In this document: positions 1 through 64,000 of the stretch, piece by piece
How the letters are laid out: every line of letters begins with the position of its first letter
How positions within the stretch are numbered: the stretch's first letter is position 1
From: Candidatus Falkowbacteria bacterium
GTDB taxonomy: Bacteria > Patescibacteriota > Patescibacteriia > Patescibacteriales > WJLG01
Direction of reading: 5' to 3'
Assembly (NCBI GenBank): GCA_963747695.1
Contig: CAVVFV010000008.1
Coordinates: 75,592-139,591 of the forward strand
DNA length: 64,000 nucleotides
Notes under the pieces: model-generated
Seen by the model: the letters and a program-made list of their open reading frames with translations, nothing else
Database searches by the model: none
Told to the model about the DNA's origin: nothing
Translations under genes and position numbers: made by a program

Positions 1-168
1 TTCGCCAACAGCTTTGCCACTTCTTCGGTCGATTACGCGGGCGAACTATATTCTACCGACGCTTCCCTCCGCAATGCGGATGATACTTTCGATAATCTTT
101 ATCAGATTAGAAAAAGCTGGATCGACCAGCAACACTACCGCTGGCGGAATGATAATGGCGGAGGATAA
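1..168 (+). CDS. 3' end of an upstream gene (partial, open from the window edge to TAA 166..168); probably another repeat-type surface protein
   Basis: Frame 1 is open for 55 codons from base 1: FANSFATSSVDYAGELYSTDASLRNADDTFDNLYQIRKSWIDQQHYRWRNDNGGG*. The terminal HYRWRND motif is the one that opens the RWRNDD-type modules of the second giant gene (GRHYRWRNDDASAGSW near 59048). Confidence 0.4.
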   Translation, partial: FANSFATSSVDYAGELYSTDASLRNADDTFDNLYQIRKSWIDQQHYRWRNDNGGG

Positions 169-243
169 AGAAGTAAGAAGTGACGCCGTGCGAGGCGTCA
201 TCCCGAGCCGGTTGGCGAGGGATCTAGTAAGAAGTAAGAAGTG
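168..243. repeat. 15-bp perfect direct repeat AAGAAGTAAGAAGTG (168..182 and 229..243, each 2 x AAGAAGT) bracketing a 46-bp GC-rich spacer
   Basis: Read directly from the sequence. The spacer contains the hairpin GACGCC-N6-GGCGTC (182..199). The element lies between the upstream stop codon and the giant gene start. Confidence 0.6.
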
Positions 244-283
244 CAACATTAAAAGATAAAAAGCCGAACAAGGGGAAAAAGAG

Positions 284-3200
284 TTGGCAATGTTATATAA
301 AATTATAAAAAATAAAAATACCAGATATATTTTAGCGGGCGTAATCGCTGCCTTGCTCGTTTTTGTTTATGTCAATTACGTGACCGAAGCTGCCCGGCCG
401 AACACTCCGCCGACCGCCACGATCTATCAATATGGCAACAGCACTTCGACAGCGGTAAGCGATGGCGCTTATCTGAATAACAGTACGGTCAATTTTAAAG
501 CCACTACCTCCGATCCGGACAAAAATTCCGTAAAAATGTTTTTTAATCTGGCTTCCACCTCAGGCACCTTGCTTTCGGCCACGACGTCGCCGGCCAATGC
601 TTGTTCGACTTACACGGCTTACGCGAGCTGTCCGAGCAAGGTCTGGACGAATGGGACGGCGTCCACTTCGTCTTGGTATAATCCCGATTATCCTTATCGT
701 ATCGAATTTAAAGTCCTAACTGCTCAGGTGGCCGGCGCTCTGACCAATTTCCCGATTTATTTGAATATGGGCGATGTCGCCGGCAAGAATACCAACAACA
801 GTTTTTGGCAGCACACCAAGCGGAATAACGATGGCGGCGATATCGTCATCACCAATGCCGCCGGCACGAGAATGCCGGTCGAAGTCGTTTCCATTTCCAC
901 TTCCACCGCGGCCGGCGAAGTCTGGTTCCGCGCCGATTCCATCTCTTCGACTTCTCCCGCCACCTATTATCTTTATTACGGTTCTTCGACGGCGACCCAA
1001 GTTGCCTCGACCACGACTTACGGCGCGCGGGCAGTCTGGTCCAACGGCTTCGCGGCAGTTTATCACTTCGGTAACACTGGTTTCAAAGATTCCACCGGCA
1101 ACTATAACGGCACGAACGGCGGAACCGCGGCTACTTCTACTTTGGTAATCGGTACCGCTCAATATTTCAGCGGGTCGACGTATATCGATCTGGGCACGAC
1201 GCTTAACTTGAAAACGCAGATGACTCTTTCCGCCTGGGCCATACCGAAGTCGGGCTATGCCGTCTGGGGCAAACTGATCGGCAAGATGTATCCTTCCCAT
1301 ACTGCGCCTTTCGTCTGCTACGGTTTGGATTTTGACGGCTCCACTCCGCACTTGCCTCAAGTCGAAATAACTGCTTCCACTACGCAGGTCCAAGAAGTCG
1401 CCAAAGATACGACTGCCCCCGCCAATAACGCTTTATTTTGGTCAGCGGGAACTTATGATGGCGCGAACTTGCGGGCTTATTACAATGGCGCCCAGCAGGG
1501 AGTCACCGCTTTCACCAACTCGATCGCCTGGAATACCCAGCCGACCCAGCTTGGCCGCGCCTATTACGGCGGTGGCGGCGCCGAAACAGATTATTTCACC
1601 GGCGTGATGGATGAAGTCCACCTGGCGTCGACCGCCCGTTCGGCCAGATGGCTTTTGACTGAATATCATAACCAAAGCGCGCCCAATACTTTTATCGCGA
1701 CCTCAGCTACTCAAACCTACGTTTATCCCAGAAAAGCTATCAACATACCCTCGCTGCCGGACAATGGCTATAAGTGGCAGGCCATCGGTTGCGATTGGGA
1801 AGGGTGTTCGGGCCAGTGGGCGGCGATCACCGGCGCCACGCCGAATTTTACGATCGATACGACCAAGCCGACCAATCCGGGAATTTTAACCTTGAGTAAG
1901 AAAAACGACAGCTCGATCACTGTTAAATTCGGAGCGACCTCGACCGATACCAATTTCTACCAGTATAAGATTTATTACAAAGCCGGCGCCTCCGGCGTGA
2001 CCGAAGCCAATACCGCCTTCGGTTCTTCCACCAGCCCCGGCGATGCGACTTTCACCAATAATAATTTTTCCCGCCACACCACCACGACCATCACCGGTTT
2101 GGCCGCCAGTACTACTTATGTTTTCAAGATCTGGACTTATGATCTGGCCGGCAACAAAGCTTCGAGCAGCGCTGAATTTTTCACCGCCACTAAACATTTT
2201 CCCGCGGTATCTTCCGGCTTGAATCAATATAAAGCCGACGGGACAACCGTGATCGGCAACAACACCTGGGTCTTACAAAACGAAATTTTTTTAACCGCCA
2301 CATCTACTGATGCCGATTCCGACGCCATCACGCTTTACTATCAATTCGCGACAACTACCGAACCTTACCTTACTGCCACCACCACTCCGGTTGGCGCTTG
2401 TTCGTCGGGAACTACTTATGCCGGTTGTCCTGCTCACGTCTGGCAAACTCCCGCGGCCACCAAAAAAGTCGATTTGAAAAGCGTCGCTGACGGACAATAC
2501 CGCTGGCAAGTACTCGCTTGCGACGTTGACGGCTGCGCGCATACTTGGAAAACGTTCAGCGACTCCATACCGAATATCAAGCTCGATACGCTTGTTCCTT
2601 CGACGCCTGGTCCTCTGACTTTCATCGCTTCCACTACCGCTTCGATCAAACTCGGTTTCCCCGCGGCGGTGACCGAAGGAAATTTTTACGAATACAAGAT
2701 CTATTATAAAGTCGGCTCCACGACGCCGATCCACGAATCCGATTCGCTTTGGGGTTCGACTTCGGACGCCAATCTTCTTTCGCGGACCTTCAACAACAAG
2801 TCTTCAACCACCATTACCGGTCTCGTTCCAGCCACTACTTACAGTTTTTCGATCTGGGCTTATGATCTGGTCGGCAACAAGTCCAGTTCTTCTTTAGTTT
2901 GGGAGCGCACCGACCGCAGTCCGACGATCACGATGAATCCGGCCGGCGAATATGTCGACGGCAGCGGCAAAGTCACCGTCTCTTTCGCGGTCAACGATAT
3001 CGATCTGGAAACTCAAGTGATGGCCCAGGTGCAATATTATAATGATTTATTGTGCCGCGGCAGCGCCGCGCAAGCCAGCCTGGATCAAACCGTCGGCGCG
3101 ACCACCGCGAGCTACGGCGGCAATCCGGTAGTGCAGAATAAAAATACTTATCAGATCGGTACCTCGACCGGCTGGATTCTGACTACTTCCGGCGTCAATA

Positions 3201-6200
3201 CGATCAACTCAGTTTGGCTTTCCCAGACTGACCAGCCGGCCTGGAACGGCAATTATTGCGTCAAAGTTACGGTCAATGATAATCGCGGCGCCACCAACAG
3301 CGCCACCACCAGCGTTACAATCGACAACGTCGCGCCGACTGCGCCCGGCAACCTGACCTTCAGTAAAGAAACTTACAGCACCGTCTCCTTGAAGTTCGGC
3401 GCCGCCTCGACCGACACCAATTTTTCCCATTATAAAATTTATTATAAGAGCGGCAGTTCGGGAGTCACCGAAGCCGACGTTCCTTTTGATCAATATAATG
3501 ATTCGGCCTTGGGTTCGCGGACTTATCTTTCTCATTCTACCACCACGATCAGTAATTTAACCGTAAATACCACCTATTTTTTCAATATTTGGGCTTATGA
3601 TGCGTACGGCAACAGTACCAAAGCGGCGGAATATTCTACAACCACCAGAGCCTTGAACAGTTATTTTCCCTATGATTTGAGCCAGTATCCCGCCGCCACG
3701 ACGACGAAGATCGCCAATGGCGGCTGGAGCAACCAGAGCACGGTAAATTTGGCAGCCACCTCCACCAACGGCAACGGCGTGGACAATACGATTTATTTTC
3801 AATTGATCGACAATGCCGGTTCTTTCACCACCGCCACTTCGGAACCGGCTTCTTTTTGCTGGAGCGGCACAGCCTTTAGTTGTTCGTCGAAAATTTGGAC
3901 CAATTCGACCCCGGTGTCCGGCTGGTATAATTCCAGCTACCGCTATCGCGCCAAAATAACCGTCCCGGCGGCGCAGGTTTCCGGCTCGTTGTCCAATTTC
4001 CCCGTTTATCTAAACCCGGCGGTTTTGGGCCAGAGCACCTCTGTCTGGTCGCATTTCAAAAAGAACAGTGATGGTGGCGATCTCTTAGTTACCGATTCAG
4101 CCGGCAATCGTCTGCCGCTCGAAGTAGTCGCTTTCTCCACCTCCACTCATAGCGGAGAATTATATTTCCGCGCTACGACTTTGAGCAATTCGGCAAATAA
4201 TGATTTCTATCTCTACTATGGTTCCTCGACCGCCACCCAGCCGGCTTCGTCGACGACTTACGGTTCGCAGAATGTTTGGAGCAACGGCTATGCGGCCGTC
4301 TGGCATTATGCCGGGTCGTTGCGCGATTCCACCTGGCACAGCATCAACGGCACTAACAGCGGTTCGGTGGCGACGACTTCTTCTTCCAAACTCGGCAACA
4401 CCTCCCAAGCTTTCCGTTATTCAATCCCGGCTTATATCAATTATGGCGCTCCGGCCACGCTCGATATCCATGGCGTCAACCCGATCACCATCGAAAGCTG
4501 GGTTTATTTTACACTATTGGATGCTAATTACCGCACTTTCGTGAGTAAAGGCGATCAGCAATTCGGTTTGCAAAAAACCGCCGCGGCACCTGGGCGCATT
4601 AACTCGCAGATTTACGATACCAACTGGAAAAATATCGGCTCGAACGCCGATCTGGTCGCTAGTACCTGGTATTTCGCGGCCGGTTCCTACACGGGCGTAG
4701 CCGGCGGTCCCAATACCGTGTATGTCAACGGCGTCCCGAACGCCAGCACCACGGCTAATTTGATCAACGATGACGGCTCTAATTTCTGGGTCGGTGCTAA
4801 TTCGGGAGCCACCCAGCCTTTCAATGGTTTGATCGACGAGGTCCGTATCTCTTCCACTACCCGTTCCGACGGATGGATCACCACCGAATACGCCAACCAG
4901 AATGCGCCAAAAACTTTTTTCACCACTACTTCCGAACAATATTATTTTGCCGCCTCGGATAAGGCAGTGGAAATAATTTCTCTTCCCGACTCAAGTTATA
5001 AATGGCAAGCCTTTGCCTGTACGGTGGACAGAAAATGTTCGGCCTGGACCCCCTTTAATGTTACTGTCCCTAACTTCAGTATTGATACTCTCGCGCCCAG
5101 TACGCCCAACGCCTTGACCCGGATCGCTTCTACTACTACTTCGATCAAGCTTCATTTCCCGGCGGCCGTCACCGAAACGAATTTTTACGAATACAAAATA
5201 TATTACAAAGTCGGCTCCACTTCGCCGATCCATGAATCCGATTCGCTCTGGGGTTCGACAACAGATGCCAATCTTCTTTCCAAGACCTTCAACGGCAAGT
5301 CATCAACGACGATTACCGGGTTGACTCCAGCTACTACTTATAGTTTCTCGATCTGGGCCTATGACCTCGCGGGCAACAAATCCAGTTCGAGTTTGGTTTG
5401 GGATCGCACCGATCGCAACCCGGCGGTCTCGCTGTCCACTTATGCCGAGCGTACCGATGCCACTGGCAAAGTCGATCTGGGTTTTGCGGTATCTGATCCG
5501 GATGGCGACAATCAGGTAATGGCGCAAGTGCAATATTTTACCGATGCTAACTGCCACACGGCCGGCAGCCAGGCGACAATCGATCCGTCGGCTATTTCCG
5601 CCCAGCATGGGATTCCGGTCGTCCAGAATAAAAATACTTATCAGATCGGCACCACCACCGGTTGGATCGTCACTTCTTTTGGCGCCAATACAATCAGTTC
5701 GGTTTGGAATTCAGCCACGGATCAACCGGTCGGCGACGGCACTTATTGTTTGCAGGTAACCGTCAACGATAACAAAGGCGGCACCGCCTCGGCCACCACC
5801 TCGCTCACCATCGACAACAAAGCGCCGTCCGGTTTCGGTCCGCTGACGCTGTCTAAAAAGAATGATAATTCCGTGACGGTTAATTTCAATGGCCAAGCGA
5901 CCGAGACTCATTTCACCCAATACAAAATATATTACAAAGCAGGGTCGAGCAATGTGAAGCAGACCGATTCGCTCTGGAGCTCGGCTAACGATCCGTCTCT
6001 TGGTTCGCAAACCTATCTGGGCAATACCACTACGACGATCCCCGGCCTCACGGTCGCCACCACTTACGTTTTCAATATCTTCGCTTACGACTCTTACGGT
6101 CATGTGGCCTCGAATACTTCCGAATTCACCACCGCGACCAAGAATTTCCCGGCCGTTCCCACGAGTCCTAACCAATACCAAGCCGACGGCATCACGCTGA

Positions 6201-9200
6201 TTGCCAACACCGCCCTCGACAGCCAGAACGAAGTCTACCTCTCCGCCACTTCCACCGATCCGGACTCTGATGCTATCACTCTGTACTATCAGCTTGCCTC
6301 GACTTCCGGAACATTCATCACCGCCACCTCGACTCCGGCCGGAGCTTGCTCTTCCGGTACGACTTATGCTTCCTGCTCTTCGCGAGTCTGGTACACTCCG
6401 GCCGCCACCAAAAAAGCCGACCTCAAATCCATTCCCGACAATGATTATCAATGGCAGGTTTTGGCCTGCGACAAGGATGGCTGTTCGAGAAATTGGCAAG
6501 CTTTTTCTGCTTCGGTTCCCAATTTCACCATCGATACGACCGCCCCGACTGCGCCGGGTAATTTGACGCTCTCCAAAAAGAACGACAGTTCGATCACGCT
6601 CCATTTCGGTTCCGCCTCGACCGAACTACATTTCTCCCAATACAAAATATTTTATAAGGTGGGCATGAACGGCGTTACCGAAAATGATTCGCTTTTAAGT
6701 TCTTCGACCGATTCGGCTCTCGGGCACATTGACTACTCCGGACATGCTACCACCACTATCACCGGCCTCAATGCCGGCACCACCTATGTCATCAATATCT
6801 GGGCTTATGATTCATTGGGTCACAAAGCTTCAGCGATTGAAACCAATGCCACCACTAAGACTTTCCCGGCTAATCCTTCCAGTCTGAATCAATATCGCGC
6901 CGATGCCTTAACCCCGATCACTAATGGCGGGTATACGAATCAGAACGAAATTAATTTTTTCGCTACTTCAACTGATGTCGATGCCGACGCCCTGACTCTT
7001 TACTATCAATTGGCCACGACGAGCGGTACTTTTATCACGGTGACTTCAACTCCGGCGAGCGCTTGTTCCAGCGGCACAGCTTACGCTTCCTGCCCTTCAA
7101 GAGTCTGGCAAACTCCGGCCGCGACCAAGAAAGCCGATCTTAAAACTATTCCCGACGCCGGGTACAAATGGCAAGTGCTCGCTTGCGATCTGGACGGCTG
7201 TTCACATAATTGGTCGACGAATTCCTCCGTACCAAATTTTACTATTGATACCACCGCACCCAGTATACCCAACGCCTTGACCCATATCGCCTCCACCACC
7301 ACTTCGATCAAGCTGCATTTTCCCACGGCCGTCACCGAAACTAATTTTTACGAATACAAAATATATTACAAAGTCGGTTCCACTACCGCTATCCACGAAT
7401 CCGATTCGCTCTGGGGTTCGACTTCGGACGCCAATCTGCTTTCCCAGACCTTTAACGGCAAATCTTCAACGACAATTACCGGTCTGACTCCGGCCACCAC
7501 ATACAGCTTTTCGATCTGGGCCTATGACCTCGCGGGCAACAAATCCAGTTCGAGTTTGGTTTGGGATCGCACTGATCGCAGTCCGACTATTGCCATCAAC
7601 TCGGCGGCCGAACGGACTGATGCAACCGGCAAGGTAGATTTCGCTTTCGCGGTCAACGATCCGGATCAAGATGACCAGGTGATGGCGCAAGCGCAATACT
7701 TTACCGATCAATACTGTCACGCGGTAGCCGCCCAAACCACGCTTGATGAAACTGATGCGGCGACCACCGCGACTCACGGCGATCCGAAAGTCCAGAACAA
7801 AAATACTTATCAGATTGGCACCACCACCGGCTGGATTTTGACTTCCGCGGGAGTTAATACGGTCAGCACCGTTTGGAATTCGCAAACTGATTTGCCGACC
7901 GGCGACAATATTTACTGTCTCAAATTGACGGTTAATGATAACCGCGGCGCCACCGCTTCGGCTACCACCACGGTCGTGATCGACAACAAAGCGCCGTCCG
8001 GATTCGGTCCGCTGACGCTGTCCAAAAAGAACGACAATTCGATAACCATGAATTTCGGTTCAACGGCCACGGAAACCCATTTCACCCAATACAAAATATA
8101 TTACAAAGCAGGGTCGAGCAATGTGAAGCAGACCGATTCGCTCTGGAGCTCGGCTAACGATCCGTCTCTTGGTTCGCAAACCTATCTGGGCAATACCACT
8201 ACGACGATCCCCGGCCTCACGGTTAACACCACTTATGTTTTTAATCTTTTCGCTTATGATAGTTACGGCCATGTGGCCTCGAGCAGCGGAGAGTTCCCGA
8301 CCGCAACCAAAAATTTTCCCGCCTTGCCTTCTCTCCTTAGCCAATACAAATCCGATGGTGTGACGGCAATCGCGCTCGGGGGACTGACTAGCCAAAACGA
8401 AATCAAATTCACCGCCACCTCCACTGATTCTGATGCTGACGCGATCACCCTCTATTATCAGCTTGCTTCGACGAGCGGTACATATATTTCTGCCACCACG
8501 ACTCCCGCCGGCGCCTGTTCGAGCGGTACGGCCTGGACCAGTTGTCCGTCCCGAGTTTGGTACACTCCCGCCGCTACCAAAAAAGCCGACCTCAAATCCA
8601 TTCCCGACAATGATTATCAATGGCAAGTTTTGGCTTGCGACAAGGACGGCTGTTCAAGAAATTGGCAAACTTTCTCGGTCTCGGTGCCCAATTTCACTAT
8701 CGATACCACCGCCCCGACTGCGCCGGGAAATCTGACGCTCTCCAAGGAAAACGATAACTCAGTCACGCTCAAATTCGGCGCCGCGACAAGCGACTCCCAT
8801 TTCGAGCAATATAAAATTTATTACAAAGTCGGCGCTTCCGGAGTCAGTGAAACCGACTTGCTCTGGAGCTCCTCTTCTGATCCGTCTCTCGGGCAGATCG
8901 CTTATTCCGGGAATTCCACCACCACTATCGGCGGGCTTATTTCGGGGACGAATTATGTCTTTAATATCTATGCCTATGATGCCGCCGGGAATAAAGCCGC
9001 GGCCGCTTTAGAGTTGACGGTTCCGGTAAAATCGTTTCCCGGCAACGCCTCCGGCTTGCAGCAATATAAAGCCGATGGGACCACCTTGATTGCTAACGGG
9101 GCGTTCATTAATCAAAATACGGTTAATCTTTCCGCGGCGGCGACCGATCCCGATTCCGATCGCACCACTCTTTATTATCAGCTGACCACCACTTCCGCGG

Positions 9201-12200
9201 CGCTAATCACCGCCACCTCCGCGCCCAGCAATGCCTGTGCCGATAGTTCGGATTATGCAAGTTGCTCGGGAAAAGTTTGGGCCAACGTGCTGACCGATTG
9301 GTACAGTTCGGCCTGGCCGTACCGCGCCAAAATCACCGTAAATAAGAATAGCGTCCGCAGCAATCAGACTGGATTCCCGGTTTACGTTGATTTGTCGCTT
9401 TTTCCTTCCGGCCACACCATCTGGACGAATATGAAAAATGGCGGCGGCGATCTGTTGGTGACGGCCGCCGACGGCGTCACTCGTCTTCCGTTGGAAGTCG
9501 TCAGCGCCAGCACCACGCCCAAAACCGGAGAAATATATTTCAAGGGCGATATCTCGGCCTCGAGTAACACTGATTTTTATCTCTATTACGGAAATTCCGC
9601 CGCAACCCAGCCGGCTTCCACGACTGCTTATGGCGCGCAGAAAGTTTGGGACAGTAATTATGTCGGCGTCTGGCATTTGGGAGAAAGGGGAGTGGTCGAA
9701 AATTCAACCGGTAAAACTGCGGCCGGAACCAGAATGGGTTCGCCGATTCGGATGGCTGGCCAGTTGGGATATGGTCAAAATATCGAAGCCAACGGCGGCG
9801 TCGGTTTCAACTTGGGAAAACTGGGCTTGGCCGACGGCACCCACAATCATCTGACCATGGAGGTTTGGGCCGAGAACAACGGCACTTGGGAAAGCACCGG
9901 ACGGATCATCAGTCACAGTTCTTCCAGCGTGATTTTCTATTCCCTGTCGCGCGCCGCTGCTAACAACAGTCTCAGGATGGTGATTGACAATGCGACTGCC
10001 GGAAATAATCTCGCCTTTTCTACCAGTACCTGGCACTATATCGCGGGAACTTATGACGCAACATTAGGTTCGCTGCGCGCGAAATTGTTTATCGATAATA
10101 CGGCTTCGACTACCGCCGCCGCTAATTCCGGACCGATTAACGACGATAGCGGCGAAGGCTTTACAACCATCGGCCGGCGTTATGACGTGACCACCCAAGA
10201 TTGGCGAGGCGATGTCGATGAAGTCCGTATTTCTTCTTCCACCCGTTCTCAAAATTGGTTGATGACAACTTATAGTAATGAAAGCAATGATTCATCTTTC
10301 TTGACCATTGCCGACGGTGAACCAATTCCGGCGGCGGACACGATGGTTAAAATATTGTCTCTGCCGGACGGCGGCTATCAATGGCAAGCGCTGGCCTGTG
10401 ACGTTGATGGCTGCGCGCGGAATTGGAAAACTTTTAATGATAGCCTTCCCAATATTGAAGTTGATATCACTCCTCCCAGCACGCCCGGCCCGCTCACTCA
10501 CATCGCGTCCACCACCACTTCGATCAAGCTGCATTTTCCCACGGCCGTCACCGAAACTAATTTTTACGAATACAAAATATATTACAAAGTCGGTTCCACT
10601 ACCGCTATCCACGAATCCGATTCGCTCTGGGGTTCGACTTCGGACGCCAATCTGCTTTCCCAGACCTTTAACGGCAAATCTTCAACGACAATTACCGGTC
10701 TGACTCCGGCCACCACATACAGCTTTTCGATCTGGGCCTATGACCTCGCGGGCAACAAATCCAGTTCGAGTTTGGTTTGGGATCGCACCGATCGTAATCC
10801 GACGCTCGCGATCAATTCCCGCGCCGAACGGATCGACGGGACAGGTTTGGTCGATCTATCTTTCGCGGTAAATGATCCGGATGCTGACGACCAGGTGATG
10901 GCCCAGGTGCAATACTTCACCGACCAGAATTGCCATTCGTCCGGCAATCAGGCATATCTCGATGAAACCGATGCTAATACTACCGCGACTCACGGCGATC
11001 CGAAAGTCCAGAACAAAAATACTTATCAGATCGGTACCACCACCGGCTGGATTTTGACTTCGGCGGGGGTTAACGCTGTCAATACGGTTTGGTTATCGCA
11101 TCATGATCTTCCCGCCGGCGATGGAACTTATTGTTTAAAATTAACGGTCAATGATAACCGCGGCGGCACTGCCAGCGCCACTTCTTCGTTAACGATTGAC
11201 AATAAAGCTCCGTTCGGTTTCGGTCCGCTTACTTTTTCGAAAAAGAACGACAATTCGATCACTCTATTTTTCGGCAATGCGGCTTCGGAAAATCACTTCT
11301 CGCCCTATAAGATTTATTACAAAATCGGCGCGGCAGGAGTGAAACAAACCGATTCGCTTTGGAGTTCGGCCAATGACGCGGCGCTCGGTTATCAAAATTA
11401 TTCCGGTCATGCCACCACCACGATTACCGGCTTGAATTCCGGCGTGACTTATGTTTTTAATCTTTTCGCTTATGATACTTACGGCAATCTGGCTTCGAGT
11501 TCGCCCGAATTCACTACCGGGACCAAAAGTTTCCCGGCCGCGCCCTCAACCCTAACCCAATATCGCGCTGACGGCGTGACGACCATCGCACCCGGCGGTT
11601 TTATCAATCAAAATGAAATCAAACTGTTTGCCACTTCCACTGACGCCGATGCCGACGCCATTACTATCTATTATCAATTAGCGACCACGAGCGGGGCTTT
11701 CCTTTCCGCGACGACCACGCCGGCTTCGGCCTGCTCTTCGGGAACAACTTACGCGGGCTGTCCGAGCCGGGTTTGGCAAACGCCGGCCGCGACTAAGATG
11801 GCCGATCTGAAAACTATTTCCGACAACGGTTACGTCTGGCAGGCATTGGCTTGCGATACTGACGGCTGCTCCCGGAACTGGACCGCTTTTAGCGCGACGA
11901 TTCCGAACCTGACAATTGATATCACACCGCCGACAATATCTTCGTTCACGATGCCGGCCGGATATAGTTCGACCACCGTTCCCGTCAGCACTTTCTCGGC
12001 CAGCGACAATATCGGCGTGACCAAATATTTGATCACCAGCACTTCCACCACGCCAAGCTTGGGCGATCCCGGCTGGTCGCCGACACCGCAAGGTTCATTT
12101 ACTTTCCCCGGCGCTTCCGGCGTCAAAACCGCTTACGCCTGGGTGAGAGATGGAGCGGGAAATATTTCTTCAAGCGTCAGCGCGACGGTTACGCTTGACG

Positions 12201-15200
12201 TTCCCCGTTATTGGTATGGCCGCGCCAGCTCGGGCAATGCTAACAATATGAACGACGGCAACAACTATAATCCGATGGGCCCGCTGCTTGCCAGCGATAA
12301 ACTGGTTTTTAATTCCGGCGCCACTTCCTCGGCTGCCACCGCCGATTTGACCGCCGGTTCGATCACCGTCAATCCGGCCTTTACCGGCAACTGGTCGATT
12401 TCGGGCCGCAATCTTATTTCCAGCAGTTCAGTGATCATCAACGGTACCGGCGGCTCGGTCAATTTGGGCAATAGCATAACCATCAGCAATCCATTGTCTA
12501 CTTTGCATATTGGAAATTCCGTTGGCACGGCCACGTTTAGCAGTTGCGCAATAACTTTCAATGGACCAGGATCGACTTTGGATATTATCAAGAGCGGCAC
12601 CATTAAATCTTTGACACTCGGCGCCAGCGCCGCGGTGACCGCCAGTTCATCGGCAACTTTCTTGTCCGCGACCGCGCCGCTGATTTTGGGCAATAATTCA
12701 ACGCTCATCATCAATGCGGGCAAGTCGTTGAATTTCAACCGTTCAACTTCGGGAGACCTCTTCTCGCTCGGCACCGGCTATACCATCACTAACAACGGCT
12801 TATTTGAATTCTGGGCTCATGATAACGGGACAGTGCTAACAGTTCCGGCTTTGACGGTTGGCGGATCCGGTGAAATAGACTTTACTGATTGGGGTACCCT
12901 TACTGCTACTTACAGTTTCACCGGGGCGCAGAATTATGGCGCCAATACTTTGTATCTGGCCACTAGTTTTAGTGACGGCCAGATTACTTATAATATCAAT
13001 AGCCAAAATATAGCTTGCGGAGCTTTAAACGCCGGCCCGCGAAATTCGCAGACAACGGGTTATGAGATAATAAATTATGGTAGCGGCAATATTTTCTGCA
13101 CCTCGTACACTGGATCCAGTTATGCGGCTACGGAAAATCTGGGCACTTCCCAATGGAGCGTAACCGGAAACTGGACGATGGGGTCGACGCATACGATTGT
13201 CGCGAGTACTTCGCTGGTCACTTTCAAAAATTCTGCCACCATCACTTCTAACGGCCAAAGTTTTTATGATTTGACGCTGGCCTCTTCTTCCAAAACTTTC
13301 ACCTTGGGCGACGCGCTTTCCGCCCACACTTTGAATCTTTCCGCAGGCACGCTTAACACCAATGCCAAGAATGTTTCCTTGAGCGGCAACATCACTTTGG
13401 CGTCGGCCGCCACCTTTACCGCCGCCGGCAGCGCTTTCACTTTCACCGGCACGCCGACCATCACCGCCAACGGCAAGAGTTTCCCGGTCAGCACCTTTAA
13501 TAATGGCGCGACTTTTGCCGACAACGTGACTTTTGCCCGGGCGATCTTTACTCCCAACAAGACTTATACTTTCACCCACGGCATTAACTTTACTTTGACT
13601 TCCTACACGGCAGGGGACTGGAACGGCACGGTCGGCAATCCGGTAACTTTGCAATCGGATTCTTCGGGCCAAGCTTGGAATTTTATCAATCCGGCCGGGA
13701 TGGCCGTCTCGCATGTTGCCGTCAAAGATTCGACGGCGAGCAATGATATCAATGCCGGAAACGGAACCAACGTCGACAATGGCGGCAATAATGTTCACTG
13801 GATCTTCCCGCCGACCGCGCTTAATCCTTTAACCCGGATCGCTTCCACGACGACGGCGATCAAGCTTGGTTTTCCCGCGCCGGTCGTGGAAACTAATTTT
13901 TCGCAGTATAAGATTTTTTACCGCCTCGGGTCGACGACGCCGATCCATGAAACCGATTCGCTCTGGAGTTCCAGCTCCGATCCCAACTTGGGCTCGCTTA
14001 ATTTCAATGGCAAATCTTCAACCACCATCACCGGTCTTGCCGGCGGGACTGTTTATAGTTTCTCCATCTGGGCCTATGACAAGCTCGGCGATAAAGCCAG
14101 TTCATCTCTCATCTGGGATCGCACCGACCGCGCGCCCAATGTTATGGCCTTCAATTCGGCGGCGGAACGAATCGATGCTTCGGGGAAAGTGGATATCAGC
14201 TTCAACGCCAATGATCCGGATCTGGATAACTTGTCGGCCAAAGTCGAATACGTGGCCCGACCAGGAGCCAGTTGCGATTTTGCCGCGCCTCTCGTTCCCA
14301 CCTTGGATGAGACCGACGCCAATACCACGGCTCACTGGGGCGATCCCAAAGTGCAGAATAAAAATACTTATCAGATCGGTACGACTACCGGTTGGATCTT
14401 GTCGTCTTCGACACCTAACACGGTGAATTTTGTCTGGCTCTCCCGGAGTAATCTGCCGGCTGGCGACGGGGTTTATTGTCTGCGTTTGACGGCTAATGAT
14501 AATCGCGGCGGGACGCTATCCGCGACCACTTCTTTGATCATTGATAACGCCGCGCCGACTAATCCCGGTCCGCTCATCTTGAACAAGCACAGCAACACGA
14601 GCATCACCGCCAATCTTAACGCCTCATCATCGGAAAGCAATTTTGTCCAGTATAAGATTTTTTATAAAGCGGGACCGAGCGGCGTTAAGCAAACGGATAT
14701 TTTGTTCGGCTCGTCAACCGCGCCGGGCGATTCAGTGCTCGGACAAATCGATTTTAGCAAACATACCACTACCACTTTCACCGGTCTCACTCCGGGAACT
14801 AATTATGTTTTCAATATCTGGGCTTATGATCAATATGGCAATAAAGCGAGCGGCTCGCCCGAATTCTCCGCGACTACTAAAAGTTACCCGTCGGCCGCCC
14901 AAGCGATGGTCCAGTATCACGGTGACGGTACAACTGTCGTGAATAACGGCAATTGGGTTATCGTCAACGATATGAATTTTTTTGCCACTTCCACCGACGC
15001 CGATTCTGACGCGATCACTCTCTACTATCAATTAGCCACCACTTCGGGAAGTTTTCTTACCGCCACCTCGGCGCCGGCTAATGCTTGTTCATCGGGAACG
15101 TCTTACGCTTCCTGTCCCGCCAAAGTTTGGTACACTCCGTCCTCAATCAAAAAAGTCGATATCAAGGATATTCCCGACGGAGATTATCAATGGCAAGCGC

Positions 15201-18200
15201 TCGCTTGCGATGCTGACGGCTGCGCCAGAACCTGGAAGGTATTCGATTCCTCGGTTCCCAACTTTAAAATTGATACCGCTCCGCCGACTCCGCCTAATCC
15301 GCTGTTAAGGATAGCTTCGACGACTGATACGATTAAGTTAGGTTTGCCGGGTCCGATCTTGATCGACAATTTTTCCCAGTTTAAAATTTTCTACCGGATT
15401 GGCTCGACGACTCCGATCCGCGAAACCGATACGCTCTGGGGCTCAAGTTCAGATCCTAATTTGGGCATCGACAATTTCAACGGTAAGTCATCAACAACTA
15501 TTACCGGATTGAATCCGGCAACCGTATATAGTTTTGCCATCTGGGCCTATGATCTGGCCGGCCACAAAGTCAGCTCGACTTTGATGTGGGAGCGCACTGA
15601 CCGCAACCCCGTTTTGATCATCAATTCCGCGGCCGAGCGCGTTGATTCATCAGGCAACGCCGATCTTTCTTTTGCCGCCGATGATCCTGATCAAGAGAGC
15701 GAGCTGATGGTCCGAGTTCAATATTTTACTGACCAATATTGCCATTCAGCGGCCAATCAAACTTATCTTGATGAAACCGACGCCAACACCACCGCGACTT
15801 ACGGCGATCCGAAAGTTCAGAATAAAAATACTTACCAGATCGGCACCAGCACCGGCTGGATCTATAACACTTCCGGCGCCAACACGGTCAATACGGTTTG
15901 GCTCACTCGTAATGATCTGCCGGTCGGGGATGGCACTTATTGTCTTAAACTGACGATTAACGATAATCGCGGCGCTACCGGGGAGGCGACCACTTCGATT
16001 ATCATCGATAATGTTAATCCGACCACGCCGGGCAGCTTAACTTTGAATAAAAAGAATGACGGTTCGGTCACGGTGAATTTCGGTTCGTCGACCGTCGAAA
16101 CCAACTTCGCCCCTTATAAAATATATTATAAAGTCGGCGCCAGCGGGGTGAAGCAGACTGATTCGTCTTGGACGGCGGCGGATGATCCGGCGTTGGGAGC
16201 GCAAGATTTTTCCGGGCACTCGACGACTACTATCACCAGTCTTGATTCCGGCATCAGCTATACTTTTAATATTTTCGCTTACGATTATTATGGCAACGTG
16301 GCTTCGGGCACGGCTGAACTGGCGACGACGACCAAGCACTTTCCGGCTAACCCTTCCGGCGCGTACCAGTACCGCTCCGACGGTGTAACTTTGATTGCTA
16401 ACGGAACCTTCACCACCGAGGATGAAGTCAAGCTGACGGCAACTTCCACCGATGCCGATTCCGATTCAATCACCCTCTATTACCAATTGGCCACCACTTC
16501 GGGAACATTTCTGACCGCCACGACCGCCCCGGCCAATGCCTGCTCATCCGGCACGGCTTATGCCGCGTGCCCGGCGCGAGTTTGGTATGCTCCGGCGCCG
16601 ATCAAGCAAGCCGATTTGAAGAATATTCCCGATAATGATTACAAATGGCAGGTGCTCGCTTGCGACTCCGACGGCTGCGCGAGAAATTGGACCGCGTTCA
16701 ACGGCTCCATTCCCAACTTCCGGATCGGCGCGGTTCCGCCGTTCACTCCTGATCCGTTGACCAGGATCGCTTCCACCTCGGTTTCCATCAAACTCGGTTT
16801 CCCGGCGCCGGTCACCGTTTCCACCTTCGCGCAGTATAAGATCTATTACCGGGTCGGCTCGACCACGACGATTCATGAAACCGATTCGCTCTGGAGCTCA
16901 AGCTCTGATCCGAATCTGGGCAGCCATACTTTCAACGGCAAATCTTCCACTACCATTACCGGATTGAATCCGGCCACGGTCTACAGTTTCTCGCTCTGGG
17001 CCTATGACCAAGCCGGCAATAAATCCAGCTCGACTCTGGTCTGGGATCGCACCGACCGCAATCCGACGATCGATATCAATAACCGGGCGGAAGAAACCAA
17101 TGGCACGGGCAAGGTCGATCTCTCTTTCTCGGTCAATGATCCGGATGCCGACGACCAGGTGATGGCGCAGGTTCAATATTTCACCGACCAAAATTGCCAT
17201 TCATCCGGCAACCAAACCTATCTCGATGAAACCGACGCCAATACCACCGCCACTTATGGTGATCCCAAAGTGCAGAACAAGAATACTTATCAGATCGGCA
17301 CTTCGACCGGTTGGATCATCACTTCCTCGGGATCGAATGCGGTCAATACGATCTGGCTATCCAAAAATGATCTGCCCGTCGGGGACGGAACCTATTGCCT
17401 CAAATTCTCGGTTAATGATAACCGCGGCGGTCTTGCTTTTGCCACTTCCTCGCTTATCATCGATAATAAAGCTCCGGCCAATTTCGGTCCGCTGACTTTG
17501 TCCAAGAAAAACGATAATTCAATCACGGTCAATTTTAATTCTCCGGCCGAGGAATCTAATTTCTCTCAATATAAGATTTATTATAAAGCGGGCGGCTCGG
17601 GCGTAAAACAGACCGATTTGCTTTTCGGCTCTTCTTCGGATTCAGCTCTTGGCCAGCTCGATTATTCCGGCCACGCCACTACCACCATCACCGGCCTCAA
17701 CGTCGCCACCGCCTATGTCTTCAATCTTTTTGCTTATGACGCTTACGGCAACCTGGCTTCGAGCACTCCGGAATTGAATACTTCGACTAAATCATTCCCA
17801 GCGATCCCTTCCGGTCTTACCCAATATCGCGCCGACGGAGTTACCACTATTCTCAATGGCACCTTCATCACCCAAAATGAGGTTAATCTTTTCGCCACCA
17901 GCACTGATACTGATTCTGACCCAATCACTCTTTATTACCAATTGGCCACCACCAGCGGTTCAGATCTTACCGTCACCTCCACGCCGGTGAATGCTTGCGC
18001 CTCAGGTACAGCTTATGATTCCTGTCCGTCCCGAGTTTGGCAGACGCCGGCCGCGACCAAAAAAGTTGATCTTAAAACTTTGCCCGATCTCGATTATAAA
18101 TGGCAAGTGCTCGCTTGCGACGCTGACGGCTGTTCAAGAAATTGGCAATCGTTTAATGTGTCTGTTCCCAACTTCCGGATCGGCGCGGTCGCGCCAAGCC

Positions 18201-21200
18201 AGCCCGATCCGCTAACCAGACTGGCCTCGACTACGGTTTCAATCAAACTCGGTTTCCCCACGCCGGTAACAGCTTCCACCTTTCGTCAGTATAAGATTTA
18301 CTACCGGCTCGGTTCGACGACGTTGATTCACGAAACCGATACGCTTTGGGGTTCAAGTTCTGATCCGAATTTAAGCAGTATTATTTTTAATGGCAAATCC
18401 TCGACCACGATCACCGGGCTTACTTCGGGCACGGTCTACAGTTTCTCACTTTGGGCTTATGATCTGGCTGGCAATAAATCCAGTTCGACTTTGGTTTGGG
18501 ATCGCACCGACCGCAACCCGACGCTAGCTATCAATTCGGTGGCTGAACAGATCGACGGCTCAGGCAAGGTTGATATTTCTTTCGCGGCAAATGATCCGGA
18601 TCTTGATGACCTTGTGATGGCGCGAGCGCAATATTTCACCGATCAGAATTGCCATTCAGCCGGCAATCAAGCTGAGATTGATGAAACTGACGCCAACACT
18701 ACCGCGACTTACGGCGATCCGAAAGTGCAGGATAAAAATACTTATCAGATCGGCACTACGACCGGCTGGATCCTCACTTCCTCGGGCGCTAATACGATTG
18801 ATACGGTTTGGCTCTCCAAAACCGATCTTCCCGCTGGCGATGGAACCTATTGCCTGCAGTTGGCGGTCAACGATAATCGTGACGGCCTTGCTATCGCTAC
18901 CACCTCATTTATCATCGACAACCAAGCCCCGACCAATTTCGGCCCGTTGACATTCAGTAAGAAAAACGACACTTCGATTACAGTCAATCTCGGTTCGGCG
19001 GCCTCGGAAAATCATTTCCAAGCTTATAAGATCTATTACAAGATCGGTACTTCGGACGTTAAACAAACGGATTCGGTTTTTGATTCGACTAATGATTCGG
19101 ATTTGGGCTATCTTGATTTTTCAAATGCGGCTACTACCACGATCAGCAATCTTGATTCCGGCACCCCCTATGTTTTCAATCTATTCGCCTACGATCTTTA
19201 CGGCAACGTGGCTTCTGGCACCCCCGAATTTTCAACGACGACCAAAGCATTCCCGGCAGCGCCTTCGAGCCTGGATCAATTCGAAGCCGACGGCGTGACG
19301 CCGATCACCAACAAGGCAATCATTGTCGAGAATGAGGTCAAACTCTTTGCCACCTCCACCGATGCCGACAACGATCCGATCACTCTCTATTACCAGTTAG
19401 CTACTTCTAGCGGAATATTCTTGACGGTTACCACCACTCCGGCCGCGGCCTGCTCATCGGGCACGGCTTATGCCGCCTGTCCTTCCCGAATCTGGTCGGC
19501 GACCGCCGCCACTAAAGAAGTCGATATCACCGCGATTCCTGACGGCGATTTCAAGTGGCAAGTATTAGCCTGCGACGCCGATGGCTGTTCGAGGAATTGG
19601 CTGGCGTTCAATGCCTCGACTCCCAACTTCCGCATCGGCATGGCTGCGCCCTCCGTTCCTGATCCGTTAATACGCCTGGCTTCCACCACGGTTTCCATCA
19701 AGCTCGGTTTCCCTTCGCCGATAACCGCTTCCACCTTCAGCCAATACCGGATTTATTACCGCCTCGGTTCGACGACGCCGATCCACGAAACTGATCAGCT
19801 CTGGAGCTCGAGCTCCGACCCGAATCTGGGTGATATTAATTTTAACGGCAAATCTTCAACAACTATCACCGGCCTCACGCCGGGGACGGTTTACAGCTTC
19901 TCGCTTTGGGCCTACGATTTGTCCGGCCGCAAAACCAGTTCTACCTTGATGTGGGATAGAACTGATCGCAATCCGACGCTGGCGATAAATTCTCTTGCCG
20001 AAAAAGTAAATGGTACGGGCAGGGTCGATCTGGCTTTCGCGGTCAATGATCCGGATCAGGATGACGAGGTCATGGCGCGGGTCCAATATTTTGCCGACCA
20101 GAATTGTCATTCGACCGGCAACCAGACTTATCTTGATGAAACCGATTCGGCCACTACGGCCACTTATGGCGATCCGAAAGTACAAAATAAAAATACTTAT
20201 CAGATCGGCACTTCGACCGGCTGGATCTTGACTTCATCAGGCGTCAACACGGTCAAGACGATTTGGCTTTCCTCTGACGATCTGCCTGCCGGCGACGGTA
20301 CTTACTGCGTTGAATTGACGGTCAACGATAACCGCGGCGCGCAAGCCGTGGCCACTACTTCGGTCGCGATCGACAACGTTGCTCCGACGCGGCCGGGAAA
20401 TTTATCACTATCCAAGAAGAATGATAATTCGGTGACGCTCGAATTCGGTTCGGCCACGGTGGAAAATCATTTTAAAGAATATCGCATCTACTATAAAGAG
20501 GGGACAAGCGGCGTCAAAGATACTGATTCACTCTGGAGTTCCTCCTCCGATCCGCTGGCTTTGGGTTATATCGATTATTCCGGGCATGGCACCACGACCG
20601 TTACCGGTCTTAATCCGGGGACGACTTATGTTTTCAATATTTTCGCCTACGATACGACAGGCAATGTTGCCGCGGCTACGGCGGAATTCACTACCAATAC
20701 CAAATCATTCCCGGCAATCCCTTCCGGCCTTGAGCAATATCGCGCCGACGGCACAACCATAATCTCCCTTGGTTCAATTATCAATCAAAATGAGCTTAAT
20801 CTTTTCTCCACTTCCACTGACGCTGATTCTGATTCAATCACTCTCTATTATCAATTGGCCTCGACTTCCGGTTCATACCTCACTGCCACTTCCGCTCCGG
20901 CCAATGCCTGCTCTTCGGGCACAGCTTGGGACAGCTGTCCCGCGAGAATTTGGTATGCTACCGCGATTACTAAAAAAGTCGACATCAAAACCGTCCCCGA
21001 CAATGATTACCAGTGGCAAGTTTTGGCCTGCGATGTTGACGGCTGCTCGCGAAGCTGGAAAATTTTCTCTGCCTCGGTTCCTAATTTCGCCATCGATACC
21101 ACGCCGCCTTCCACGCCTAATTCTTTAACCCGCCTCGCTTCTTCCACAGATTCCATTAAGTTCGGTTTACCCGCCCCGGTTACGGAAATCCATTTCGCGC

Positions 21201-24200
21201 AGTATAAGATCTATTACCGGGTCGGCTCGACCACGACGATTCATGAAACCGATTCGCTCTGGAGCTCAAGCTCTGATCCGAATCTGGGCAGCCATACTTT
21301 CAACGGCAAATCTTCCACTACCATTACCGGATTGAATCCGGCCACGGTCTACAGTTTCTCGCTCTGGGCCTATGACCAAGCCGGCAATAAATCCAGCTCG
21401 ACTCTGGTCTGGGATCGCACCGACCGCAATCCGACGATCGATATCAATAACCGGGCGGAAGAAACCAATGGCACGGGCAAGGTCGATCTCTCTTTCTCGG
21501 TCAATGATCCGGATGCCGACGACCAGGTGATGGCGCAGGTTCAATATTTCACCGACCAAAATTGCCATTCATCCGGCAACCAAACCTATCTCGATGAAAC
21601 CGACGCCAATACCACCGCCACTTATGGTGATCCCAAAGTGCAGAACAAGAATACTTATCAGATCGGCACTTCGACCGGTTGGATCATCACTTCCTCGGGA
21701 TCGAATGCGGTCAATACGATCTGGCTATCCAAAAATGATCTGCCCGTCGGGGACGGAACCTATTGCCTCAAATTCTCGGTTAATGATAACCGCGGCGGTC
21801 TTGCTTTTGCCACTTCCTCGCTTATCATCGATAATAAAGCTCCGGCCAATTTCGGTCCGCTGACTTTGTCCAAGAAAAACGATAATTCAATCACGGTCAA
21901 TTTTAATTCTCCGGCCGAGGAATCTAATTTCTCTCAATATAAGATTTATTATAAAGCGGGCGGCTCGGGCGTAAAACAGACCGATTTGCTTTTCGGCTCT
22001 TCTTCGGATTCAGCTCTTGGCCAGCTCGATTATTCCGGCCACGCCACTACCACCATCACCGGCCTCAACGTCGCCACCGCCTATGTCTTCAATCTTTTTG
22101 CTTATGACGCTTACGGCAACCTGGCTTCGAGCACTCCGGAATTGAATACTTCGACTAAATCATTCCCAGCGATCCCTTCCGGTCTTACCCAATATCGCGC
22201 CGACGGAATTACGGTCATACCCAATGGCGCTTTTGTCAATCAAAATGAAGTCAATCTTTTCGCCACCAGCACTGATGCCGATTCCGATCCTATCACTCTT
22301 TATTATCAGCTAGCGACGACCAGCGGTTCGTATCTTACCGCCACCACGACTCCGGCCGCTTCTTGCGCGAGCGGCACGGCTTATGGTTCTTGTGCCGCGA
22401 AAATTTGGCGCAACGATTCCCCGGCTGACATTAAAGACATCCCCGATGGCAGCTATAAATGGCAGGTGTTAGCCTGCGATGCTGACAGCTGCGCGCGAAA
22501 TTGGCAGGCCTTTGACGCCGGTACGCCAAACTTTACGGATGACAACACCGCCCCGACCGTCCCCGGTAATCTATCCTTAAGCAAAAAAACCGATACTTCA
22601 ATCGATCTCTATTTTGGCTCGTCTACCGATGAAACTAACTTTAGTCAATACAAAATTTTCTACAAAGTCGGCTCCTCGGGCGTGACCGAGAGCGATCTGC
22701 TCTTTGGTTCGTCGTCCGATGCGGCGTTAGGTTCGCAAACGTATCTTTCCCATGCCACCACTTCTATTTCCGGTCTCAATGCCGGCACGCAATATGTTTT
22801 CAAAATTTTTGCTTATGATTCGGCGGGAAATAAATCCAGCTCTTCTGAATTCACCGCGGCGACCAAAAGTTTCCCGGCGGCCGCGGACCACCTGGATCAG
22901 TACCGCGCCGATGGAGTTACCGAAATTGCCAATCATTCCTTGTTGAACATCGACGAAGTCAAACTTTTTTCGAGCACCACGGACGCCGACAGTGATCCAA
23001 TTACGATTTATTATCAGTTGGTTACTTCTTTGCCGTCTTTCTTGACGGCTACCTCTGTTCCGAATAATGCCTGTTCTTCCGGCACGATTTATTCCGCCTG
23101 TACCAGCAAGGTTTGGTCAGCCGCCAACGACGTGCAAGTTGATCTCGTTAGCATTCCTTATGGAACTTATGAATGGCAGGCCTTGGCTTGCGATAACGAT
23201 GGTTGTTCCCGAACCTGGACAAAATTCAATGCCGTTACTCCCAACTTCATCCTGGCCAGCTCCAACCTTTCCACGCCCGGTCCTTTGACCGCAATCGCTT
23301 CCAGTTCCGCTTCGATCAAACTTGGCTTCCCGGCTCCGGTCACGGGCGTCGGTTTCGTGCAATATAAAATCTTTTATCATCTCGGCTCGACGACGCCAGT
23401 TCACGAAACCGATTCGCTCTGGGGTTCCAGCTCTGATCCTAATTTGGGAGACATCGGTTTCAACGGCAAATCTTCGACGACCGTCACCGGCCTAACTGCC
23501 GGCACGACTTACAGCTTTTCGATCTGGGCTTACGACAATTACGGCGGTAAAACCAGTTCGACGATGATCTGGGTGCGTACTGATCGCTTACCGACCATTA
23601 TTTTCAATTCCGCCGCTGAACGAGTCAACGGTACCGGCGTGGTGGACGTTTCCGTGGTGGTCAACGATCCGGACAAAGATAATCAAGTGATGGCGAAAGT
23701 GGAATACTCGGCCGGGTCGAGTTGTGATTTCTCCAGTCCCGCCAAAGCGACGCTTGACGAGCGGTCCGGTCATTCAAGCGCCAGCTTCGGCATTCCGGTC
23801 GTCAGGAATAAAAATGCTTATCAGGTCGGCACCAGCACCGGCTGGATCCTCACTTCCTTCGGGCAGAATACCGTTAATTTCGAATGGCCGAGTAAAATCG
23901 ACCTGCCAACCGGCGATAATAGTTATTGTCTGCGGGTGACGGTTAATGATAATCGCGGCGGTACCGCGTCGGCTACCAGAATTTTGACGATTGATAATGC
24001 TCCGCCGGCATCGTTTGGGCCCCTGACCTTGGATTTGAAAACTTTGAATTCCGTGACTCTTTTCTTCGGCTCGGCCGCCACGGAAAACAATTTCCGCCAG
24101 TACAAGATTTATTATAAAGCGGGGACCAGCGGCGTTACGGAAAAAAATATCTTGTTCGGCTCTTCTTCGGATCCGGCGCTCAATGACCAGAATTATCTGG

Positions 24201-27200
24201 GCCACGCCACTACCACGATCAGCGGTTTGACTTCCAATGTCAATTACGTCTTTAATGTCTGGGCTTATGATCTTTTCGGCAACAAGTCTTCGAGCTCGCC
24301 GGAATTTACGACCAAGACTCCCATCGGGCCGACCGGTTCGATCAATTCCGCCGCCGAAGCGACCGATGGTTCCGATCGAATCAATATTTCCATCACCGCC
24401 AATGATCCCGAGGGCTTGGATACCCGCGCCAAACTGGAATATTTCACCAATCCCGGCTGCACCGGCACCGCGCATAAACCTACCCTTGACGAAGATCCTT
24501 CGTCGATTACCGCCTCGACCGGCACGCCGGCGATCCAAAATAAAAATACTTACCAGATCGGCACCAGCACCGGCTATATCAGCACGGACCGCGGCGCCAA
24601 TACGGTGAACTTTGTCTGGCTCTCGGGAGCCGATCTCTCCGGCAGCGAAGGAACTTATTGCCTGCGCCTGACGGTTAATAACGGATCTTACGATTCGCTA
24701 TCGACCACCACTCCTTTATATATTGATGACAAAGCGCCGACCGGCTTGGGGAATCTGACCGTCAACAAAAAAGTCGGCACCAGCGCAATCTTGAATTACG
24801 GTTCGGCGGCCACGGAAGCCAACTTCTCCCGCTATCGGATTTTCTATAAGATCGGCACTCCGCCGGTGGTGGAAACCGATAACGAACAGATCGATGCGAA
24901 CTTGAATCTTCAGAATTATAATAATAAAGCCACTACCACTATTTCCGGATTGGCCGCGGGCAATTGGTACGCGGCCAATATCTGGGCTTATGACGATTAC
25001 GGCAATAAGGCCAGCGCCACGCCGGTCAGTTTCAAGATTAATCAGAAACCGGACGATCCCAGCGATTTGCAGCAAGCCGAAAGCGACGGTACGCCGATTC
25101 CTGTCGGTACGGTAATCAACGGCTCGACGGTAAAACTGCGGGCCAATGTCGTGGATACCGATTCGACCAGCACGACTTTTTATTTCCAATTGCTTGGTAA
25201 TGGCGCCGATTATTCCACCGATACCACGGTGCCGGGATCAGCCTGCGCCGACAATACCGCCTTCGGTTCCTGCGCGAACAATATCTGGTCGGTCGCCACA
25301 TCCTCGAGTCCGTCCGATTGGTATAATTCCGGCTGGCACTATCGCCGTCTCGTCACTGTCGATCACTCCCAAGTGGCCGGCGATCTTTCCGGTTTCCCGG
25401 TTCTGATCTCCGCGCCAGCCGATGCCGACCTGGCGGCCAAGGCCCGCGCCGATGGACGCGATATCATCTTCACCTCAGCTGACGGCCGGACGCTGCTCGA
25501 CTTTTCCAAAGAAAATTATAATCCCACCACCGGCGAATACGAATTCTGGGTCAAGTCCGATCTTTCTGCTACGGCGGACACCTTCCTTTATATGTATTAC
25601 GGCAATCCCGCCGTGGCGACCGATCTGGTTTCGACACAAACCTGGAACAGCGATTACGCGGCGGTTTGGCATTTGGCGGAAACGGGGACTGGATCGCGCG
25701 CCGACGCGACGGAAAACGGAAATAATGCGGCGGCCGTTAATTTTGACGGCAGCGAAAAAGATCGGCCGGGCATAATTGACGGAGCCGATGATTTTAATAG
25801 CGCCGATAAATTTTTACAAGCGCCGGATTCGGCCAGTTTATCGATCACCGGCGGTTTGACCGTTTCCGGTTGGATCAATCCGGACACTGTCGCCGTCGAC
25901 AGTTTGCAGGCCGGCGGTTATCCGCGCTATCAATTCGTGGGAATGAAATGGCACGCGGACGGCGGCGCGGATTGTACTCCGGACGGGAATTTCAATCCGG
26001 CGATGATCAATCCTTATGCCGGCGCCACCTATGGCAGCGATGCCTGGACTAACGGTTCGTCCTGGAAAGTTTATGATACGAGTTTGTCCTCGGTTTATTA
26101 TCAGTCTGACCAATATTCGGTCGACTTGAATAAACTTTGGGGCAACACGGCGGCCGATTCCGAAGCTTACCTTGGCGCCTATGTTTATTCGCCGGATGAT
26201 CGTACGGTCGATATTTCCCGCGGTTCGGATGACGGCAGCGAAATGTGGGTGAACGGCCATTTGGTCGCGGCTGATTGCCAGAATCATTTGTTCGCCGCCG
26301 ACGCTTTAGTCAGCTCGGTTAATTTAAAACAAGGCTGGAATACCATCGTGGTCAGAGTCGCGAACGGCAGCGGCGATTGGGTGGGCGAGTGGAGGATTTC
26401 GGCCAATGCGAGCGGATTATCAACTTTGGCTAATCCGAAAATAATCGTCGACAAACAAAATTATCAAGTGTCACAGAAGGGGAGCGATCTCTCGGTGTTT
26501 TACGGCACCACTAGTCTCGATACCATCATCGCTACCAACAGCTGGCAGTATTTTGTCATGAAGGGCGACAATTATCATTTGGATCTTTTATTGAACGGCC
26601 AAAACCGCGGCAGCCAAACTTTCTCGGTGGTTTCTCCCGCCACCGACCAACCGTTGCGATTAGGGTACGGCTTTGACGGCCGCTTGGATGAGATCAATAT
26701 CGAGAATCAGGTAGCCAGCGTTCCTTGGGTAACCACGGCTTATCGTAATCAGAACGATCCGGGTTCATTCGCGAGCGTCGGTTCCCCGGAAGGAAGAACC
26801 GGCATGGGAGCGCAAATATCCGTCAACAGTTTGCCCGATTCCGCGGCTGGTTACAAATGGCAAGTGATGGTTTGCGACGAGGAGAATGCCTGCTCGGGAT
26901 GGACTAAGTTCAACGATGCCGCGCCCCATTTTCTCGTTTCAGGAAACGGTCCGTCCGTACCCGGAGCGCTCACCTTGCACAGCAAAACTTCGCATAGCTT
27001 GACCTTGAATTTCGGCGCGCCGAGCAATACCGGTTTCTTCAAGCAATATAAAATATTCTATAAAGCCGGATCGAGCGGCGTAACCGAAGGTGATTCGCTC
27101 TGGGGCTCAAGTTCTGACGCTAACCTGGCCTACATTGATTATAACGGCGCGGGCTCAACCACTATCACTAATTTGTCGGCCGACACCCAATATGTTTTCA

Positions 27201-30200
27201 ATATCTGGGCCTATGATTCGGCCGGACGCCGCGCCAGCTCAAGGACCGAATTGACCGCGACCACCAACGCTCCCCCGACAGCGAGTTTTTCGGCCGCCGC
27301 GGAAAAAACCGACGGTTCGGGCCGCGTTCATCTTTCCATCATCGCTAATGATGTTAATCAGGATAATTTAAAAGCTAAATTGGAATTCTTCGCCAATCCC
27401 CGCTGCGTGGGCGCGCCTTTCCCGACCACTTTGGATGAAACTGATTATACCGCTACCTCCACTTATGGCGATGCCAAAATCAGCAATAGCAACGCTTATC
27501 AGATCGGTAATCCGAGCGGCTGGATCATTACCGCCGCCGGAGCCAACACGGTCAATTTCGATTGGTTATCGACGATCGATCTGCCCGCTGGTAACAGCGT
27601 CTATTGTCTGCGTTTGACCGCCAACGACGGGATCGAAGACCAAACAATACCGGCCACCACTTCTTTGATAATCGATAATGTCAAACCGACTCAACCCGGC
27701 GCCTTAACTTTGGGCAAAAGAGGATCGGCTTATCTGGAACTTCTCTTTGGCGCGCCGACGCAGGAAACCAATTTCCAGAGATATCGCATCTTCTATAAAC
27801 AGGGGACGGGCGTAACTGAGCACGACTCGGAAATAACCGATACTAATCTCGCCTACATTAATTATAATGGCGCGGCCACGACCACCGCGACCGGTTTGAC
27901 CGGCGGTAAACCATATAGTTTTAAGATTTTCGCTTACGACGACTTTGGCCACGAATCCAGTTCGACTGAAACCACTTATTCCACCGATCATTTGCCGACC
28001 GGGTTCTTCAATTCGGCCGCCGAAGAAACCAACGGCAACGGCGTAGTTGATATTTCTCTGACCGCCGCCGACCCTGACGGTGATCCTGCGTCGGCCCAGC
28101 TGCAATATTTTGCCGATGCCGCCTGCCATGGTACGCCGCTCGACCCGACTTTGAATAATGCCAGTTCCACGATCGCGGCGACTTTCGGCCATCCGGACAT
28201 CAATAATAGTGAGACTTATCAACTGGGCGATGCCTCCCGCATCATTACCGTTACCGGACCGAATACGGTCAACTTTACCTGGCTCTCCGGACTGGATCTG
28301 CCGGCCGGCGACGGAATTTATTGCCTGCGGCTCGTGGTCAATGACGGAAAAAATGATCAAGGAGCAGCGGCCACTACCAGCTTAGTGATCGATAATGCCG
28401 CTCCGACCGTTCCCGGCAATCTTTCAGTTTCCCGCGTCAACGGCGATTATGTCTTCTTAAAATTCGGCGCGGCGGCGACCGATTCGCATTTCCGCGAGTA
28501 CAAGATATTTTATCAAGTCGGTACCGACACGGTCACCGAGGCCGATTTGGCGATGACTAAATCCCTCGATTATAATTTGGGATTTGCGGATTATAATGGC
28601 CGGGCGACCACTGCCGTGGCCAATCTGAACGCGCAGGCGGAATATTCGTTTAACATTTGGGCTTACGATAATTACGGCAATAAATCCGCGGCATTGCAGC
28701 AGGTTTCCACTACAACTTATAGCAGTTCGGGCGCAACTTGGCGCGAAGCTGAAGATACGGTTGATCCGACTAATATCCTTTATCTGGGCAAAGAAAAACC
28801 GGTCCGGGTGAGAATCAGCGTTGCCAACCTCGGCGATTGGTCCGCTACCGATCAATATAAGATCCAATACGCGCCGAAGGTAGACAGCTGCGCCAATGTG
28901 GTTTCTTGGCTTGATGTGCCGACCACGACGGCCACCGACGATTTTACCATGATCGACTCCAGTTATTTCTTCAATGGCGAGCCGACCGTGCAGCGTTTAA
29001 ATAATACCGAAGGGTATAATTTCGTGCCGGGCAGTCTGATCAAGGCCTTGAGCAACCAAAGCGCCTCGACGACTTTAGGAACCAATGAGTATACGGAATT
29101 GGAATATGCTTTCCAGGCGACCGCCAACGCCACGGCCGGAGCGACTTATTGCTTCCGCGTCTTGAAGAACGGCCAGGTGCTCGACGCTTACACGCGCTAT
29201 CCGGAACTGACTTTGTCTCCGCCGCCTGAGAGTTCCTTCTCAAGCGCCCAGGAAAAAGGCGACGGCTCGAATGCAGTCCGGGTGGCGTTGAATGTTTCTC
29301 ATCCGGCCGGATACCCGACCCAAGTCAAATTGGAATATGCCGCCAATTCTTCCTGCGATTTCAGTTCGCCGCTCAAGCCGACTTTGAATACTGATCCGGT
29401 TTCGGTCTCGGCGACTTACGATCATCCCGATCTTAATAATAATGAAACTTATCAAATCGGTTCCAGCACGGGCAATATGATTATTACTTCCCTTGGGACG
29501 AATACCGTGGCTTTCGATTGGCCGACCCGCGATGATTTTACCGGCGTGGATCAAACTTATTGTTTGCGGGCCACCGCCTACGATGGTTATGATGATCAAG
29601 CCGTCCCGGCGACGACCACGGTAGTGATCGATCAGGTCAAGCCGACCAATCCCGGTGATTTGGCTACCACCAGCAAAACCACCGGTTCAGTCACCTTGGC
29701 TTTTGGTTCAGCTTCCTTTGATACGCACTTCAAGGAGTATCGTATATATTATAAGGTAGGCAGCTCGAGCGTTACCGAAAATGATTCGCTCTGGGGTTCC
29801 TCTTCCGATCCTAATCTCGGCTACATTAATTATAATGGCGCGGCCACCACGACCGTGACCGGCTTATTGCCTAACAAACAATATGTTTTCCGCATTTGGG
29901 CTTATGATGAATACGGCAACAAATCAAGTTCTTCGGATGAAATTTCCGTCTATCTCTTCAGTACCAAGCGGTCGGGCGGTCCGTGGCGCTGGTATCAGGA
30001 TCAATATGACGAAACTCCGCAAATTCCGCTGGCTGCCGAAAACGTGACGCCGAACAATATCACTGATGATCAAATCCTTAAATTAAGAATGGATTTCCAG
30101 GAAATCCAAGGACTTGACGCGCTCAATACCAAGATCAGGTTGCAGTATTCCACTTATTCCGATTTTTCGGCGGACGTGAATTGGGTAGGGGAGATCGGTT

Positions 30201-31000
30201 CGACGACTGACTGGACTTACGCCGATGGCATCGATCATGATAATGATCCGATCCAGAATTTATTATTGAGTTCTTCGACGGCCAAGATGACTCATAACGA
30301 ATCAGGCATTTCCACTTCCTCCGCGACTCAGCCGGCCAACAGCTGGGGAGAATGGGAATTTACTTTGAGAAATAATGGCGCGGCGAGCGGCACCACTTAT
30401 TATTTCCGCGGCTACGATAATAATATTGATCAGCCGATCCCCACCAAACCATATCAGGTTTATCCGAGCTTGATTGCCTCCGCCGGCAGCCTGACGTTGA
30501 CCGTCGCCGGTTTGCCTTCCGGTACGGTCACCGAAGGAATCGTCACGACGGCCTCGACCAGCGACGCCAGCATTCCTTTCGGCATATTGATGCCGGACAG
30601 CGAGGTGATCGGCGCGCAACGTTTTACCATCTCGACCAATGCGGAATGGGGTTATAGTTTGTACGCCTTCCAAACCAACGATCTCATCAGCTCAAACGGC
30701 GCAATTATAAATCCGGTTCCCTGGACCAACGCTTCGCCCGCGGCGTGGCCGGCGCTTTTCAATCCGAGCGACTTCGGTTATCATACCGGCGACAATACGC
30801 TTTCCGGCGCGGCGCCGTCGCGTTTTGCCGCGGACGATACTTACGCGCAATTCGCTTCCACCAGTCAGGAAATTTCGTACAGTTCCATTCCAGTGACCGA
30901 TAAAACAGTCGATTTGATTTTCCGCGCCGGCATCGGCAGTCTGCAGCCGGCCGGAGATTATTCGACCAATATTGTGTATATCCTCGTGCCGACCTATTAG
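284..31000 (+). CDS. Giant modular cell-surface protein (10,238 aa), putative adhesin. Contains an N-terminal membrane anchor, ~31 FN3-like modules, ~16 'A' modules, ~15 'C' modules, 4 DUF2341-like+LamG-like cassettes, a beta-helix-like segment, 2 RWRNDD-type modules and a C-terminal WxL-like domain
   Basis: Single uninterrupted ORF in the supplied track. TTG 284 / ATG 290 is preceded by AGGGGA (271..276). N-terminal hydrophobic helix YILAGVIAALLVFVYVNYV. Counts by eye in the translation: YKI[YF]Y[KR]xG-type FN3 core 31x, Y[KQ]WQ[AV]xAC-type 16x, QNKNTYQIG-type 15x. TAG stop at 30998..31000. Antisense ORFs inside are short and low-complexity. Confidence 0.9.
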   Translation: MAMLYKIIKNKNTRYILAGVIAALLVFVYVNYVTEAARPNTPPTATIYQYGNSTSTAVSDGAYLNNSTVNFKATTSDPDKNSVKMFFNLASTSGTLLSATTSPANACSTYTAYASCPSKVWTNGTASTSSWYNPDYPYRIEFKVLTAQVAGALTNFPIYLNMGDVAGKNTNNSFWQHTKRNNDGGDIVITNAAGTRMPVEVVSISTSTAAGEVWFRADSISSTSPATYYLYYGSSTATQVASTTTYGARAVWSNGFAAVYHFGNTGFKDSTGNYNGTNGGTAATSTLVIGTAQYFSGSTYIDLGTTLNLKTQMTLSAWAIPKSGYAVWGKLIGKMYPSHTAPFVCYGLDFDGSTPHLPQVEITASTTQVQEVAKDTTAPANNALFWSAGTYDGANLRAYYNGAQQGVTAFTNSIAWNTQPTQLGRAYYGGGGAETDYFTGVMDEVHLASTARSARWLLTEYHNQSAPNTFIATSATQTYVYPRKAINIPSLPDNGYKWQAIGCDWEGCSGQWAAITGATPNFTIDTTKPTNPGILTLSKKNDSSITVKFGATSTDTNFYQYKIYYKAGASGVTEANTAFGSSTSPGDATFTNNNFSRHTTTTITGLAASTTYVFKIWTYDLAGNKASSSAEFFTATKHFPAVSSGLNQYKADGTTVIGNNTWVLQNEIFLTATSTDADSDAITLYYQFATTTEPYLTATTTPVGACSSGTTYAGCPAHVWQTPAATKKVDLKSVADGQYRWQVLACDVDGCAHTWKTFSDSIPNIKLDTLVPSTPGPLTFIASTTASIKLGFPAAVTEGNFYEYKIYYKVGSTTPIHESDSLWGSTSDANLLSRTFNNKSSTTITGLVPATTYSFSIWAYDLVGNKSSSSLVWERTDRSPTITMNPAGEYVDGSGKVTVSFAVNDIDLETQVMAQVQYYNDLLCRGSAAQASLDQTVGATTASYGGNPVVQNKNTYQIGTSTGWILTTSGVNTINSVWLSQTDQPAWNGNYCVKVTVNDNRGATNSATTSVTIDNVAPTAPGNLTFSKETYSTVSLKFGAASTDTNFSHYKIYYKSGSSGVTEADVPFDQYNDSALGSRTYLSHSTTTISNLTVNTTYFFNIWAYDAYGNSTKAAEYSTTTRALNSYFPYDLSQYPAATTTKIANGGWSNQSTVNLAATSTNGNGVDNTIYFQLIDNAGSFTTATSEPASFCWSGTAFSCSSKIWTNSTPVSGWYNSSYRYRAKITVPAAQVSGSLSNFPVYLNPAVLGQSTSVWSHFKKNSDGGDLLVTDSAGNRLPLEVVAFSTSTHSGELYFRATTLSNSANNDFYLYYGSSTATQPASSTTYGSQNVWSNGYAAVWHYAGSLRDSTWHSINGTNSGSVATTSSSKLGNTSQAFRYSIPAYINYGAPATLDIHGVNPITIESWVYFTLLDANYRTFVSKGDQQFGLQKTAAAPGRINSQIYDTNWKNIGSNADLVASTWYFAAGSYTGVAGGPNTVYVNGVPNASTTANLINDDGSNFWVGANSGATQPFNGLIDEVRISSTTRSDGWITTEYANQNAPKTFFTTTSEQYYFAASDKAVEIISLPDSSYKWQAFACTVDRKCSAWTPFNVTVPNFSIDTLAPSTPNALTRIASTTTSIKLHFPAAVTETNFYEYKIYYKVGSTSPIHESDSLWGSTTDANLLSKTFNGKSSTTITGLTPATTYSFSIWAYDLAGNKSSSSLVWDRTDRNPAVSLSTYAERTDATGKVDLGFAVSDPDGDNQVMAQVQYFTDANCHTAGSQATIDPSAISAQHGIPVVQNKNTYQIGTTTGWIVTSFGANTISSVWNSATDQPVGDGTYCLQVTVNDNKGGTASATTSLTIDNKAPSGFGPLTLSKKNDNSVTVNFNGQATETHFTQYKIYYKAGSSNVKQTDSLWSSANDPSLGSQTYLGNTTTTIPGLTVATTYVFNIFAYDSYGHVASNTSEFTTATKNFPAVPTSPNQYQADGITLIANTALDSQNEVYLSATSTDPDSDAITLYYQLASTSGTFITATSTPAGACSSGTTYASCSSRVWYTPAATKKADLKSIPDNDYQWQVLACDKDGCSRNWQAFSASVPNFTIDTTAPTAPGNLTLSKKNDSSITLHFGSASTELHFSQYKIFYKVGMNGVTENDSLLSSSTDSALGHIDYSGHATTTITGLNAGTTYVINIWAYDSLGHKASAIETNATTKTFPANPSSLNQYRADALTPITNGGYTNQNEINFFATSTDVDADALTLYYQLATTSGTFITVTSTPASACSSGTAYASCPSRVWQTPAATKKADLKTIPDAGYKWQVLACDLDGCSHNWSTNSSVPNFTIDTTAPSIPNALTHIASTTTSIKLHFPTAVTETNFYEYKIYYKVGSTTAIHESDSLWGSTSDANLLSQTFNGKSSTTITGLTPATTYSFSIWAYDLAGNKSSSSLVWDRTDRSPTIAINSAAERTDATGKVDFAFAVNDPDQDDQVMAQAQYFTDQYCHAVAAQTTLDETDAATTATHGDPKVQNKNTYQIGTTTGWILTSAGVNTVSTVWNSQTDLPTGDNIYCLKLTVNDNRGATASATTTVVIDNKAPSGFGPLTLSKKNDNSITMNFGSTATETHFTQYKIYYKAGSSNVKQTDSLWSSANDPSLGSQTYLGNTTTTIPGLTVNTTYVFNLFAYDSYGHVASSSGEFPTATKNFPALPSLLSQYKSDGVTAIALGGLTSQNEIKFTATSTDSDADAITLYYQLASTSGTYISATTTPAGACSSGTAWTSCPSRVWYTPAATKKADLKSIPDNDYQWQVLACDKDGCSRNWQTFSVSVPNFTIDTTAPTAPGNLTLSKENDNSVTLKFGAATSDSHFEQYKIYYKVGASGVSETDLLWSSSSDPSLGQIAYSGNSTTTIGGLISGTNYVFNIYAYDAAGNKAAAALELTVPVKSFPGNASGLQQYKADGTTLIANGAFINQNTVNLSAAATDPDSDRTTLYYQLTTTSAALITATSAPSNACADSSDYASCSGKVWANVLTDWYSSAWPYRAKITVNKNSVRSNQTGFPVYVDLSLFPSGHTIWTNMKNGGGDLLVTAADGVTRLPLEVVSASTTPKTGEIYFKGDISASSNTDFYLYYGNSAATQPASTTAYGAQKVWDSNYVGVWHLGERGVVENSTGKTAAGTRMGSPIRMAGQLGYGQNIEANGGVGFNLGKLGLADGTHNHLTMEVWAENNGTWESTGRIISHSSSSVIFYSLSRAAANNSLRMVIDNATAGNNLAFSTSTWHYIAGTYDATLGSLRAKLFIDNTASTTAAANSGPINDDSGEGFTTIGRRYDVTTQDWRGDVDEVRISSSTRSQNWLMTTYSNESNDSSFLTIADGEPIPAADTMVKILSLPDGGYQWQALACDVDGCARNWKTFNDSLPNIEVDITPPSTPGPLTHIASTTTSIKLHFPTAVTETNFYEYKIYYKVGSTTAIHESDSLWGSTSDANLLSQTFNGKSSTTITGLTPATTYSFSIWAYDLAGNKSSSSLVWDRTDRNPTLAINSRAERIDGTGLVDLSFAVNDPDADDQVMAQVQYFTDQNCHSSGNQAYLDETDANTTATHGDPKVQNKNTYQIGTTTGWILTSAGVNAVNTVWLSHHDLPAGDGTYCLKLTVNDNRGGTASATSSLTIDNKAPFGFGPLTFSKKNDNSITLFFGNAASENHFSPYKIYYKIGAAGVKQTDSLWSSANDAALGYQNYSGHATTTITGLNSGVTYVFNLFAYDTYGNLASSSPEFTTGTKSFPAAPSTLTQYRADGVTTIAPGGFINQNEIKLFATSTDADADAITIYYQLATTSGAFLSATTTPASACSSGTTYAGCPSRVWQTPAATKMADLKTISDNGYVWQALACDTDGCSRNWTAFSATIPNLTIDITPPTISSFTMPAGYSSTTVPVSTFSASDNIGVTKYLITSTSTTPSLGDPGWSPTPQGSFTFPGASGVKTAYAWVRDGAGNISSSVSATVTLDVPRYWYGRASSGNANNMNDGNNYNPMGPLLASDKLVFNSGATSSAATADLTAGSITVNPAFTGNWSISGRNLISSSSVIINGTGGSVNLGNSITISNPLSTLHIGNSVGTATFSSCAITFNGPGSTLDIIKSGTIKSLTLGASAAVTASSSATFLSATAPLILGNNSTLIINAGKSLNFNRSTSGDLFSLGTGYTITNNGLFEFWAHDNGTVLTVPALTVGGSGEIDFTDWGTLTATYSFTGAQNYGANTLYLATSFSDGQITYNINSQNIACGALNAGPRNSQTTGYEIINYGSGNIFCTSYTGSSYAATENLGTSQWSVTGNWTMGSTHTIVASTSLVTFKNSATITSNGQSFYDLTLASSSKTFTLGDALSAHTLNLSAGTLNTNAKNVSLSGNITLASAATFTAAGSAFTFTGTPTITANGKSFPVSTFNNGATFADNVTFARAIFTPNKTYTFTHGINFTLTSYTAGDWNGTVGNPVTLQSDSSGQAWNFINPAGMAVSHVAVKDSTASNDINAGNGTNVDNGGNNVHWIFPPTALNPLTRIASTTTAIKLGFPAPVVETNFSQYKIFYRLGSTTPIHETDSLWSSSSDPNLGSLNFNGKSSTTITGLAGGTVYSFSIWAYDKLGDKASSSLIWDRTDRAPNVMAFNSAAERIDASGKVDISFNANDPDLDNLSAKVEYVARPGASCDFAAPLVPTLDETDANTTAHWGDPKVQNKNTYQIGTTTGWILSSSTPNTVNFVWLSRSNLPAGDGVYCLRLTANDNRGGTLSATTSLIIDNAAPTNPGPLILNKHSNTSITANLNASSSESNFVQYKIFYKAGPSGVKQTDILFGSSTAPGDSVLGQIDFSKHTTTTFTGLTPGTNYVFNIWAYDQYGNKASGSPEFSATTKSYPSAAQAMVQYHGDGTTVVNNGNWVIVNDMNFFATSTDADSDAITLYYQLATTSGSFLTATSAPANACSSGTSYASCPAKVWYTPSSIKKVDIKDIPDGDYQWQALACDADGCARTWKVFDSSVPNFKIDTAPPTPPNPLLRIASTTDTIKLGLPGPILIDNFSQFKIFYRIGSTTPIRETDTLWGSSSDPNLGIDNFNGKSSTTITGLNPATVYSFAIWAYDLAGHKVSSTLMWERTDRNPVLIINSAAERVDSSGNADLSFAADDPDQESELMVRVQYFTDQYCHSAANQTYLDETDANTTATYGDPKVQNKNTYQIGTSTGWIYNTSGANTVNTVWLTRNDLPVGDGTYCLKLTINDNRGATGEATTSIIIDNVNPTTPGSLTLNKKNDGSVTVNFGSSTVETNFAPYKIYYKVGASGVKQTDSSWTAADDPALGAQDFSGHSTTTITSLDSGISYTFNIFAYDYYGNVASGTAELATTTKHFPANPSGAYQYRSDGVTLIANGTFTTEDEVKLTATSTDADSDSITLYYQLATTSGTFLTATTAPANACSSGTAYAACPARVWYAPAPIKQADLKNIPDNDYKWQVLACDSDGCARNWTAFNGSIPNFRIGAVPPFTPDPLTRIASTSVSIKLGFPAPVTVSTFAQYKIYYRVGSTTTIHETDSLWSSSSDPNLGSHTFNGKSSTTITGLNPATVYSFSLWAYDQAGNKSSSTLVWDRTDRNPTIDINNRAEETNGTGKVDLSFSVNDPDADDQVMAQVQYFTDQNCHSSGNQTYLDETDANTTATYGDPKVQNKNTYQIGTSTGWIITSSGSNAVNTIWLSKNDLPVGDGTYCLKFSVNDNRGGLAFATSSLIIDNKAPANFGPLTLSKKNDNSITVNFNSPAEESNFSQYKIYYKAGGSGVKQTDLLFGSSSDSALGQLDYSGHATTTITGLNVATAYVFNLFAYDAYGNLASSTPELNTSTKSFPAIPSGLTQYRADGVTTILNGTFITQNEVNLFATSTDTDSDPITLYYQLATTSGSDLTVTSTPVNACASGTAYDSCPSRVWQTPAATKKVDLKTLPDLDYKWQVLACDADGCSRNWQSFNVSVPNFRIGAVAPSQPDPLTRLASTTVSIKLGFPTPVTASTFRQYKIYYRLGSTTLIHETDTLWGSSSDPNLSSIIFNGKSSTTITGLTSGTVYSFSLWAYDLAGNKSSSTLVWDRTDRNPTLAINSVAEQIDGSGKVDISFAANDPDLDDLVMARAQYFTDQNCHSAGNQAEIDETDANTTATYGDPKVQDKNTYQIGTTTGWILTSSGANTIDTVWLSKTDLPAGDGTYCLQLAVNDNRDGLAIATTSFIIDNQAPTNFGPLTFSKKNDTSITVNLGSAASENHFQAYKIYYKIGTSDVKQTDSVFDSTNDSDLGYLDFSNAATTTISNLDSGTPYVFNLFAYDLYGNVASGTPEFSTTTKAFPAAPSSLDQFEADGVTPITNKAIIVENEVKLFATSTDADNDPITLYYQLATSSGIFLTVTTTPAAACSSGTAYAACPSRIWSATAATKEVDITAIPDGDFKWQVLACDADGCSRNWLAFNASTPNFRIGMAAPSVPDPLIRLASTTVSIKLGFPSPITASTFSQYRIYYRLGSTTPIHETDQLWSSSSDPNLGDINFNGKSSTTITGLTPGTVYSFSLWAYDLSGRKTSSTLMWDRTDRNPTLAINSLAEKVNGTGRVDLAFAVNDPDQDDEVMARVQYFADQNCHSTGNQTYLDETDSATTATYGDPKVQNKNTYQIGTSTGWILTSSGVNTVKTIWLSSDDLPAGDGTYCVELTVNDNRGAQAVATTSVAIDNVAPTRPGNLSLSKKNDNSVTLEFGSATVENHFKEYRIYYKEGTSGVKDTDSLWSSSSDPLALGYIDYSGHGTTTVTGLNPGTTYVFNIFAYDTTGNVAAATAEFTTNTKSFPAIPSGLEQYRADGTTIISLGSIINQNELNLFSTSTDADSDSITLYYQLASTSGSYLTATSAPANACSSGTAWDSCPARIWYATAITKKVDIKTVPDNDYQWQVLACDVDGCSRSWKIFSASVPNFAIDTTPPSTPNSLTRLASSTDSIKFGLPAPVTEIHFAQYKIYYRVGSTTTIHETDSLWSSSSDPNLGSHTFNGKSSTTITGLNPATVYSFSLWAYDQAGNKSSSTLVWDRTDRNPTIDINNRAEETNGTGKVDLSFSVNDPDADDQVMAQVQYFTDQNCHSSGNQTYLDETDANTTATYGDPKVQNKNTYQIGTSTGWIITSSGSNAVNTIWLSKNDLPVGDGTYCLKFSVNDNRGGLAFATSSLIIDNKAPANFGPLTLSKKNDNSITVNFNSPAEESNFSQYKIYYKAGGSGVKQTDLLFGSSSDSALGQLDYSGHATTTITGLNVATAYVFNLFAYDAYGNLASSTPELNTSTKSFPAIPSGLTQYRADGITVIPNGAFVNQNEVNLFATSTDADSDPITLYYQLATTSGSYLTATTTPAASCASGTAYGSCAAKIWRNDSPADIKDIPDGSYKWQVLACDADSCARNWQAFDAGTPNFTDDNTAPTVPGNLSLSKKTDTSIDLYFGSSTDETNFSQYKIFYKVGSSGVTESDLLFGSSSDAALGSQTYLSHATTSISGLNAGTQYVFKIFAYDSAGNKSSSSEFTAATKSFPAAADHLDQYRADGVTEIANHSLLNIDEVKLFSSTTDADSDPITIYYQLVTSLPSFLTATSVPNNACSSGTIYSACTSKVWSAANDVQVDLVSIPYGTYEWQALACDNDGCSRTWTKFNAVTPNFILASSNLSTPGPLTAIASSSASIKLGFPAPVTGVGFVQYKIFYHLGSTTPVHETDSLWGSSSDPNLGDIGFNGKSSTTVTGLTAGTTYSFSIWAYDNYGGKTSSTMIWVRTDRLPTIIFNSAAERVNGTGVVDVSVVVNDPDKDNQVMAKVEYSAGSSCDFSSPAKATLDERSGHSSASFGIPVVRNKNAYQVGTSTGWILTSFGQNTVNFEWPSKIDLPTGDNSYCLRVTVNDNRGGTASATRILTIDNAPPASFGPLTLDLKTLNSVTLFFGSAATENNFRQYKIYYKAGTSGVTEKNILFGSSSDPALNDQNYLGHATTTISGLTSNVNYVFNVWAYDLFGNKSSSSPEFTTKTPIGPTGSINSAAEATDGSDRINISITANDPEGLDTRAKLEYFTNPGCTGTAHKPTLDEDPSSITASTGTPAIQNKNTYQIGTSTGYISTDRGANTVNFVWLSGADLSGSEGTYCLRLTVNNGSYDSLSTTTPLYIDDKAPTGLGNLTVNKKVGTSAILNYGSAATEANFSRYRIFYKIGTPPVVETDNEQIDANLNLQNYNNKATTTISGLAAGNWYAANIWAYDDYGNKASATPVSFKINQKPDDPSDLQQAESDGTPIPVGTVINGSTVKLRANVVDTDSTSTTFYFQLLGNGADYSTDTTVPGSACADNTAFGSCANNIWSVATSSSPSDWYNSGWHYRRLVTVDHSQVAGDLSGFPVLISAPADADLAAKARADGRDIIFTSADGRTLLDFSKENYNPTTGEYEFWVKSDLSATADTFLYMYYGNPAVATDLVSTQTWNSDYAAVWHLAETGTGSRADATENGNNAAAVNFDGSEKDRPGIIDGADDFNSADKFLQAPDSASLSITGGLTVSGWINPDTVAVDSLQAGGYPRYQFVGMKWHADGGADCTPDGNFNPAMINPYAGATYGSDAWTNGSSWKVYDTSLSSVYYQSDQYSVDLNKLWGNTAADSEAYLGAYVYSPDDRTVDISRGSDDGSEMWVNGHLVAADCQNHLFAADALVSSVNLKQGWNTIVVRVANGSGDWVGEWRISANASGLSTLANPKIIVDKQNYQVSQKGSDLSVFYGTTSLDTIIATNSWQYFVMKGDNYHLDLLLNGQNRGSQTFSVVSPATDQPLRLGYGFDGRLDEINIENQVASVPWVTTAYRNQNDPGSFASVGSPEGRTGMGAQISVNSLPDSAAGYKWQVMVCDEENACSGWTKFNDAAPHFLVSGNGPSVPGALTLHSKTSHSLTLNFGAPSNTGFFKQYKIFYKAGSSGVTEGDSLWGSSSDANLAYIDYNGAGSTTITNLSADTQYVFNIWAYDSAGRRASSRTELTATTNAPPTASFSAAAEKTDGSGRVHLSIIANDVNQDNLKAKLEFFANPRCVGAPFPTTLDETDYTATSTYGDAKISNSNAYQIGNPSGWIITAAGANTVNFDWLSTIDLPAGNSVYCLRLTANDGIEDQTIPATTSLIIDNVKPTQPGALTLGKRGSAYLELLFGAPTQETNFQRYRIFYKQGTGVTEHDSEITDTNLAYINYNGAATTTATGLTGGKPYSFKIFAYDDFGHESSSTETTYSTDHLPTGFFNSAAEETNGNGVVDISLTAADPDGDPASAQLQYFADAACHGTPLDPTLNNASSTIAATFGHPDINNSETYQLGDASRIITVTGPNTVNFTWLSGLDLPAGDGIYCLRLVVNDGKNDQGAAATTSLVIDNAAPTVPGNLSVSRVNGDYVFLKFGAAATDSHFREYKIFYQVGTDTVTEADLAMTKSLDYNLGFADYNGRATTAVANLNAQAEYSFNIWAYDNYGNKSAALQQVSTTTYSSSGATWREAEDTVDPTNILYLGKEKPVRVRISVANLGDWSATDQYKIQYAPKVDSCANVVSWLDVPTTTATDDFTMIDSSYFFNGEPTVQRLNNTEGYNFVPGSLIKALSNQSASTTLGTNEYTELEYAFQATANATAGATYCFRVLKNGQVLDAYTRYPELTLSPPPESSFSSAQEKGDGSNAVRVALNVSHPAGYPTQVKLEYAANSSCDFSSPLKPTLNTDPVSVSATYDHPDLNNNETYQIGSSTGNMIITSLGTNTVAFDWPTRDDFTGVDQTYCLRATAYDGYDDQAVPATTTVVIDQVKPTNPGDLATTSKTTGSVTLAFGSASFDTHFKEYRIYYKVGSSSVTENDSLWGSSSDPNLGYINYNGAATTTVTGLLPNKQYVFRIWAYDEYGNKSSSSDEISVYLFSTKRSGGPWRWYQDQYDETPQIPLAAENVTPNNITDDQILKLRMDFQEIQGLDALNTKIRLQYSTYSDFSADVNWVGEIGSTTDWTYADGIDHDNDPIQNLLLSSSTAKMTHNESGISTSSATQPANSWGEWEFTLRNNGAASGTTYYFRGYDNNIDQPIPTKPYQVYPSLIASAGSLTLTVAGLPSGTVTEGIVTTASTSDASIPFGILMPDSEVIGAQRFTISTNAEWGYSLYAFQTNDLISSNGAIINPVPWTNASPAAWPALFNPSDFGYHTGDNTLSGAAPSRFAADDTYAQFASTSQEISYSSIPVTDKTVDLIFRAGIGSLQPAGDYSTNIVYILVPTY
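673..1700 (+). other. DUF2341-like + LamG/concanavalin-A-like lectin cassette 1 (nested in an A module)
   Basis: WYNPDYPYRIEFKVLTAQVAGALTNFPIYLNM...DGGDIVITNAAGTRMPVEVV...GEVWFRADSISSTSPATYYLYYGS matches the DUF2341 pattern as I remember it (W..Y.YR, nFP, DGgD, YYG). It is followed by ...LSAWA...SAGTYDGANLRAYYNG...FTGVMDEVHLASTARSARWLLTEY (LamG-type DEV+..S..RS..W ending). Confidence 0.65.
3923..4925 (+). other. DUF2341-like + LamG-like cassette 2 (nested in an A module)
   Basis: WYNSSYRYRAKITVPAAQVSGSLSNFPVYLNP...DGGDLLVTDSAGNRLPLEVV...GELYFRATTLSNSANNDFYLYYGS, then ...FNGLIDEVRISSTTRSDGWITTEY. By eye it looks about 90 percent identical to cassette c of the second giant gene (55311..56310). 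Confidence 0.65.
5909..6054 (+). repeat. Copy 1 of a perfect 146-bp intragenic repeat (partner 8078..8223)
   Basis: CATTTCACCCAATACAAAATATATTACAAAGCAGGGTCGAGCAATGTGAAGCAGACC...CCCGGCCTCACGGT is identical in both places (offset 2,169 nt). Confidence 0.85.
7292..7572 (+). repeat. Copy 1 of a perfect 281-bp intragenic repeat (partner 10508..10788)
   Basis: TCCACCACCACTTCGATCAAGCTGCATTTTCCCACGG...GTTTGGGATCGCAC is identical in both places (offset 3,216 nt). The flanks differ at the first base outside each end. Confidence 0.85.
8078..8223 (+). repeat. Copy 2 of the perfect 146-bp intragenic repeat (partner 5909..6054)
   Basis: Same as copy 1. Confidence 0.85.
9299..10300 (+). other. DUF2341-like + LamG-like cassette 3 (nested in an A module)
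   Basis: WYSSAWPYRAKITVNKNSVRSNQTGFPVYVDLS...GGGDLLVTAADGVTRLPLEVV...GEIYFKGDISASSNTDFYLYYGN, then ...WRGDVDEVRISSSTRSQNWLMTTY. Confidence 0.65.
10508..10788 (+). repeat. Copy 2 of the perfect 281-bp intragenic repeat (partner 7292..7572)
   Basis: Same as copy 1. Confidence 0.85.
12200..13805 (+). other. Parallel beta-helix-like (passenger-like) segment of the giant protein
   Basis: About 530 aa that are G/S/T/N/A/L-rich with an irregular ~20-25-aa periodicity. Example: ITVNPAFTGNWSISGRNLISSSSVIINGTGGSVNLGNSITISNPLSTLHIGNSVGTATFSSCAITFNGPGSTLDIIKSGTIKSLTLGASAAVTASSSATFLSATAPLILGNNSTLIINAGKSLNF. It occurs only once in the protein. Confidence 0.45.
16826..17839 (+). repeat. Copy 1 of a perfect 1,014-bp intragenic direct repeat (partner 21194..22207)
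   Basis: Line-by-line comparison of the two stretches showed no mismatch. The encoded 338 aa are identical (FAQYKIYYRVGSTTTIHETD...SGLTQYRADG). The identical antisense ORF pairs in the track (16898..17200 = 21266..21568; 17226..17495 = 21594..21863) confirm an offset of 4,368 nt. Confidence 0.9.
21194..22207 (+). repeat. Copy 2 of the perfect 1,014-bp intragenic direct repeat (partner 16826..17839)
   Basis: Same as copy 1. The offset of 4,368 nt equals three ~1,456-nt supermodules. Confidence 0.9.
25319..26775 (+). other. DUF2341-like + LamG-like cassette 4 (nested in an A module; itself carries an extra insert)
   Basis: WYNSGWHYRRLVTVDHSQVAGDLSGFPVLISAP...DGRDIIFTSADGRTLLDFSKENYNPTTGEYEFWVKSDLSATADTFLYMYYGN ... 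FDGRLDEINIENQVASVPWVTTAY. It is ~150 aa longer than cassettes 1-3. Confidence 0.65.
25913..26410 (+). other. PA14/GLEYA-like beta-sandwich segment inserted inside the LamG-like part of cassette 4
   Basis: AYLGAYVYSPDDRTVDISRGSDDGSEMWVNGHLVAADCQNHLFAADALVSSVNLKQGWNTIVVRVANGSGDWVGEWRI resembles the PA14 core pattern (G.y....sDDg..lwvnG.lv....v.L..G.n.i.v...n..G). This segment is absent from cassettes 1-3. Confidence 0.4.
28730..29215 (+). other. RWRNDD-type module (~160 aa) of the giant protein, copy 1
   Basis: GATWREAEDTVDPTNILYLGKEKPVRVRISVANLGDWSATDQYKIQYAPKVDSC...TELEYAFQATANATAGATYCFRVLKNGQVLDAYTRYPELTL. The same pattern (W+.d.D ... lRlR..v.N.G ... y.lqY ... tYcFR ... Y..yP.Lt) recurs at 29975..30472, 58034..58560 and 59048..59570. 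Confidence 0.55.
29975..30472 (+). other. RWRNDD-type module of the giant protein, copy 2
   Basis: GGPWRWYQDQYDETPQIPLAAENVTPNNITDDQILKLRMDFQEIQG...IRLQYSTYSDFS...EWEFTLRNNGAASGTTYYFRGYDNNIDQPIPTKPYQVYPSL. Confidence 0.5.
30461..30997 (+). other. C-terminal ~180-aa domain of the giant protein, homologous to the C-terminus of the next gene product; WxL-like (inference)
   Basis: SLTLTVAGLPSGTVTEGIVTTASTSDASIPFGILMPDSEVIGAQRFTISTNAEWGYSLYAFQTNDLISSNGA...LQPAGDYSTNIVYILVPTY* aligns with SLTFTISGIGTTTPEYVNGVLCNASSTYNTLPYGILTPGVEKTICQRMNVTTNADYGYSVTVVQDHNLLASNGA...LQEAGDYSNTLTYVCTPTY* (31730..32348). Confidence 0.7.
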
Positions 31001-31148
31001 GTTTTATCCACAGGGCACAGCAATTTTTTAATTTTTAATATTTAATTTTTGATTTTTTGCCCTATTTTTTGCCAAAATTAAAGGTAAATGGCGGCAAAGG
31101 TTAGACCAGACAGAAAAGAGATATGCCCTTATGTCTTTATCTGAATTA

Positions 31149-31157
31149 TGGTATAAT
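31149..31157 (+). promoter_or_regulatory. Candidate extended -10 promoter element TGgTATAAT upstream of the 31287 gene
   Basis: TG at 31149..31150 and TATAAT at 31152..31157. There is only a weak -35 (TTATGT at 31129..31134). It lies ~130 nt upstream of ATG 31287. Confidence 0.35.
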
Positions 31158-31286
31158 AATAAGCAGAGAAGAGAAAATATTTTTAGATCAAAATTAAAAT
31201 ACTATAACCGGAGGGAAATAGGAGACTACTTAAAGTTTTGATAAATAATTATTTTGCCAAGGACGATTCGTTTGACTAGAAAAAAT

Positions 31287-32351
31287 ATGAAAACCCAAAA
31301 ACAAAAATTGTTCATCGCGCTGCTGATGCTGACCATGCTGCTCGTTTACGGTTCCGTTCCCTCGGTCACCGAAGCTACCTCGATGAAAAGCGTCAAGGAT
31401 ACGATTTCCAGTTCTGATGTTTCCAAAGCTAATGTCACGCACACGATCATTGCCTCAACCACGCAGGCGATTACTGCCAATGGTTATTTTGAAATAATTT
31501 TTCCCGCAGCCTTTACCAATGTCGCGGCTGGCAATCTAACTTGTCCGAATTCGGGAACGCCGGGCGGAGCCGGCAACACTTTGACTTGCGGATACACGGG
31601 CGGTTTGGCAGCCGGACTTTATACGATTACTTTGACCGGCACCACCAATCCTTCGTCGGTCGGCAGCCAGATGATCACGGTCAATACCAAACAAAGCGGC
31701 GGAGCGATGATCGAACATTCCACTTTGCGGGTGGCGATCGTTAATAGCGTGTCAGTCACGGCTACCGTTCAAGCATCCCTGACTTTTACAATCTCCGGCA
31801 TTGGCACGACAACCCCCGAGTATGTTAACGGCGTTCTCTGCAATGCTTCCTCGACTTACAATACCTTGCCTTATGGAATTCTGACTCCGGGAGTAGAGAA
31901 GACCATCTGCCAAAGAATGAACGTTACCACTAACGCCGATTATGGCTATTCAGTTACGGTAGTCCAAGATCATAATCTGTTAGCCAGCAATGGCGCCGAT
32001 ATTGATTCTTTCGATAATGGCTTGCCCGCTTCCACAACTCCTCTGGCTTGGGCATCGCCATCGGCTGTCTTAGGCAATGCCCATACTTACGGTCATTTCG
32101 GTTTAACGAGCGGTGATACTACTTTAAGTGATGGTAATCCTTTCATTGGCTCGCTTTATAAAGGTTTTTGGCTCAACAGAAACACCTCGACTGAAATCCC
32201 GATTGAAGTTATGTGGCACAATGGCGTTTCCGACGGTCTGACCAAAGGGATCGGCTCATCGACCGTGGCTTATTCGGTCGAAATCAGCGCCTTGCAAGAA
32301 GCCGGTGATTATTCCAATACGCTGACTTACGTCTGCACCCCGACTTACTAA
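31287..32351 (+). CDS. Secreted protein (354 aa from ATG 31287; the track ORF starts at TTG 31254) with a C-terminal WxL-like domain shared with the giant protein
   Basis: Signal peptide MKTQKQKLFIALLMLTMLLVYGSVPSVTEA. The C-terminal ~200 aa (31730..32348) are homologous to 30461..30997. TAA stop is followed by a terminator. Confidence 0.85.
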   Translation: MKTQKQKLFIALLMLTMLLVYGSVPSVTEATSMKSVKDTISSSDVSKANVTHTIIASTTQAITANGYFEIIFPAAFTNVAAGNLTCPNSGTPGGAGNTLTCGYTGGLAAGLYTITLTGTTNPSSVGSQMITVNTKQSGGAMIEHSTLRVAIVNSVSVTATVQASLTFTISGIGTTTPEYVNGVLCNASSTYNTLPYGILTPGVEKTICQRMNVTTNADYGYSVTVVQDHNLLASNGADIDSFDNGLPASTTPLAWASPSAVLGNAHTYGHFGLTSGDTTLSDGNPFIGSLYKGFWLNRNTSTEIPIEVMWHNGVSDGLTKGIGSSTVAYSVEISALQEAGDYSNTLTYVCTPTY

Positions 32352-32374
32352 AGTTAAATATATTTTGCTTAAAT

Positions 32375-32410
32375 AAACCCCTGCTTTTTAAAGCGGGGGT
32401 TTTGATTTTT
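32375..32410 (+). terminator. Rho-independent terminator after the 31287..32351 gene
   Basis: Stem AAACCCCTGC (32375..32384) pairs with GCGGGGGTTT (32393..32402), with one G-U pair. The loop is TTTTTAAA, followed by TTTTGATTTTT. Confidence 0.75.
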
Positions 32411-32951
32411 GAATTAGAGACGATGCTTTTCATTTCCTTTTGTTCTTTTTTAATCCGGCAATTGCTTATTTTTTTGCCACTTTTTTTGGAAAAAGTGGCG
32501 CATCCCGCAAAAATGACGGGACAAGAAAAACTGCTCGCAGGAAAAATTTTGGGACTCTCCGCTAGGAAGCCTAGCAAAATTGCTAACCTCGTCGGCGCGG
32601 CGCCTCCTCAAACAACGCAATTTTGCACGGCTTCTGCGCTGCGCGTCTTAGCCAAAATTTTTCAATGCTCGCTATAATGAATTTTAGTTATAAGTTGGTT
32701 CTGGCAAGGTTTCTGGAAATTATTTTATTGCCAAGCTTTTGTATTTTGCTGTGGCCGGATTAAATCTATAATTCCCAGGCAGCTTGCTCACTGGGATGAA
32801 CTAATCGCGAGGGTCGGGGGAGGAATGAGGCGACCCGAGCGACATTGGAAGGGGGAGTCAATTTTAATTCGATTCGTGGATTTTGCAGTATTCGCGTAAA
32901 ATTAGTAGTATTCGTATTATATTTCTGCACAGCTTAGTAACAATCTGCCAG

Positions 32952-32980
32952 TTGAGAAAATCTCCGATAATTGATATAAT
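32952..32980 (+). promoter_or_regulatory. Sigma-70-type promoter candidate: TTGAGA-N17-TATAAT with an extended TG
   Basis: -35 TTGAGA at 32952..32957, 17-nt spacer, TG at 32972..32973, and -10 TATAAT at 32975..32980. It reads toward the 33242 gene. Confidence 0.5.
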
Positions 32981-33021
32981 ATTATTGATAAATTAATTAA
33001 TATAAAGACGGCCAAAAGGTC

Positions 33022-33070
33022 GAATTTTGGATTAGAAAAGATAATTATTAGTTTTTCTAATCCAAAGTTT
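33022..33070 (+). promoter_or_regulatory. Long hairpin / palindrome in the 5' leader of the DUF916-like gene triad
   Basis: GAATTTTGGATTAGAAAA (33022..33039) pairs with TTTTCTAATCCAAAGTTT (33053..33070). That gives 14 contiguous Watson-Crick pairs, extended to 18 with two G-U pairs, and a 13-nt loop. No U-run follows, so it is not a canonical terminator. Confidence 0.5.
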
Positions 33071-33241
33071 GAGGATCAGCCGCTGTTGTGGTTTATGTTC
33101 AATGGAAAAAAATTATCTGTCATAATCGGGTTTATTATCAAGCGAAGCGAGCGAAATGATCTCGCGCCTCGCCGGGATCGTTTCCGAGCGAGCGCAGAGA
33201 AAATACTCCGTCCGCTTGCGGCGGAGACACCTGCCAGAAAG

Positions 33242-34360
33242 ATGGGGCGAGTGCTCGCCCTGCGGTTGATACCCTTAATTTTTGTCTGTTTTTTTATTCC
33301 TTTTTGCGGTGTCAAAGCGGCGGATAATGAAATAACCATTAAAGTGACTCCTTCGATCCTTGAGCAGATGGTCAAACCAGGCGATATTTTTTCCAGCCAG
33401 ATCGCGATTACCAATGAATCGCAGCAAGAGATCACTTTTTACCCTTACCTGAAAGATTTTAAGGCCGCGGCCGAAGATGAGAGCGGCCAAGCCCAGTTGA
33501 TCGCTCCGGGATCCGAAACTGGCAATTATATTTCTTCCTGGATAAATATTTCGCCTGATGGCATTGATCTTTTGCCCGGGCAAGAACAGCAAATTCCTTT
33601 TACGATAAACATTCCCACCAATGCCGGCCCCGGAGGATATTACGGAGCGATAGTTTTTGGAACTACCGCGCCGAAGGCGAAGCCGGGAGAAGCGGATAAG
33701 GGCGCCGAGATCGGCGTGGCCGAACAAGCCGCTTCGCTGATCCTTCTGCAAATTGCCGGCATCGCCGATGAGCGGGCGGAGATCCGCGAATTCAAAACCG
33801 ATAAAACTTTTTACAATACCCCTTTCACGGTAAATTTTTCCGCTCGGATCCAAAATTTGGGCAATGTGCACGTCAAACCGATGGGCGTGATTGAAATTAC
33901 CAATATGCTCGGCCGAAAGGTCGCGACGCTGCCGGTTAACGACAAAGGCGGGAATGTCCTGCCCAAGAGTACCAGGTTATTTACCGCCGTTTGGCAAGAC
34001 AGTTTAGGTTTTGGCCGTTATCAGGCGGCCCTGGTTTTAAGTTATGGGACGCCGGCCGATCTGGGCGGCGAAGGCCGTAAAACTTTGACGATGTTCTGGT
34101 ATTTTTGGATTTTGCCGGTTAAAATTTTAATTTCCGCCGGCGCCAGCCTTTTGATCTTGATCATTCTTTTCTTGATTTTTCTCCGGGTTTATCGGCGGAT
34201 GGCGATCAAATCAGCGATGACCAGGATGGGGATGAGAGGCGGACAAGTTTTAAAAAAGCAAAAAACGCCGCGGGAGAAAAACGAATTCCTGCTGACCTTC
34301 CTGATCTTGGGCGGAATTGCGGCGGCGGTAATCGTCATCCTTTATTTCATCTTATTTTAA
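33242..34360 (+). CDS. Surface protein paralogue 1, DUF916+DUF3324-like (CscA-like) architecture, C-terminally membrane anchored
   Basis: The likely start is ATG 33242, giving signal peptide MGRVLALRLIPLIFVCFFIPFCGVKA (the track ORF starts at 33086). First half: ITIKVTPSILEQMVKPGDIFSSQIAITNESQQEITFYPYLKDF...PTNAGPGGYYGAIVFGT. Second half: FSARIQNLGNVHVKPMGVIEITNMLGRKVATLPVNDKGGNVLPKSTRLF...GRYQAALVLSYG. TM ILISAGASLLILIILFLIFL plus a basic stretch, then a second C-terminal TM. Confidence 0.8.
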   Translation: MGRVLALRLIPLIFVCFFIPFCGVKAADNEITIKVTPSILEQMVKPGDIFSSQIAITNESQQEITFYPYLKDFKAAAEDESGQAQLIAPGSETGNYISSWINISPDGIDLLPGQEQQIPFTINIPTNAGPGGYYGAIVFGTTAPKAKPGEADKGAEIGVAEQAASLILLQIAGIADERAEIREFKTDKTFYNTPFTVNFSARIQNLGNVHVKPMGVIEITNMLGRKVATLPVNDKGGNVLPKSTRLFTAVWQDSLGFGRYQAALVLSYGTPADLGGEGRKTLTMFWYFWILPVKILISAGASLLILIILFLIFLRVYRRMAIKSAMTRMGMRGGQVLKKQKTPREKNEFLLTFLILGGIAAAVIVILYFILF

Positions 34361-34380
34361 CCGTTAAATTTTTCGCCTAA

Positions 34381-35388
34381 ATGCGCCGAGCAAAAGAAAT
34401 TTTATTATTAAGTCTGCTGCTTCTGCTGTTTTTTTCGCCGATTATTGCCCAGGCGGATACGACCTTCAATCTGACCGTCACGCCGGCGGTGGTTGACGTC
34501 GCCACTTGCGAGAAGGGTCAGATTTGTCTGGAAAAAACTATTGCGATCAAAAATAATTCCGCCGAGCGCGCCGATGTTTACGCGCAAGTCAACGATCTTT
34601 CACCAACCTCCGGAATCATTCCTTATTCCGATCCATCTGATCTTCCGGCTGACGCTTCGCTCGTCCGCTGGATAGATTTTTATCGTTCAATGATCACGAT
34701 CATGCCGGGAGAAACTGCCACGCAAACCTTGCGCATCACTGCCAGTCCGAATGCCCAGCCCGGCACTTATCACGCGCTCATTTCTTTTCCGACCGGCGGC
34801 AATCTGCCCGAGGCGCAGCTCCTTGATCAAACCTCGAATGTCGCGAAAGTCGAAATCAATCTTAATCTCGTGGAACATCAGGTCGAGCAAGCAGAGATCA
34901 ACCGTTACCAGCCCGTGCACGCCCTTTTTACCAAAAATAATATCGGTTTTGTCTTAAGCGTAAAAAATATCGGCAATCAGCCGGTTTCGCCCAGCGGTGA
35001 AATAGTCGTTTATGATAAGGGCGGGACGGAGGTCGGTTCCTTACCAGTTCAAGGCGGAATGATCGCCCCCAACGAGATCAAGGATTTTTCCGTTGCTGAC
35101 CGCATGAATCTGGGGCCGGGAAAATTTAAGGCCATTCTTAACCTTAATTACGGGCAGGACGGCGGCAAGAATTTGACCGACATCGTTTATTTTTCATATT
35201 TGCCTCTGGTTTGGGCGCTGGTATTACTGATAATCATCCTGGGCTTGCTTTATGGACTCGCCTGGTTCATCCATAAAAAAAGCAAGGGAAAACGATCCGG
35301 CCCGGCCAAGGAAGAAGCCGCTGCGCAACTGCCCGAGCGCCCGAGTCACCTCAAGCATCCCAAATACGTGATTAATTTAAAAAAATGA
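34381..35388 (+). CDS. Surface protein paralogue 2, DUF916+DUF3324-like architecture
   Basis: Signal peptide LLLSLLLLLFFSPIIAQA. First half: FNLTVTPAVVDVATCEKGQICLEKTIAIKNNSAERADVYAQVNDL...SPNAQPGTYHALISFPTG. Second half: FVLSVKNIGNQPVSPSGEIVVYDKGGTEVGSLPVQGGMIAPNEIKDF...GPGKFKAILNLNYG. TM LVWALVLLIIILGLLYGLAWFI followed by HKKSKGKR. Confidence 0.85.
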   Translation: MRRAKEILLLSLLLLLFFSPIIAQADTTFNLTVTPAVVDVATCEKGQICLEKTIAIKNNSAERADVYAQVNDLSPTSGIIPYSDPSDLPADASLVRWIDFYRSMITIMPGETATQTLRITASPNAQPGTYHALISFPTGGNLPEAQLLDQTSNVAKVEINLNLVEHQVEQAEINRYQPVHALFTKNNIGFVLSVKNIGNQPVSPSGEIVVYDKGGTEVGSLPVQGGMIAPNEIKDFSVADRMNLGPGKFKAILNLNYGQDGGKNLTDIVYFSYLPLVWALVLLIIILGLLYGLAWFIHKKSKGKRSGPAKEEAAAQLPERPSHLKHPKYVINLKK

Positions 35389-35441
35389 ATTAGGAATAAT
35401 TATTGGTTTTGTAAAAAATTTATTTAAACTAGAACAATCTG

Positions 35442-36521
35442 ATGCTAAAAAAATTTTTGTTGCTAATCTTTTCGATATTTTTTATTTTCAGTCCGGGTTT
35501 TGCTTGGGCGGCCAATGATTCTTCCGTGGCTTTGACGATTACGCCACCGCTTTCAAAAATTAATATGGAGCCGGGAGAAAGCCTGGCGACGGCGATCAAG
35601 GTCGTCAATAATAACGCTTTCCCGGTAACCATTTATGCCAAGACCGTCGATTTTGCCGATAACGGATCGGGCGGAGTAAAATTTCTGGACGACGGCAATC
35701 TGCCGAACACGCCGGAAAATCAAAGCATCTATCTCAGTCAATGGATCACCTTGAGCCAGGACAGCCAGACTTTGCAACCATTCCAAACCGCCACTTTTTC
35801 TTTTTCCATCGATGTGCCGCTCAATGCCCAGCCCGGCGGACATTACGCGGCAATCCTGGTCGGCACCAATCCGCCCGGAGAGACGGCTAAAGGTACGGAA
35901 ATAAAAGTATCTTCCTATCTTTCGTCCCTGATACTCGCCCGCGTCGCCGGAGCGATCGTGGAAAAAGGGGCAATCAGGGAATTCACTTTTACCAACCGAG
36001 TCTATCAGGGCGGCGAGGGCAATTTCCGCGTCCGGTTTGACAATCTGGGTAACGTCCATCTGGCGCCGACCGGCGATATCAAGATCTTTGATATGTTCGG
36101 CAAGCAAAAGGGCGAGATCCCCGTGAACGAGGCGAGCGAGTTCGGCAATGTCCTGCCCAAAAGCGAACGGACTTGGGATAATTTGAAGTGGTCGGGAGAT
36201 GATTTCTTCTTAATCAATCGTTACCGGGCGGAATTGTCGCTTTCTTACGGCGATGAAGCCAAACAAACCGAATTCGCCACTTTCTTTTTCTGGGGATTTA
36301 ATTGGCGCCTGTTAGCTATCATCGGCGCTGCTCTCTTGATTCTCCTCGTCTTGATCATTATTTTGGTAAGATTCTATATCCGCCGTTCGGTGAAGGATTT
36401 GGAAAAGCAATTCAAACTCGCGGAAGCGGCCCGGAGAAAAGTCGAGAAAAGAAAGATTGAAAAAGAGAAGGCGGAAGAAAAATTGGCGGAGAAAAAAATT
36501 ATCGACTTGCGGAAAAAATAA
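35442..36521 (+). CDS. Surface protein paralogue 3, DUF916+DUF3324-like architecture
   Basis: Signal peptide LLLIFSIFFIFSPGFAWA. First half: VALTITPPLSKINMEPGESLATAIKVVNNNAFPVTIYAKTVDF...PLNAQPGGHYAAILVGT. Second half: FRVRFDNLGNVHLAPTGDIKIFDMFGKQKGEIPVNEASEFGNVLPKSERTW...NRYRAELSLSYG. TM LLAIIGAALLILLVLIIILV followed by a basic and K/E-rich tail. Confidence 0.85.
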   Translation: MLKKFLLLIFSIFFIFSPGFAWAANDSSVALTITPPLSKINMEPGESLATAIKVVNNNAFPVTIYAKTVDFADNGSGGVKFLDDGNLPNTPENQSIYLSQWITLSQDSQTLQPFQTATFSFSIDVPLNAQPGGHYAAILVGTNPPGETAKGTEIKVSSYLSSLILARVAGAIVEKGAIREFTFTNRVYQGGEGNFRVRFDNLGNVHLAPTGDIKIFDMFGKQKGEIPVNEASEFGNVLPKSERTWDNLKWSGDDFFLINRYRAELSLSYGDEAKQTEFATFFFWGFNWRLLAIIGAALLILLVLIIILVRFYIRRSVKDLEKQFKLAEAARRKVEKRKIEKEKAEEKLAEKKIIDLRKK

Positions 36522-36585
36522 TTGAGATTTAAAATTGGTGGTATTTTTTAATTTGATATTATTACAGTTTCTTAAATAATCTTCT

Positions 36586-37329
36586 ATGTTTACGTCTCGT
36601 AAGTATCCAATAAAAAGCATTGATATTTTTTTGCGGTTTTTGACGCCAGCCTTGATTGTCGTTAGTTTTTTTGTTTATTGCCATTCGGCGAAGGCCAATA
36701 GTGATATATTCGTAACTGAAAATACGACCTGGACTAGCGGACAAGTTGTCGTAATTAACGATAACACTAATTTGAATATTCAAGCGACCTTAACGATCGA
36801 ACCTGGCGTTGTTGTAAAATTCGGGAGCAATAGTTTGCTGGCCGTAAACGGAAGTTTGATTATTCAAGGTACCTCTGAAAATTTAGTGACTTTAACCTCT
36901 TTGCGAGACGATTTGGTTGGAGGCGATTCCAACGGCGACGGAGCTTCAACTTTCCCTTCGCCTGGGGATTGGGGCGGAATAATAGATTACGGAAAAATTA
37001 ACGCCGATTATGTTAAAATAAAATATGCTGGCGGTATTACGTTTGGTGGGACGAACATTTATTTTGAAGAAGTGGCATACAGTGGTGAAGCAATAACCCA
37101 TAGCATTTTTATCGATAATTTGGGGTATTTACTTTTTTGGCCTGGCAATTATTCCGCGTTTAAGATTAATTATTCCGATATTTATAATAATATTTATCCT
37201 CTTTCTTCCGGTTCAGGCGGTATTGATATGAGTAATAATTATTGGGGCAGTCCCGAAGGGCCGACATTGTATTATCCGGTGCCCGGAAGGGCGAATATTT
37301 TAGGAAATGTTGGTTATAAGCATTTTTGA
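36586..37329 (+). CDS. Secreted right-handed beta-helix (CASH/NosD-like) protein; possibly the N-terminal part of the next ORF
   Basis: Signal/anchor [20 protein letters not shown]. Body: [64 protein letters not shown] carries the NYWG motif common at the end of CASH-type beta-helices. The TGA stop (37327..37329) overlaps the TTG of the next ORF within a T5 run. Confidence 0.7.
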
Positions 37330-40190
37330 CTACACCTTGGGAGGAAAAAGGTATTCCGGTTGTCACTACGCTTAGCCAGTTTAAATCTGACGGGACAACT
37401 CCGATCACGGAAGGCGCAAGCACTACGGAAAACGCCGTTGTCTTCCAAGGAATGCTGACAAGTCCCGCCGATAATCAAACGCAGTTGCAGGTCGAAGTTG
37501 AACCGTCGGTGAGTGCGTTTACCGGCATCCCTACCGCGACCAGCAGTTTCGTCGTTTCCGGCCAGACCGCTTCGGTAACCGTTTCGAATTTAGCCAACGG
37601 CTCATACCATTGGCAGGCGAGAGCGGAAGATTCTCAAGGAGCCACCTCAACTTGGCAGACGATGAGCAACCCCGCCGTTGCTGCGGATTTTTCGATAGTA
37701 CATTTCCCGGTGATCATTGTGCCGGGAATTTTAGGAAGCACCCTTGATGAAAAGAATTTTTTGCTTAATAAAGAAATCTGGCCGGATCCGGCAACATATA
37801 TCGCCGATCCGTTCGACAGGCAATTGGATGAACTAAAAATGGATGCCGCCGGTAATTCCGTAAAAGATATTTTTACTACTGATGTCATAAGAGATGTTTT
37901 AGGAACGGATATTTATGGCGGACTGATTAATTATCTTGAGGCTAATGGTTATCAAAAAAATAAAGATTTATTCATCTTCCCTTATGACTGGCGATTAGAT
38001 TTAGATTCCGTGGCTGGTGATAATATGCCTTGCGAATCGACCACAACTTTAAAATGTTTGATAGATGAAGTTAAACAAAAAACAAATTTAGATAAGGTTG
38101 ATATCGTCTCGCACAGCATGGGAGGCCTGGTGGTTAAAGATTATGCGGCCAAATTCGGGCAGGATTCAATTGATAAATTTATTGACATTGCTACGCCTAA
38201 TTTGGGGGCACCAAAAGCAGCCAAGATTTTGGAATATGGAGATAATTTGGGCTTTAACTTAACAGGTTATTATTTTTTAAGCACAAACAAAATTAAAGAA
38301 ATTTCTCTGCAAATGCCCTCGATTTATCAGCTTCTACCCAGTCAAGGGTATTTTAATCTTACTGGCGACGGCTATGGATATTATTTATATAATAATTCAA
38401 AAGTCGGCGGGGTCAATCTCCAGGGTGAATTAAATTATAATAATTCCTTATCATATTTAACCGCCAGTAATAATGGAATAACGCAGTATTTTGTAAATAA
38501 AAATTCGCTTCTGCACACAGCCATTGATAACGTAAAAATCAATAATTCCTATACCATTTCCGGTTGCGGCACTCCGACCATCGGCAAAATCTATAATTTG
38601 GGCAAAAAAGCTTTTTTCTTGGATAACTACGGCTTGAAATATGTTGACGGCGATGGCACAGTGCCCTTGAAAAGCGCTAATTCTTTCGGCGACAATAAAT
38701 ATTATCTTTCAGGGAAGGATCATTTGCAAATTCCGGGCGCGCAAGAAGTGAAAGATTTTGTTTATTTGGTTTTAAATAATCAAGAAGCGGAATATCCGTT
38801 TGCGCAATCACAAAATTTTAAAGCTGATGACAGTATCTGTGGAATTTCCGGTAAAGAAATCGAATACCATTGTCCGGTTGAGATGAATATTTACGACGAT
38901 CAGGGCAATCATACCGGTCCGACTGCCAACGGCGATATTGAAAATAAAATTCCGGGTGTCCAGTATGATATTGTTGATGGCAATAAATTCGCTTTCTTGC
39001 CCGCGGGCGGTAATTATCGGGTAACCGGTACGGCGGTCGGAACCGGAACCCTGGAAGTGGCGATCAAAACAGTGGTGAATGGCCAATATACTAATACTGA
39101 ATATTTTAACAGCATTCCGCTCCCGTCAACTTCGGTCAGAACAGAAATTGATTTAACTTCCGGCCAGGACAATCGAACTGTAAAAGTCGATGCCAACGGC
39201 GACGGAGTTTTTGAAGAAGAAAAAAATTCCGATGCTGTTTTAACCGGTAATGAGATGGACGACCTCGTCAAGCCGATTACAATAATGAGCATTGCCGGAA
39301 CAAAAGGAAATAATGGCTATTACGTTTCCGGCGTCAAAATTGATCTCGCGGCGACCGATGATAATTCCGGGGTGCTAAAGACAGAATATAGTTTGGATAA
39401 CGGAATAACTTGGACTAATTACGCCGGAGAATTTACGGTCTCCCAAGACGGAACCACGACAATTTTGTATTCTTCAACCGACAGGGCTGGAAACCGGGAA
39501 GAAAACAAAGAAGCAACTTTCGCAATAGACAAGACCGGTCCGACTATCAGTTTTTTGTTGCCACAAGAGGCCCAGGAAGTTTTGCACAATGAAACACTAG
39601 ACGTTGAATATTTCGCCAGTGATAATTTTTCCGGCGTTGACACTGCCACCGCCAAAATTTATTTGGACGGCAATCTCGTTAATTCAAATTTAATCGACCT
39701 GTTTGGTCAAAGCCTTGGCTCGCATCAAATAAAAATATCAATTCAAGATTTGGCCGGCAATCAAGCCGAGCAAACAGTTAATTTTTTGGTAATTACTGAT
39801 GTTGACGGTACGATCGCCGACGTCAGTCGCGCCTATGCCGAAAAAATGATCACCAAAGTAGACGCTAAGAACGATTTGATCAACAGCCTAACGGATATTA
39901 AAAATTTTCAGGAAAAATACGGCCAGAGGATTGATAAAGAAAAAGCAATGCGGGATAAGGCTATGATCCAATGCTTGAAGTATAAAAATCAAGTCTGGTG
40001 CAGTAATAAAATCGGCACGATATTTGATAGGTTTGAATATCAGTTGAACAAAATCGATAAGGCCGTGATCAAACTAAAATATAATCTTATTTTAACGAAA
40101 TTAGACATATATCTGAAAACGAAGTGGATTAATCAAACAGGATACAATATAATAAGGGAGGATATAAAATATTTAATTAATAACTTATAG
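37326..40190 (+). CDS. LCAT/PDAT-family-like alpha/beta-hydrolase (putative secreted phospholipase/acyltransferase) with an N-terminal A-type module and C-terminal Ig-like domains
   Basis: [12 protein letters not shown]; [10 protein letters not shown] (PYDWR at 37979..37993); [15 protein letters not shown] (SHSMGG at 38109..38126, GxSxG nucleophile elbow). The N-terminus [15 protein letters not shown]...LQVEVEP...[23 protein letters not shown] resembles the A modules of the giant proteins. C-terminus: ...[28 protein letters not shown]...STDRAGNRE. There is no signal peptide of its own. Confidence 0.75.
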
Positions 40191-40194
40191 CTCT

Positions 40195-40434
40195 ATGAAA
40201 AGGTATAAAGAAGTTTTAATTCCATTGTTTTTTTTATTACCGTTCTTACTTCCTTTGCTCACCTTGTCCCTTGACGCCTTTTTTCTCATCGCCTATTTTA
40301 TTTTAATATTTCCATTATTATTATTTAAGCTGAGTGACAAGAAACGCCGCTTATTTTATTTTATTCTATTCTATTTAATTTTATTGATTATCGTTGTGAC
40401 AAAAATGCTTAGCGGTAATTTAATTTCTTTTTGA
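40195..40434 (+). CDS. Small hydrophobic membrane protein (79 aa)
   Basis: ATG at 40195. The product has 2-3 predicted TM stretches (LIPLFFLLPFLLPLLTLSL, FFLIAYFILIFPLLLF, FYFILFYLILLIIVV). The frame stays open in very AT-rich DNA, where stop codons should be frequent. Confidence 0.5.
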   Translation: MKRYKEVLIPLFFLLPFLLPLLTLSLDAFFLIAYFILIFPLLLFKLSDKKRRLFYFILFYLILLIIVVTKMLSGNLISF

Positions 40435-40463
40435 CATAAATTGATAAAATTTTCGTTCTCATT

Positions 40464-40766
40464 ATGATCGAAACTATGAACAAAAATACTTTGACCCTAA
40501 TATTAAAACACTACCTTTTTTTCGTATTTATTCCGGCGGGGCTTGCTGCTTTGTTTGGATATTTAGGATTCCAAGCGTTACCAACAATTTTAGTTGATTT
40601 TATAGTTTTTTTATCCCCTTTTGTCTTTTTTATAGCTACTTATAGGAAAAGCGCTAAAAATGTAAAAAGTAAACCAATGTTAATTCTATTTTCATTTATC
40701 ATCCCTTGTTTATTTACGGGTTATATATATATAATATTATCAGCTGTTTCAAAGTTAATTATTTAG
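40464..40766 (+). CDS. Small polytopic membrane protein (100 aa)
   Basis: ATG at 40464. Three hydrophobic segments: YLFFVFIPAGLAALFGYLGF, LVDFIVFLSPFVFFIATY and MLILFSFIIPCLFTGYIYIILSAV. Confidence 0.5.
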   Translation: MIETMNKNTLTLILKHYLFFVFIPAGLAALFGYLGFQALPTILVDFIVFLSPFVFFIATYRKSAKNVKSKPMLILFSFIIPCLFTGYIYIILSAVSKLII

Positions 40767-40857
40767 CGGCATTATGAAAAAATCAAAGAAGTTTTAATTT
40801 AATACATACTCATTGAGGCGGTTTATAAAAATATTAATTAATAAATATAAAGTTTTT

Positions 40858-41100
40858 ATGAAGAAAGCAATAAATTTGACTACCGCGATTATTCTTTTCT
40901 TCGTCGCGTTCTCGGTTATTTTAAGTAAAGAAGTCTTAGCCGACCTGACGCCCCCAGGATATACCCCGGGGTATAAACACGTTTTAGGGGGGCATCTTTC
41001 GGATTTATTTCAACCAGAATATATTGTAGTTGGAATTATTGTTACAGCTGTTGTGATTATTTCTTTAGTTCTTTTGTTCAAAATCAGAAAGAAAAAATGA
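40858..41100 (+). CDS. Small secreted/anchored protein (80 aa from ATG 40858; track ORF from TTG 40813): signal peptide + short ectodomain + C-terminal TM + KIRKKK tail
   Basis: MKKAINLTTAIILFFVAFSVILSKEVLA then DLTPPGYTPGYKHVLGG...EYIVVGIIVTAVVIISLVLLFKIRKKK*. The stop overlaps the next start (ATGA at 41097..41100). Confidence 0.5.
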   Translation: MKKAINLTTAIILFFVAFSVILSKEVLADLTPPGYTPGYKHVLGGHLSDLFQPEYIVVGIIVTAVVIISLVLLFKIRKKK

Positions 41101-41441
41101 CCATCGGTTCATATTTATTAGCACTAGGCTTAACTCTAATCATTGAATTATCAGTCGCTTACGCGTTGGGTTTTAGAAATGCCAAGTCACTGCTAAGCGT
41201 TATTTGCGTGAATTTGATATCCCATCCTCTTTTCGGCTATTTTTTATGGATCAATCAATCCGCCGCCTTTATCCCCATCAACTATTATTCAATTATTATT
41301 TTAGAAATAATAATCACTATCGTTGAAGCGGCTTTACTGTTTTTTGCCTTGAAACAAAAATTTGCGACTATGCTCTGGTTATCGCTAGCGATGAATTTTA
41401 CCTCGTTTGCGATTGGACAATTGATTTTTAAAAATATTTAG
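41097..41441 (+). CDS. Small polytopic membrane protein (114 aa), translationally coupled to the previous ORF
   Basis: ATGA start/stop overlap at 41097..41100. There are 3-4 hydrophobic segments. Confidence 0.5.
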   Translation: MTIGSYLLALGLTLIIELSVAYALGFRNAKSLLSVICVNLISHPLFGYFLWINQSAAFIPINYYSIIILEIIITIVEAALLFFALKQKFATMLWLSLAMNFTSFAIGQLIFKNI

Positions 41442-41460
41442 CCAATTTTGACATTAGATT

Positions 41461-41556
41461 TTGGTTCGGCGCCAGTCTTGCGAAGGTGATATTGATTTGG
41501 CGGATTTTTAATTTCAGCATTTCGGCAGAGTCCCCGCGGCAGAAGACTCTGCCGGA
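41461..41556. repeat. GC-rich ~95-nt element, copy A (related copy at 42386..42480); contains a 10-bp-stem hairpin
   Basis: TTGGTTC-N6-AGTCTTGC (41461..41481) and AGTCCCCGCGGCAGAAGACTCTGCC (41529..) match TTGGTTC-N6-AGTCTTGC (42386..42406) and AGTCCCGCGGCGGAGACTGC (42459..) with the same internal spacing. The hairpin is CGGCAGAGTC (41523..41532) pairing with GACTCTGCCG (41545..41554). Confidence 0.45.
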
Positions 41557-41731
41557 GCCAATAAAAAAAGGAAAGATTTTTTGTATCCTTCCCGTCTAAT
41601 GCCACCTCTTTTGTTTTATGGCTTTTTTGTCCGATTACTCCTAACTTTTAGTGATTACAACCCGCTGTTACTAGCTGTTCATGATAAATGAGAAATATTA
41701 ATTAGAATAGTAAAACTTAAAATATTTCCCC

Positions 41732-42313
41732 CTAAAAATGATAGTAAGGGAAAAATAAATGTTCAAAAAAAGAATAAATGAAACCGATAATATTAACTAA
41801 TAAGCCAAAATTTGTTAGTACGCCAATCGTTGATCCAATAATAAATGCTTGAATTTTGTTTAAGTTGAAAAATTTTCTTGAGAGCCAATAATTGTGGATG
41901 GTTAAACAAAGAAAAGTAGTTAAAATAATCGCTATATCTATAGTATAAAGATTATTATGAATATTGATTTTAGCTACCAGATAGCTACAGATATAAGCAA
42001 GAAGTAGGTCGATAACAATTGCGCCGGTCGTAGCGAGCAGGGAATATTTTAGAAATTTTAATGACGTGACAAGTTTGTGTTGTTTTAAAATTAAACTCCC
42101 GATAAATATTGCAAGAATATTAGCAAGGTAAATTACGCAAAATAATACTAAAAGAGCTATAATTAAAGTTGGTATTAAAGGCGGTTGCGGTGCTCCTATT
42201 AAAGTTGGCACTGTGGACAGCCTTGGAACTGCCGAGTTGGCCAGAGCAATAGAGGGTATAATTATTAATGGTGATACAATCAGAGATGAAATTATTTTTT
42301 TTACCGAAAGCAT
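41732..42313 (-). CDS. Polytopic membrane protein (193 aa); the only - strand gene in the window
   Basis: ORF in the track with signal/TM IISSLIVSPLIIIPSIALA and at least 5 hydrophobic segments. The DNA is AT-rich, and the gene is bracketed by the two related ~95-nt elements. Confidence 0.6.
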   Translation of the reverse strand: MLSVKKIISSLIVSPLIIIPSIALANSAVPRLSTVPTLIGAPQPPLIPTLIIALLVLFCVIYLANILAIFIGSLILKQHKLVTSLKFLKYSLLATTGAIVIDLLLAYICSYLVAKINIHNNLYTIDIAIILTTFLCLTIHNYWLSRKFFNLNKIQAFIIGSTIGVLTNFGLLVNIIGFIYSFFEHLFFPYYHF

Positions 42314-42385
42314 ATAGATATTGTTATATTTTTAATATATCAATATTATGTACCATTTATTCAATTTTGATAAATATTAGTAGGG

Positions 42386-42480
42386 TTGGTTCAACCATAG
42401 TCTTGCTCCGCTGGTTGGCGAAAGCGGACTGTAACTGAGATTGATTCGTCGGCGTCGAAGTCCCGCGGCGGAGACTGCGA
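42386..42480. repeat. GC-rich ~95-nt element, copy B (related to 41461..41556)
   Basis: See copy A. The end blocks are conserved, the middle is diverged, and the hairpin is degraded in this copy. Confidence 0.4.
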
Positions 42481-42604
42481 TGGAACTAAAGATAGCTATC
42501 GTTAAAACATTAGAACATGGCAACATTAGAACAGGGCAGAGGCGGACATTTTCCCAATTTTAAAATGCTTAAATGCTCCATGTTCTTATGCTCAAATGAA
42601 ATAA

Positions 42605-43510
42605 ATGTCTGAAGTACTTGATCTAAAACATAAATCAAGGCGAGCCGGAGAAGATGAGTATTCCGGCCGTTTTGAAGTTGAAGAGCCGGTCAGGAAAAGG
42701 AAATTCGGCTGGGTTAGTTGGCTCGTCGTGATGATCGTTGCCGTCGCTTTGACGACCGTCGGGATCAAGGCCAGTGACAGCCTGTTCGGCGGCAAAGATA
42801 AAAATAATTCTTTATGTCCGGCGGAAATGGTTTTTGTGCCCGGCTCGACCGGAGGTTTTTGCCTTGATAAATACGAAGATGCCGCCGGAAGCGGCTGCTC
42901 TTTCAAGAATCCGGGCAACCAGGACGAAACCAGGTCTGATCTGGAAAGCCAAACTTGCCAGCCGGTGTCGCAGGCGGGGATGATTCCCTGGCGTTATATT
43001 TCGCAAAATCAGGCGGCGGTGGCTTGCGCCAAAGTCGGCAAACGCTTGCCCACCAATGAAGAATGGCTCGCGGCTGCCTTGGCTACGCCGGACAAAAATT
43101 CCAATTGGGGGGCTGATGATTGCCAAGTCGCCAATAATTGGGATCAACAGCCGGGTTTGACCGGCTCGGGAAAAAATTGCGTTTCCGGCGCCGGTGCTTA
43201 TGATATGATCGGCAATGTCTGGGAATGGGTTGAGGGAACGGTCGAGGATGGGAAATATCAGGGGAATACCTTGCCTGACGACGGTTATATTAAGGGGGTT
43301 AATTCCCTGGGCATGCCTACCGACACCGATCCGGATCAGGCTGACGCTAATTATAATGATGATTATCTCTGGATAAAAAAGACCGGTTCGCGCGGCATCG
43401 CCCGCGGCGGCTATTGGGATAATAATGACCAGGCCGGACAATATTCCATCTATCTGGTGACGCCGCCGTCGGAAGCGGGCACGGGAACCGGATTCCGGTG
43501 CGCGAAATAA
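42605..43510 (+). CDS. Membrane-anchored FGE-sulfatase/SUMF1-domain protein (formylglycine-generating-enzyme family-like)
   Basis: TM WVSWLVVMIVAVALTTVGI. Body: CPAEMVFVPGSTGGFCLDKYE; GAYDMIGNVWEWVEGT; RGGYWDN; GTGFRCAK*. These are the motif types I associate with FGE-sulfatase domains. Confidence 0.7.
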   Translation: MSEVLDLKHKSRRAGEDEYSGRFEVEEPVRKRKFGWVSWLVVMIVAVALTTVGIKASDSLFGGKDKNNSLCPAEMVFVPGSTGGFCLDKYEDAAGSGCSFKNPGNQDETRSDLESQTCQPVSQAGMIPWRYISQNQAAVACAKVGKRLPTNEEWLAAALATPDKNSNWGADDCQVANNWDQQPGLTGSGKNCVSGAGAYDMIGNVWEWVEGTVEDGKYQGNTLPDDGYIKGVNSLGMPTDTDPDQADANYNDDYLWIKKTGSRGIARGGYWDNNDQAGQYSIYLVTPPSEAGTGTGFRCAK

Positions 43511-43512
43511 TT

Positions 43513-43684
43513 AATTAGTTAATTAGTTAATTAGGAACTTAGTCTGCATTTTTTCAACTTTATCAAGTAAGCAAATGGTTATTATTTATAATTCAAGATA
43601 AAATAATTTTTTAAATATTATCGTTTACCAGATCTGAATTTATTTACTTCTAGACTAAGTACCTAATTAACTAAGCACCTAATT
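43513..43684. repeat. MITE-like / long-hairpin element: 33-bp terminal inverted repeats (29/33 match) around a ~106-bp AT-rich core
   Basis: The left arm AATTAGTTAATTAGTTAATTAGGAACTTAGTCT (43513..43545) matches the reverse complement of the right arm AGACTAAGTACCTAATTAACTAAGCACCTAATT (43652..43684). The element fills the whole intergenic space between the TAA at 43508..43510 and ATG 43689. Confidence 0.5.
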
Positions 43685-43688
43685 TCCC

Positions 43689-44132
43689 ATGTTTTTCTTC
43701 AAGAAAATTTGGCATTCTTTCCTGATCTTCGCCGTCGCGGTAGCTTTTTCTTATTTCGCTTTTTTTCTTTTTTTTCATCCGCTGAATTTAGTTTTTTTCC
43801 TGGGCGATAAATTGAGCGCCGCCACCGGTATCACGAATTCAGCTACCGTGCCGGAAAATCCGATCAATCAATTGGCGCTGCAGCTTAATAACAAAGAGGA
43901 TCAACTCAATCAAAAAGAACAAGAGTTGAACAACCGCGAAGCGCAGCTTAATACGCAGAATAATTTTTGGAACAGCGGTTTGCTTTTGGCGATTTTCCTC
44001 GCCTTGGGAATCTTGGCGGCTTTGGTGGTGCTTAATTTTTATTTTGATCGCCGTCGCGAAAAAGAACTCGAGATACTCGCCCAGCGGGAGATCAAAGATA
44101 ATTTGGTTAAGGAAGAAAAAAATATCGAGTAA
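43689..44132 (+). CDS. Small bitopic membrane protein with an extracytoplasmic coiled-coil (147 aa)
   Basis: TM FLIFAVAVAFSYFAFFLFF. Q/N/E-rich heptad-like stretch NQLALQLNNKEDQLNQKEQELNNREAQLN. Second TM LLLAIFLALGILAALVVLNFYF. Confidence 0.65.
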   Translation: MFFFKKIWHSFLIFAVAVAFSYFAFFLFFHPLNLVFFLGDKLSAATGITNSATVPENPINQLALQLNNKEDQLNQKEQELNNREAQLNTQNNFWNSGLLLAIFLALGILAALVVLNFYFDRRREKELEILAQREIKDNLVKEEKNIE

Positions 44133-44136
44133 AATA

Positions 44137-45924
44137 ATGAGCAGCAAAAAAATTCATAACTTTTGTTATTTTCTCAGCGGCGTCGGCTGTTTGCTGGCCG
44201 TTTTTTTAATCTCGGCTTCTTCCGTCAGAGCCACCAATTTATATCAAGCTTATGACTTGATCGATGATTCCGGTCCGACCAAACCGACCAACCATACTTT
44301 GCATTTTATTACCGACCAGGCCATCCCTCCGGGCGGCAAGATTGTCATCAGTTTCGCCCCGGACGGGTTGGTCGTTCCAGTCTTGTTTGATTATCATGAT
44401 TTGGATCTGGCAGTTGCCGCCTCCGGTACTGACATTTTTTTGGATCGGAGCCTGGATGAGACAGCGGCTACCAATACCGACGGCGTTGCGGTTAATTCCG
44501 GTTTGGGTGGAAAGATTGTCATTACCTTAAGTTCTTCCTTGGGTATCGACGCTCATCAACAGGTGCGGATCAAGATCGGTAACAACGCTTCTTTCGGCGG
44601 TTTGGGGACCGATCAAATCATCAACGCCGGTTCACCGGGAAATTATTGGCTCGACGTGAAAACTTATGACGCGGCTGATTCGATCATCGACAATGTCCGA
44701 ACTTTCGTGGTGATGATCGAACCGGTGGCGGTCAGCGCCGGCTTGCGCAAGATCCGGAGCAACGGCTTACCAACCGGAACTTTGACGGCGCAAACCAAGT
44801 CGACGATCATGTCTTTGACTACCAACTATGACGCCACCTGCCGTTACAGCGTCGCCAGCGGGACGGATTTTTACGATATGGCGGATGAGTTTTATACTTC
44901 CGATAATATCTATCACACCATCATTATCACCGGCTTATCCAGCGCCCGCTGCTTTTCTTATTTTGTCCGCTGTCATGATAATGTCACCGATGAAGTGAAC
45001 GACGACGATTATCTGATTCATTTTTGCGTAGCGGCCGAAGGTAGCGGCGGAACGGGCGGCGGAACGGGCGGCGGAACGGGCACGGGAAATGGTACGGGAA
45101 ATGGTTCGGGAGGGGGTTCAGGCAGCGGCGGGGGCGGGGGTAGCGGCAGCGGCGGGGGTAGCGGTGGCGGCAGCGGTCCGCTGAAGCGCTATCCGCTTGA
45201 AAGCAACGAATTACCCAGCGTGGCTCTGAGCGGCTTTGCTTATCCGGGCTCCAGCATCAATGTTTCCCAGGACACTAAATCAGTCGCCACGGTTCAGGCG
45301 AAGAGCGATGCGAGTTTTTTGGCCGCCATCAGCGGCCTGACCAAAGGGCTTTATACTTTCACTCTAGTGGCTAAAGATACGGAAGGAATAACCTCGATCG
45401 CTTATCCGACAACTTTCTGGATCGAGGAAAATACTCAAACCAACGTGGCCAATATTTTGATTCCGCCGACGATTAAGCTCTCCAGCACAACGATCCAGCT
45501 CGGAGATAACATTGTCGTTTCCGGACAAAGCGCCCCGAGCGTCCGCGTCTTCATTCAGTTGAATGATCCGAAAAATAAGTTATTAAGCACCCACGTGGAA
45601 AATTCGGCGGCTGACGGCCGCTGGAGTTCGATTTTCCCCACTGCCGGTTTTAGTGAAGGCATTTATCAATTGACCGCGCTGACTTCCTATCCCAAGATCG
45701 GCTCAAGCACCTTGAGCGAGAAAGTCTTATGCGGCGTGGGACAAAAGCTGGAACAAGGACCCTGTTCGCGGTCGGATATCAACAAGGACGGCAAGATCAA
45801 TCTGGTTGATTTTTCCATTATGATGTTTTATTGGGGGACGAATAACTCCACTGCCGATATGAATCAGGACGGTACGGTCAACCTGGTCGATTTTTCCATC
45901 ATGATGTACTGCTGGACCGGATAA
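44137..45924 (+). CDS. Secreted dockerin-bearing protein (595 aa from ATG 44137; track ORF from 44044)
   Basis: Signal peptide MSSKKIHNFCYFLSGVGCLLAVFLISASSVRA. Gly-rich linker GGTGGGTGGGTGTGNGTGNGSGGGSGSGGGGGSGSGGGSGGGSG. Two Ig-like domains. C-terminal duplicated Ca-binding loops DINKDGKINLVDFSIMM / DMNQDGTVNLVDFSIMM. Confidence 0.85.
   Translation: MSSKKIHNFCYFLSGVGCLLAVFLISASSVRATNLYQAYDLIDDSGPTKPTNHTLHFITDQAIPPGGKIVISFAPDGLVVPVLFDYHDLDLAVAASGTDIFLDRSLDETAATNTDGVAVNSGLGGKIVITLSSSLGIDAHQQVRIKIGNNASFGGLGTDQIINAGSPGNYWLDVKTYDAADSIIDNVRTFVVMIEPVAVSAGLRKIRSNGLPTGTLTAQTKSTIMSLTTNYDATCRYSVASGTDFYDMADEFYTSDNIYHTIIITGLSSARCFSYFVRCHDNVTDEVNDDDYLIHFCVAAEGSGGTGGGTGGGTGTGNGTGNGSGGGSGSGGGGGSGSGGGSGGGSGPLKRYPLESNELPSVALSGFAYPGSSINVSQDTKSVATVQAKSDASFLAAISGLTKGLYTFTLVAKDTEGITSIAYPTTFWIEENTQTNVANILIPPTIKLSSTTIQLGDNIVVSGQSAPSVRVFIQLNDPKNKLLSTHVENSAADGRWSSIFPTAGFSEGIYQLTALTSYPKIGSSTLSEKVLCGVGQKLEQGPCSRSDINKDGKINLVDFSIMMFYWGTNNSTADMNQDGTVNLVDFSIMMYCWTG
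45763..45921 (+). other. Dockerin (type I-like) domain
   Basis: Two ~22-aa segments each with DxNxDGxxNxxD (DINKDGKINLVD, DMNQDGTVNLVD) followed by F-S-I-M-M. This is the classic duplicated EF-hand-like dockerin signature. Confidence 0.8.
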
Positions 45925-45932
45925 AATCAGAG

Positions 45933-46034
45933 AAAGAGATAAGAGATAAGAGAGAACAAATAATTTGGATACATTTCGTTTTTTATGTTATAATAAAATA
46001 TAACAATTTCTTATCTCTTAATTCATATCTCTTA
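45933..46034 (+). promoter_or_regulatory. Hsp20 promoter region flanked by inverted TAAGAGATA / TATCTCTTA repeats (candidate operator)
   Basis: Left: AAAGAGATA (45933..45941), TAAGAGATA (45940..45948), TAAGAGAGA (45947..45955). Promoter: TTGGAT (45965..45970)-N18-TATAAT (45989..45994) with TG at 45986..45987. Right: TATCTCTTA at 46012..46020 and 46026..46034. ATG at 46048. Confidence 0.5.
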
Positions 46035-46047
46035 ACTTTATAAAATT

Positions 46048-46512
46048 ATGTCTTTTTTAAGCAAAATAAAGAAAAAAACCGAAGCGATCGACATCGAGGA
46101 AGAAGAGCGGATGCCAAAAAAATCGATCGAGGAAGATTCCACCGACCATCTGCAATTGGATGTGGATATCTATCAGACTTCTTCGAAGATCGTAGTTTAT
46201 GCGCCGATTTCGGGAGTGAAAACCGACAAGTTGGATATTTTTGTGGAAAGCGAGAATGACGTGATCACTATTTCCGGCAAAAAAGAAATTCCCAAAATGA
46301 TCAAGGATGAAGACGAAGAAAGGGAATATCTCTGCCAAGAGAATCGCTGGGGAGAGTTTTACCGCCAGATAATCCTTCCCGAAGAGATCAATGTCGCCAA
46401 GATCGAATCAATTATCGATAACGGTGTTTTAGTGTTGAAATTACCGCTGCTGCGCATCCAATCCAAAGGAAAAAAGCGGATCGAAGTGAAGGAAATGGAA
46501 GAAGAAGCGTAA
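46048..46512 (+). CDS. Small heat-shock protein, Hsp20/alpha-crystallin family (154 aa)
   Basis: LDVDIYQTSSKIVVYAPISGVKTDKLDIFVESENDVITISGKKE...RWGEFYRQIILPEEINVAKIESIIDNGVLVLKLP shows the typical alpha-crystallin domain pattern. Confidence 0.85.
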   Translation: MSFLSKIKKKTEAIDIEEEERMPKKSIEEDSTDHLQLDVDIYQTSSKIVVYAPISGVKTDKLDIFVESENDVITISGKKEIPKMIKDEDEEREYLCQENRWGEFYRQIILPEEINVAKIESIIDNGVLVLKLPLLRIQSKGKKRIEVKEMEEEA

Positions 46513-46550
46513 TAAAATTTTCAATTTTAAATTTTCAATTTTCAAATTTT

Positions 46551-48314
46551 TTGAAAAAAATGCTTAAGATTTTATCTAAAGTTTTACTTAGCCTGTTGTT
46601 TTTATCGTTTACGATCGGTTTTTTGCCGGCTAATGACGCGGCGGCGGCCGGGGCGATTTTGTATTTGTCGCCGGCTAGCGGCACCTATAGCGTTGGTGAT
46701 GTTTTTAGCGTCAGCGTCCTTTTGAATAGCGGTGGCGGGAGCGGCGTTAATGCTTCCGACGGGAACATCAAATTCGATAATGATTATCTAGCGGTTAAAG
46801 ACATTTCCAAAAATAATTCGGTTTTCAGCCTTTGGACGGCTGACCCGACTTTTTCCAATACCCAGGGGACGATAACTTATTCCGGCGGAGCCCCGACGGC
46901 TTACAAGGGCAGTTCAGGCGTGATCATTTCCGTTTCTTTCGTGGTGTTAAAGGCGGGTTCCGGCGGGGCCACTTTTTCCTCGGCGAGCGCCTTGGCCGCT
47001 GATGGGCAGGGGACCAATATCTTGGCCAATACTTCCGGCGCCAAATATACTTTTAACGCCAAGGCCCCGGCCGCTAACAATCCGACTTCGACCGCCCCGG
47101 CAACCGGCAATCAGCCGGCCCCGGCAGCCTCGAGCGGCGCCCTGCCGCCTCAGCCCGAAATAAATTCAGTTACTCATCCCGATCAAAATGTTTGGTATGC
47201 CAATAATAATCCGGAATTAGGATGGAAGCTCTTGCCTGATATTTCCGCGGTAAGTTTTTCGCTCGACCAAAGTTCTTCAACCGACCCGGGCAAGAAATCG
47301 GACGGTATCATCGAAACCAAAACCTATTCGCTGGTGCCGGATGGCCGCAACTTTTTTCACATAAAATTTCAAAACAAGACCGGCTGGGGTCCGGTCGGTA
47401 ACCGTCAAATCTTGATCGATGTCACCCCGCCGACTGATTTCACGATCAATATCGATAACGGCAACGATCCCACCAACCCGACGCCGAAATTGTCCTTTAC
47501 CACGGTTGACGTCACGAGCGGCATCGCTTCTTATAAAATAAATTTAGACGGTGAGATCAAGGATTATCCGACCGCCGACTACCTTAAGAATCCTTACCAA
47601 CTGCCGGTCCTTAAGCCGGGTACGCATCAGTTGGTCATCACTGTTACCGATCAGGCGGGTAATGCCGCCAGCTCTTCCCAGCAATTTACCGTTGAGCCTT
47701 TGAAAGCGCCGGTGATCACCGATATGCCCAGTTCGATCAATCAAGGCGCGGAATTGGCGATCCAGGGAACCTCTTTTTATCCCAACGCGACAATCAACAT
47801 TTTCATTTCCCCGGATAATAAGAATATCAAAACTTTGCAAACCAAAACCGATTCCGACGGCAATTGGACTTATTTCCAGCATAACGAATTGACCAAGAAT
47901 AGTTATCAGGTTTGGGCGCAGGTGATTGACAGCCGCGGCGCGCAAAGCGCGGAAAGCGCGCGCAAGCCATTGTTGGTCCAGACGCCTTCTTTGGTCAGCG
48001 CTTATGGTTTCTGGATCATTCTGTTCCTCGGCTTGGTGATTCTTTTCCTTATCCTCTTGATGATCTACGTGAAGAAGCAGAATAATTTGAGAAGAGACCG
48101 GGCGATCAGGGAATCGCAGGAATTGGAAAAGAGATTGAATGAGATCTTCGCCGCTCTCAAGGAAGAGGTCAATGAATTGATGGAGATGGCCGACAAGAAA
48201 GCCGGTTACTCCGAGTCGGAAAAGCGCGTCCGCGACAAGATCAATGAGGCCTTGGATATTTCCCAGGAATTCATCAGCAAGGAGATCAAAGATGTGGAAA
48301 AAGAGATTGAATAA
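46551..48314 (+). CDS. Cohesin-domain protein, C-terminally membrane anchored with a cytoplasmic coiled-coil tail (587 aa)
   Basis: Signal peptide LSKVLLSLLFLSFTIGFLPANDAAAA. Cohesin-like module, then P/A/T linker, then three beta-sandwich-like domains. TM FWIILFLGLVILFLILLMIYV, then a K/E/R-rich tail. The start is TTG 46551 or ATG 46560. Confidence 0.8.
   Translation: MKKMLKILSKVLLSLLFLSFTIGFLPANDAAAAGAILYLSPASGTYSVGDVFSVSVLLNSGGGSGVNASDGNIKFDNDYLAVKDISKNNSVFSLWTADPTFSNTQGTITYSGGAPTAYKGSSGVIISVSFVVLKAGSGGATFSSASALAADGQGTNILANTSGAKYTFNAKAPAANNPTSTAPATGNQPAPAASSGALPPQPEINSVTHPDQNVWYANNNPELGWKLLPDISAVSFSLDQSSSTDPGKKSDGIIETKTYSLVPDGRNFFHIKFQNKTGWGPVGNRQILIDVTPPTDFTINIDNGNDPTNPTPKLSFTTVDVTSGIASYKINLDGEIKDYPTADYLKNPYQLPVLKPGTHQLVITVTDQAGNAASSSQQFTVEPLKAPVITDMPSSINQGAELAIQGTSFYPNATINIFISPDNKNIKTLQTKTDSDGNWTYFQHNELTKNSYQVWAQVIDSRGAQSAESARKPLLVQTPSLVSAYGFWIILFLGLVILFLILLMIYVKKQNNLRRDRAIRESQELEKRLNEIFAALKEEVNELMEMADKKAGYSESEKRVRDKINEALDISQEFISKEIKDVEKEIE
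46647..47060 (+). other. Cohesin-like domain
   Basis: AILYLSPASGTYSVGDVFSVSVLLNSGGGSGVNASDGNIKFDNDYLAVKDISKNNSVFSLWTADPTFSNTQGTITYSGGAP...VISVSFVVLKAGSGGATF. This matches the pattern I associate with non-cellulosomal cohesin modules (l.l.P......G..f.v.v.......v.a.d..i.fD...L.v..i). Confidence 0.6.
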
Positions 48315-48378
48315 AGGCAAAATAACCTGTCCGAAATGAGTAGTTTTCCACCTTGCTAATAAATAGCTAATCATAGAT

Positions 48379-48418
48379 AAAAAAGAACGAGAAGTTAACC
48401 ACTTTTCGTTCTTTTTTT
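48379..48418 (+). terminator. Rho-independent terminator after the cohesin gene
   Basis: AAAAAAGAACGA (48379..48390) pairs with TCGTTCTTTTTT (48406..48417). The core 8-bp stem is AAGAACGA/TCGTTCTT, the loop is 15 nt, and a T7 run follows. Confidence 0.75.
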
Positions 48419-48431
48419 GACGGTAAAACTG

Positions 48432-48440
48432 TGATATAAT
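48432..48440 (+). promoter_or_regulatory. Candidate extended -10 element TGaTATAAT upstream of the second giant gene
   Basis: TG at 48432..48433 and TATAAT at 48435..48440. TTGACG at 48417..48422 is only 12 nt upstream, which is poor spacing. It lies ~200 nt upstream of ATG 48637. Confidence 0.35.
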
Positions 48441-48636
48441 TTAAGATGCCAGACTGTACGCTTTTGAGCGGAATTTTTATGTTTGAAGTAGCAAACTTTA
48501 AGAGATTAGTTCGTTAAAATATAATCCGAATTCTATTAATAATATTCTAAGACTACGAGTTCTGCGAACCGCACAATGGTTTGTGGCGATGTTCGTAGTA
48601 TTCGGATATTTCGTAGGTTCGGATTATGTTTGTCCC

Positions 48637-51600
48637 ATGCCCAGAATAAAAAAAATTGCCAGCAGTCCGTTGTTCAGATTAGGATTTTTAATTTTGTTTT
48701 TAATCCTGTCTTTAGGCTACTTGAGACATAATTTTTCCGCCCGGGCTTCTGATGAGAGTATCAAATTATATCCGCAAAGTTTCAGTTTGGAAACCAATGC
48801 CGCTGATCTTGGCAATCCGGCGATCAAGGGCGGTTCGCTGTGGCAAAATCCGGAACAAGCCTTGAATGCTGAAACCGATCAAACGGCCGATTTTTCCGCA
48901 TTCACTGAAGATAATTCGGCAACTTTGGTTTTGGGAGCGGGAAGCTTGCTTAAAGTTGCCGCACCCAATGAAGAAAATCCTGCGACATCCAGCATCAATG
49001 ATGGATCAGACATAGCGACAACCTCCGGAGCGGCAAGCGAAGAGTCCCCGGTTGGTTCGGTGCCTGCCGCGCCGGATTCGGTTCCGGCCGATCAGGGTTC
49101 AGTGGTGAATCCGTCCGATTCCGGTTCATCCGGAGATGCGGCCGGTTCGGCAGGATCTTCCGCCGGCGCTGATGACCTGGCCGCGCCGGAAGTGCCGGTC
49201 ATTCAAAATCATCTGCCTGAAGCTAATGATGTTTCGCCGGAAAATTCGCCCAGTCAGCCGACCGATAGCGCCCCGTCAACTTCAGCAGATGATTCCGCCC
49301 CATCTTCTCCAGCCGCGCCGGCACCAGCTGCAGCTGATCCCGGAACCGGCGACAGTTCGGACTCGGGTCCGGTTTCGCTACTATCTAATTTTAAAATCGC
49401 CGCCGGAGAGATTGGAAAGTTTTGGCATAATCTGACTTCCGCTTCATTGGCGCTCGCGGAAAACGCGATTGGCGAGGCAACTTCTTCGCCCAACTCGGAT
49501 AATTCTTCGGCGGCGAATCCGGCCGAACTTAAAGACAGTATAATTTTTTCGGATTTTAACCTTGACAGCTATTCGCCGGAAAGCGAAATAACCAATGTCC
49601 AGCTCAGATTGTCGCTCTCGGCCAAGACTACCTTCAACTTTGATCATCTGTTAGTGGAATATTCCACCGGCGGCGATTGGCAGACGGCCGGTGATCTCTT
49701 CCTTAAAGGGAACGTCAGCAACCAGGCTAACGGCGGCTATTTCCTTTATGCCTTGCCGATTTTCAAATCCTGGGACGATATTAATAATTTGCGGATCAGA
49801 ATCAGCTATCAAAATAGCGAGCTTTCCGCCGCCGATCTGGCCGGTAAGGCGGCCAAGATTTATCTGGACGGGGTCTGGCTGGAAGTCGATTACAACCAAG
49901 GCGCGCTAACCCCGAAAAGCAAACAGGAGCTTACCGGTTTGCCCGGCGCGGAAGAACATTTTTTCAATCAGGCGCCATTGACCACGGACGGCAAGACGAT
50001 CGATTTCAATTATGGCGATACGACCGACGGCGAGAACTTGATCATCAAAACTGACCAGCAAAACTATACCGGCCTTACCGGCGCGCCGGTTTATTTCAGC
50101 GTGACCAACCAAGGATCGCAAACGGAAAATTTCGGCTTGCAAACTTATTTTCCGGCGGCCGACGGCAATATGACCGGTTTGGAAAAATTAAGCCGCCGAG
50201 CCGTAACTGCGGAAAATCCGACCCTGGGCGACCGCATTTACTATTGCGCGGCCGGTTGGCAAGCCGCAAGTTCGGCGATAACCGCGACAAGTTCTTCGAC
50301 TCAGGCGACCAGTTCGACCGATCAAGCCACCAGTTCTGCCAACGAGGCGACAAGTTCCACGGATGAGGCGAATAGTTCTGCTCTGCCGGCCACCGATTCC
50401 ACAAATGAAGATGCCAGTTCTACCGCAGCGGTGACCAGCTCCGCTCAGCTTTATTCTTGCCCGGAAAAAAATATCAGCCGGAAGTGCGACTCGCTCTCCA
50501 ATGATCAAAAAAAATGCCAGCAAAACCAGGTGATCATCGGCAGCTCCGCGACAATGGAAAACGTCGATCAATGGAATGCCAGTCAGGTCAACGCCGGCCA
50601 ACTGCCTGATCAGCGGAATCTCTGGCAGAAAATATGGGGCCTTGGTCCGCGCCGCAAAGCAGTACCGGGCGATTTTGTGCCTCGCGCCAGTTCGGACGCC
50701 GGACAATTCAGCATCCAACCGGGCGAAACTGAATATTTTAAAATGAATATTTCTTTCCCGATCGAATCTAAGGGCGAATTTTATCTCGAGACCGTCGGCG
50801 ATAAATCAGGCTATGGTTTGCTCGATCCGTGGTGGAATGCCAGCTGGGGTTACGAAGTCCCGGTGACTGTCACCTATGCCGGTTCCAATCCGTTGAGTAA
50901 TTTCCAAGTCGCGGTCACTATCAACACCGCCGCTTTGATCACTGCGGGAAAAATGAAAAGTGATTGCTCGGATATCGCTTTTGCCGATACCAATTTGTAC
51001 AACGACGCCAGTGAACTCTATTATTATTTGGAACCGGGGACTTGCAATAAAACTTATACCAAAGTTTGGGTGAAGATCCCTTCGATCACGGCCTCCAAAA
51101 CTATTTATCTTTTTTACGGCAACAGTTCCGCCACTTCCTATTCGAGCGGCGCCAATACCTTTGATTATTTTAATGATTTCGAATCGAGTGTTGATTTCAA
51201 TGCCGGCTTATTAAATCCGACCCGCACCACCAAAGCGGAAAGATACGGCAGTTACGGCTTGAACGGCAACGGTGGAAATAACAGCCGCTTGGAAACGATC
51301 AGCGGCTCGGCTTCGGGCAGAAATTTGATTTGGGAAGCTTGGATAAAAGGGGAGTCGAGCTCCACTATTTCTTCTTTGGCCGGCATCGCTATCGGCCATA
51401 CCGCGGGAAACACCACCGCCGGTTATCAGGCGGTAATCAGTAAAGTCGCCACCCATTATCTGGCGATTACCAAAGATTACGCCACCTCAACTGCGCTGGC
51501 TTTTTCCAATACAACGGTCATTGCCGACAACACTTGGTATTTTATGCAATTAAGCTGGCGTTCGACTAACGTGATCTGGGCCCAGGTTTTCGCCGGATCA

Positions 51601-53652
51601 ACCACTACGGCGCCGATTTTAAATTGTTCAACGACTGACGCTTCTTATACCAACGGCGAGTATGGCGTCGGAGTCCGCCAGATCGGCGATTGGGAAAATT
51701 ACCGCGTCCGCAAATATGCTTCCAGCACCCCTTCCATGGCGCTCGGTTCGGAAACGACGATCACTAATCATGTGCCGGCCAACCCCTCCTCGTTGCAGCA
51801 ATATCCGCTGACCACTTCCTCGCCCATCGGTCTCGGAGCCTGGACCACGCAAAGCACGGTGAATCTGGTGGCGACTTCGTCGGATAAAGATTCCGATCCT
51901 TTCGTGACTTATTATCAGCTGCAGCCCAGCGGTACCGGGTATACTACCTCGACCTCGACGCCGACTTCATTTTGCGATAACAATACCGCCTATTCTTCTT
52001 GCAGCAATAAGATCTGGGCCAACGCCACTACTACCTCCGGCTGGGCGGCTAGTTCCTCCAGTTATAAATATCGCCAGCCGATCATTGTTCAAATGGGGCA
52101 GGTCGCCGGCGCCCTTACCAGTTTTCCGATTTATTTGGATATGGCTCGGCTGGGCACCAGCAATCATTTCTGGTCGAACACCAAAAGGAATAGCGATGGC
52201 GGAGATATCCTGATCACCAATTCCACTGGTACCAGGTTGCCGGTCGAGGTAGTTGCTATTTCCACCTCCAGCAAAACCGGTGAAGTTTATTTCAAGGCTG
52301 ATGCTATCTCTTCATCCTCGAATATAACTTTCTATCTTTACTATGGCTCTTCAACCGCTTCGCAGCCGGCTTCGTCCACTACTTACGGCGCCCGCAGCGT
52401 CTGGTCCTCGGGCTACGCCGCCGTCTATCATTTCGGCAATATGGGTACGAAAGATTCCACCGGTCAGTTCAACGGGACAAACAGTATTACTTCCGGTACC
52501 AGTACTCCGTCCGCCGCTACCACGACGGCCATAATGGGCGGCGCCCGGCAGTTTTACGGCAATTCCTATATCAATCTGGGTCCCTCGCTTAAATTAAGGG
52601 CGCAGATGACGCTGTCCGCCTGGAGCCGGCCGGCGACGGGAAATGCCAATTGGGCCAAAATAATCGGCAAGATGGATCCGACCCACACCGCTCCTTTCAT
52701 TGTCTACGGTTTGACTTACGATGCCTCCAATCCGGATTTGCCCCAGGTAGAAATGACCGCCTCCACGACGAATACTCAGGAAGTTACTAAAGACACGACC
52801 GTTCCTACCAACAACGCCTATTTCTGGCTGGCGGGAACTTACGATGGCGCGCACCTGTTAGCTTATTACAATGGCCTCCAGCAAGGAACCACCGCTTTTA
52901 CCAATTCAATCGCCGACAATACTCAGCCGACCGAACTCGGTATGGCCTATTACGGCGGCGGCGGCGCACAAACCGACTATTACACGGGCGTGATGGACGA
53001 AGTCCGGATCCAGACGGTCGCCCGTTCGGGCAAATGGCTGCTCACCGAATATCATAACCAAAGCAGTCCCGGAACTTTCTATTCCACTTCTTCCTCCGAA
53101 GATTTTTATCTGACCAATAGCAAGAAAGCGGTAATGATCCCGAGCGTGCCCGACTCCACCTACCCCGCCGGATATAAATGGGAATCGATGGCCTGCGATT
53201 CGTGGGGCGGCTGTTCCAACTGGGCCATATTTAATTCTTCGCTTCCGAATTTTATGGTTGACTCCAATGCGCCGACTTTCTCCAACACTTTAGGTCTGCT
53301 TGCCTCCACCACCAATTCCATCAAACTGAGTTTCCCCACGGCGGCGACGGAAATAAATTTTAGCCAATATAAACTTTATTACCGCCTCGGTTCGACGACG
53401 CCGATCCATGAAACCGATTCGCTTTGGAGTTCGAGCTCGGATGGCAATCTCGGTTCGCGCACCTTTAACGGTAAGTCTTCGACCACCATTACCGGACTGG
53501 CTACGAACACGGTTTATAGTTTTTCACTTTGGGCTTATGATCTAGCCGGCCATAAAGCCAGTACGACTTTGGTTTGGGAGCGCACTGACCGTATCCCCAC
53601 GGTAACATTCAATTCGGCCGGGGAAAAAAAGAGACGCTTCGGGAAAAGTTAA
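48637..53652 (+). CDS. N-terminal fragment of the second giant gene (track ORF from GTG 48583; likely start ATG 48637)
   Basis: MPRIKKIASSPLFRLGFLILFLILSLGYL is the signal anchor. It is followed by an S/A/P/D-rich low-complexity region, a canonical DUF2341-like domain (WWNASWGYEVPVTVTY...SDIAFADTN...YYYLE...VWVKIPSITASKTIYLFYGN), then cassette b, FN3, and the start of a C module. The frame ends at TAA 53650..53652 just after the A7 run. Confidence 0.8.
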   Translation: MPRIKKIASSPLFRLGFLILFLILSLGYLRHNFSARASDESIKLYPQSFSLETNAADLGNPAIKGGSLWQNPEQALNAETDQTADFSAFTEDNSATLVLGAGSLLKVAAPNEENPATSSINDGSDIATTSGAASEESPVGSVPAAPDSVPADQGSVVNPSDSGSSGDAAGSAGSSAGADDLAAPEVPVIQNHLPEANDVSPENSPSQPTDSAPSTSADDSAPSSPAAPAPAAADPGTGDSSDSGPVSLLSNFKIAAGEIGKFWHNLTSASLALAENAIGEATSSPNSDNSSAANPAELKDSIIFSDFNLDSYSPESEITNVQLRLSLSAKTTFNFDHLLVEYSTGGDWQTAGDLFLKGNVSNQANGGYFLYALPIFKSWDDINNLRIRISYQNSELSAADLAGKAAKIYLDGVWLEVDYNQGALTPKSKQELTGLPGAEEHFFNQAPLTTDGKTIDFNYGDTTDGENLIIKTDQQNYTGLTGAPVYFSVTNQGSQTENFGLQTYFPAADGNMTGLEKLSRRAVTAENPTLGDRIYYCAAGWQAASSAITATSSSTQATSSTDQATSSANEATSSTDEANSSALPATDSTNEDASSTAAVTSSAQLYSCPEKNISRKCDSLSNDQKKCQQNQVIIGSSATMENVDQWNASQVNAGQLPDQRNLWQKIWGLGPRRKAVPGDFVPRASSDAGQFSIQPGETEYFKMNISFPIESKGEFYLETVGDKSGYGLLDPWWNASWGYEVPVTVTYAGSNPLSNFQVAVTINTAALITAGKMKSDCSDIAFADTNLYNDASELYYYLEPGTCNKTYTKVWVKIPSITASKTIYLFYGNSSATSYSSGANTFDYFNDFESSVDFNAGLLNPTRTTKAERYGSYGLNGNGGNNSRLETISGSASGRNLIWEAWIKGESSSTISSLAGIAIGHTAGNTTAGYQAVISKVATHYLAITKDYATSTALAFSNTTVIADNTWYFMQLSWRSTNVIWAQVFAGSTTTAPILNCSTTDASYTNGEYGVGVRQIGDWENYRVRKYASSTPSMALGSETTITNHVPANPSSLQQYPLTTSSPIGLGAWTTQSTVNLVATSSDKDSDPFVTYYQLQPSGTGYTTSTSTPTSFCDNNTAYSSCSNKIWANATTTSGWAASSSSYKYRQPIIVQMGQVAGALTSFPIYLDMARLGTSNHFWSNTKRNSDGGDILITNSTGTRLPVEVVAISTSSKTGEVYFKADAISSSSNITFYLYYGSSTASQPASSTTYGARSVWSSGYAAVYHFGNMGTKDSTGQFNGTNSITSGTSTPSAATTTAIMGGARQFYGNSYINLGPSLKLRAQMTLSAWSRPATGNANWAKIIGKMDPTHTAPFIVYGLTYDASNPDLPQVEMTASTTNTQEVTKDTTVPTNNAYFWLAGTYDGAHLLAYYNGLQQGTTAFTNSIADNTQPTELGMAYYGGGGAQTDYYTGVMDEVRIQTVARSGKWLLTEYHNQSSPGTFYSTSSSEDFYLTNSKKAVMIPSVPDSTYPAGYKWESMACDSWGGCSNWAIFNSSLPNFMVDSNAPTFSNTLGLLASTTNSIKLSFPTAATEINFSQYKLYYRLGSTTPIHETDSLWSSSSDGNLGSRTFNGKSSTTITGLATNTVYSFSLWAYDLAGHKASTTLVWERTDRIPTVTFNSAGEKKRRFGKS
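50281..50385 (+). repeat. Imperfect 21-nt (7-aa) tandem repeat x ~5 encoding (Q/E)ATSS(T/A)(D/N)
   Basis: CAGGCGACCAGTTCGACCGAT / CAAGCCACCAGTTCTGCCAAC / GAGGCGACAAGTTCCACGGAT / GAGGCGAATAGTTCTGCTCTG (50302..50385), preceded by a degenerate unit. Confidence 0.7.
50830..51755 (+). other. DUF2341-like domain + concanavalin-A-like lectin domain (cassette a of the second giant gene)
   Basis: WWNASWGYEVPVTVTYAGSNPLSNFQVAVTINTAALITAGKMKSDCSDIAFADTNLYNDASELYYYLEPGTCNKTYTKVWVKIPSITASKTIYLFYGNSSA, followed by a ~190-aa beta-rich segment ending ...GEYGVGVRQIGDWENYRVRKY. Confidence 0.65.
52039..53085 (+). other. DUF2341-like + LamG-like cassette b (close paralogue of cassette 1 of the first giant gene)
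   Basis: FWSNTKRNSDGGDILITNSTGTRLPVEVVAISTSSKTGEVYFKADAISSSSNITFYLYYGSSTASQPASSTTYGARSVWSSGYAAVYHFGN compares with FWQHTKRNNDGGDIVITNAAGTRMPVEVVSISTSTAAGEVWFRADSISSTSPATYYLYYGSSTATQVASTTTYGARAVWSNGFAAVYHFGN. Confidence 0.7.
53624..53630 (+). other. A7 homopolymer carrying the frameshift that splits the second giant gene
   Basis: GCC GGG GAA AAA AAG AGA CGC TTC GGG AAA AGT TAA in frame 0. With six As the reading becomes GCC GGG GAA AAA AGA GAC GCT TCG GGA AAA GTT AAT TTT..., which continues the module. Confidence 0.85.
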
Positions 53653-53755
53653 TTTTAATTTCACCGTCAACGATCCGGATGGCGATAATTCGCTGACGGC
53701 GCAGGCGGATTATTATCTTGATGCCAATTGTCATACGACCAAATATAAGGCGACG

Positions 53756-56700
53756 ATGGATCAGACCGGCGCCGATACGACGGCTACTTATAATCCCCCC
53801 AATATTTTAAACAGCAATAACGAACAGATCGGCAATGCGACCGCGTATCTGCAGACTTCCGGGGGCGCCAATACAATCAGCACTTACTGGCTTTCGAAAA
53901 CTGATTTGGCTACGGCGACTGGTACGATTTGCGTTAAGCTGGTCGTCAACGATAACCGCGGCGGCAATGATACTGTCGCTACCACCAGCGTTTACATCGA
54001 TAATTCGCCGCCGATTAATGTGGGCAGTCTGAATTATTCCAAAAAGACCGGCAGCGCGGTCACGGTGGCGTTCGGAACCGCGGCTCATGACAATAATTTC
54101 CGCCAGTATAAAATTTACTACAAGGCCGCCGTTTCGGGCGTCAAAGAAACCGATTCAGTTTTCAGTTCCACCAGCGATGTTAATTTATGGAGTGTCAATT
54201 ACGGCGGCGCGGCTACCACCACCATTACCGGTTTGCTGGGAGCGACCCAATATGTTTTTAATATCTGGGCTTATGACCAATATGGCAACAAAGCCAGCGG
54301 CACGACCGAATTGGCCGTCACTACAAAAAATACGCCGGCAGTTGCCGGAAGTCTGGCTCAATATCTTGCCGATGGCAGCACCGTGCTCACCAATAATACT
54401 TGGATCAATACCAATGAAGTAAATCTTTACGCCACTTCCACCGATCCGGATAGCAGTTCGGTAAAAATATATTATCAATTGGCTACGTCAAGCGGTTCGT
54501 ATCTTACCGTCACCACCACTCCGGCCAGCGCCTGTGCCTCCGGCGCAACTTATTCCGCTTGTCCGGGGCGAGTCTGGTATTCCAGCCACGCGATCAAAGC
54601 CGATCTGCCGGGAATCCCGGACGGCACCTATAAGTGGCAGGCTTTGGCTTGCGATGAGAACGGCTGTTCCAGAAATTGGCAGCAATTCAGCACCACCGTG
54701 CCCAATATCAAGATCGACACGACCGCGCCGACGATCCCGGGAAATTTGATCTTCAATTCCAAAGGCGTTACTACCGTAAAATTCAATTTTGGCGCGCCGA
54801 CCTCGGATTTAACTTTTGTCCAGTATAAGATTTTTTATAAGCAGGGGACCAGCGGCGTCAAACAAACCGATTCGCTCTGGAGTTCGAGCTCGGATTCCAA
54901 CTTGGGTAATATTTCTTTCAACAATAAAGCTTCAACCACTATTACCGGTTTGACCACGGGGTATACATATGTCTTTAATATTTTTGCTTATGATATGTTT
55001 GGGCGCGTGGCTTCGGCGACCAACGAAGCGCTGGTCAGCTTGTCCAATTATCCCGCGCTGCCTTATTCGTTGACCCAATATTCGCCGGCCACTTCGACAA
55101 TTTTGTCGAATGGCGTTTTTGTTAATAACAATACGATGTACCTTTATGGTACTTCTTCCGATGTCGCGGCGCCGCTGCTTTATTATGAATTATTGGGCAA
55201 TAGTTATTCTTTTACGACTGCGACCTCGGTACCTTCCACTTTCTGTTTGAATGGTACCGCTCCGGCCAGCTGTATTGGAAGCATCTGGAGCAATTACGCC
55301 AAGGTCAGCGGTTGGTATGATTACAGCTATAAATATCGGACCGAACTGATCGTTCCGGCCGCGCAAATCTCCGGCGGCTTGTCCAATTTTCCAGTCTATT
55401 TGAATCCGGCCGTTCTGGGTCAGGGCAATGTTTTCTGGTCGCACGTCAGGAGCGCGAGCGGCGGCGATCTTTTGGTCACCGATTCAGCCGGCAATCGTCT
55501 GCCGCTTGAAGTCGTAACTTTTTCCACCTCCACTCATAGCGGGGAATTATATTTCCGCGCCACGACTTTGACTCATGCGTCGGAAAATGATTTTTATCTC
55601 TATTACGGTTCCTCGACCGCCACCCAGCCGGCCTCATCGACGACTTATGGTTCGCAGAATGTCTGGAGCAACGGCTATACGGCTGTCTGGCACTATGCGG
55701 GTTCTTTGCGCGATTCCACCTGGCATAGCATCAACGGCACCAACAGCGGTTCAGCGGCCACAACTTCGTCTTCCAAACTCGGCAACACTTCCCAAAGTTT
55801 TAAAGCGACGGGGCCGAATTATATCAATTATGGCGCTCCGACCGCGCTTAATATCCATGGCAACAATCCGGTGACTCTTGAAAGCTGGTTTCAATACACT
55901 CTTTTGGCCGCCGCTTATCAGGAAGTAATCGGCAAGGGCGACACGCAATATGGCATCCAAAAAACTAACGCTAATCCCGGGACCCAGCAATTTCAGGTAT
56001 ATGATACCACTTGGCGCAACGTCAATTCGAATGTTACAGCTTTGCTCAATACTTGGACATTAGTCGCCGGCACTTATACCGGAGTATCGGGCGGACCGAA
56101 CACTGTTTTTGTTAATGGCGTTGCCATAGCCAGCACCACTTCCACTCTTATCAATGATGACGGCGCTAATTTCTGGGTTGGCGCGAATTCGGCCGCCACC
56201 CAACCTTTCACGGGCTTGATCGATGAAGTCAGGATCTCTTCCACCACCCGTTCTGACGCCTGGATGACTACCGAGTATGCGAACCAGAACGCGCCAAAAA
56301 CTTTTTTTACGACTTCATCGGAAGGATATTATCTGATTGTTTCCAGTAAGGCGATAAAAATTCCGTCGATCTCTGATGGCAATTATAAATGGCACGCGCT
56401 CGCCTGCAATTCCGTCGGTTGTTCCAATTGGGCGCCTTATAACGCGGTAACGCCGAACTTTATTATCGATACGATTGTTCCGACCGCGCCCGGCAAACTG
56501 ACCCTGGTCAGCCGCAATACTAACAGCATCACGCTGGGATTCGGTTCGCCGACCTTCGAAGTAAACTTCAGTCAATATAAGATTTTCTATAAGCAGGGAA
56601 CGAGCGGCGTCAAAGAAACCGATACCTTGGTCAGCTCTTCCAGCGATTCCGATTTGGGCAGCAAGACTTATAACGGCGCGCCGTCGATCACCTTCAACGG

Positions 56701-59700
56701 TTTGACCGCCAATACCCAATACGTTTTCAATATCTGGGCTTACGATAAGGCGGGCCATAAAGCGAGTTCGACTGCCGTAACTTTCCAGACCTCCAACGCG
56801 CTGACGCAAGTTTATTATTATTCGAGCGGCGCCTCATCAGGCTGGATCAATCCGGCCTTTGCCTGGGACAATACCAACAATACTTACGCTTATCGCAATG
56901 TTCCGGCAAATTCGGCCGATGACTCGGCTAATTATCTGCAAGGTACGGCCAATAATGCCGCGACCACTTCCCAGACTATTTTGGGCGTCGAATTGGGACT
57001 GGAAGGATATGTCAACGATCCGAACAATGACAGCTATAAATTAACTCCGCTGTTTTCCGGTCTGACCGCTGGCAGCACTTATGCTCTGGCCGGTTCGCTT
57101 TTTGGCCGGACCGACAGCGACACGACTTATTACAGCGATATCACCGACGATCCCAACGCACCCGCCGTCTGGACCTGGAACGACATCGTGAACCTTGACG
57201 CTAAAATTTTCGCCGCCAACGCCTCTTCGAGCGTCAACACCGTTGACGTCGATCAGATCAGGTTGCGCGTCACCGTGGATTCCTATCCGAATAGCGCCGC
57301 CAGTTTGAATCAGTATCGGAGCGATAAGGTTACGGCGATTTCCAACCAGGCTTACTTTAATCAGAACAATATTGTCTTATCAGGCCAGGCTACTGATCCT
57401 GATCCTTCGGAGTCATTATCGATCTATTATCAATTCGTCCCCACGGGCCAGAATTTCGCCACCAGCACGGCGGTTCCGGCCGGAGCCTGCGTCAATGGTA
57501 CGAATTATTCGAGCTGCAGTTCTAAAATTTGGGTGGCTTCATATTCCGGCGCGCCGGCTGATTTTAGCAGCACTCCTTACACCGGAACTTCTTCGGTCAC
57601 CAGTATCCCCGACGGGACTTATAAATGGCAAGCGCTGGTTTGCGATGCCAGTAATGTCTGCTCGGCCTGGGCGGGTTTTAATGCGACGACACCCAATATT
57701 ACGATCGATACCACGGCTCCGGCAGTTCCGGGCAAATTGGTTTTTAGTTCGCATACTTCCGGTTCGATTAATATTCATTTCGGCGCCGCCACGACTGATA
57801 CTAATTTTTACCGTTATCAGATTTTTTACAAAAAAGGTTCGACTTCGCCGGTTACCGAAAGCGATTTATTGCAAACCGATACCAATCTCAACTATATCAA
57901 TTATAATGGCGCCGTTACTACCACGGTGGTCGGGTTGGCTAAAAGTTCCTGGTACACTTTCAATATCTGGGCTTACGATCTGGCCGGCAATAAAGCCAGC
58001 GCGACCGTGGCGATGATCGCGAGCACCACCTCCGGCTATTACTTAACTCAAACTTCTTACTTGATAGAAAACGACGATAGCGTCATCGGTGTCAATGCCA
58101 ACTCGGCGCCCGGGCTGGCGGGAGTACCTTTAGCCAGCGTGGAAAAGGGCCAGCGCTTGAACGCCCGCGTTCAGCTCCAAAATACCGGCGGCGACCAGAC
58201 TTATAATAAACGTTTTAAATTGCAATATGAAAATAATACCGACGCGCCGGGAATTTGGAATGATGTGGGCGCGGCCACGGCGATCAGCTATTCTTATGGA
58301 TTGTCCGGCGCCAACGGCGACGCGATAACTTCGCGCCAGGCGGCGGTCAATGGCTATACTTGGGCGAACGGCCTTTGGCAGGATGAAACCAACTTGACCA
58401 ATATGTATAACTTGGCGGTTAATAATTATACGGAATTCGTCTTCGCGGTGCAGACGGCCAACGCGGCTGACGGCAAAACTTATCGCTTGCGGCTGATCGA
58501 CGGCACCGGCAGTTCGACACTCGACGTTTATTCGGCTTATCCGACTTTGACGATGGTGGCGAACGACACCAAAAGATATAGCAAAGACAGCCTATCCAGT
58601 TTGCCGGTCAATTCGGTTGACCTGACTTATTTCCTGGATAAAGCCGGATACACGGCAGTGTCCGCTGACGATTCCAGTTACGACATAATGACCAGTATTG
58701 CCGGAAAATACCCGGTTAATAATTTTGATGCCTTTGACGGGAAAAGCACCTACGCCTTGAATGTTTCTTGGAACGGCCAATCCAGCGTCGCGCCAAGTTC
58801 CAATTATGTCAACTTGCAGATTTATCGTTTCGGTTCGATAAATAAATGGGTCTCCGTGGCCTCAAACAGTACGGCGGCGCTCAATACCGATTTCAGTTTG
58901 AGTGGCTTGATCGATTATCACATCAGCGATTATTTATCCGGCAACTATGTTTTCTGGCGGGTTTATCAGCAGCCCGGCGCGGAAACTTTACGTTCGGATT
59001 ATTTGTCGTTCACCACTACGACGCCGGCGGCGTATGTTACCGGCCGGCATTACCGCTGGCGCAACGACGACGCTTCGGCCGGTTCCTGGCGGGAAGCGCA
59101 AGATACGCCCGACCCGACTTTGGGCACGGCCATTGCTAAAAAAACCAATCTCCGGCTGCGCTTGTCGTTCACGGATACTAAAGCCGGATCGGCCACCAAT
59201 TACGGTTATGGTTTGCAATACGCGACGACGACTACCAACTGCGCCGGCGCTTTGAGTCCCTGGTATCAGGTGAAGAGCACCGCCACTTCCACTTACCAAT
59301 TTCAGATTGCCACTTCCACGCAGTATAGCGACGCCAGTACTACCCGGGCTTGGTTGTCCACTGACAGTTATGCTTATGTGGCCGGCCGGATGGTCAATGG
59401 TCCGTCCGCCACTTCCGCCGCCATAACTTTGGCTCAAGATAACGACACGGAAGTCGAATTTACCATTAAGGCAACCGTCAATGCCAAGGCCGGCCAAACG
59501 TATTGCTTCCGCGGCACCAAAAATAATACAGCGCTTGACGCTTACGACCGTTATGCCGAATTGACCGTGGCTGGAACCACCAACACCGCTCCGTCGTTTA
59601 CCTCAGTGCCTTCCGATGGCGGGTCAGCCACTAATACGCCGACTCTTTACGGGCAGAACGTGAATTTTTCGGCGACCGCCTCTGATCCGCAGACCGATCA

Positions 59701-61120
59701 ATATTATCTGGCAATCTGCCAGACCAGCGCGATCACGGCGGGCAACGGCGGAGCGCCGACTTGCCCGGGGGGTTCGTGGTGCATTTCCGCCCGGGCTTCT
59801 TCGACTGCCGCCGCCAGCTGCTCGGTTTCAACCAACCATCTTTATTCCGAATATTATGATTGGTACGGCTTCGCCTGCGATTATCATTATGGCGCCGGCA
59901 TCGCCCAGTGTTCTCCGGTATCGCAAGGAACTCCGGGTTCGCCCAACGCTTCAACTTTCCGCGTCGACCATCCGCCGACTTTCAGCGCGGTCACCACCCT
60001 CACCGATTATAAAGATCCGGGCAGCTTAATTAATATTCAGGCGACCGCGGCCGATACGGATACTAACAACACTTTGAATTATTTTGTCTGTTCGACCAAT
60101 GGCGCGACTTCGGCCGGCTGTACCGGCGGAGCGGGCAATACCTTCTGTTCGGTAACCGCCACCACCAGCGCCAATCCGATCTGTCATGATCAGACACCGA
60201 TCCCTTATCCAAGCGGAACTTATAATTATTACGCTTTTGTTTTTGACAACTTCACTTTAGGCGCCACGACCAGTCCGCAAACCGGCAGCTTCCATATTAA
60301 TAATACGGCGCCATCGCTCGGCTCGTTAGCGCTCAATGGCAACAATGACATAACCTTGAACATCAAGGGCGCCGCGGATAAGCAGGTGCAACTGGTTGAC
60401 ACTTCGGTCACCGATCTTAACGGCTGCCAGACTTTGGTTTCAGCGACCGGCATGATCTATCGCACCGATCTCGGCTATGCTTGCGGCGCCGATGATAATA
60501 ACTGTTATCAGATCACCACGGCTAATTGCGTGAAAAGCGATTGTTCGGGTTCAAGCGACGCCATCGCCACCTATACCTGTACCGCCAATTTTAAATATTT
60601 CGCCGATCCGACCGACAATTCCACCAGTAATCCTTGGAGCGCGGATAATTGGACGGGCCGCTTGCAGGTTTACGACGGCTCCAACTACGCGGCCACTACT
60701 TCGCCCGCGGTTGAAGTTAATACCAACTTGGCGCTAAATGTTCCGCAAACCAAGATCGATTTTGGCAAGCTGGACGCCGGCACTGATACCGGAACGACCA
60801 ACCAATCGGTCACGGTGGTTAATTACGGCAACTCGCCGATCAATAGCGATGTGTCCGGAACTGATTTGACCGGCCAGATTCCCAGCTCGCTTGTCTCCAC
60901 TTACATTCACTGGGATCTGACGCAAAATTTTTCTTATGCATCCGGCAACACTTTGAAGAATGGTGGAGAAGTGGTTAGCGTTAACCTGGCCAAACCGACC
61001 AGCGTCGCCACCACTTCCAACCTGATTTATTGGGGCATCGGCATTCCGCCCGCTGCTACACATACTTATTTCCATGGTTCAAGCACTTTTGCCGCGGTTT
61101 TGAATGGTTCGGGATGGTAA
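53756..61120 (+). CDS. C-terminal fragment of the second giant gene (the track ORF starts at the first Met; homology continues upstream to ~53633)
   Basis: 2,454-aa ORF. It carries the rest of the C module, FN3 and A modules, cassette c (55311..56310), two RWRNDD-type modules (58034..58560, 59048..59570), Cys-rich modules (~59590..60310), and a C-terminal domain with LALNVPQTKIDFGKLDAG...IHWDL. Confidence 0.85.
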   Translation: MDQTGADTTATYNPPNILNSNNEQIGNATAYLQTSGGANTISTYWLSKTDLATATGTICVKLVVNDNRGGNDTVATTSVYIDNSPPINVGSLNYSKKTGSAVTVAFGTAAHDNNFRQYKIYYKAAVSGVKETDSVFSSTSDVNLWSVNYGGAATTTITGLLGATQYVFNIWAYDQYGNKASGTTELAVTTKNTPAVAGSLAQYLADGSTVLTNNTWINTNEVNLYATSTDPDSSSVKIYYQLATSSGSYLTVTTTPASACASGATYSACPGRVWYSSHAIKADLPGIPDGTYKWQALACDENGCSRNWQQFSTTVPNIKIDTTAPTIPGNLIFNSKGVTTVKFNFGAPTSDLTFVQYKIFYKQGTSGVKQTDSLWSSSSDSNLGNISFNNKASTTITGLTTGYTYVFNIFAYDMFGRVASATNEALVSLSNYPALPYSLTQYSPATSTILSNGVFVNNNTMYLYGTSSDVAAPLLYYELLGNSYSFTTATSVPSTFCLNGTAPASCIGSIWSNYAKVSGWYDYSYKYRTELIVPAAQISGGLSNFPVYLNPAVLGQGNVFWSHVRSASGGDLLVTDSAGNRLPLEVVTFSTSTHSGELYFRATTLTHASENDFYLYYGSSTATQPASSTTYGSQNVWSNGYTAVWHYAGSLRDSTWHSINGTNSGSAATTSSSKLGNTSQSFKATGPNYINYGAPTALNIHGNNPVTLESWFQYTLLAAAYQEVIGKGDTQYGIQKTNANPGTQQFQVYDTTWRNVNSNVTALLNTWTLVAGTYTGVSGGPNTVFVNGVAIASTTSTLINDDGANFWVGANSAATQPFTGLIDEVRISSTTRSDAWMTTEYANQNAPKTFFTTSSEGYYLIVSSKAIKIPSISDGNYKWHALACNSVGCSNWAPYNAVTPNFIIDTIVPTAPGKLTLVSRNTNSITLGFGSPTFEVNFSQYKIFYKQGTSGVKETDTLVSSSSDSDLGSKTYNGAPSITFNGLTANTQYVFNIWAYDKAGHKASSTAVTFQTSNALTQVYYYSSGASSGWINPAFAWDNTNNTYAYRNVPANSADDSANYLQGTANNAATTSQTILGVELGLEGYVNDPNNDSYKLTPLFSGLTAGSTYALAGSLFGRTDSDTTYYSDITDDPNAPAVWTWNDIVNLDAKIFAANASSSVNTVDVDQIRLRVTVDSYPNSAASLNQYRSDKVTAISNQAYFNQNNIVLSGQATDPDPSESLSIYYQFVPTGQNFATSTAVPAGACVNGTNYSSCSSKIWVASYSGAPADFSSTPYTGTSSVTSIPDGTYKWQALVCDASNVCSAWAGFNATTPNITIDTTAPAVPGKLVFSSHTSGSINIHFGAATTDTNFYRYQIFYKKGSTSPVTESDLLQTDTNLNYINYNGAVTTTVVGLAKSSWYTFNIWAYDLAGNKASATVAMIASTTSGYYLTQTSYLIENDDSVIGVNANSAPGLAGVPLASVEKGQRLNARVQLQNTGGDQTYNKRFKLQYENNTDAPGIWNDVGAATAISYSYGLSGANGDAITSRQAAVNGYTWANGLWQDETNLTNMYNLAVNNYTEFVFAVQTANAADGKTYRLRLIDGTGSSTLDVYSAYPTLTMVANDTKRYSKDSLSSLPVNSVDLTYFLDKAGYTAVSADDSSYDIMTSIAGKYPVNNFDAFDGKSTYALNVSWNGQSSVAPSSNYVNLQIYRFGSINKWVSVASNSTAALNTDFSLSGLIDYHISDYLSGNYVFWRVYQQPGAETLRSDYLSFTTTTPAAYVTGRHYRWRNDDASAGSWREAQDTPDPTLGTAIAKKTNLRLRLSFTDTKAGSATNYGYGLQYATTTTNCAGALSPWYQVKSTATSTYQFQIATSTQYSDASTTRAWLSTDSYAYVAGRMVNGPSATSAAITLAQDNDTEVEFTIKATVNAKAGQTYCFRGTKNNTALDAYDRYAELTVAGTTNTAPSFTSVPSDGGSATNTPTLYGQNVNFSATASDPQTDQYYLAICQTSAITAGNGGAPTCPGGSWCISARASSTAAASCSVSTNHLYSEYYDWYGFACDYHYGAGIAQCSPVSQGTPGSPNASTFRVDHPPTFSAVTTLTDYKDPGSLINIQATAADTDTNNTLNYFVCSTNGATSAGCTGGAGNTFCSVTATTSANPICHDQTPIPYPSGTYNYYAFVFDNFTLGATTSPQTGSFHINNTAPSLGSLALNGNNDITLNIKGAADKQVQLVDTSVTDLNGCQTLVSATGMIYRTDLGYACGADDNNCYQITTANCVKSDCSGSSDAIATYTCTANFKYFADPTDNSTSNPWSADNWTGRLQVYDGSNYAATTSPAVEVNTNLALNVPQTKIDFGKLDAGTDTGTTNQSVTVVNYGNSPINSDVSGTDLTGQIPSSLVSTYIHWDLTQNFSYASGNTLKNGGEVVSVNLAKPTSVATTSNLIYWGIGIPPAATHTYFHGSSTFAAVLNGSGW
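55311..56310 (+). other. DUF2341-like + LamG-like cassette c (close paralogue of cassette 2 of the first giant gene)
   Basis: DLLVTDSAGNRLPLEVVTFSTSTHSGELYFRATTLTHASENDFYLYYGSSTATQPASSTTYGSQNVWSNGYTAVWHYAGSLRDSTWHSINGTNSGS is nearly identical to the cassette 2 sequence at ~4080..4380. Confidence 0.7.
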
Positions 61121-61126
61121 CCGGCG

Positions 61127-61232
61127 AATATCCAATATCAAATAATCAATATCAAAAATTTTTCGCGATAAATTTTATAATATTTTGATATTTGAATATT
61201 TTTTGGATATTGGATATTTGATATTGGATATT
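61127..61232. promoter_or_regulatory. 17-bp perfect inverted repeat plus arrays of (T)TGGATAT / TTGATAT heptamers in the intergenic region upstream of the FN3 gene
   Basis: AATATCCAATATCAAAT (61127..61143) is the reverse complement of ATTTGATATTGGATATT (61216..61232). On the right side, TTGATAT / TTGAATAT / TTGGATAT / TGGATAT / TTGATAT / TGGATAT occur in tandem (61185..61231). On the left side the complementary ATATCCA / ATATCAA / TATCAAA are present. Confidence 0.55.
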
Positions 61233-61256
61233 AAATTTCTTACTTATCGCTTATTT

Positions 61257-61265
61257 TGTTATAAT
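61257..61265 (+). promoter_or_regulatory. Candidate extended -10 element TGtTATAAT for the FN3 gene
   Basis: TG at 61257..61258 and TATAAT at 61260..61265. It lies 39 nt upstream of ATG 61304, and AGGGGA (61295..61300) is a likely RBS. Confidence 0.45.
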
Positions 61266-61303
61266 GAAGATAATCAAGCCGAGTATTATCGACAAGGGGA
61301 ATT

Positions 61304-62884
61304 ATGAAAAGATATTTGCTGATCATTAATATTCTGTTGCTTCTTTTGGCATTGGCCGCGAGTGTGATCGTTGGCTGGTTTGTGTTGAACAGTTTCCGCG
61401 CCAACGGGGCCGCCGCTGCTACCAACGACAAGATCACGCCGATAATTTTCAATTCCAAGATCGACGATATTACCGCCAGTTCAGCGACAATTTCCTGGCA
61501 GACGGACAAACAGGCGGATTCGCTGGTCAATTACGGTTTGAATCGCGATTACGGAATGGTGCGCGATCCGCTGCCGGACAAAACCACCCATAAAATTGTT
61601 TTGGATACTTTGCTGCCCGACACCACTTATTATTTCCGCATCATTTCTACGGACTCCGAAGGCAACCAGGCGATCTCCAGCGATTTTTCCTTCGTGACTC
61701 CTGGTACGCCAAGTAGCGAGACATCAGCGCAGCCGGGTCAATCTCCGGGTCAGTCGCAAACGCCGGGCCAGTACCCGGGAAGTTCTACCCAAGTTTCCTC
61801 GAGCACCGAATCCAATAATCAGCAAGTGACCCAAATTTTGGAAGAAATCAATAAAGTTACCGACCAAAAGGCTTTGCAGGTGATCCAGAACCAGATTCAG
61901 GAACAAGCTCAGCAGGTTACGGAAAAACTGCAAATCATTCTGGACCAGGTCAATGTGGAAACCGGCGTCGATTATGCCATTATCAAATGGCAGACCAACG
62001 AGGCCGCCAATTCGACCGTCTCGCTGGTAACCGAAAAAGATTTTAACGGCAATAGCGCCAATCCTTATGTCTGGCAGGAGGGAAATTACGACGAACAAGC
62101 TACCGATCATACCGTGCAGATCAATGGCCTGACGCCGTCGACGACTTATCATTTTCAGGTCAGTTCCAAAACCAGTTTGGGCGTAACCGCCCAGAGCACC
62201 GATCAGGTTTTTGTTACCAAGTCGATTCTGCCGGAAATTTACAATATCACCATTGCCAAGATCGAAGAGGACGCCGCCACCATTAATTTTGCCACTAACA
62301 TCCCTTGTTCCGCTTATATCGAATACACCAATCTGGATACCGGCGAAAGCAAATTGCAGGGTAGCTCCAATTACTCGATTGTCCACTCGATAGTTATCGA
62401 CAATTTGAAATTCGATACTTACTATTCGGCGGTGATAACGGCCGAGAGCGAAGCCGGCGACCGCGTGCAGAGCGCGCCGCTAACTTTCCTGACCATTAAA
62501 GATGTGGTGCCGCCGGTAATTTCCAAAGTCAATACCGAATCGACTCTGTATCCGGGAGCTGATACTAAAGTCCAAACGATCGTCAGCTGGGAAACGGACG
62601 AAGAAGCGGTTTGCCAATTCTCTTTTCACCAGGGGTTCAATGCCACGGAAAAAGTCGACGTCTTGCCGCTGGAGACGGATTATTCGCTCAAGCACGTGCA
62701 GGTGACCACCAACTTATTACCCTCGACGGTTTATAAATTCTGGGTCGAATGTTATGACAAAGTCGGCAATAAATCGCGGACCAGCGATTACATTATGCTG
62801 ACGCCCACCCGCGAACAAAATATCATTGATATTATCTTGAAGAATTTCGAAACCACCTTCGGCTGGGTCAATGGGGGAAAATAA
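61304..62884 (+). CDS. N-terminally membrane-anchored protein with four FN3-like domains and a Q-rich coiled-coil linker (526 aa)
   Basis: TM LLIINILLLLLALAASVIVGWFVL. FN3-like units: ITASSATISWQTDKQADSLVNYG...LLPDTTYYFRIISTDSEGN; YAIIKWQTNEAANSTVSLV...LTPSTTYHFQVSS; AATINFATNIPCSAYIEYT...LKFDTYYSAVITAESEAGD; VSWETDEEAVCQFSF...LLPSTVYKFWVECYDKVGN. Confidence 0.85.
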   Translation: MKRYLLIINILLLLLALAASVIVGWFVLNSFRANGAAAATNDKITPIIFNSKIDDITASSATISWQTDKQADSLVNYGLNRDYGMVRDPLPDKTTHKIVLDTLLPDTTYYFRIISTDSEGNQAISSDFSFVTPGTPSSETSAQPGQSPGQSQTPGQYPGSSTQVSSSTESNNQQVTQILEEINKVTDQKALQVIQNQIQEQAQQVTEKLQIILDQVNVETGVDYAIIKWQTNEAANSTVSLVTEKDFNGNSANPYVWQEGNYDEQATDHTVQINGLTPSTTYHFQVSSKTSLGVTAQSTDQVFVTKSILPEIYNITIAKIEEDAATINFATNIPCSAYIEYTNLDTGESKLQGSSNYSIVHSIVIDNLKFDTYYSAVITAESEAGDRVQSAPLTFLTIKDVVPPVISKVNTESTLYPGADTKVQTIVSWETDEEAVCQFSFHQGFNATEKVDVLPLETDYSLKHVQVTTNLLPSTVYKFWVECYDKVGNKSRTSDYIMLTPTREQNIIDIILKNFETTFGWVNGGK

Positions 62885-62952
62885 CAATTATAAATTAAAA
62901 GTTAAAAATTAAAATATTTGTAATTTTGCATGTTTAACTTTTAATTGAACAG

Positions 62953-64000
62953 ATGGAACCAGTAATACAAACCAGGCACATGGACGTGGTCTATAACCTG
63001 GGCAAGAAGAATGAGTTTAAAGCGATCAACGATCTTAATCTGGATATCTATCCGGGCGAGTTCATCGCGCTCTTCGGCCCGTCCGGCTGCGGCAAATCCA
63101 CGGTCTTTTACAGCATCTTGGGAATCCTTCAGCCCTCCTCGGGAGAAATTCTCGTCAAAGGCGAAAATCCTTACGCTTTCTCGCCGGCGGAAATGGTCAA
63201 TTATCAGTCGCGATCCATCGGCATCATCTATCAGGCTTTTTTCCTGATCAACTCCATTTCAGTGATGGATAACACTGTTTTGCCGCAGACTTTTTTGGGC
63301 ATTCCCTGGGCGAAGAGGAAAATCCGCGGCCAGGCTCTCCTGGATCGTTTCGGGATCGGCAATAAGGCGGAAAATTATCCCAACCTGATGTCCGGCGGAC
63401 AGCTGCAAAGAGCTTCGGTGGCCCGATCGATGGTAAATAATCCGGATATTTTATTGGCTGACGAACCGACCGGAAATTTGGATTCGAAATCCTCCGATCA
63501 GGTTATGCAGGTGCTTGACGATATCAACCAGAAAGACAAGAAGACCGTGGTCATGATCACTCATAACGCTTCGCAGCTGGTTTGGTGCCACCGGGTTTTC
63601 TATATGAAGGACGGAGCGCTTCTGCGGACCGTTCCCAATCCGGATAAAAAGCAGATCGTCAAATTCGATCGGCAGAAAGTTCTGGTCACCGAGATTGAAC
63701 TCTTGTCCAAGATGTTCCCTTATTTCGAACCGGAAGATTTGAAAGTAAAAAGCCTGGTCAATTATTTGACGCAGGATCTGGATTTTTTGCAGATCGACCG
63801 CCTGGAAAAAGCGGTGAAGCTGATGATTATGCGTACGATGGGGGAGGATAATTTTTCCGAAATTTTGAGCGCGCCGCTTTCACGCGGCGGCGTGGGATTG
63901 CCCAAAAGCCGGGCTAAATTTTTGGCGGACAAGGTAATGCAGATCTTAAAGCATTCCGAAGATGTCCGGCGCTATCGGCGGCGGATGAATGAAGGAACTT
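62953..64000 (+). CDS. ABC transporter ATP-binding protein (MacB/LolD-like ATPase with a C-terminal extension); 3' end beyond the window
   Basis: Not in the ORF track because it has no stop inside the window. My translation from ATG 62953: MEPVIQTRHMDVVYNLGKKNEFKAINDLNLDIYPGEFIALFGPSGCGKST (Walker A) ... NLMSGGQLQRASVAR (ABC signature) ... ILLADEPTGNLD (Walker B) ... VMITHN (H-loop). The frame stays open to base 64000. Confidence 0.85.
   Translation, partial: MEPVIQTRHMDVVYNLGKKNEFKAINDLNLDIYPGEFIALFGPSGCGKSTVFYSILGILQPSSGEILVKGENPYAFSPAEMVNYQSRSIGIIYQAFFLINSISVMDNTVLPQTFLGIPWAKRKIRGQALLDRFGIGNKAENYPNLMSGGQLQRASVARSMVNNPDILLADEPTGNLDSKSSDQVMQVLDDINQKDKKTVVMITHNASQLVWCHRVFYMKDGALLRTVPNPDKKQIVKFDRQKVLVTEIELLSKMFPYFEPEDLKVKSLVNYLTQDLDFLQIDRLEKAVKLMIMRTMGEDNFSEILSAPLSRGGVGLPKSRAKFLADKVMQILKHSEDVRRYRRRMNEGT

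Follow-up and report, generated by a model that had tools for sequence, protein, structure and literature searches.

Giant gene and supermodule array

The DNA analysed here is a stretch of 64,000 nt (the window), in which a giant open reading frame occupies positions 284..31000 of the forward strand. According to the ORF list and translation, it starts with TTG, encodes 10,238 amino acids and hosts both copies of the repeat that is the subject of this study. The 30.7-kb frame is uninterrupted and the window contains no Ns. A hydrophobic signal or anchor segment is visible at the N-terminus of the translation, and the protein is made up of arrays of FN3 and Ig-like domains together with several DUF2341 and LamG (Laminin_G_3) modules (Pfam matches to fn3, E=3.7e-55, Laminin_G_3 and DUF2341). 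Its C-terminal domain of ~170 aa is shared with the product of the next gene (31254..32351; 34% identity, E=6e-21). Given this composition, the protein is probably a fibre located at the cell surface; the host bacterium is uncultivated and probably episymbiotic. The window also holds a second giant gene, which has a frameshift at a G4A7 run.

The closest public relative is a Patescibacteria (CPR) MAG assembled with SPAdes; on its contigs with the homologous giant genes, internal exact repeats do not exceed 44 nt. Identity to the closest relatives is 73-83% at the nucleotide level in syntenic DNA.

Within the giant gene, a tandem run of four-domain supermodules extends on the forward strand from 13802 to about 22552, with periods of 1473, 1455, 1455, 1455 and 1458 nt. 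Each unit comprises, in this order, FN3-A, an Ig-like domain, FN3-B and a beta domain that contains Cys. The last supermodule has a shortened fourth domain, so that the end of the run can be placed only approximately; beyond 22,400, in the module that follows, the architecture differs. An AlphaFold2 model of the supermodule has four all-beta domains (mean pLDDT 61), and in the protein alignment the supermodules are 63-73% identical to the first sequence. Between neighbouring supermodules, nucleotide identity is 59-78% and protein identity 57-78%.

An exact repeat in a diverged array

In this array, positions 16826..17839 and 21194..22207, both on the forward strand, are identical over 1,014 nt. 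Direct comparison gave no mismatch, and the run is maximal, being bounded by C versus T on the left (16825 in the first copy) and by G versus A on the right (17840). The perfect duplication described in the earlier note, which was made from the sequence alone, is thus borne out. The copies correspond to residues 5515-5852 and 6971-7308 of the giant protein; the second lies three supermodules downstream of the first, in the last unit of the run. Their offset of 4,368 nt is divisible by three, the reading frame is common to both, and each copy starts on the first base of a codon and ends on the third. That offset was given correctly in the note, but not as three units of 1,456 nt: the actual periods are 1455, 1455 and 1458 nt, and it is their sum alone that equals 4,368. 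Between the copies lies a spacer of 3,354 nt (17840..21193) on the same strand, which takes in the remainder of supermodule 16826, supermodules 18281 and 19736 in full, and the first part of supermodule 21194.

The first copy occupies residues 33-370 of its supermodule, which is 485 aa long and begins at 16730. By alignment and the AlphaFold2 model, both edges of the tract lie inside domains, the left one at predicted strand 3 of FN3-A (QYKIYY) and the right one in strand 1 of domain 4 (QYRADG). The tract is therefore not a domain cassette.

The background against which this identity stands is one of strong divergence. Over the same alignment columns, the other pairs among 11 aligned homologous supermodule segments are 59-78% identical at the nucleotide level. 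In the tract pair none of the ~239 synonymous or 775 non-synonymous sites differs, so that dS is at most ~0.013 (95% bound), while dS for the other module pairs is 1.1-2.8, dN 0.16-0.35 and dN/dS 0.11-0.23. The many synonymous and non-synonymous differences between neighbouring supermodules that the note had reported are therefore real, and the absence of any change at ~239 synonymous sites indicates that the identity of the tract is recent rather than conserved. A permutation test with a GENECONV-type criterion (500 permutations of the polymorphic columns of the module alignment) gave the same picture: the tract pair has a run of 707 concordant polymorphic sites, compared with a null mean of 27 and a null maximum of 59, and none of the 500 permutations reached it. 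The next longest exact direct repeats in the 64-kb window measure 281, 146 and 68 nt; self-BLAST of the window also returned one inverted HSP.

Identity between the two host modules returns to the background outside the tract. It is 66% over 630 nt to the left and 63% over 450 nt to the right, within the range of other pairs, and here neither module has the other as its nearest relative. Upstream, identity falls from 100% to 62-67% within a few bases, and at the 4,368-nt offset it is 64-70% immediately before the tract; downstream, it declines to background within ~150 nt, so that only weak shoulders of raised identity adjoin the tract. Both edges match drops in inter-module conservation. At the right edge, exact identity with other paralogous modules extends over at most 17 nt, and at the left edge the runs shared by the tandem modules are short, mostly 11-35 nt; the longest, of 35 nt, occurs among the N-terminal modules, which are more similar. 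Such runs are shorter than, or comparable to, the usual assembly k-mers. The copies sit in register within supermodules of 1455 and 1458 nt, with module order and reading frame intact.

Smaller patches of raised identity occur elsewhere in the gene, in other module pairs, where the test found three further significant fragments (runs of 163, 113 and 34 sites). One of them, on the forward strand at 7286..7587 with its partner at 10502..10803 (offset 3,216 nt), spans 302 nt with 4 mismatches and an exact core of 281 nt; it lies at the homologous FN3-A position, where in the module alignment it overlaps with the left portion of the 1,014-nt tract, and its run of 163 concordant polymorphic sites was matched in none of the 500 permutations. 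Another, also on the forward strand (5777..6113 and 7946..8282, offset 2,169 nt), covers 339 nt at 88% identity around an exact core of 146 nt (5909..6054 and 8078..8223), with a run of 113 concordant sites (0/500 permutations). Together with the main tract the patches form a graded series, from 100% over 1,014 nt through 98.7% over 302 nt, 95.7% over 92 nt and 91% over 194 nt to 88% over 339 nt, as expected for the residue of repeated conversion events of different ages.

Origin of the identical tract

We think that the two identical stretches probably result from very recent, non-reciprocal copying within one gene, a reading that comes from sequence comparison; the event may be recent even when counted in generations. 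At least 1,014 nt of one supermodule would have served as template and overwritten the corresponding stretch of the supermodule at a distance of three units, either copy being a possible donor, with module number and register unchanged. The process could have been ectopic gene conversion during the repair of a break or gap, or an equivalent replication template switch. The endpoints of the tract coincide with the outer limits of two locally conserved islands of DNA, the QYKIYY codons of FN3-A and the QYRADG codons of domain 4. Given that these endpoints lie off the domain borders, they point to an event driven by DNA homology rather than to domain shuffling. The main tract would then be the youngest and longest of the series of patches, and the gene would be subject to patchy concerted evolution.

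The earlier note had left the choice between a segmental duplication and a gene conversion. What favours conversion is that the identity run far exceeds the overall similarity of the modules yet is confined to 1,014 nt, that the flanks are at background level, that copy number, array length and register are unchanged, and that smaller patches are found elsewhere in the gene. Alternatively, unequal crossing-over could have duplicated a block of three supermodules in tandem not long ago, with 1,014 nt still identical today, and the in-frame offset of exactly three supermodules is consistent with this. Such an event predicts 4,368 nt of identity, however, whereas identity drops at both edges of the tract; there would have been no time for the rest of the block to diverge while 239 synonymous sites stayed unchanged, and the module following the second copy has a different architecture. 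The divergence of the flanks refutes duplication of the 4,368-nt block, and we regard this origin as hardly credible. We think just as poorly of the chances that selection or an overlapping functional element has kept an old duplication identical, or that the tract is a mobile cassette inserted twice. The gene is under overall purifying selection (dN/dS 0.11-0.23), but selection on the protein would not keep 239 synonymous sites constant while every other module pair has reached saturation. Neither copy carries an opposite-strand ORF of at least 150 aa in the ORF list, which argues against an overlapping element, and the promoter- and terminator-like matches are plain consensus matches in coding sequence. 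An insertion sequence or mobile cassette was rejected: neither terminal inverted repeats nor target-site duplications were found at the tract edges, a Pfam scan of ORFs and segments gave no transposase, reverse transcriptase or recombinase match among those scanned, and the tract is homologous to other modules along its whole length, in frame and at 59-78% identity. Diversity-generating retroelements combine a reverse transcriptase encoded close by with repeats of about 100-150 nt whose differences fall at adenines. That candidate was also discarded, given that the copies are identical over 1,014 nt and that the scanned ORFs include no reverse transcriptase.

An error of assembly, the other option raised in the note, or of polishing deserves closer attention, although we consider it unlikely. 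In this scenario the locus of one copy has a diverged sequence of its own in the genome, and the assembler followed a wrong k-mer path, gap filling inserted the paralogous segment, or short-read polishing homogenised copies that are ~97-99% identical. Repeat-rich giant genes are notoriously hard to assemble, and fragmentation caused by repeats that resisted resolution is described in a preprint on giant genes (West-Roberts et al., 10.1101/2023.11.21.568195). In the related MAG, contig ends interrupt the homologous giant genes, ordinary short-read pairs cannot bridge a 1-kb exact repeat, and the frameshift at the G4A7 run of the second giant gene means that the assembly may hold at least one error. 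The tract edges adjoin conserved motifs, where a k-mer graph could also switch paths. The existence of the tract in the organism rests on one assembly, and independent sequence of the same species was looked for in the searched collections and not found. Against this, a path switch requires k-mers shared at both edges, and the paralogues share at most 17 nt on the right and mostly 11-35 nt on the left. The assembler would need to make two wrong choices, to reuse one edge and to leave the true segment unused. The contig runs through a simple loop, A-R-X-R-D, and provided that none of the four junctions is false, this loop can be traversed completely in a single way. The ORF is intact over 30.7 kb without Ns, and an artefact leaves unexplained the other patches of graded identity (88-99%) in the gene. 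Even a mixture of two strains that each carried the tract at a single position could not have arisen without biological copying. The perfection of the identity could nevertheless have been exaggerated if two nearly identical copies were polished with short reads.

Further points count against gene conversion itself. RecA-type exchange should be very inefficient if divergence of the overwritten segment matched that of the present modules (22-41%); in Bacillus subtilis, transformation drops logarithmically with divergence up to 15% (PMC6382021). In addition, the shoulders of raised identity beside the tract are weak, and donor and recipient copies are not distinguishable.

Fibre length and comparison with known systems

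A perfect direct repeat of 1,014 bp with a spacer of 3,354 bp could itself recombine. If the copies underwent homologous recombination, the spacer would be lost or doubled together with one copy, which amounts to 4,368 nt, 1,456 aa or three supermodules, and fibre length would change. Both simulated recombinants are open frames without stops (8,782 and 11,694 aa), so the arithmetic of the 4.4-kb in-frame deletion or expansion proposed earlier is correct. The recombinants would contain no new junction, and short reads therefore cannot reveal the predicted deletion allele. If the tract is real, it offers a testable polymorphism, the gain or loss of exactly three supermodules (1,456 aa), and populations of this bacterium may vary in fibre length accordingly. 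It also marks a spot in the assembly that needs to be checked before the length or domain count of the gene is quoted.

Intragenic recombination in repetitive surface-protein genes is already well known, and the general significance of the finding is modest. If the tract is real, it would be a conversion caught almost at time zero in a surface protein of 10,238 aa, and it would show that giant repeat genes evolve by patchy concerted evolution. A bolder reading, which we hold to be improbable, is that exchange between supermodules of ~60-78% identity is frequent and perhaps selected. This would imply unusually permissive recombination (homeologous or microhomology-primed) in a reduced genome, and the resulting kilobase repeats would allow a host-contact fibre to be switched, step by step and in frame, to another length or antigenic form. 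The diverged array would in effect possess a "self-priming" Periscope mechanism.

Conversion between paralogues and concerted evolution occur in bacteria in tufA and tufB of Salmonella, in rRNA operons and in the transfer from pilS to pilE in Neisseria, and the MgPa repeats of Mycoplasma genitalium are a further example. As in these systems, non-reciprocal copying would account for a stretch of identity within diverged flanks, and its recurrence would lead to a mosaic of patches. In contrast to these systems, donor and recipient are here repeat units of one gene, and there is no silent-cassette organisation. The partners (~25-40% diverged) are also far more diverged than tuf or rRNA copies.

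Among surface proteins, the closest parallels are the Periscope proteins of variable length (SasG, Aap, Rib, Sgo_0707, Esp and CdrA; Whelan et al. 2021, PMC8201768), whose variation in length is ascribed to intragenic recombination; repeats that are highly identical in DNA sequence are its proposed substrate, so that repeat number and with it the reach of the protein can change. The giant protein resembles them in its predicted surface location, its signal or anchor segment and its long arrays of folded Ig-like and FN3-type domains. In Periscope proteins, however, adjacent tandem repeats are all highly identical and length varies between strains, whereas the modules of the present array have diverged (59-78% nt, 57-78% aa), and its single pair of identical, non-adjacent segments lies three units apart and cuts through domains. 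A second genome of the species was not found in the searched collections. In cagY of Helicobacter pylori, direct repeats recombine to give deletions or duplications that are always in frame (Aras et al. 2003, PMC2194252). It too is a large surface-protein gene with direct DNA repeats, and the simulated recombinants stay in frame here as well. Its repeats are short and numerous and its variants were demonstrated within hosts, in contrast to the single 1-kb pair in an uncultivated, Patescibacteria-like organism.

In size (more than 10,000 aa), repeat richness, predicted extracellular location and origin from a metagenome-type genome, the protein is comparable to the giant genes of uncultivated bacteria described by West-Roberts et al. 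(10.1101/2023.11.21.568195), and it raises the same concern that repeats may fragment or confuse assemblies and call for long reads. Those genes are mostly from Omnitrophota and contain HEAT, TPR and dockerin or thrombospondin domains, whereas the gene described here combines FN3 and Ig-like domains with DUF2341-LamG modules in a relative of Patescibacteria.

A perfect repeat in a diverged array

The giant ORF at 284..31000 on the forward strand (10,238 aa) is a predicted surface-protein gene. Its translation begins with a hydrophobic signal/anchor and contains long FN3 runs (Pfam fn3, E=3.7e-55 for the segment 15377..22660), together with Ig-like domains and several DUF2341 and Laminin_G_3 modules. 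Judging from this domain content, the gene most likely encodes a giant fibre on the cell surface. Between ~13.8 and 22.5 kb, supermodules of 485 aa follow one another in a regular tandem array, each made up of an FN3-A, an Ig-like, an FN3-B and a Cys-containing beta domain. An AlphaFold2 model of one supermodule, used for domain layout alone given its mean pLDDT of 61, has four all-beta domains at approximately residues 8-107, 110-245, 253-352 and 358-480. Tandem Repeats Finder did not report the array because of its periods of >500 nt.

Two stretches of this array, 16826..17839 and 21194..22207, had been described as a perfect 1,014-nt match, and all 1,014 positions indeed agree. The exact run of this tract is maximal (16825, C versus T; 17840, G versus A), and the offset of 4,368 nt between the copies was likewise recovered. 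The period of 3 x 1,456 that the earlier note derived from it is only a mean, since the measured start-to-start spacings are 1455, 1455 and 1458 nt. Both copies start at a first codon position and end at a third codon position of the single ORF. The next longest exact direct repeats in the 64-kb window, of 281, 146 and 68 nt, are not comparable. The tract is known from a single assembly.

The identity stands far outside what the rest of the array displays. In an alignment of eleven homologous supermodule segments, other pairs are 59-78% identical over the tract columns, and the nearest relatives of the tract besides its twin reach 74%. The flanks of the two copies are at ordinary background (66% over the left 630 nt, 63% over the right 450 nt). 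At the left edge, a 60-nt sliding comparison rises from 62-67% to 100% inside one step of the comparison; at the right edge, background is regained within ~150 nt, through a modest shoulder of 82-85% against a mean of 64-75% for other pairs. In a GENECONV-style permutation of polymorphic columns, the tract pair has a run of 707 concordant sites, compared with a null mean of 27 and a null maximum of 59. By the Nei-Gojobori method, other module pairs have saturated dS (1.1-2.8), with dN of 0.16-0.35 and dN/dS of 0.11-0.23, whereas the tract pair has 0 differences at ~239 synonymous sites (95% upper bound on dS ~0.013). The absence of synonymous change where other pairs are saturated marks the identity as recent and not conserved, and the youngest other module pair is at least ~90-fold older.

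Probable gene conversion and its alternatives

As one of two options, beside an assembly artefact, the earlier note proposed a very recent segmental duplication or gene conversion. Of the latter two events, gene conversion is the best explanation of the tract, and we consider a recent intragenic conversion probable. Duplication of a whole, higher-order 4,368-nt block is excluded, because beyond the tract sequences 4,368 nt apart are no more alike than background. Under the preferred explanation, part of one supermodule would have been copied recently and non-reciprocally onto another, non-adjacent one, by gene conversion via break or gap repair, or by a replication template switch. The tract edges match the outer borders of two DNA islands of local conservation, which encode QYKIYY and QYRADG, and edges that track DNA conservation would be the outcome expected of a homology-guided DNA process. 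To tell donor from recipient, we compared the nearest neighbours of the tract with those of the flanks of either copy, and considered positional orthologues in a relative's loci; paralogue and orthologue distances (~65-75%) are too similar to single out a donor. On this explanation the tract is a fresh example of a familiar process, in a lineage that has received little study.

Several other candidates were rejected. A mobile element is excluded, given that the tract is an in-frame homologue of all other modules and has neither inverted ends nor target duplications. When ORFs and segments of the window were scanned against Pfam, no transposase, reverse transcriptase or recombinase turned up, and a DGR reading was dismissed in view of the undetected reverse transcriptase. 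Nor is the tract a domain cassette: it corresponds to supermodule residues 33-370, beginning at the third predicted FN3-A strand and stopping within the first strand of domain four. Also rejected were a gene or regulatory element overlapping the tract, and selection as the reason for its identity.

Self-BLAST of the window under strict scoring (lenient scoring fused everything) reveals other significant, conversion-like patches in the giant gene. The clearest pairs 7286..7587 with 10502..10803, at homologous FN3-A positions, over 302 nt with 4 mismatches and 281 nt exact. Another pairs 5777..6113 with 7946..8282 at 88% identity around a 146-nt exact core, and further shorter stretches have 91-96% identity. 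Repeated conversion events of differing ages would be expected to leave such a graded series, of which the 1,014-nt tract is both the youngest and the longest member.

The main rival is an assembly or polishing artefact, which we regard as unlikely. Polishing may have made near-identical copies perfectly identical, and giant genes are hard to assemble, as seen in a related short-read MAG whose contigs stop inside them; a similar concern was voiced for other giant genes (10.1101/2023.11.21.568195). However, a path switch would have had little to work with, as exact identity to other paralogues at the edges extends over at most 17 nt on the right and 11-35 nt on the left. Written as flank A, tract copy R, spacer X (17840..21193), second R and flank D, the order A-R-X-R-D is the sole full traversal, provided that each of the four junctions is real. 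In addition, the 30.7-kb frame is intact and free of Ns, and an artefact leaves the other graded patches without explanation.

Divergence poses a mechanistic difficulty for gene conversion itself. Had the overwritten segment differed as much as the other modules do, RecA-type exchange would be expected to work very poorly; in B. subtilis, transformation drops logarithmically with divergence of up to 15% (PMC6382021). Weak shoulders of raised identity beside the tract are a hint of earlier exchange between the same two supermodules. A literature search on mismatch repair in CPR bacteria yielded nothing usable.

Independent sequence was sought in public data. Exact-protein look-ups of three neighbouring genes returned no record, and an exact 30-mer at the tract's left edge had 0 matches in genome_contigs, metagenome_contigs and viral_contigs. 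At the protein level, the tract had only 5 matches (best 60% identity). Profile-based searches for the locus recovered distant relatives only, at 29-75% amino acid identity, in Patescibacteria MAG STD1_31 and some JGI contigs; syntenic DNA in STD1_31 and one JGI contig is 73-83% identical. Among public genomes the closest is 'MAG: Patescibacteria group bacterium isolate STD1_31' (JAQUPS01), one contig of which is syntenic with 59584..64000 at 76-83% nucleotide identity. The source organism accordingly belongs, most likely, to the Patescibacteria (CPR). In this SPAdes assembly (~7x coverage), JAQUPS010000004.1 (1..11752) and JAQUPS010000012.1 (1..16196) both end within homologues of the giant FN3 genes. 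The relatives' homologous genes contain no exact repeats >44 nt, an absence that is uninformative because the short-read contigs end inside these genes.

Predicted consequences for protein length

The event left the gene with a perfect direct repeat of 1,014 bp, its copies separated by a 3,354-bp spacer. The suggestion that this would be a substrate for 4.4-kb deletion or expansion is arithmetically sound as to frame: simulated recombinants are open and without stops at 8,782 aa (deletion) and 11,694 aa (duplication). The deletion allele would have no novel junction, because A|R and R|D are already present in the full-length gene, and short reads would therefore be unable to detect it. The repeat follows the same logic of identity-driven length change as Periscope proteins, in which DNA identity was proposed to lead to intragenic recombination and length variation (PMC8201768). 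However, the giant protein departs from the Periscope definition in that adjacent repeats are diverged and the identical segments lie three units apart, and it is known here from one sequence. In H. pylori cagY, the products of recombination between repeats were shown to be in frame in every case (PMC2194252); both simulated recombinants here are likewise in frame.

Neighbouring genes and a second giant gene

Over its last ~170 aa (30197..30997), the giant protein shares homology with the C-terminal domain of the 365-aa protein encoded next to it at 31254..32351 (34% identity, E=6e-21), and both proteins terminate in ...GDYS..(L/I)(T/V)Y(V/I)..PTY. This common domain may have a cell-wall or partner-binding role. 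Three membrane-anchored proteins, alike in size and layout (424, 335 and 359 aa), follow in succession at 33086..36521, two of them with weak, below-cutoff matches to the WxL-interacting-protein peptidoglycan-binding domain PF06030; the locus is reminiscent of the WxL-type surface-protein clusters found in Gram-positive bacteria. An LCAT-like lipase and an FGE-sulfatase-like protein are also encoded downstream of the giant gene.

G+C falls sharply to 0.31 in 40001..42000, from ~0.45-0.52 in the surroundings. Small, very hydrophobic ORFs without Pfam match lie in this region (40464..40766, 41097..41441 and 41732..42313 on the minus strand), which may be a foreign or fast-evolving island. Further on, an Hsp20 gene lies between those for a dockerin-domain protein (44044..45924) and a cohesin and Big_13 protein (46551..48314); in this CPR-like genome, the two proteins may form a surface assembly of the cohesin-dockerin type.

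A second FN3/DUF2341/LamG giant gene of roughly 4,150 aa occupies 48583..61120, as ORFs 48583..53652 and 53756..61120. It is split by a frameshift at a GGGGAAAAAAA run (~53620..53652): frame 0 ends '...NSAGEKKRRFGKS*', and in the next frame a normal Ig-like module resumes, '...GKKRDASGKVNFNFTVNDPDGD...'. The frameshift could reflect slipped-strand phase variation, a pseudogene or a homopolymer sequencing error. Two patches at an offset of 51,387 nt, with 84-88% nucleotide identity, join the two giant genes: 4076..4408 with 55463..55795 (333 nt, 88%), and 4763..4920 with 56150..56307, in their DUF2341/LamG parts. These patches suggest that exchange, or a recent common origin, extends across genes and is not confined to one.

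Follow-up and report, generated by a model that had tools for sequence, protein, structure and literature searches.

An apparently split patescibacterial gene for a putatively exported LCAT-family lipase and the small membrane proteins encoded beside it

The source of the membrane lipids that Patescibacteria cannot synthesize is an acknowledged open question, and the mechanisms by which these bacteria take up and break down lipids have been described as unidentified (PMC11665869). CPR-enriched size fractions are reported to be rich in lysolipids that the cells are unable to make, and phospholipase A has been named as one possible source (PMC7242380). The locus described here, which lies in a 64-kb stretch of a Candidatus Falkowbacteria contig (64,000 nucleotides, the whole stretch that was analyzed, herein referred to as the window), raises the question of whether an exported lipase could fill part of this gap; the window itself contains neither lipid-synthesis genes nor taxonomic markers, and the names carried by homologues suggest that it is of patescibacterial origin. 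A preliminary description had proposed that the ORF at 37326..40190 encodes a secreted LCAT-like lipase that begins with an adhesin-type module and is delivered to the same interface as the giant adhesins encoded nearby. We regard the lipase as a candidate for host-lipid attack or harvest by these ultrasmall symbiotic bacteria, and its family as a concrete candidate in the search for the lipid source, given its putative export, complete LCAT-type active site, occurrence in many patescibacterial lineages, shuffled binding domains and conserved membrane-protein partner.

Catalytic domain and family membership

The mechanically called ORF (37326..40190, plus strand, 954 aa, TTG start) and its SHSMGG motif lie exactly where they were first reported, and the PYDWR motif is present, one base downstream of the 37979..37993 originally given for it. 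The catalytic region comprises the following features:

37683..38825, plus strand: LCAT-family alpha/beta-hydrolase domain, including the N-terminal subdomain and cap insertion (residues about 120–500 of the 954-aa ORF)
37710..37739, plus strand: PG-x-LG loop, aligned with LCAT PVILVPGCLGN
37980..37994, plus strand: PYDWR motif, its FPYDWRLD aligned with LCAT APYDWRLE
38115..38117, plus strand: predicted catalytic nucleophile Ser264 in SHSMGG (38109..38126), aligned with LCAT S181
38652..38654, plus strand: predicted catalytic Asp443, aligned with LCAT D345 and the LPLA2 GDGDGTV stretch
38721..38723, plus strand: putative catalytic His466 in GKDHLQIP, invariant in 82 sequences and 23 residues past the Asp

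Membership of the LCAT family is solid. The Pfam profile PF02450 (LCAT) matches the 954-aa ORF with 83.8 bits (E=1.9e-23; curated cut-off 21), over profile positions 67–204 of 392 only, and a family profile searched against the PDB retrieves LPLA2 (E=2.5e-15) and LCAT (E=3e-15) with coverage that reaches the PG-loop and the Asp loop; phmmer also matches human LCAT and LPLA2. When the AF2 model of the ORF (pLDDT 91.1) is compared with the PDB by Foldseek, the best four matches are LCAT, human LCAT being first (E=2.7e-13, TM 0.66 over about 410 columns), and the overall LCAT fold is present, including the subdomains that are additional to the minimal alpha/beta core. These searches bear out the family assignment that had been made from motifs, and the mapping of the catalytic triad that had been proposed as a check places Asp443 and His466 downstream of Ser264, with all three residues invariant in 82 of 82 homologues.

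Invariance extends well beyond the triad, to P133 and G134 of the PG-loop (which carries I135 at the position of LCAT C31), to Y220, D221, W222 and R223 of PYDWR, to H263-S264-x-G266-G267, and to G442, D443, T445, V446 and P447 around the catalytic Asp. From the LCAT and LPLA2 structures, we take the PG-x-LG loop to be the likely oxyanion-hole loop. His466 is probably the equivalent of LCAT H377, judging by its invariance and the Ser-Asp-His order, as the PDB alignments ended short of it. The Ser-to-Asp spacing is 179 residues, compared with about 164 in LCAT, indicating that the cap insertion has been kept.

Human LCAT, LPLA2 (PLA2G15) and plant and yeast PDAT/PSAT all belong to PF02450, and LCAT and LPLA2, the best PDB matches in both sequence and structure, have the Ser-Asp-His order, PG-x-LG loop, PYDWR motif and long Ser–Asp insertion in common with the window lipase. 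However, identity is about 20%, the region from PG-loop to Ser is about 20 residues shorter in the window lipase, and its catalytic domain sits inside a bacterial surface-type multidomain protein of ~1,200 aa. The vertebrate LCAT/LPLA2 disulfides (C50–C74 and C313–C356, LCAT numbering) are also absent: the first Cys of the ORF is residue 236, with none at 1–235, C414 is not aligned with LCAT C313, and other Cys residues (C414 and C505) are conserved instead. Judged by sequence, the window lipase is a distant bacterial branch and not an orthologue of vertebrate LCAT or LPLA2.

The substrate could be a non-phospholipid ester. A scavenging exo-esterase, acting on triacylglycerol, wax, cutin-like or polyhydroxyalkanoate polyesters or acylated polysaccharides by way of carbohydrate- or polymer-binding N-terminal domains, would be in keeping with secondary matches to class-2 lipases, Burkholderia and Pseudomonas triacylglycerol lipases and the PHB depolymerase PhaZ7, and with the beta-helix and LamG domains of the family (see below), which are typical of polysaccharide-active proteins. 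These secondary matches, however, cover only about 55 residues at the nucleophile elbow, whereas LCAT and LPLA2 match the whole ~400-residue domain, its N-terminal subdomain and Asp loop included. Bacillus class-2 lipases (LipA/EstA) and the Burkholderia and Pseudomonas family I lipases have the AHSMGG-type nucleophile elbow and the alpha/beta core in common with the window lipase, but are minimal or differently capped, with no PYDWR motif, N-terminal subdomain or LCAT-type Asp loop. Such a role would also leave the conserved downstream membrane proteins without explanation, and we judge it decidedly unlikely.

Gene layout, export signal and frameshift

Position 37326 is not where the gene starts, since the ORF upstream (36586..37329) belongs to the same gene in intact homologues. 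Three further features define the reconstructed gene:

36586..40190, plus strand: reconstructed full lipase gene of about 1,201 codons, both parts of which form a single ORF in intact homologues
36586..36696, plus strand: putative Sec-type signal peptide, read from the sequence (37 residues, NSD after the likely cleavage site)
37323..37327, plus strand: T5 homopolymer with the frameshift, located by codon comparison with homologue P0002

In the assembly, the gene takes the form of two overlapping ORFs, 36586..37329 (247 aa) and 37326..40190, whose overlap is TTGA. The upstream ORF is 38% identical to residues 96–306 (the N-terminal domain) of the intact single-ORF homologue P0002 (E=4e-35), and phmmer matches it to N-terminal regions in about 55 of 119 homologues. 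The downstream ORF corresponds to the 3′ 80% of the gene, and inspection of its sequence found neither a signal peptide nor a Shine-Dalgarno-like sequence. It is the upstream ORF, and hence the reconstructed gene, that carries the putative signal peptide. This peptide combines a basic n-region with a hydrophobic core and has AKA ahead of the likely cleavage site, and AF2 predicts a helix at residues 12–30; it is joined to the lipase here only if the frame is restored. By a heuristic of hydrophobicity and charge, 88 of the 119 homologues have signal-peptide-like N-termini. The term 'secreted' therefore suits the reconstructed gene and not the 954-aa ORF alone, which is out of frame with the signal. 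Conserved Cys residues and adhesin-type Ig domains likewise fit an extracellular protein, and we consider it very probable that 36586..40190 is a single, split gene whose product is an exported serine hydrolase of the LCAT family. The lesson for annotation is that the lipase gene as called is incomplete.

At the junction, P0002 reads CCG TTT TTA ACC TCG CCT TGG (PFLTSPW) and the window reads CAT TTT T-G ACT ACA CCT TGG (HF/LTTPW), so that the window is one base short in the T-run; one added base (T6, or TTTTTA/G) would give back ...KHF-L-TTPW..., to be compared with ...MPF-L-TSPW... in P0002. If this deletion were real, fixed and not bypassed, the locus would be a recently inactivated pseudogene or split gene whose only secreted product is a truncated beta-helix fragment of 247 aa, with the lipase untranslated or cytoplasmic and the family possibly functional elsewhere; the window strain would then have the cytoplasmic protein that the preliminary description had named as evidence against itself. 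The T5 run in the assembly against six in-frame bases in the intact homologue is consistent with such a lesion, as are the lack of an alternative start with a signal peptide or Shine-Dalgarno sequence, the listing of identical products of 954 and 247 aa in NCBI, ENA and Logan, and the presence of a frameshift at this site in no other homologue of the family. On the other hand, the 954 codons are otherwise open and all catalytic and conserved residues are intact. A second homopolymer frameshift, at an A7 run (53624..53630), splits another giant gene, so that the window has at least two such frameshifts in genes for surface proteins, and an assembled giant gene contains an exact repeat of 1,014 bp, which hints that long reads were assembled. 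In view of these findings, an error in sequencing or in the consensus at the T-run is plausible. We accord a genuine deletion appreciable weight while leaning against it.

Programmed −1 slippage of the ribosome at U UUU UGA, in which the P-site tRNA-Phe re-pairs one base back and the A site reads UUG, would restore some full-length protein with exactly the homologue-like junction ...HF-L-TTPW, and a stop codon in the A site can promote P-site slippage. However, the site is unconserved (the closest homologue is in frame and the rest of the family has no split at this point), and the unrelated second homopolymer frameshift points to error or mutation; we consider a slip of this kind very improbable.

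Accessory domains and the adhesin cluster

The order of domains in the reconstructed protein is signal peptide, beta-helix-like domain, FN3-like module, LCAT-like catalytic domain, family-specific beta-sandwich, two Ig-like domains and helical bundle, those outside the catalytic region being:

36703..37269, plus strand: N-terminal beta-solenoid (right-handed beta-helix-like), a putative binding or targeting domain (phmmer, AF2)
37347..37664, plus strand: FN3/Ig-like beta-sandwich module ('A module'), Cys-free (blastp and HMM, AF2)
38838..39245, plus strand: family-specific beta-sandwich domain, residues about 505–640 (AF2)
39258..39794, plus strand: two Ig-like domains, the first Big_13/OmpL47-type and the second Big_7-like (Pfam Big_13 and Big_7)
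39801..40187, plus strand: C-terminal helical-bundle domain with a conserved Cys pair, C883/C892 (AF2 helices, pLDDT about 90–98)

Several of the N-terminal-region phmmer matches among the approximately 55 homologues carry Pfam Beta_helix (PF13229), and the AF2 model of the beta-solenoid has short strands and pLDDT above 90 over residues 41–150. Its Foldseek matches are weak and non-significant, all of them beta-helix lyases or tailspikes, and a Pfam scan of ORF 36586..37329 itself gave no match. Among relatives with catalytic regions that are 50–75% identical, the N-terminal domains vary (beta-helix here; LamG, Kelch and others elsewhere). The beta-sandwich that follows the catalytic domain has no Pfam match and contains conserved C505, H515, D524, H529 and E539. 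Of the Ig-like domains, which resemble SiiE and SraP adhesin domains by Foldseek, residues 666–734 match the NCBIfam OmpL47-type beta-barrel domain (E=7e-23). The helical bundle has only 53 representatives among 1.84 billion proteins, either C-terminal on LCAT-like proteins or as stand-alone proteins of about 100–160 aa, and one stand-alone copy lies downstream of homologue P0009.

The FN3-like module, modeled by AF2 with six or seven strands (pLDDT 66–87) and with weak Ig/PKD-like hints in Pfam, is what connects the lipase to the giant proteins of the window. The first ~110 residues of the 954-aa ORF are homologous to a module repeated about 16 times, at a spacing of about 485 aa, in the neighboring 10,238-aa protein (ORF 284..31000; 22–29% identity, with a best E of 2e-8 against a database of the window alone), and also match modules of ORF 53756..61120. 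The giant-protein copies have an extra ~15-residue Cys-containing insertion that the lipase module lacks. The module is thus Cys-free and shared with the giant proteins, as originally described, but it is not the N-terminus of the protein, since LSQFKSDG... is internal to the reconstructed gene; within the lipase family, it is limited to the closest subset.

The gene does come directly after the proposed anchoring cluster, whose ORFs have weak WxL-interacting-protein-like domains and C-terminal TM segments. Synteny with adhesin or WxLIP-like genes is, however, absent at the four closest homologues examined (P0002, P0003, P0007 and P0009; 56–75% identity), which lie in unrelated neighborhoods of housekeeping or restriction-modification genes. 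This speaks against the lipase as part of a giant-adhesin/WxL-type anchoring cluster and leaves the idea, drawn from gene position, that it is delivered to the adhesin interface without support; with the linkage unconserved, gene position gives no link between the enzyme and a cell–cell interface.

Downstream membrane proteins and proposed function

A run of small membrane-protein genes follows the lipase:

40195..40434, plus strand: 79-aa protein with three predicted TM segments (family A), a conserved partner gene that starts 5 nt past the lipase stop codon
40464..40766, plus strand: small membrane-protein ORF of 100 aa, which with the next two lies in a stretch of 31% GC and may be part of the same array
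40813..41100, plus strand: small membrane-protein ORF of 95 aa
41097..41441, plus strand: small membrane-protein ORF of 114 aa

The window copy of family A is 58–65% identical to ORFs downstream of P0002 and P0009 and has a dN/dS of about 0.22, indicating purifying selection. In a jackhmmer search of 5,957 ORFs, family A is present only downstream of lipase genes; it belongs to no Pfam or NCBIfam family, and none of the known immunity families, Tli included, is homologous to it. The 100-aa ORF weakly resembles ORFs directly downstream of the L002 and L084 lipases (E=0.004 and 0.001, in a small database). At 12 of 17 patescibacterial lipase loci, the lipase is directly followed by a small ORF with 2–4 TM segments, whose start falls between −12 and +120 nt relative to the lipase stop codon; among the 84 controls (further ORFs from these loci, each 300 aa or longer), 2 have such a neighbor (Fisher p=4e-10). 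Some loci have tandem arrays of paralogues, with four copies in L005 and three in L082. The array remains beside the lipase even though the wider neighborhood differs; at each of the six loci examined, GC content falls from the upstream flank to the lipase gene and is lowest in the small-ORF array. The encoded proteins are almost without extracytoplasmic loops. As in effector–immunity cassettes, a small downstream gene is conserved and co-inherited, making the 79-aa protein, by analogy, a possible immunity partner.

A precedent for such a pairing is Tle4 (TplE) of Pseudomonas aeruginosa (4r1d, Tle4–Tli4), which has a related lipase fold (profile E=2.3e-10; Foldseek E=3.3e-7, rank 6, TM 0.42), acts on the membranes of other bacteria and has the gene for a protective partner downstream of its own (Tle/Tli literature). 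A PF02450 gene also occurs within a Pantoea T6SS island (PMC3942780). We rejected a T6SS-delivered, Tle4-type effector for this locus, as a scan of window ORFs found no T6SS, VgrG or PAAR genes and the locus has a putative Sec signal instead. The partners differ as well: the Tli immunity proteins known so far are either lipoproteins or soluble and periplasmic, in contrast to the polytopic membrane proteins of 80–110 aa found here.

On balance, we favor the reading in which a Sec-exported, multidomain lipase of the LCAT/LPLA2/PDAT family, with variable targeting domains, acts on foreign membranes and is accompanied by a protective partner. The variable N-terminal domains would bind a surface polymer or another cell, the Ig-like domains would serve as a spacer, and the LCAT-type domain would dock on the membrane and cut a glycerolipid acyl ester via an acyl-Ser264 intermediate. 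The acyl group would then pass to water (phospholipase A activity, yielding lysolipid and fatty acid) or to an acceptor (transacylation), so that the membrane of a host or neighbor is damaged or lipid is harvested from it, while the small polytopic membrane proteins would most likely protect, or partner, the membrane of the producer. Taken on its own, the functional part of this reading (a phospholipase active on foreign membranes, with a protective partner) stands at a little short of an even chance.

Alternatively, the enzyme might be a surface phospholipase A or transacylase that remodels the producer's own membrane, converting scavenged diacyl lipids to lysolipids with the small proteins as regulators or docking partners. 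LCAT-family enzymes (LCAT, LPLA2 and PDAT) carry out both hydrolysis and transacylation, and this would suit the close coupling of the membrane-protein genes to the lipase gene and the lysolipid-rich CPR fractions, with phospholipase A as one possible source, noted at the outset. Variable beta-helix, LamG and Kelch domains on a long Ig spacer are, however, better suited to a distant foreign surface, and tandem, diversified small-protein paralogues are more like protection arrays; we consider own-membrane remodeling unlikely.

A foreign-membrane role resembles that proposed for phospholipases of CPR predators and epibionts, such as Vamp_34_196 of Vampirococcus lugosii, a proposed secreted phospholipase that would disrupt the host membrane and supply lipids to a bacterium unable to synthesize phospholipids (PMC8080830; PMC11665869); in those cases, the evidence is a single annotation of a different gene. 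A literature search, incomplete in coverage and weak as evidence, found no paper tying the LCAT family, the multidomain architecture or the small-protein array to Patescibacteria. LCAT-like relatives confirmed by tblastn occur at no fewer than 287 species-level genome loci, with many of the weaker matches, those limited to the core, lying in non-patescibacterial bacteria and the full-length matches in Paceibacteria, Microgenomates and Saccharibacteria.

More speculatively, and with rather low confidence, we suggest that the locus may represent a widespread, mobile, low-GC patescibacterial cassette, in which a Sec-exported LCAT-type phospholipase/transacylase with interchangeable host-binding heads strips acyl chains or lysolipids from hosts, a fast-evolving array of tiny polytopic membrane proteins shields the producer membrane or takes lipid into it, and homopolymer tracts act as an on/off switch. 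Were this so, the machinery so far missing for the acquisition of acyl chains or lysolipids from host membranes would be this cassette.

Some of the small membrane-protein ORFs were missed by gene callers.

The catalytic domain and its family

The mechanical ORF call returned the 954-residue ORF (37326..40190, plus strand, TTG start) that the preliminary description had assigned to the lecithin:cholesterol acyltransferase (LCAT) family, and a Pfam scan bears this assignment out: the ORF matches PF02450 (LCAT) with E=1.9e-23 and 83.8 bits, against a curated cut-off of 21, and Lipase_2, PGAP1, DUF676 and other alpha/beta-hydrolase families score far lower. The motifs lie at 37710..37739 (the ten-residue PG-loop motif), 37980..37994 (PYDWR, previously placed one base too early, at 37979..37993) and 38109..38126 (SHSMGG, exactly as previously placed) and, on sequence comparison, are real and far above chance level. 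As a single-sequence query the ORF matched human LCAT and LPLA2 and nothing else in the PDB. A profile built from 82 lipase homologues (alignment A1) recovered both (LPLA2, E=2.5e-15; LCAT, E=3e-15) with the PG-loop, the PYDWR/nucleophile region and the Asp loop all aligned; counted along this alignment, S264, D443 and I135 are equivalent to S181, D345 and C31 of LCAT. The downstream Asp and His of the triad, which the preliminary description had left to be mapped, are D443 and H466, and together with S264 they are kept in 82 of the 82 sequences in A1, where P133/G134, Y220-R223, H263 and G266/G267 are likewise invariant. The Ser-to-Asp spacing of 179 residues, compared with 164 in LCAT, indicates that the cap insertion is retained.

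For the AlphaFold2 model built with A1 (mean pLDDT 91.1), Foldseek ranks LCAT structures first to fourth in the PDB, with E-values as low as 2.7e-13, a target TM of 0.66 and ~410 aligned columns. The type VI secretion (T6SS) lipase effector Tle4 (4r1d) is related more weakly (profile E=2.3e-10; Foldseek rank 6, TM 0.42). Its place in the LCAT family is well supported, on a distant bacterial branch with ~20% identity and without the vertebrate disulfides; the family is a known one, to which this catalytic domain adds a new member. JGI auto-annotates one homologue as 'Lecithin:cholesterol acyltransferase'; no direct report of LCAT-family enzymes in Patescibacteria was found in the literature searched.

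The split gene and its predicted export

The 954-residue ORF has an N-terminus that is not hydrophobic and lacks a Shine-Dalgarno-like sequence, and its next in-frame start is codon 43. The ORF upstream (36586..37329) begins with a typical signal peptide (37 residues, followed by NSD) and stops at a TGA that overlaps the lipase TTG (TTGA). Both are encoded by a single intact ORF of 1,287 residues in the close homologue P0002, which over its C-terminal 950 residues shares 73% identity with the 954-residue ORF and over residues 96-306 aligns with the body of the upstream ORF (38% identity, E=4e-35). Of the 119 homologues retrieved, ~55 begin with the upstream-ORF domain according to phmmer. The junction reads ...NYMPF-L-TSPW... 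in P0002 (CCG TTT TTA ACC TCG CCT TGG) and ...GYKHF* / LTTPW... in the window (CAT TTT T-G ACT ACA CCT TGG), and one additional base in the T-run 37323..37327 fuses the two ORFs into a gene of 1,201 codons. To judge from these alignments the two ORFs derive from a single ancestral gene, and 37326..40190 is not the whole gene for which it had been taken. Signal-peptide-like N-termini are found in 88 of the 119 homologues, and most of the remainder are visibly truncated, so that the family is predicted to be exported; the earlier term "secreted" applies to the family, but in this assembly the lipase is not in frame with its export signal.

The frameshift may be an assembly artefact or a real mutation that makes the lipase locus a pseudogene in this strain. 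In keeping with an artefact, another giant gene carries a second one-base homopolymer frameshift (the A7 run 53624..53630), and inside the giant ORF 284..31000 a 1,014-bp stretch recurs exactly; such a repeat is normally beyond short reads, and its assembly suggests long-read data, prone to homopolymer errors. A real mutation is favored by the rarity of such breaks: the 57.9 kb of coding sequence hold 262 homopolymers five or more bases long, of which these two alone break a frame, and the 30.7-kb ORF stays intact. The split would be bypassed, with exactly a homologue-like junction as the product, by a programmed -1 slip on U UUU UGA, but this is unlikely since the slip site is conserved in no relative. 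Recoding of UGA as a sense codon was rejected, as the read-through frame is unrelated to the homologues, which agree with the -1 frame. Neither the T5 nor the T6 allele turned up in JGI metagenomes scanned for the exact patterns.

The A7 run, where the window has its second such frameshift in a gene for a surface protein, splits by one base what is apparently a single gene for a giant protein of ~4,170 residues (ORFs 48583..53652 and 53756..61120); frame 0 ends ...NSAGEKKRRFGKS* and the +1 frame goes on ...PGKKRDASGKVNFNFTVNDPDGD..., a match to the repeat of the 10,238-residue protein.

Domain architecture and genomic setting

Predicted features of the reconstructed gene (36586..40190, plus strand); residue numbers follow the 954-residue ORF unless stated
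Upstream ORF: signal peptide
Upstream ORF: beta-solenoid domain (pLDDT >90 over upstream-ORF residues 41-150)
Residues 8-113: FN3/Ig-like module, the "A module" of the preliminary description
Residues ~120-500: LCAT-like catalytic domain
Residues ~505-640 (38838..39245): family-specific beta-sandwich with conserved His, Asp and Glu, of no known family
Two Ig-like domains: the first OmpL47-type (E=7e-23), the second Big_7-like
Residues 826-954: C-terminal helical bundle

The upstream ORF, the beta-sandwich and the helical domain gave no match in Pfam or NCBIfam. Foldseek likewise returned no significant match for the upstream-ORF model; the weak ones are all beta-helix lyases or tailspikes, and this, together with Pfam Beta_helix matches in homologues, is the basis on which we label the domain beta-helix-like. 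The beta-sandwich is kept across the family, with C505, H515, D524, H529 and E539 invariant or near-invariant, and may bind a metal or a ligand next to the catalytic domain. The helical bundle has 53 representatives in 1.84 billion proteins, nearly all of them LCAT-like proteins or stand-alone (~20 stand-alone or fragmentary copies).

Some 16 modules of the 10,238-residue giant protein (ORF 284..31000), which has one A module per ~485-residue super-repeat, are 22-29% identical to residues 8-120 of the lipase ORF, and modules of ORF 53756..61120 align with these residues too. The copies in the giant protein share an LSQYKSDG... start and a Y-x-WQ-x-x-A-x-D...W end, and they contain a Cys-containing insertion of ~15 residues that is absent from the lipase copy, which had been correctly described as Cys-free and uninterrupted. 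Within the lipase family the module is limited to the closest relatives, and relatives with 50-75% identical catalytic parts bear LamG, Kelch/propeller, Big_2, or one or two beta-helix domains in its place. The A module is, by these comparisons, one among several interchangeable N-terminal pieces.

As the preliminary description stated, the lipase follows an anchoring cluster, made up of ORFs with weak WxLIP_PGBD matches (WxL-interacting-protein-like, WxLIP) and C-terminal TM segments that lie after the giant protein. Its further proposal, that the lipase is delivered to the same interface as the adhesins, finds no comparative support because the linkage is not conserved: the four close homologues examined (P0002, P0003, P0007 and P0009) have other neighbors (hydrogenase-like, NusA/IF3, restriction-modification or glycolysis genes).

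At its C-terminus the giant protein has ~170 residues (30500..31000, ...AGDYSTNIVYILVPTY) that share 34% identity (E=6e-20) with the C-terminal half of the 365-residue secreted protein encoded next to it (31254..32351, ending ...AGDYSNTLTYVCTPTY), and this shared domain is possibly a wall- or partner-binding end recognized by the WxLIP-like membrane proteins 33086..34360 and 35442..36521. The super-repeats of the giant protein comprise FN3-like units, the A module and LamG-like segments, and the two perfectly identical 1,014-bp copies (at 16826 and 21194, 4.4 kb apart) hint at long-read assembly, very recent duplication or gene conversion. Farther downstream, a type I dockerin protein (44044..45924, E=9.5e-9) lies near a protein with cohesin (E=1e-6) and Big_13 domains (46551..48314); these would be a candidate cohesin-dockerin pair in an apparent patescibacterial surface-protein island.

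Small membrane-protein genes and a candidate function

Five bases past the lipase stop begins an ORF of 79 residues (40195..40434) with three predicted TM segments, 58-65% identity to the ORFs downstream of P0002 and P0009 and a dN/dS of ~0.22. In a jackhmmer search of 5,957 ORFs from 85 loci, every member of its family (family A) lay downstream of a lipase gene. At patescibacterial loci with a complete lipase gene, a small TM ORF (60-160 residues, at least two TM segments, starting -12 to +120 nt from the stop) lies directly downstream in 12 of 17 cases, compared with 2 of 84 control ORFs (other ORFs of at least 300 residues in the same loci; Fisher p=4e-10). Tandem diverged paralogues are common (four at locus L005, three at L082 and up to four in the window, 40195..41441). 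GC content was compared at six loci: in each, the small-ORF array is much the poorest in GC, and the lipase gene is poorer than its upstream flank (in the window 0.31 for the array and 0.41 for the lipase, with 0.48 upstream and 0.46 downstream).

The small proteins have no Pfam or NCBIfam match, and some were overlooked by gene callers. Word-index protein searches with the 79- and 100-residue ORFs returned no match or the query itself only, a degenerate-pattern metagenome scan for family A confirmed 0 of 600 candidates, and the fetched loci yielded no jackhmmer match to the 100-, 95- and 114-residue ORFs. Given these last null searches, family A alone is firmly conserved by sequence; the remaining array is backed by position, size and topology. 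The lipase and a small membrane-protein partner nevertheless appear to be co-inherited. A role of the C-terminal helical domain as a general surface anchor bound by the small membrane proteins was rejected as the main idea, because the domain is nearly limited to this lipase family and because lipases without a match to it (L002, L005, L006 and L010) still have a small TM gene downstream. A stand-alone copy of this domain (115 residues, L084 14786..15133) lies within the small-ORF array downstream of P0009.

What these comparisons show, as read from predicted proteins, is that the family is exported and its LCAT-type active site complete, that its N-terminal binding domains are shuffled and its Ig spacers adhesin-like, and that a membrane-protein partner is inherited along with it. 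We hypothesize that the lipase docks on a lipid surface, where an acyl-Ser264 intermediate would form from a glycerolipid ester and would be resolved by hydrolysis (phospholipase A) or by transfer of the acyl group to an acceptor (transacylation); the target would be a foreign membrane, of a host or a neighbor, and the small membrane proteins may protect or partner the producer's own membrane. The rival readings are that the lipase remodels the producer's own membrane or is a non-phospholipid esterase. We favor a foreign membrane as the probable target because the binding heads are variable, because LCAT-fold lipases are already known as antibacterial effectors encoded beside protective genes, as with Tle4, the gene for which adjoins the protective gene for Tli4, and because lipid dependence and lysolipid enrichment are documented for the patescibacterial group (CPR). 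A T6SS island of Pantoea contains a PF02450 gene (PMC3942780), CPR lysolipid enrichment has been described (PMC7242380), and CPR lipid dependence is documented and secreted CPR phospholipases have been proposed in general terms (PMC11665869, PMC8080830). No description of the clade-specific architecture, of the family-restricted beta-sandwich and helical domains, of N-terminal domain shuffling or of a conserved small-TM array was found in the literature searched. The family is a concrete, if putative, candidate for the open question of CPR lipids, with its gene broken in this assembly.

The stretch 40195..42400 as a whole (31% GC, flanks 44-52%) is dense in small polytopic membrane-protein ORFs on both strands, including one of 193 residues on the minus strand (41732..42313), none of which has a database family. 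Just past it lies a gene (42605..43510) for a membrane-anchored protein of 301 residues with an FGE-sulfatase (formylglycine-generating-enzyme-like) domain (E=3.5e-15).

Follow-up and report, generated by a model that had tools for sequence, protein, structure and literature searches.

A one-base homopolymer difference that splits a giant surface-protein gene of a Patescibacteria bacterium is probably a consensus miscall

The window analyzed here, 64,000 nucleotides from a 331,635-bp contig deposited for Candidatus Falkowbacteria bacterium (GenBank GCA_963747695.1, CAVVFV010000008.1), contains two consecutive open reading frames (48589 to 53652 and 53756 to 61120) that are put out of frame with each other by a run of seven adenines. 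This raises the question of whether the interruption is a dead gene, a variable tract, a site of programmed recoding or simply an error in the deposited consensus. The run (Table 1) is preceded by GGGG and followed by G. The upstream frame reads ..FNSAGEKKRRFGKS* and closes at the TAA in 53650 to 53652. The downstream frame has a TAA at 53603 to 53605, continues as HSIRPGKKRDASGKVNFNFTVNDPDGDNS.. and remains open up to 61120; these two stops confirm a previous sequence-only reading in which both frames were open over exactly 53606 to 53652. The codons at the run are GAA AAA AAG, which gives the heptamer the phase A_AAA_AAG, also as that reading had described it.

Table 1. Features at the split gene (positions within the window).
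Feature	Position	Strand	Remarks
A7 homopolymer	53624..53630	+	A6 in the separate Logan assembly of run ERR11748453
Zone with frames 1 and 2 both open	53606..53652	+	The frame change must fall inside; the homology of the module points to the A run
Upstream half, frame 1	48589..53652	+	Ends with 7 out-of-frame codons (KRRFGKS) and TAA
Downstream half	53756..61120	+	2,454 aa as annotated, counted from its first ATG; frame open already from 53606
TGA ending the -1 frame	53694..53696	+	63 nt past the A run
C module cut by the extra A (RTDR..IDNSPP), ~146 aa	53581..54020	+	Aligned with 10 to 11 gene 1 modules and L002

The upstream half has 1,687 aa if translated from the deposited start (ATG at 48589) or 1,671 aa from the ATG at 48637, one residue fewer than the 1,672 aa first given for this fragment. 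From the second of these starts, the N terminus (MPRIKK..) is a hydrophobic signal or anchor, and the repaired protein begins with MPRIKKIASSPLFRLGFLILFLILSLG. DUF2341 and LamG-like domains were found in the upstream half, and fn3, LamG-like and DUF2341 domains in the downstream half, which lacks its own signal peptide. Removing one A yields a single ORF from 48637 to 61120 that encodes 4,160 aa, with no stop in the 2,498 codons past the shift and with DUF2341, LamG-like and fn3 domains passing the Pfam cut-offs (PF10102, PF13385 and PF00041). The repaired junction, ..NSAGEKRDASGKVNF.., matches without gaps 11 paralogous modules of the neighboring gene (gene 1, 10,238 aa) and is 62% identical over 229 aa to a related Patescibacteria gene; the peptide across the intact junction is NSAGEKRDASGK. 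The earlier claim that one extra A splits a single gene is thus borne out by the repaired ORF and by the 11 modules. The interrupted module is an Ig-like beta-sandwich repeat with the conserved motifs NDPDxD, NDNRGG and IDNxAP. Its AlphaFold model (pLDDT of 65) is all-beta and had just generic Ig-like matches with TM values of 0.55 or less, so that the fold is a generic Ig-like sandwich of moderate confidence, with no specific family indicated.

As a whole, the repaired gene (gene 2) resembles the giant DUF2341/fn3/FhaB-type exoproteins of Patescibacteria, such as those of Patescibacterium danicum, which likewise exceed 4,000 aa and combine DUF2341, fn3 and LamG-like domains (PMC11809585). It shares with the giant DUF2341/fn3 surface proteins of this group the domains, the length above 4,000 aa, the N-terminal signal or anchor and the Patescibacteria origin. 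From the domains, a role in adhesion or host interaction is presumed for it, as for those exoproteins. However, the relatives of gene 2 in the databases are partial, and no full-length homologue was found. Searches centered on the junction and on the N terminus returned partial relatives at no more than 60 to 61% identity, located on short contigs, and no orthologue with both halves fused; the top N-terminal homologue was likewise from a Patescibacteria bacterium. Two syntenic loci (L004 and L005) begin 3' of the junction. The ABC ATPase that flanks the gene and its counterpart in the Patescibacteria MAG STD1_31 share 88% identity, and the gene order is the same in both.

The deposited NCBI/ENA sequence was compared with Logan, a per-run de Bruijn assembly (k=31) of the public run ERR11748453. 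Logan drops singleton k-mers, so that only those with two or more occurrences are kept, and of competing paths it takes the one with more support (PMC12424806). Contig L001, the left end of which sits on 31- to 34-mers common to gene 1, aligned to positions 53394 to 64000 with a single gap and no mismatch in 10,607 columns. The gap, at 53624, is the A run, which has six adenines in L001; the k-mers carrying A6 were counted two or more times and make up the path that Logan kept, and the gene called by Logan (2 to 7726 of L001) passes through the site uninterrupted. A second contig, L013, was 100% identical to 24546 to 32530 (7,985 bp) and had no gap, leaving 1 difference in 18,592 bp for both contigs together, at the A run. 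In the protein collection, the 1,687-aa and 2,454-aa halves were recorded from NCBI and ENA only, and 11 other proteins of the window (114 to 954 aa) from both NCBI/ENA and Logan. An A6 allele exists in otherwise identical sequence and restores both the frame and the module, and the two half-proteins are found in the deposit alone. The comparison that had been proposed for this site could be approximated by the Logan assembly, with its A6 and uninterrupted gene; the relatives offered partial sequences only.

Because a separate assembly of an otherwise identical strain has no extra A, the run most likely represents an assembly error rather than a biological frameshift, and we consider it probable that A7 is a consensus homopolymer miscall over an intact gene. 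The real organism would then have the codons GAA AAA AGA (E-K-R), i.e., an A6 run, within one gene of ~12.5 kb (48589 or 48637 to 61120) for a modular surface protein of ~4,160 aa with signal/anchor, DUF2341, LamG-like, fn3 and Ig-like modules. A long-read consensus overcounting the homopolymer by one base would generate A7 and, with it, the artificial calls of 1,687 and 2,454 aa, and neither ribosomal nor transcriptional recoding would be necessary. The window includes an exact direct repeat of 1,014 bp and many repeats of at least 200 bp within gene 1; as all of these are resolved, the deposit probably derives from long reads. One-base homopolymer indels that fragment gene calls are a typical residual error of long-read assemblies (Sereika et al. 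2022, PMC9262707), and here too a length difference of one base splits an intact ORF while the other length restores frame and homology. In contrast to the cases described there, the rest of the window is almost free of such errors. In addition, R10.4 and HiFi data at good coverage usually resolve runs of 7 (PMC9262707).

About 19 of the 20 homopolymers of at least 7 nt that could be compared between the assemblies agree, including two T8 runs. The deposit is otherwise highly accurate, and a random error at precisely this site would be an infrequent event. We rejected a systematic undercalling of 7-mers by Logan (with A7 as the true length), as the other compared 7-mers and 8-mers agree. Mis-polishing from the paralogous modules is unlikely, since every 31-mer around the run is unique within the window. 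Homopolymers of at least 7 nt amount to 21 A runs and 19 T runs in the window, which also has three further in-phase A_AAA_AAG heptamers, all of them in other ORFs, so the A7 run is statistically unremarkable within it.

The agreement at about 19 of 20 runs also indicates that neither assembly miscalls 7-mers systematically, and this is a point for a different explanation, in which the population holds a real mixture of A6 and A7 and each pipeline reported a different allele. Such a mixture would arise by slipped-strand mispairing, with A6 as the ON state (a full-length adhesin) and A7 as the OFF state (a secreted stump of 1,671 aa), and could be adaptive phase variation or plain polymorphism. 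We regard it as possible but less likely than an error. Homopolymer-tract contingency loci are known from surface-protein genes of Neisseria, Haemophilus, Campylobacter and Mycoplasma; gene 2 likewise encodes a giant surface protein, a class of gene known to be phase variable in other bacteria, its frame hinges on the length of a homopolymer, and two lengths occur in otherwise identical DNA. The sole discordance between the assemblies in 18.6 kb falls on the one run that sets the reading frame. Two further observations fit this explanation: gene 2 is mildly enriched in A runs relative to synonymous-codon shuffles (8 against 4.6 for runs of at least 6, and 2 against 0.36 for runs of at least 8), and both assemblies show a second surface-protein gene split at a T5 run.

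On the other hand, contingency tracts usually have 8 to 9 nt or more and lie near the 5' end or promoter, whereas this one is short (6 or 7 nt) and located 40% into the ORF, and its lengths are known from assemblies alone. All 11 paralogous modules and the relative L002 lack an A run at the junction position, so there is no sign of selection for keeping it, and the run is a by-product of the codon choice for E-K-R. The long, usually 5'-proximal tract under selection that is typical of contingency loci was not what we found. A6 in one assembly and A7 in another of otherwise identical DNA is an outcome that error and true variation both yield; if the two assemblies share reads, the discordance shows only that reads are mixed here, as real heterogeneity would also make them. 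Logan would collapse a bubble of ~60 nt, so a mixture is not directly evidenced by it (PMC12424806). Exact-pattern scans for the junction with A6 to A8 found no match in GTDB representative genomes or JGI metagenomes; consequently, these provide no third independent copy of the junction and no second sample of the organism. A still more doubtful proposal is that A6/A7 works as a genuine ON/OFF switch and that a single clonal population of this Patescibacteria bacterium contains both alleles.

The second split gene, for a lipase, is interrupted at a T5 run (37323 to 37329), and Logan shows the same split. Here, two ORFs would be joined by a -1 shift at the T5 itself (37323 to 37327). This one may be the more real feature of the two and, as it is reproduced in Logan, real homopolymer frameshifts may occur in this genome.

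If A7 were instead the sole allele, the gene would be a fixed, true pseudogene, dead save for a secreted N-terminal fragment of 1,671 aa, and the A6 of Logan would be wrong. The deposited consensus does carry A7, and a gene of this size offers mutation a large target. We nevertheless judge this very improbable, given that Logan drops singleton k-mers and takes the path with more support (PMC12424806), and that it gives the same length as the deposit for all other homopolymers compared in L001 and L013. The C-terminal 510 aa of the downstream half are 72.5% identical to those of L002; together with the 2,498 stop-free codons after the shift, this indicates that the downstream half is not decaying, and a lesion would need to be very recent. 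Thus, among the options offered by the sequence-only reading, the A6 of Logan and the halves found only in the deposit favor a homopolymer error, leave A6/A7 heterogeneity as possible and argue against a fixed dead gene.

If A7 is real, programmed recoding could restore the full-length protein at some frequency, by a +1 slip of tRNA-Lys (from AAA to AAA, then AGA) or by transcriptional slippage losing one A. Either would give exactly the GEKRDASGK product; the heptamer is intrinsically slippery, and a GGGG stretch lies 2 nt 5' of the AAA codon. Heptamer and phase are identical to those of the dnaX-type -1 frameshift. The likeness to dnaX is nonetheless one of sequence only, as the -1 frame, GKKETLREKLILISPSTIRMAIIR*, ends here after 21 codons and is not the frame of the downstream gene, and the site has neither unusual downstream structure nor an internal Shine-Dalgarno at the dnaX spacing. 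The slip favored by the heptamer is hence unproductive, as had been claimed with a TGA about 60 nt away, and -1 frameshifting was rejected on the basis of this stop (Table 1) and of the +1 frame of the downstream gene. The accompanying claim that only a +1 shift or a deletion of 1 nt restores the protein holds in the frame translations, the repaired ORF and the module alignment. A stimulatory RNA was also rejected, since the downstream fold is ordinary: its minimum free energy is -25.2 kcal/mol, compared to an average of -22.6 for the shuffled sequences (z = -0.80), and 45 out of 200 of these did equally well. Neither Rfam nor tRNA scans gave a hit in the window.

For the +1 route, AAG follows in the 0 frame and the stop is reached 7 codons later, so a stop or a codon known to be hungry is absent from the shift site. 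Neither the stop or slow A-site codon nor the conservation in orthologues typical of prfB was found. L002 and the 11 paralogous modules read straight through without an A run, so neither the paralogues nor the relative conserve it, and the otherwise identical strain has A6. Regarding the transcriptional route, slippage is known to rescue poly(A) frameshifts in endosymbionts, and dnaX of Thermus has an A9 run; here too, an mRNA short of one A would be back in frame. Efficient transcript slippage, however, is known at runs of ~9 nt or longer, compared to the A7 of this site, and the existence of an A6 DNA allele makes recoding unneeded. We find this the least credible of the explanations, with hardly any weight.

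If a consensus miscall is the right reading, the two deposited CDS (1,687 and 2,454 aa) ought to be annotated as a single gene for a giant surface protein of ~4,160 aa, and the site would be no basis for a recoding or pseudogene story. The case also shows that homopolymer frameshifts in long-read MAGs can be checked quickly and independently with per-run Logan contigs. To our knowledge, there is no documented case of contingency-locus behavior of the homopolymer-slippage type in the Candidate Phyla Radiation (CPR), and phase variation of a CPR adhesin would be of biological interest only if accurate reads showed a true mixture of A6 and A7. Were that the case, this tract and the T5-split lipase gene would mean that slippage at homopolymers lets an ultrasmall episymbiont vary its giant surface proteins.

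The deposited record carries an A7 run in the second giant gene (gene 2), and re-reading the frames and rebuilding the ORF bore out what the sequence-only reading had stated about the run, the frames, and the one-base repair. Frame 1 (possible starts at 48583, 48589, and 48637) reads ..TVTFNSAGEKKRRFGKS* to a TAA at 53650..53652; after a TAA at 53603..53605, frame 2 stays open up to 61120, reading ..GKKRDASGKVNFNFTVNDPDGDNS.., so that both frames are open over exactly 53606..53652. Removal of one A produces a single ORF of 4,160 aa, from 48637 to 61120. The N-terminal fragment, previously counted as 1,672 aa, actually has 1,671 aa; with the deposited annotation's start it has 1,687 aa. The 0-frame codons at the run are GAA AAA AAG (phase A_AAA_AAG), and the −1 frame runs for 21 further codons before a TGA at 53694..53696, in agreement with the earlier statement that a −1 slip would be unproductive.

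Homopolymer and split-gene features in the window
Feature	Position	Strand	Description
A7 homopolymer	53624..53630	+	Flanks GGGG and G
Upstream ORF	36586..37329		247 aa, signal peptide, beta-helix-like; ends CAT TTT TGA (TGA 37327..37329)
Downstream ORF	37326..40190		954 aa, LCAT-like lipase and Ig-like domains, no signal peptide; −1 frame
Junction	37320..37329		T5 at 37323..37327; −1 frame opens only at 37320

An exact-protein match of the 526-aa gene next downstream retrieved L001, a 17,220-bp Logan contig from run ERR11748453. Its positions 1-10606 aligned to 53394..64000 with no mismatches and one gap, located in the A7 run; L001 carries A6, and its gene call (2..7726) crosses the site unbroken. 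A second contig of the same run, L013, was 100% identical to 24546..32530 with no gap, and the two together differ from the window at one position in 18,592 bp. In Logan, every run is assembled on its own at k=31 without once-seen k-mers, and Minia3 simplification and Prodigal gene calls follow (PMC12424806). The left end of L001 falls on 31-34-mers shared with gene 1, the neighboring giant gene, as expected for a de Bruijn branch point, and both facts make L001 a read-level view that does not depend on how the deposited consensus was made. Of the window proteins, eleven (114, 147, 154, 193, 247, 301, 335, 359, 526, 584, and 954 aa) are recorded in NCBI, ENA, and Logan; the 1,687-aa and 2,454-aa halves of gene 2 appear only in NCBI and ENA, on a 331,635-bp contig from which the window must have been taken. 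Exact-pattern scans for the junction (A6 to A8) in GTDB representative genomes and JGI metagenomes found no further data set with this organism. The 421-aa product of ORF 33095..34360 is also recorded in NCBI and ENA and absent from the Logan record, unlike its neighbors. An A7 run lies in this ORF 12 nt past its start codon (33106..33112), and L013 ends short of it, at 32530; the absence may be merely a different start call or another run-length difference. Start calls also differ at 31254..32351 (354 aa versus 365 aa).

Of the three options left by the sequence-only reading (error, phase variant, or pseudogene), homopolymer error is favored by the Logan A6 and by the restriction of the split halves to the deposit, and the A7 split is most likely not a real feature. 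The true run would be A6 (GAA AAA AGA, E-K-R), with A7 a one-base homopolymer error in a long-read consensus that split the gene call. A direct repeat of 1,014 bp with identical copies (16826..17839 and 21194..22207) and hundreds of repeated 200-mers lie in gene 1, and a contiguous 331-kb contig across such repeats indicates that the deposit was probably built from long reads. One-base homopolymer indels that fragment gene calls are the typical residual error of long-read assemblies (PMC9262707). A fixed pseudogene with a real A7 would require a Logan error at precisely this run and at no other, which makes it very unlikely. However, if deposit and Logan go back to one read set, all that the disagreement shows is a mixture of reads at the site.

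True A6/A7 heterogeneity in the population, and with it the phase variant, therefore retains some weight, although we consider it rather unlikely. In its favor, the deposit is otherwise accurate, agreeing with Logan at about 19 of 20 comparable homopolymers of at least 7 nt, two T8 runs included. Gene 2 is also mildly enriched in A runs, with eight of A≥6 against 4.6 in synonymous-codon shuffles (22 of 500 reach eight) and two of A≥8 against 0.36 (15 of 500 reach two). The A8 runs lie at 48648..48655 (codons 4-7 of the MPRIKK start) and 50507..50514. Gene 1, in contrast, avoids long A runs (two of A≥7 against 6.6 expected, none of A≥8 against 5.4; all 500 shuffles had at least the observed number); AAA AAG encodes seven of its KK pairs. 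Finally, a second surface-protein gene is split, at a T5 run. With one added T (T6), or after a −1 slip on T_TTT_TGA, its two ORFs would become one, and homologous proteins align across the join, P0023 colinearly and P0011, P0033, and P0045 in BLAST alignments. Both products are recorded in Logan as well as in NCBI/ENA, so this frameshift is reproducible, unlike that at A7. The RNA fold downstream is unremarkable (z = +0.67). The split may reflect a genuine frameshift, −1 recoding at a shifty stop, or a systematic error common to both assemblies.

Both halves of gene 2 contain DUF2341, LamG-like (Laminin_G_3), and fn3 domains, and a hydrophobic signal/anchor lies at the N terminus. The shift lies close to the start of a repeated module of ~146 aa (RTDR..IDNxAP), present in at least 11 copies in gene 1 (284..31000, 10,238 aa); the repaired junction, NSAGEKRDASGKVNFNFTVNDPDGDN, aligns without gaps to 11 of 11 of these. 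The module was modeled as an all-beta Ig-like sandwich (pLDDT 65, moderate confidence) with generic matches only. The A run reflects the codon choice GAA AAA AGA for E-K-R, and paralogous modules have E-R-T, E-R-I, E-E-T, E-K-V, etc. at this position, with A5 as their longest run; nothing in these alignments suggests selection maintaining the tract. Recoding on a real A7 is highly improbable: the site is conserved neither in paralogous modules nor in a relative, has no stop or hungry codon, and is followed by an ordinary RNA fold (z = −0.80), the −1 slip that A_AAA_AAG favors gives no product, and the A6 allele makes recoding unnecessary.

The source organism can be assigned to Patescibacteria (CPR), because the flanking ABC ATPase shares 88% identity with its counterpart in MAG STD1_31 (JAQUPS010000004.1), with a common gene order. 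The gene in STD1_31 reads through the equivalent module without a break (NSAAERIDATGKVDFSFTANDPDSDD; 62% identity over 229 aa). Database relatives of gene 2 are fragments only, an expected result where repeat-rich genes are assembled from short reads. Over the C-terminal 510 aa of its product, identity to the relative L002 is 72.5%; to L004 and L005 it is 48 to 56% over >2,000 aa. Since the 7.4 kb downstream of the shift is free of stop codons and conserved in these relatives, the lesion is either not real or very recent. L004 (CAZJPG010000001.1) and L005 (CAYNAR010000003.1) come from MAGs labeled “uncultured Gammaproteobacteria,” yet have a Patescibacteria-type order (a giant gene of ≥2,763 aa, then a ~540-aa protein, an ABC ATPase, and an FtsX-type protein; 48 to 69% identity to window proteins), and the label looks wrong.

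In gene 1, the copies of the 1,014-bp repeat are 4,368 bp apart, equal to three module periods of ~485 aa. The exact repeat points to duplication within the gene, or gene conversion, in the very recent past. The last ~170 aa of the gene 1 product (30490..30997) have a homologue in the next, small ORF, in its C-terminal half (31776..32348; 34% identity, E = 1e-20). The ending ..AGDYS..Y...PTY is common to both, and a C-terminal domain is therefore shared between the giant protein and the stand-alone 354/365-aa protein. Next, at 33.1 to 36.5 kb, come three proteins of ~335 to 420 aa that are paralogous and carry a C-terminal membrane anchor; one weakly matches the WxL-interacting-protein family. 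The region has the look of an operon for a cell-surface complex.

Earlier work on Patescibacteria describes giant DUF2341/fn3 exoproteins, with a proposed role in adhesion or host interaction (PMC11809585). That the length of the A run really switches a CPR adhesin ON and OFF is an unlikely reading, to which we would give a small probability.
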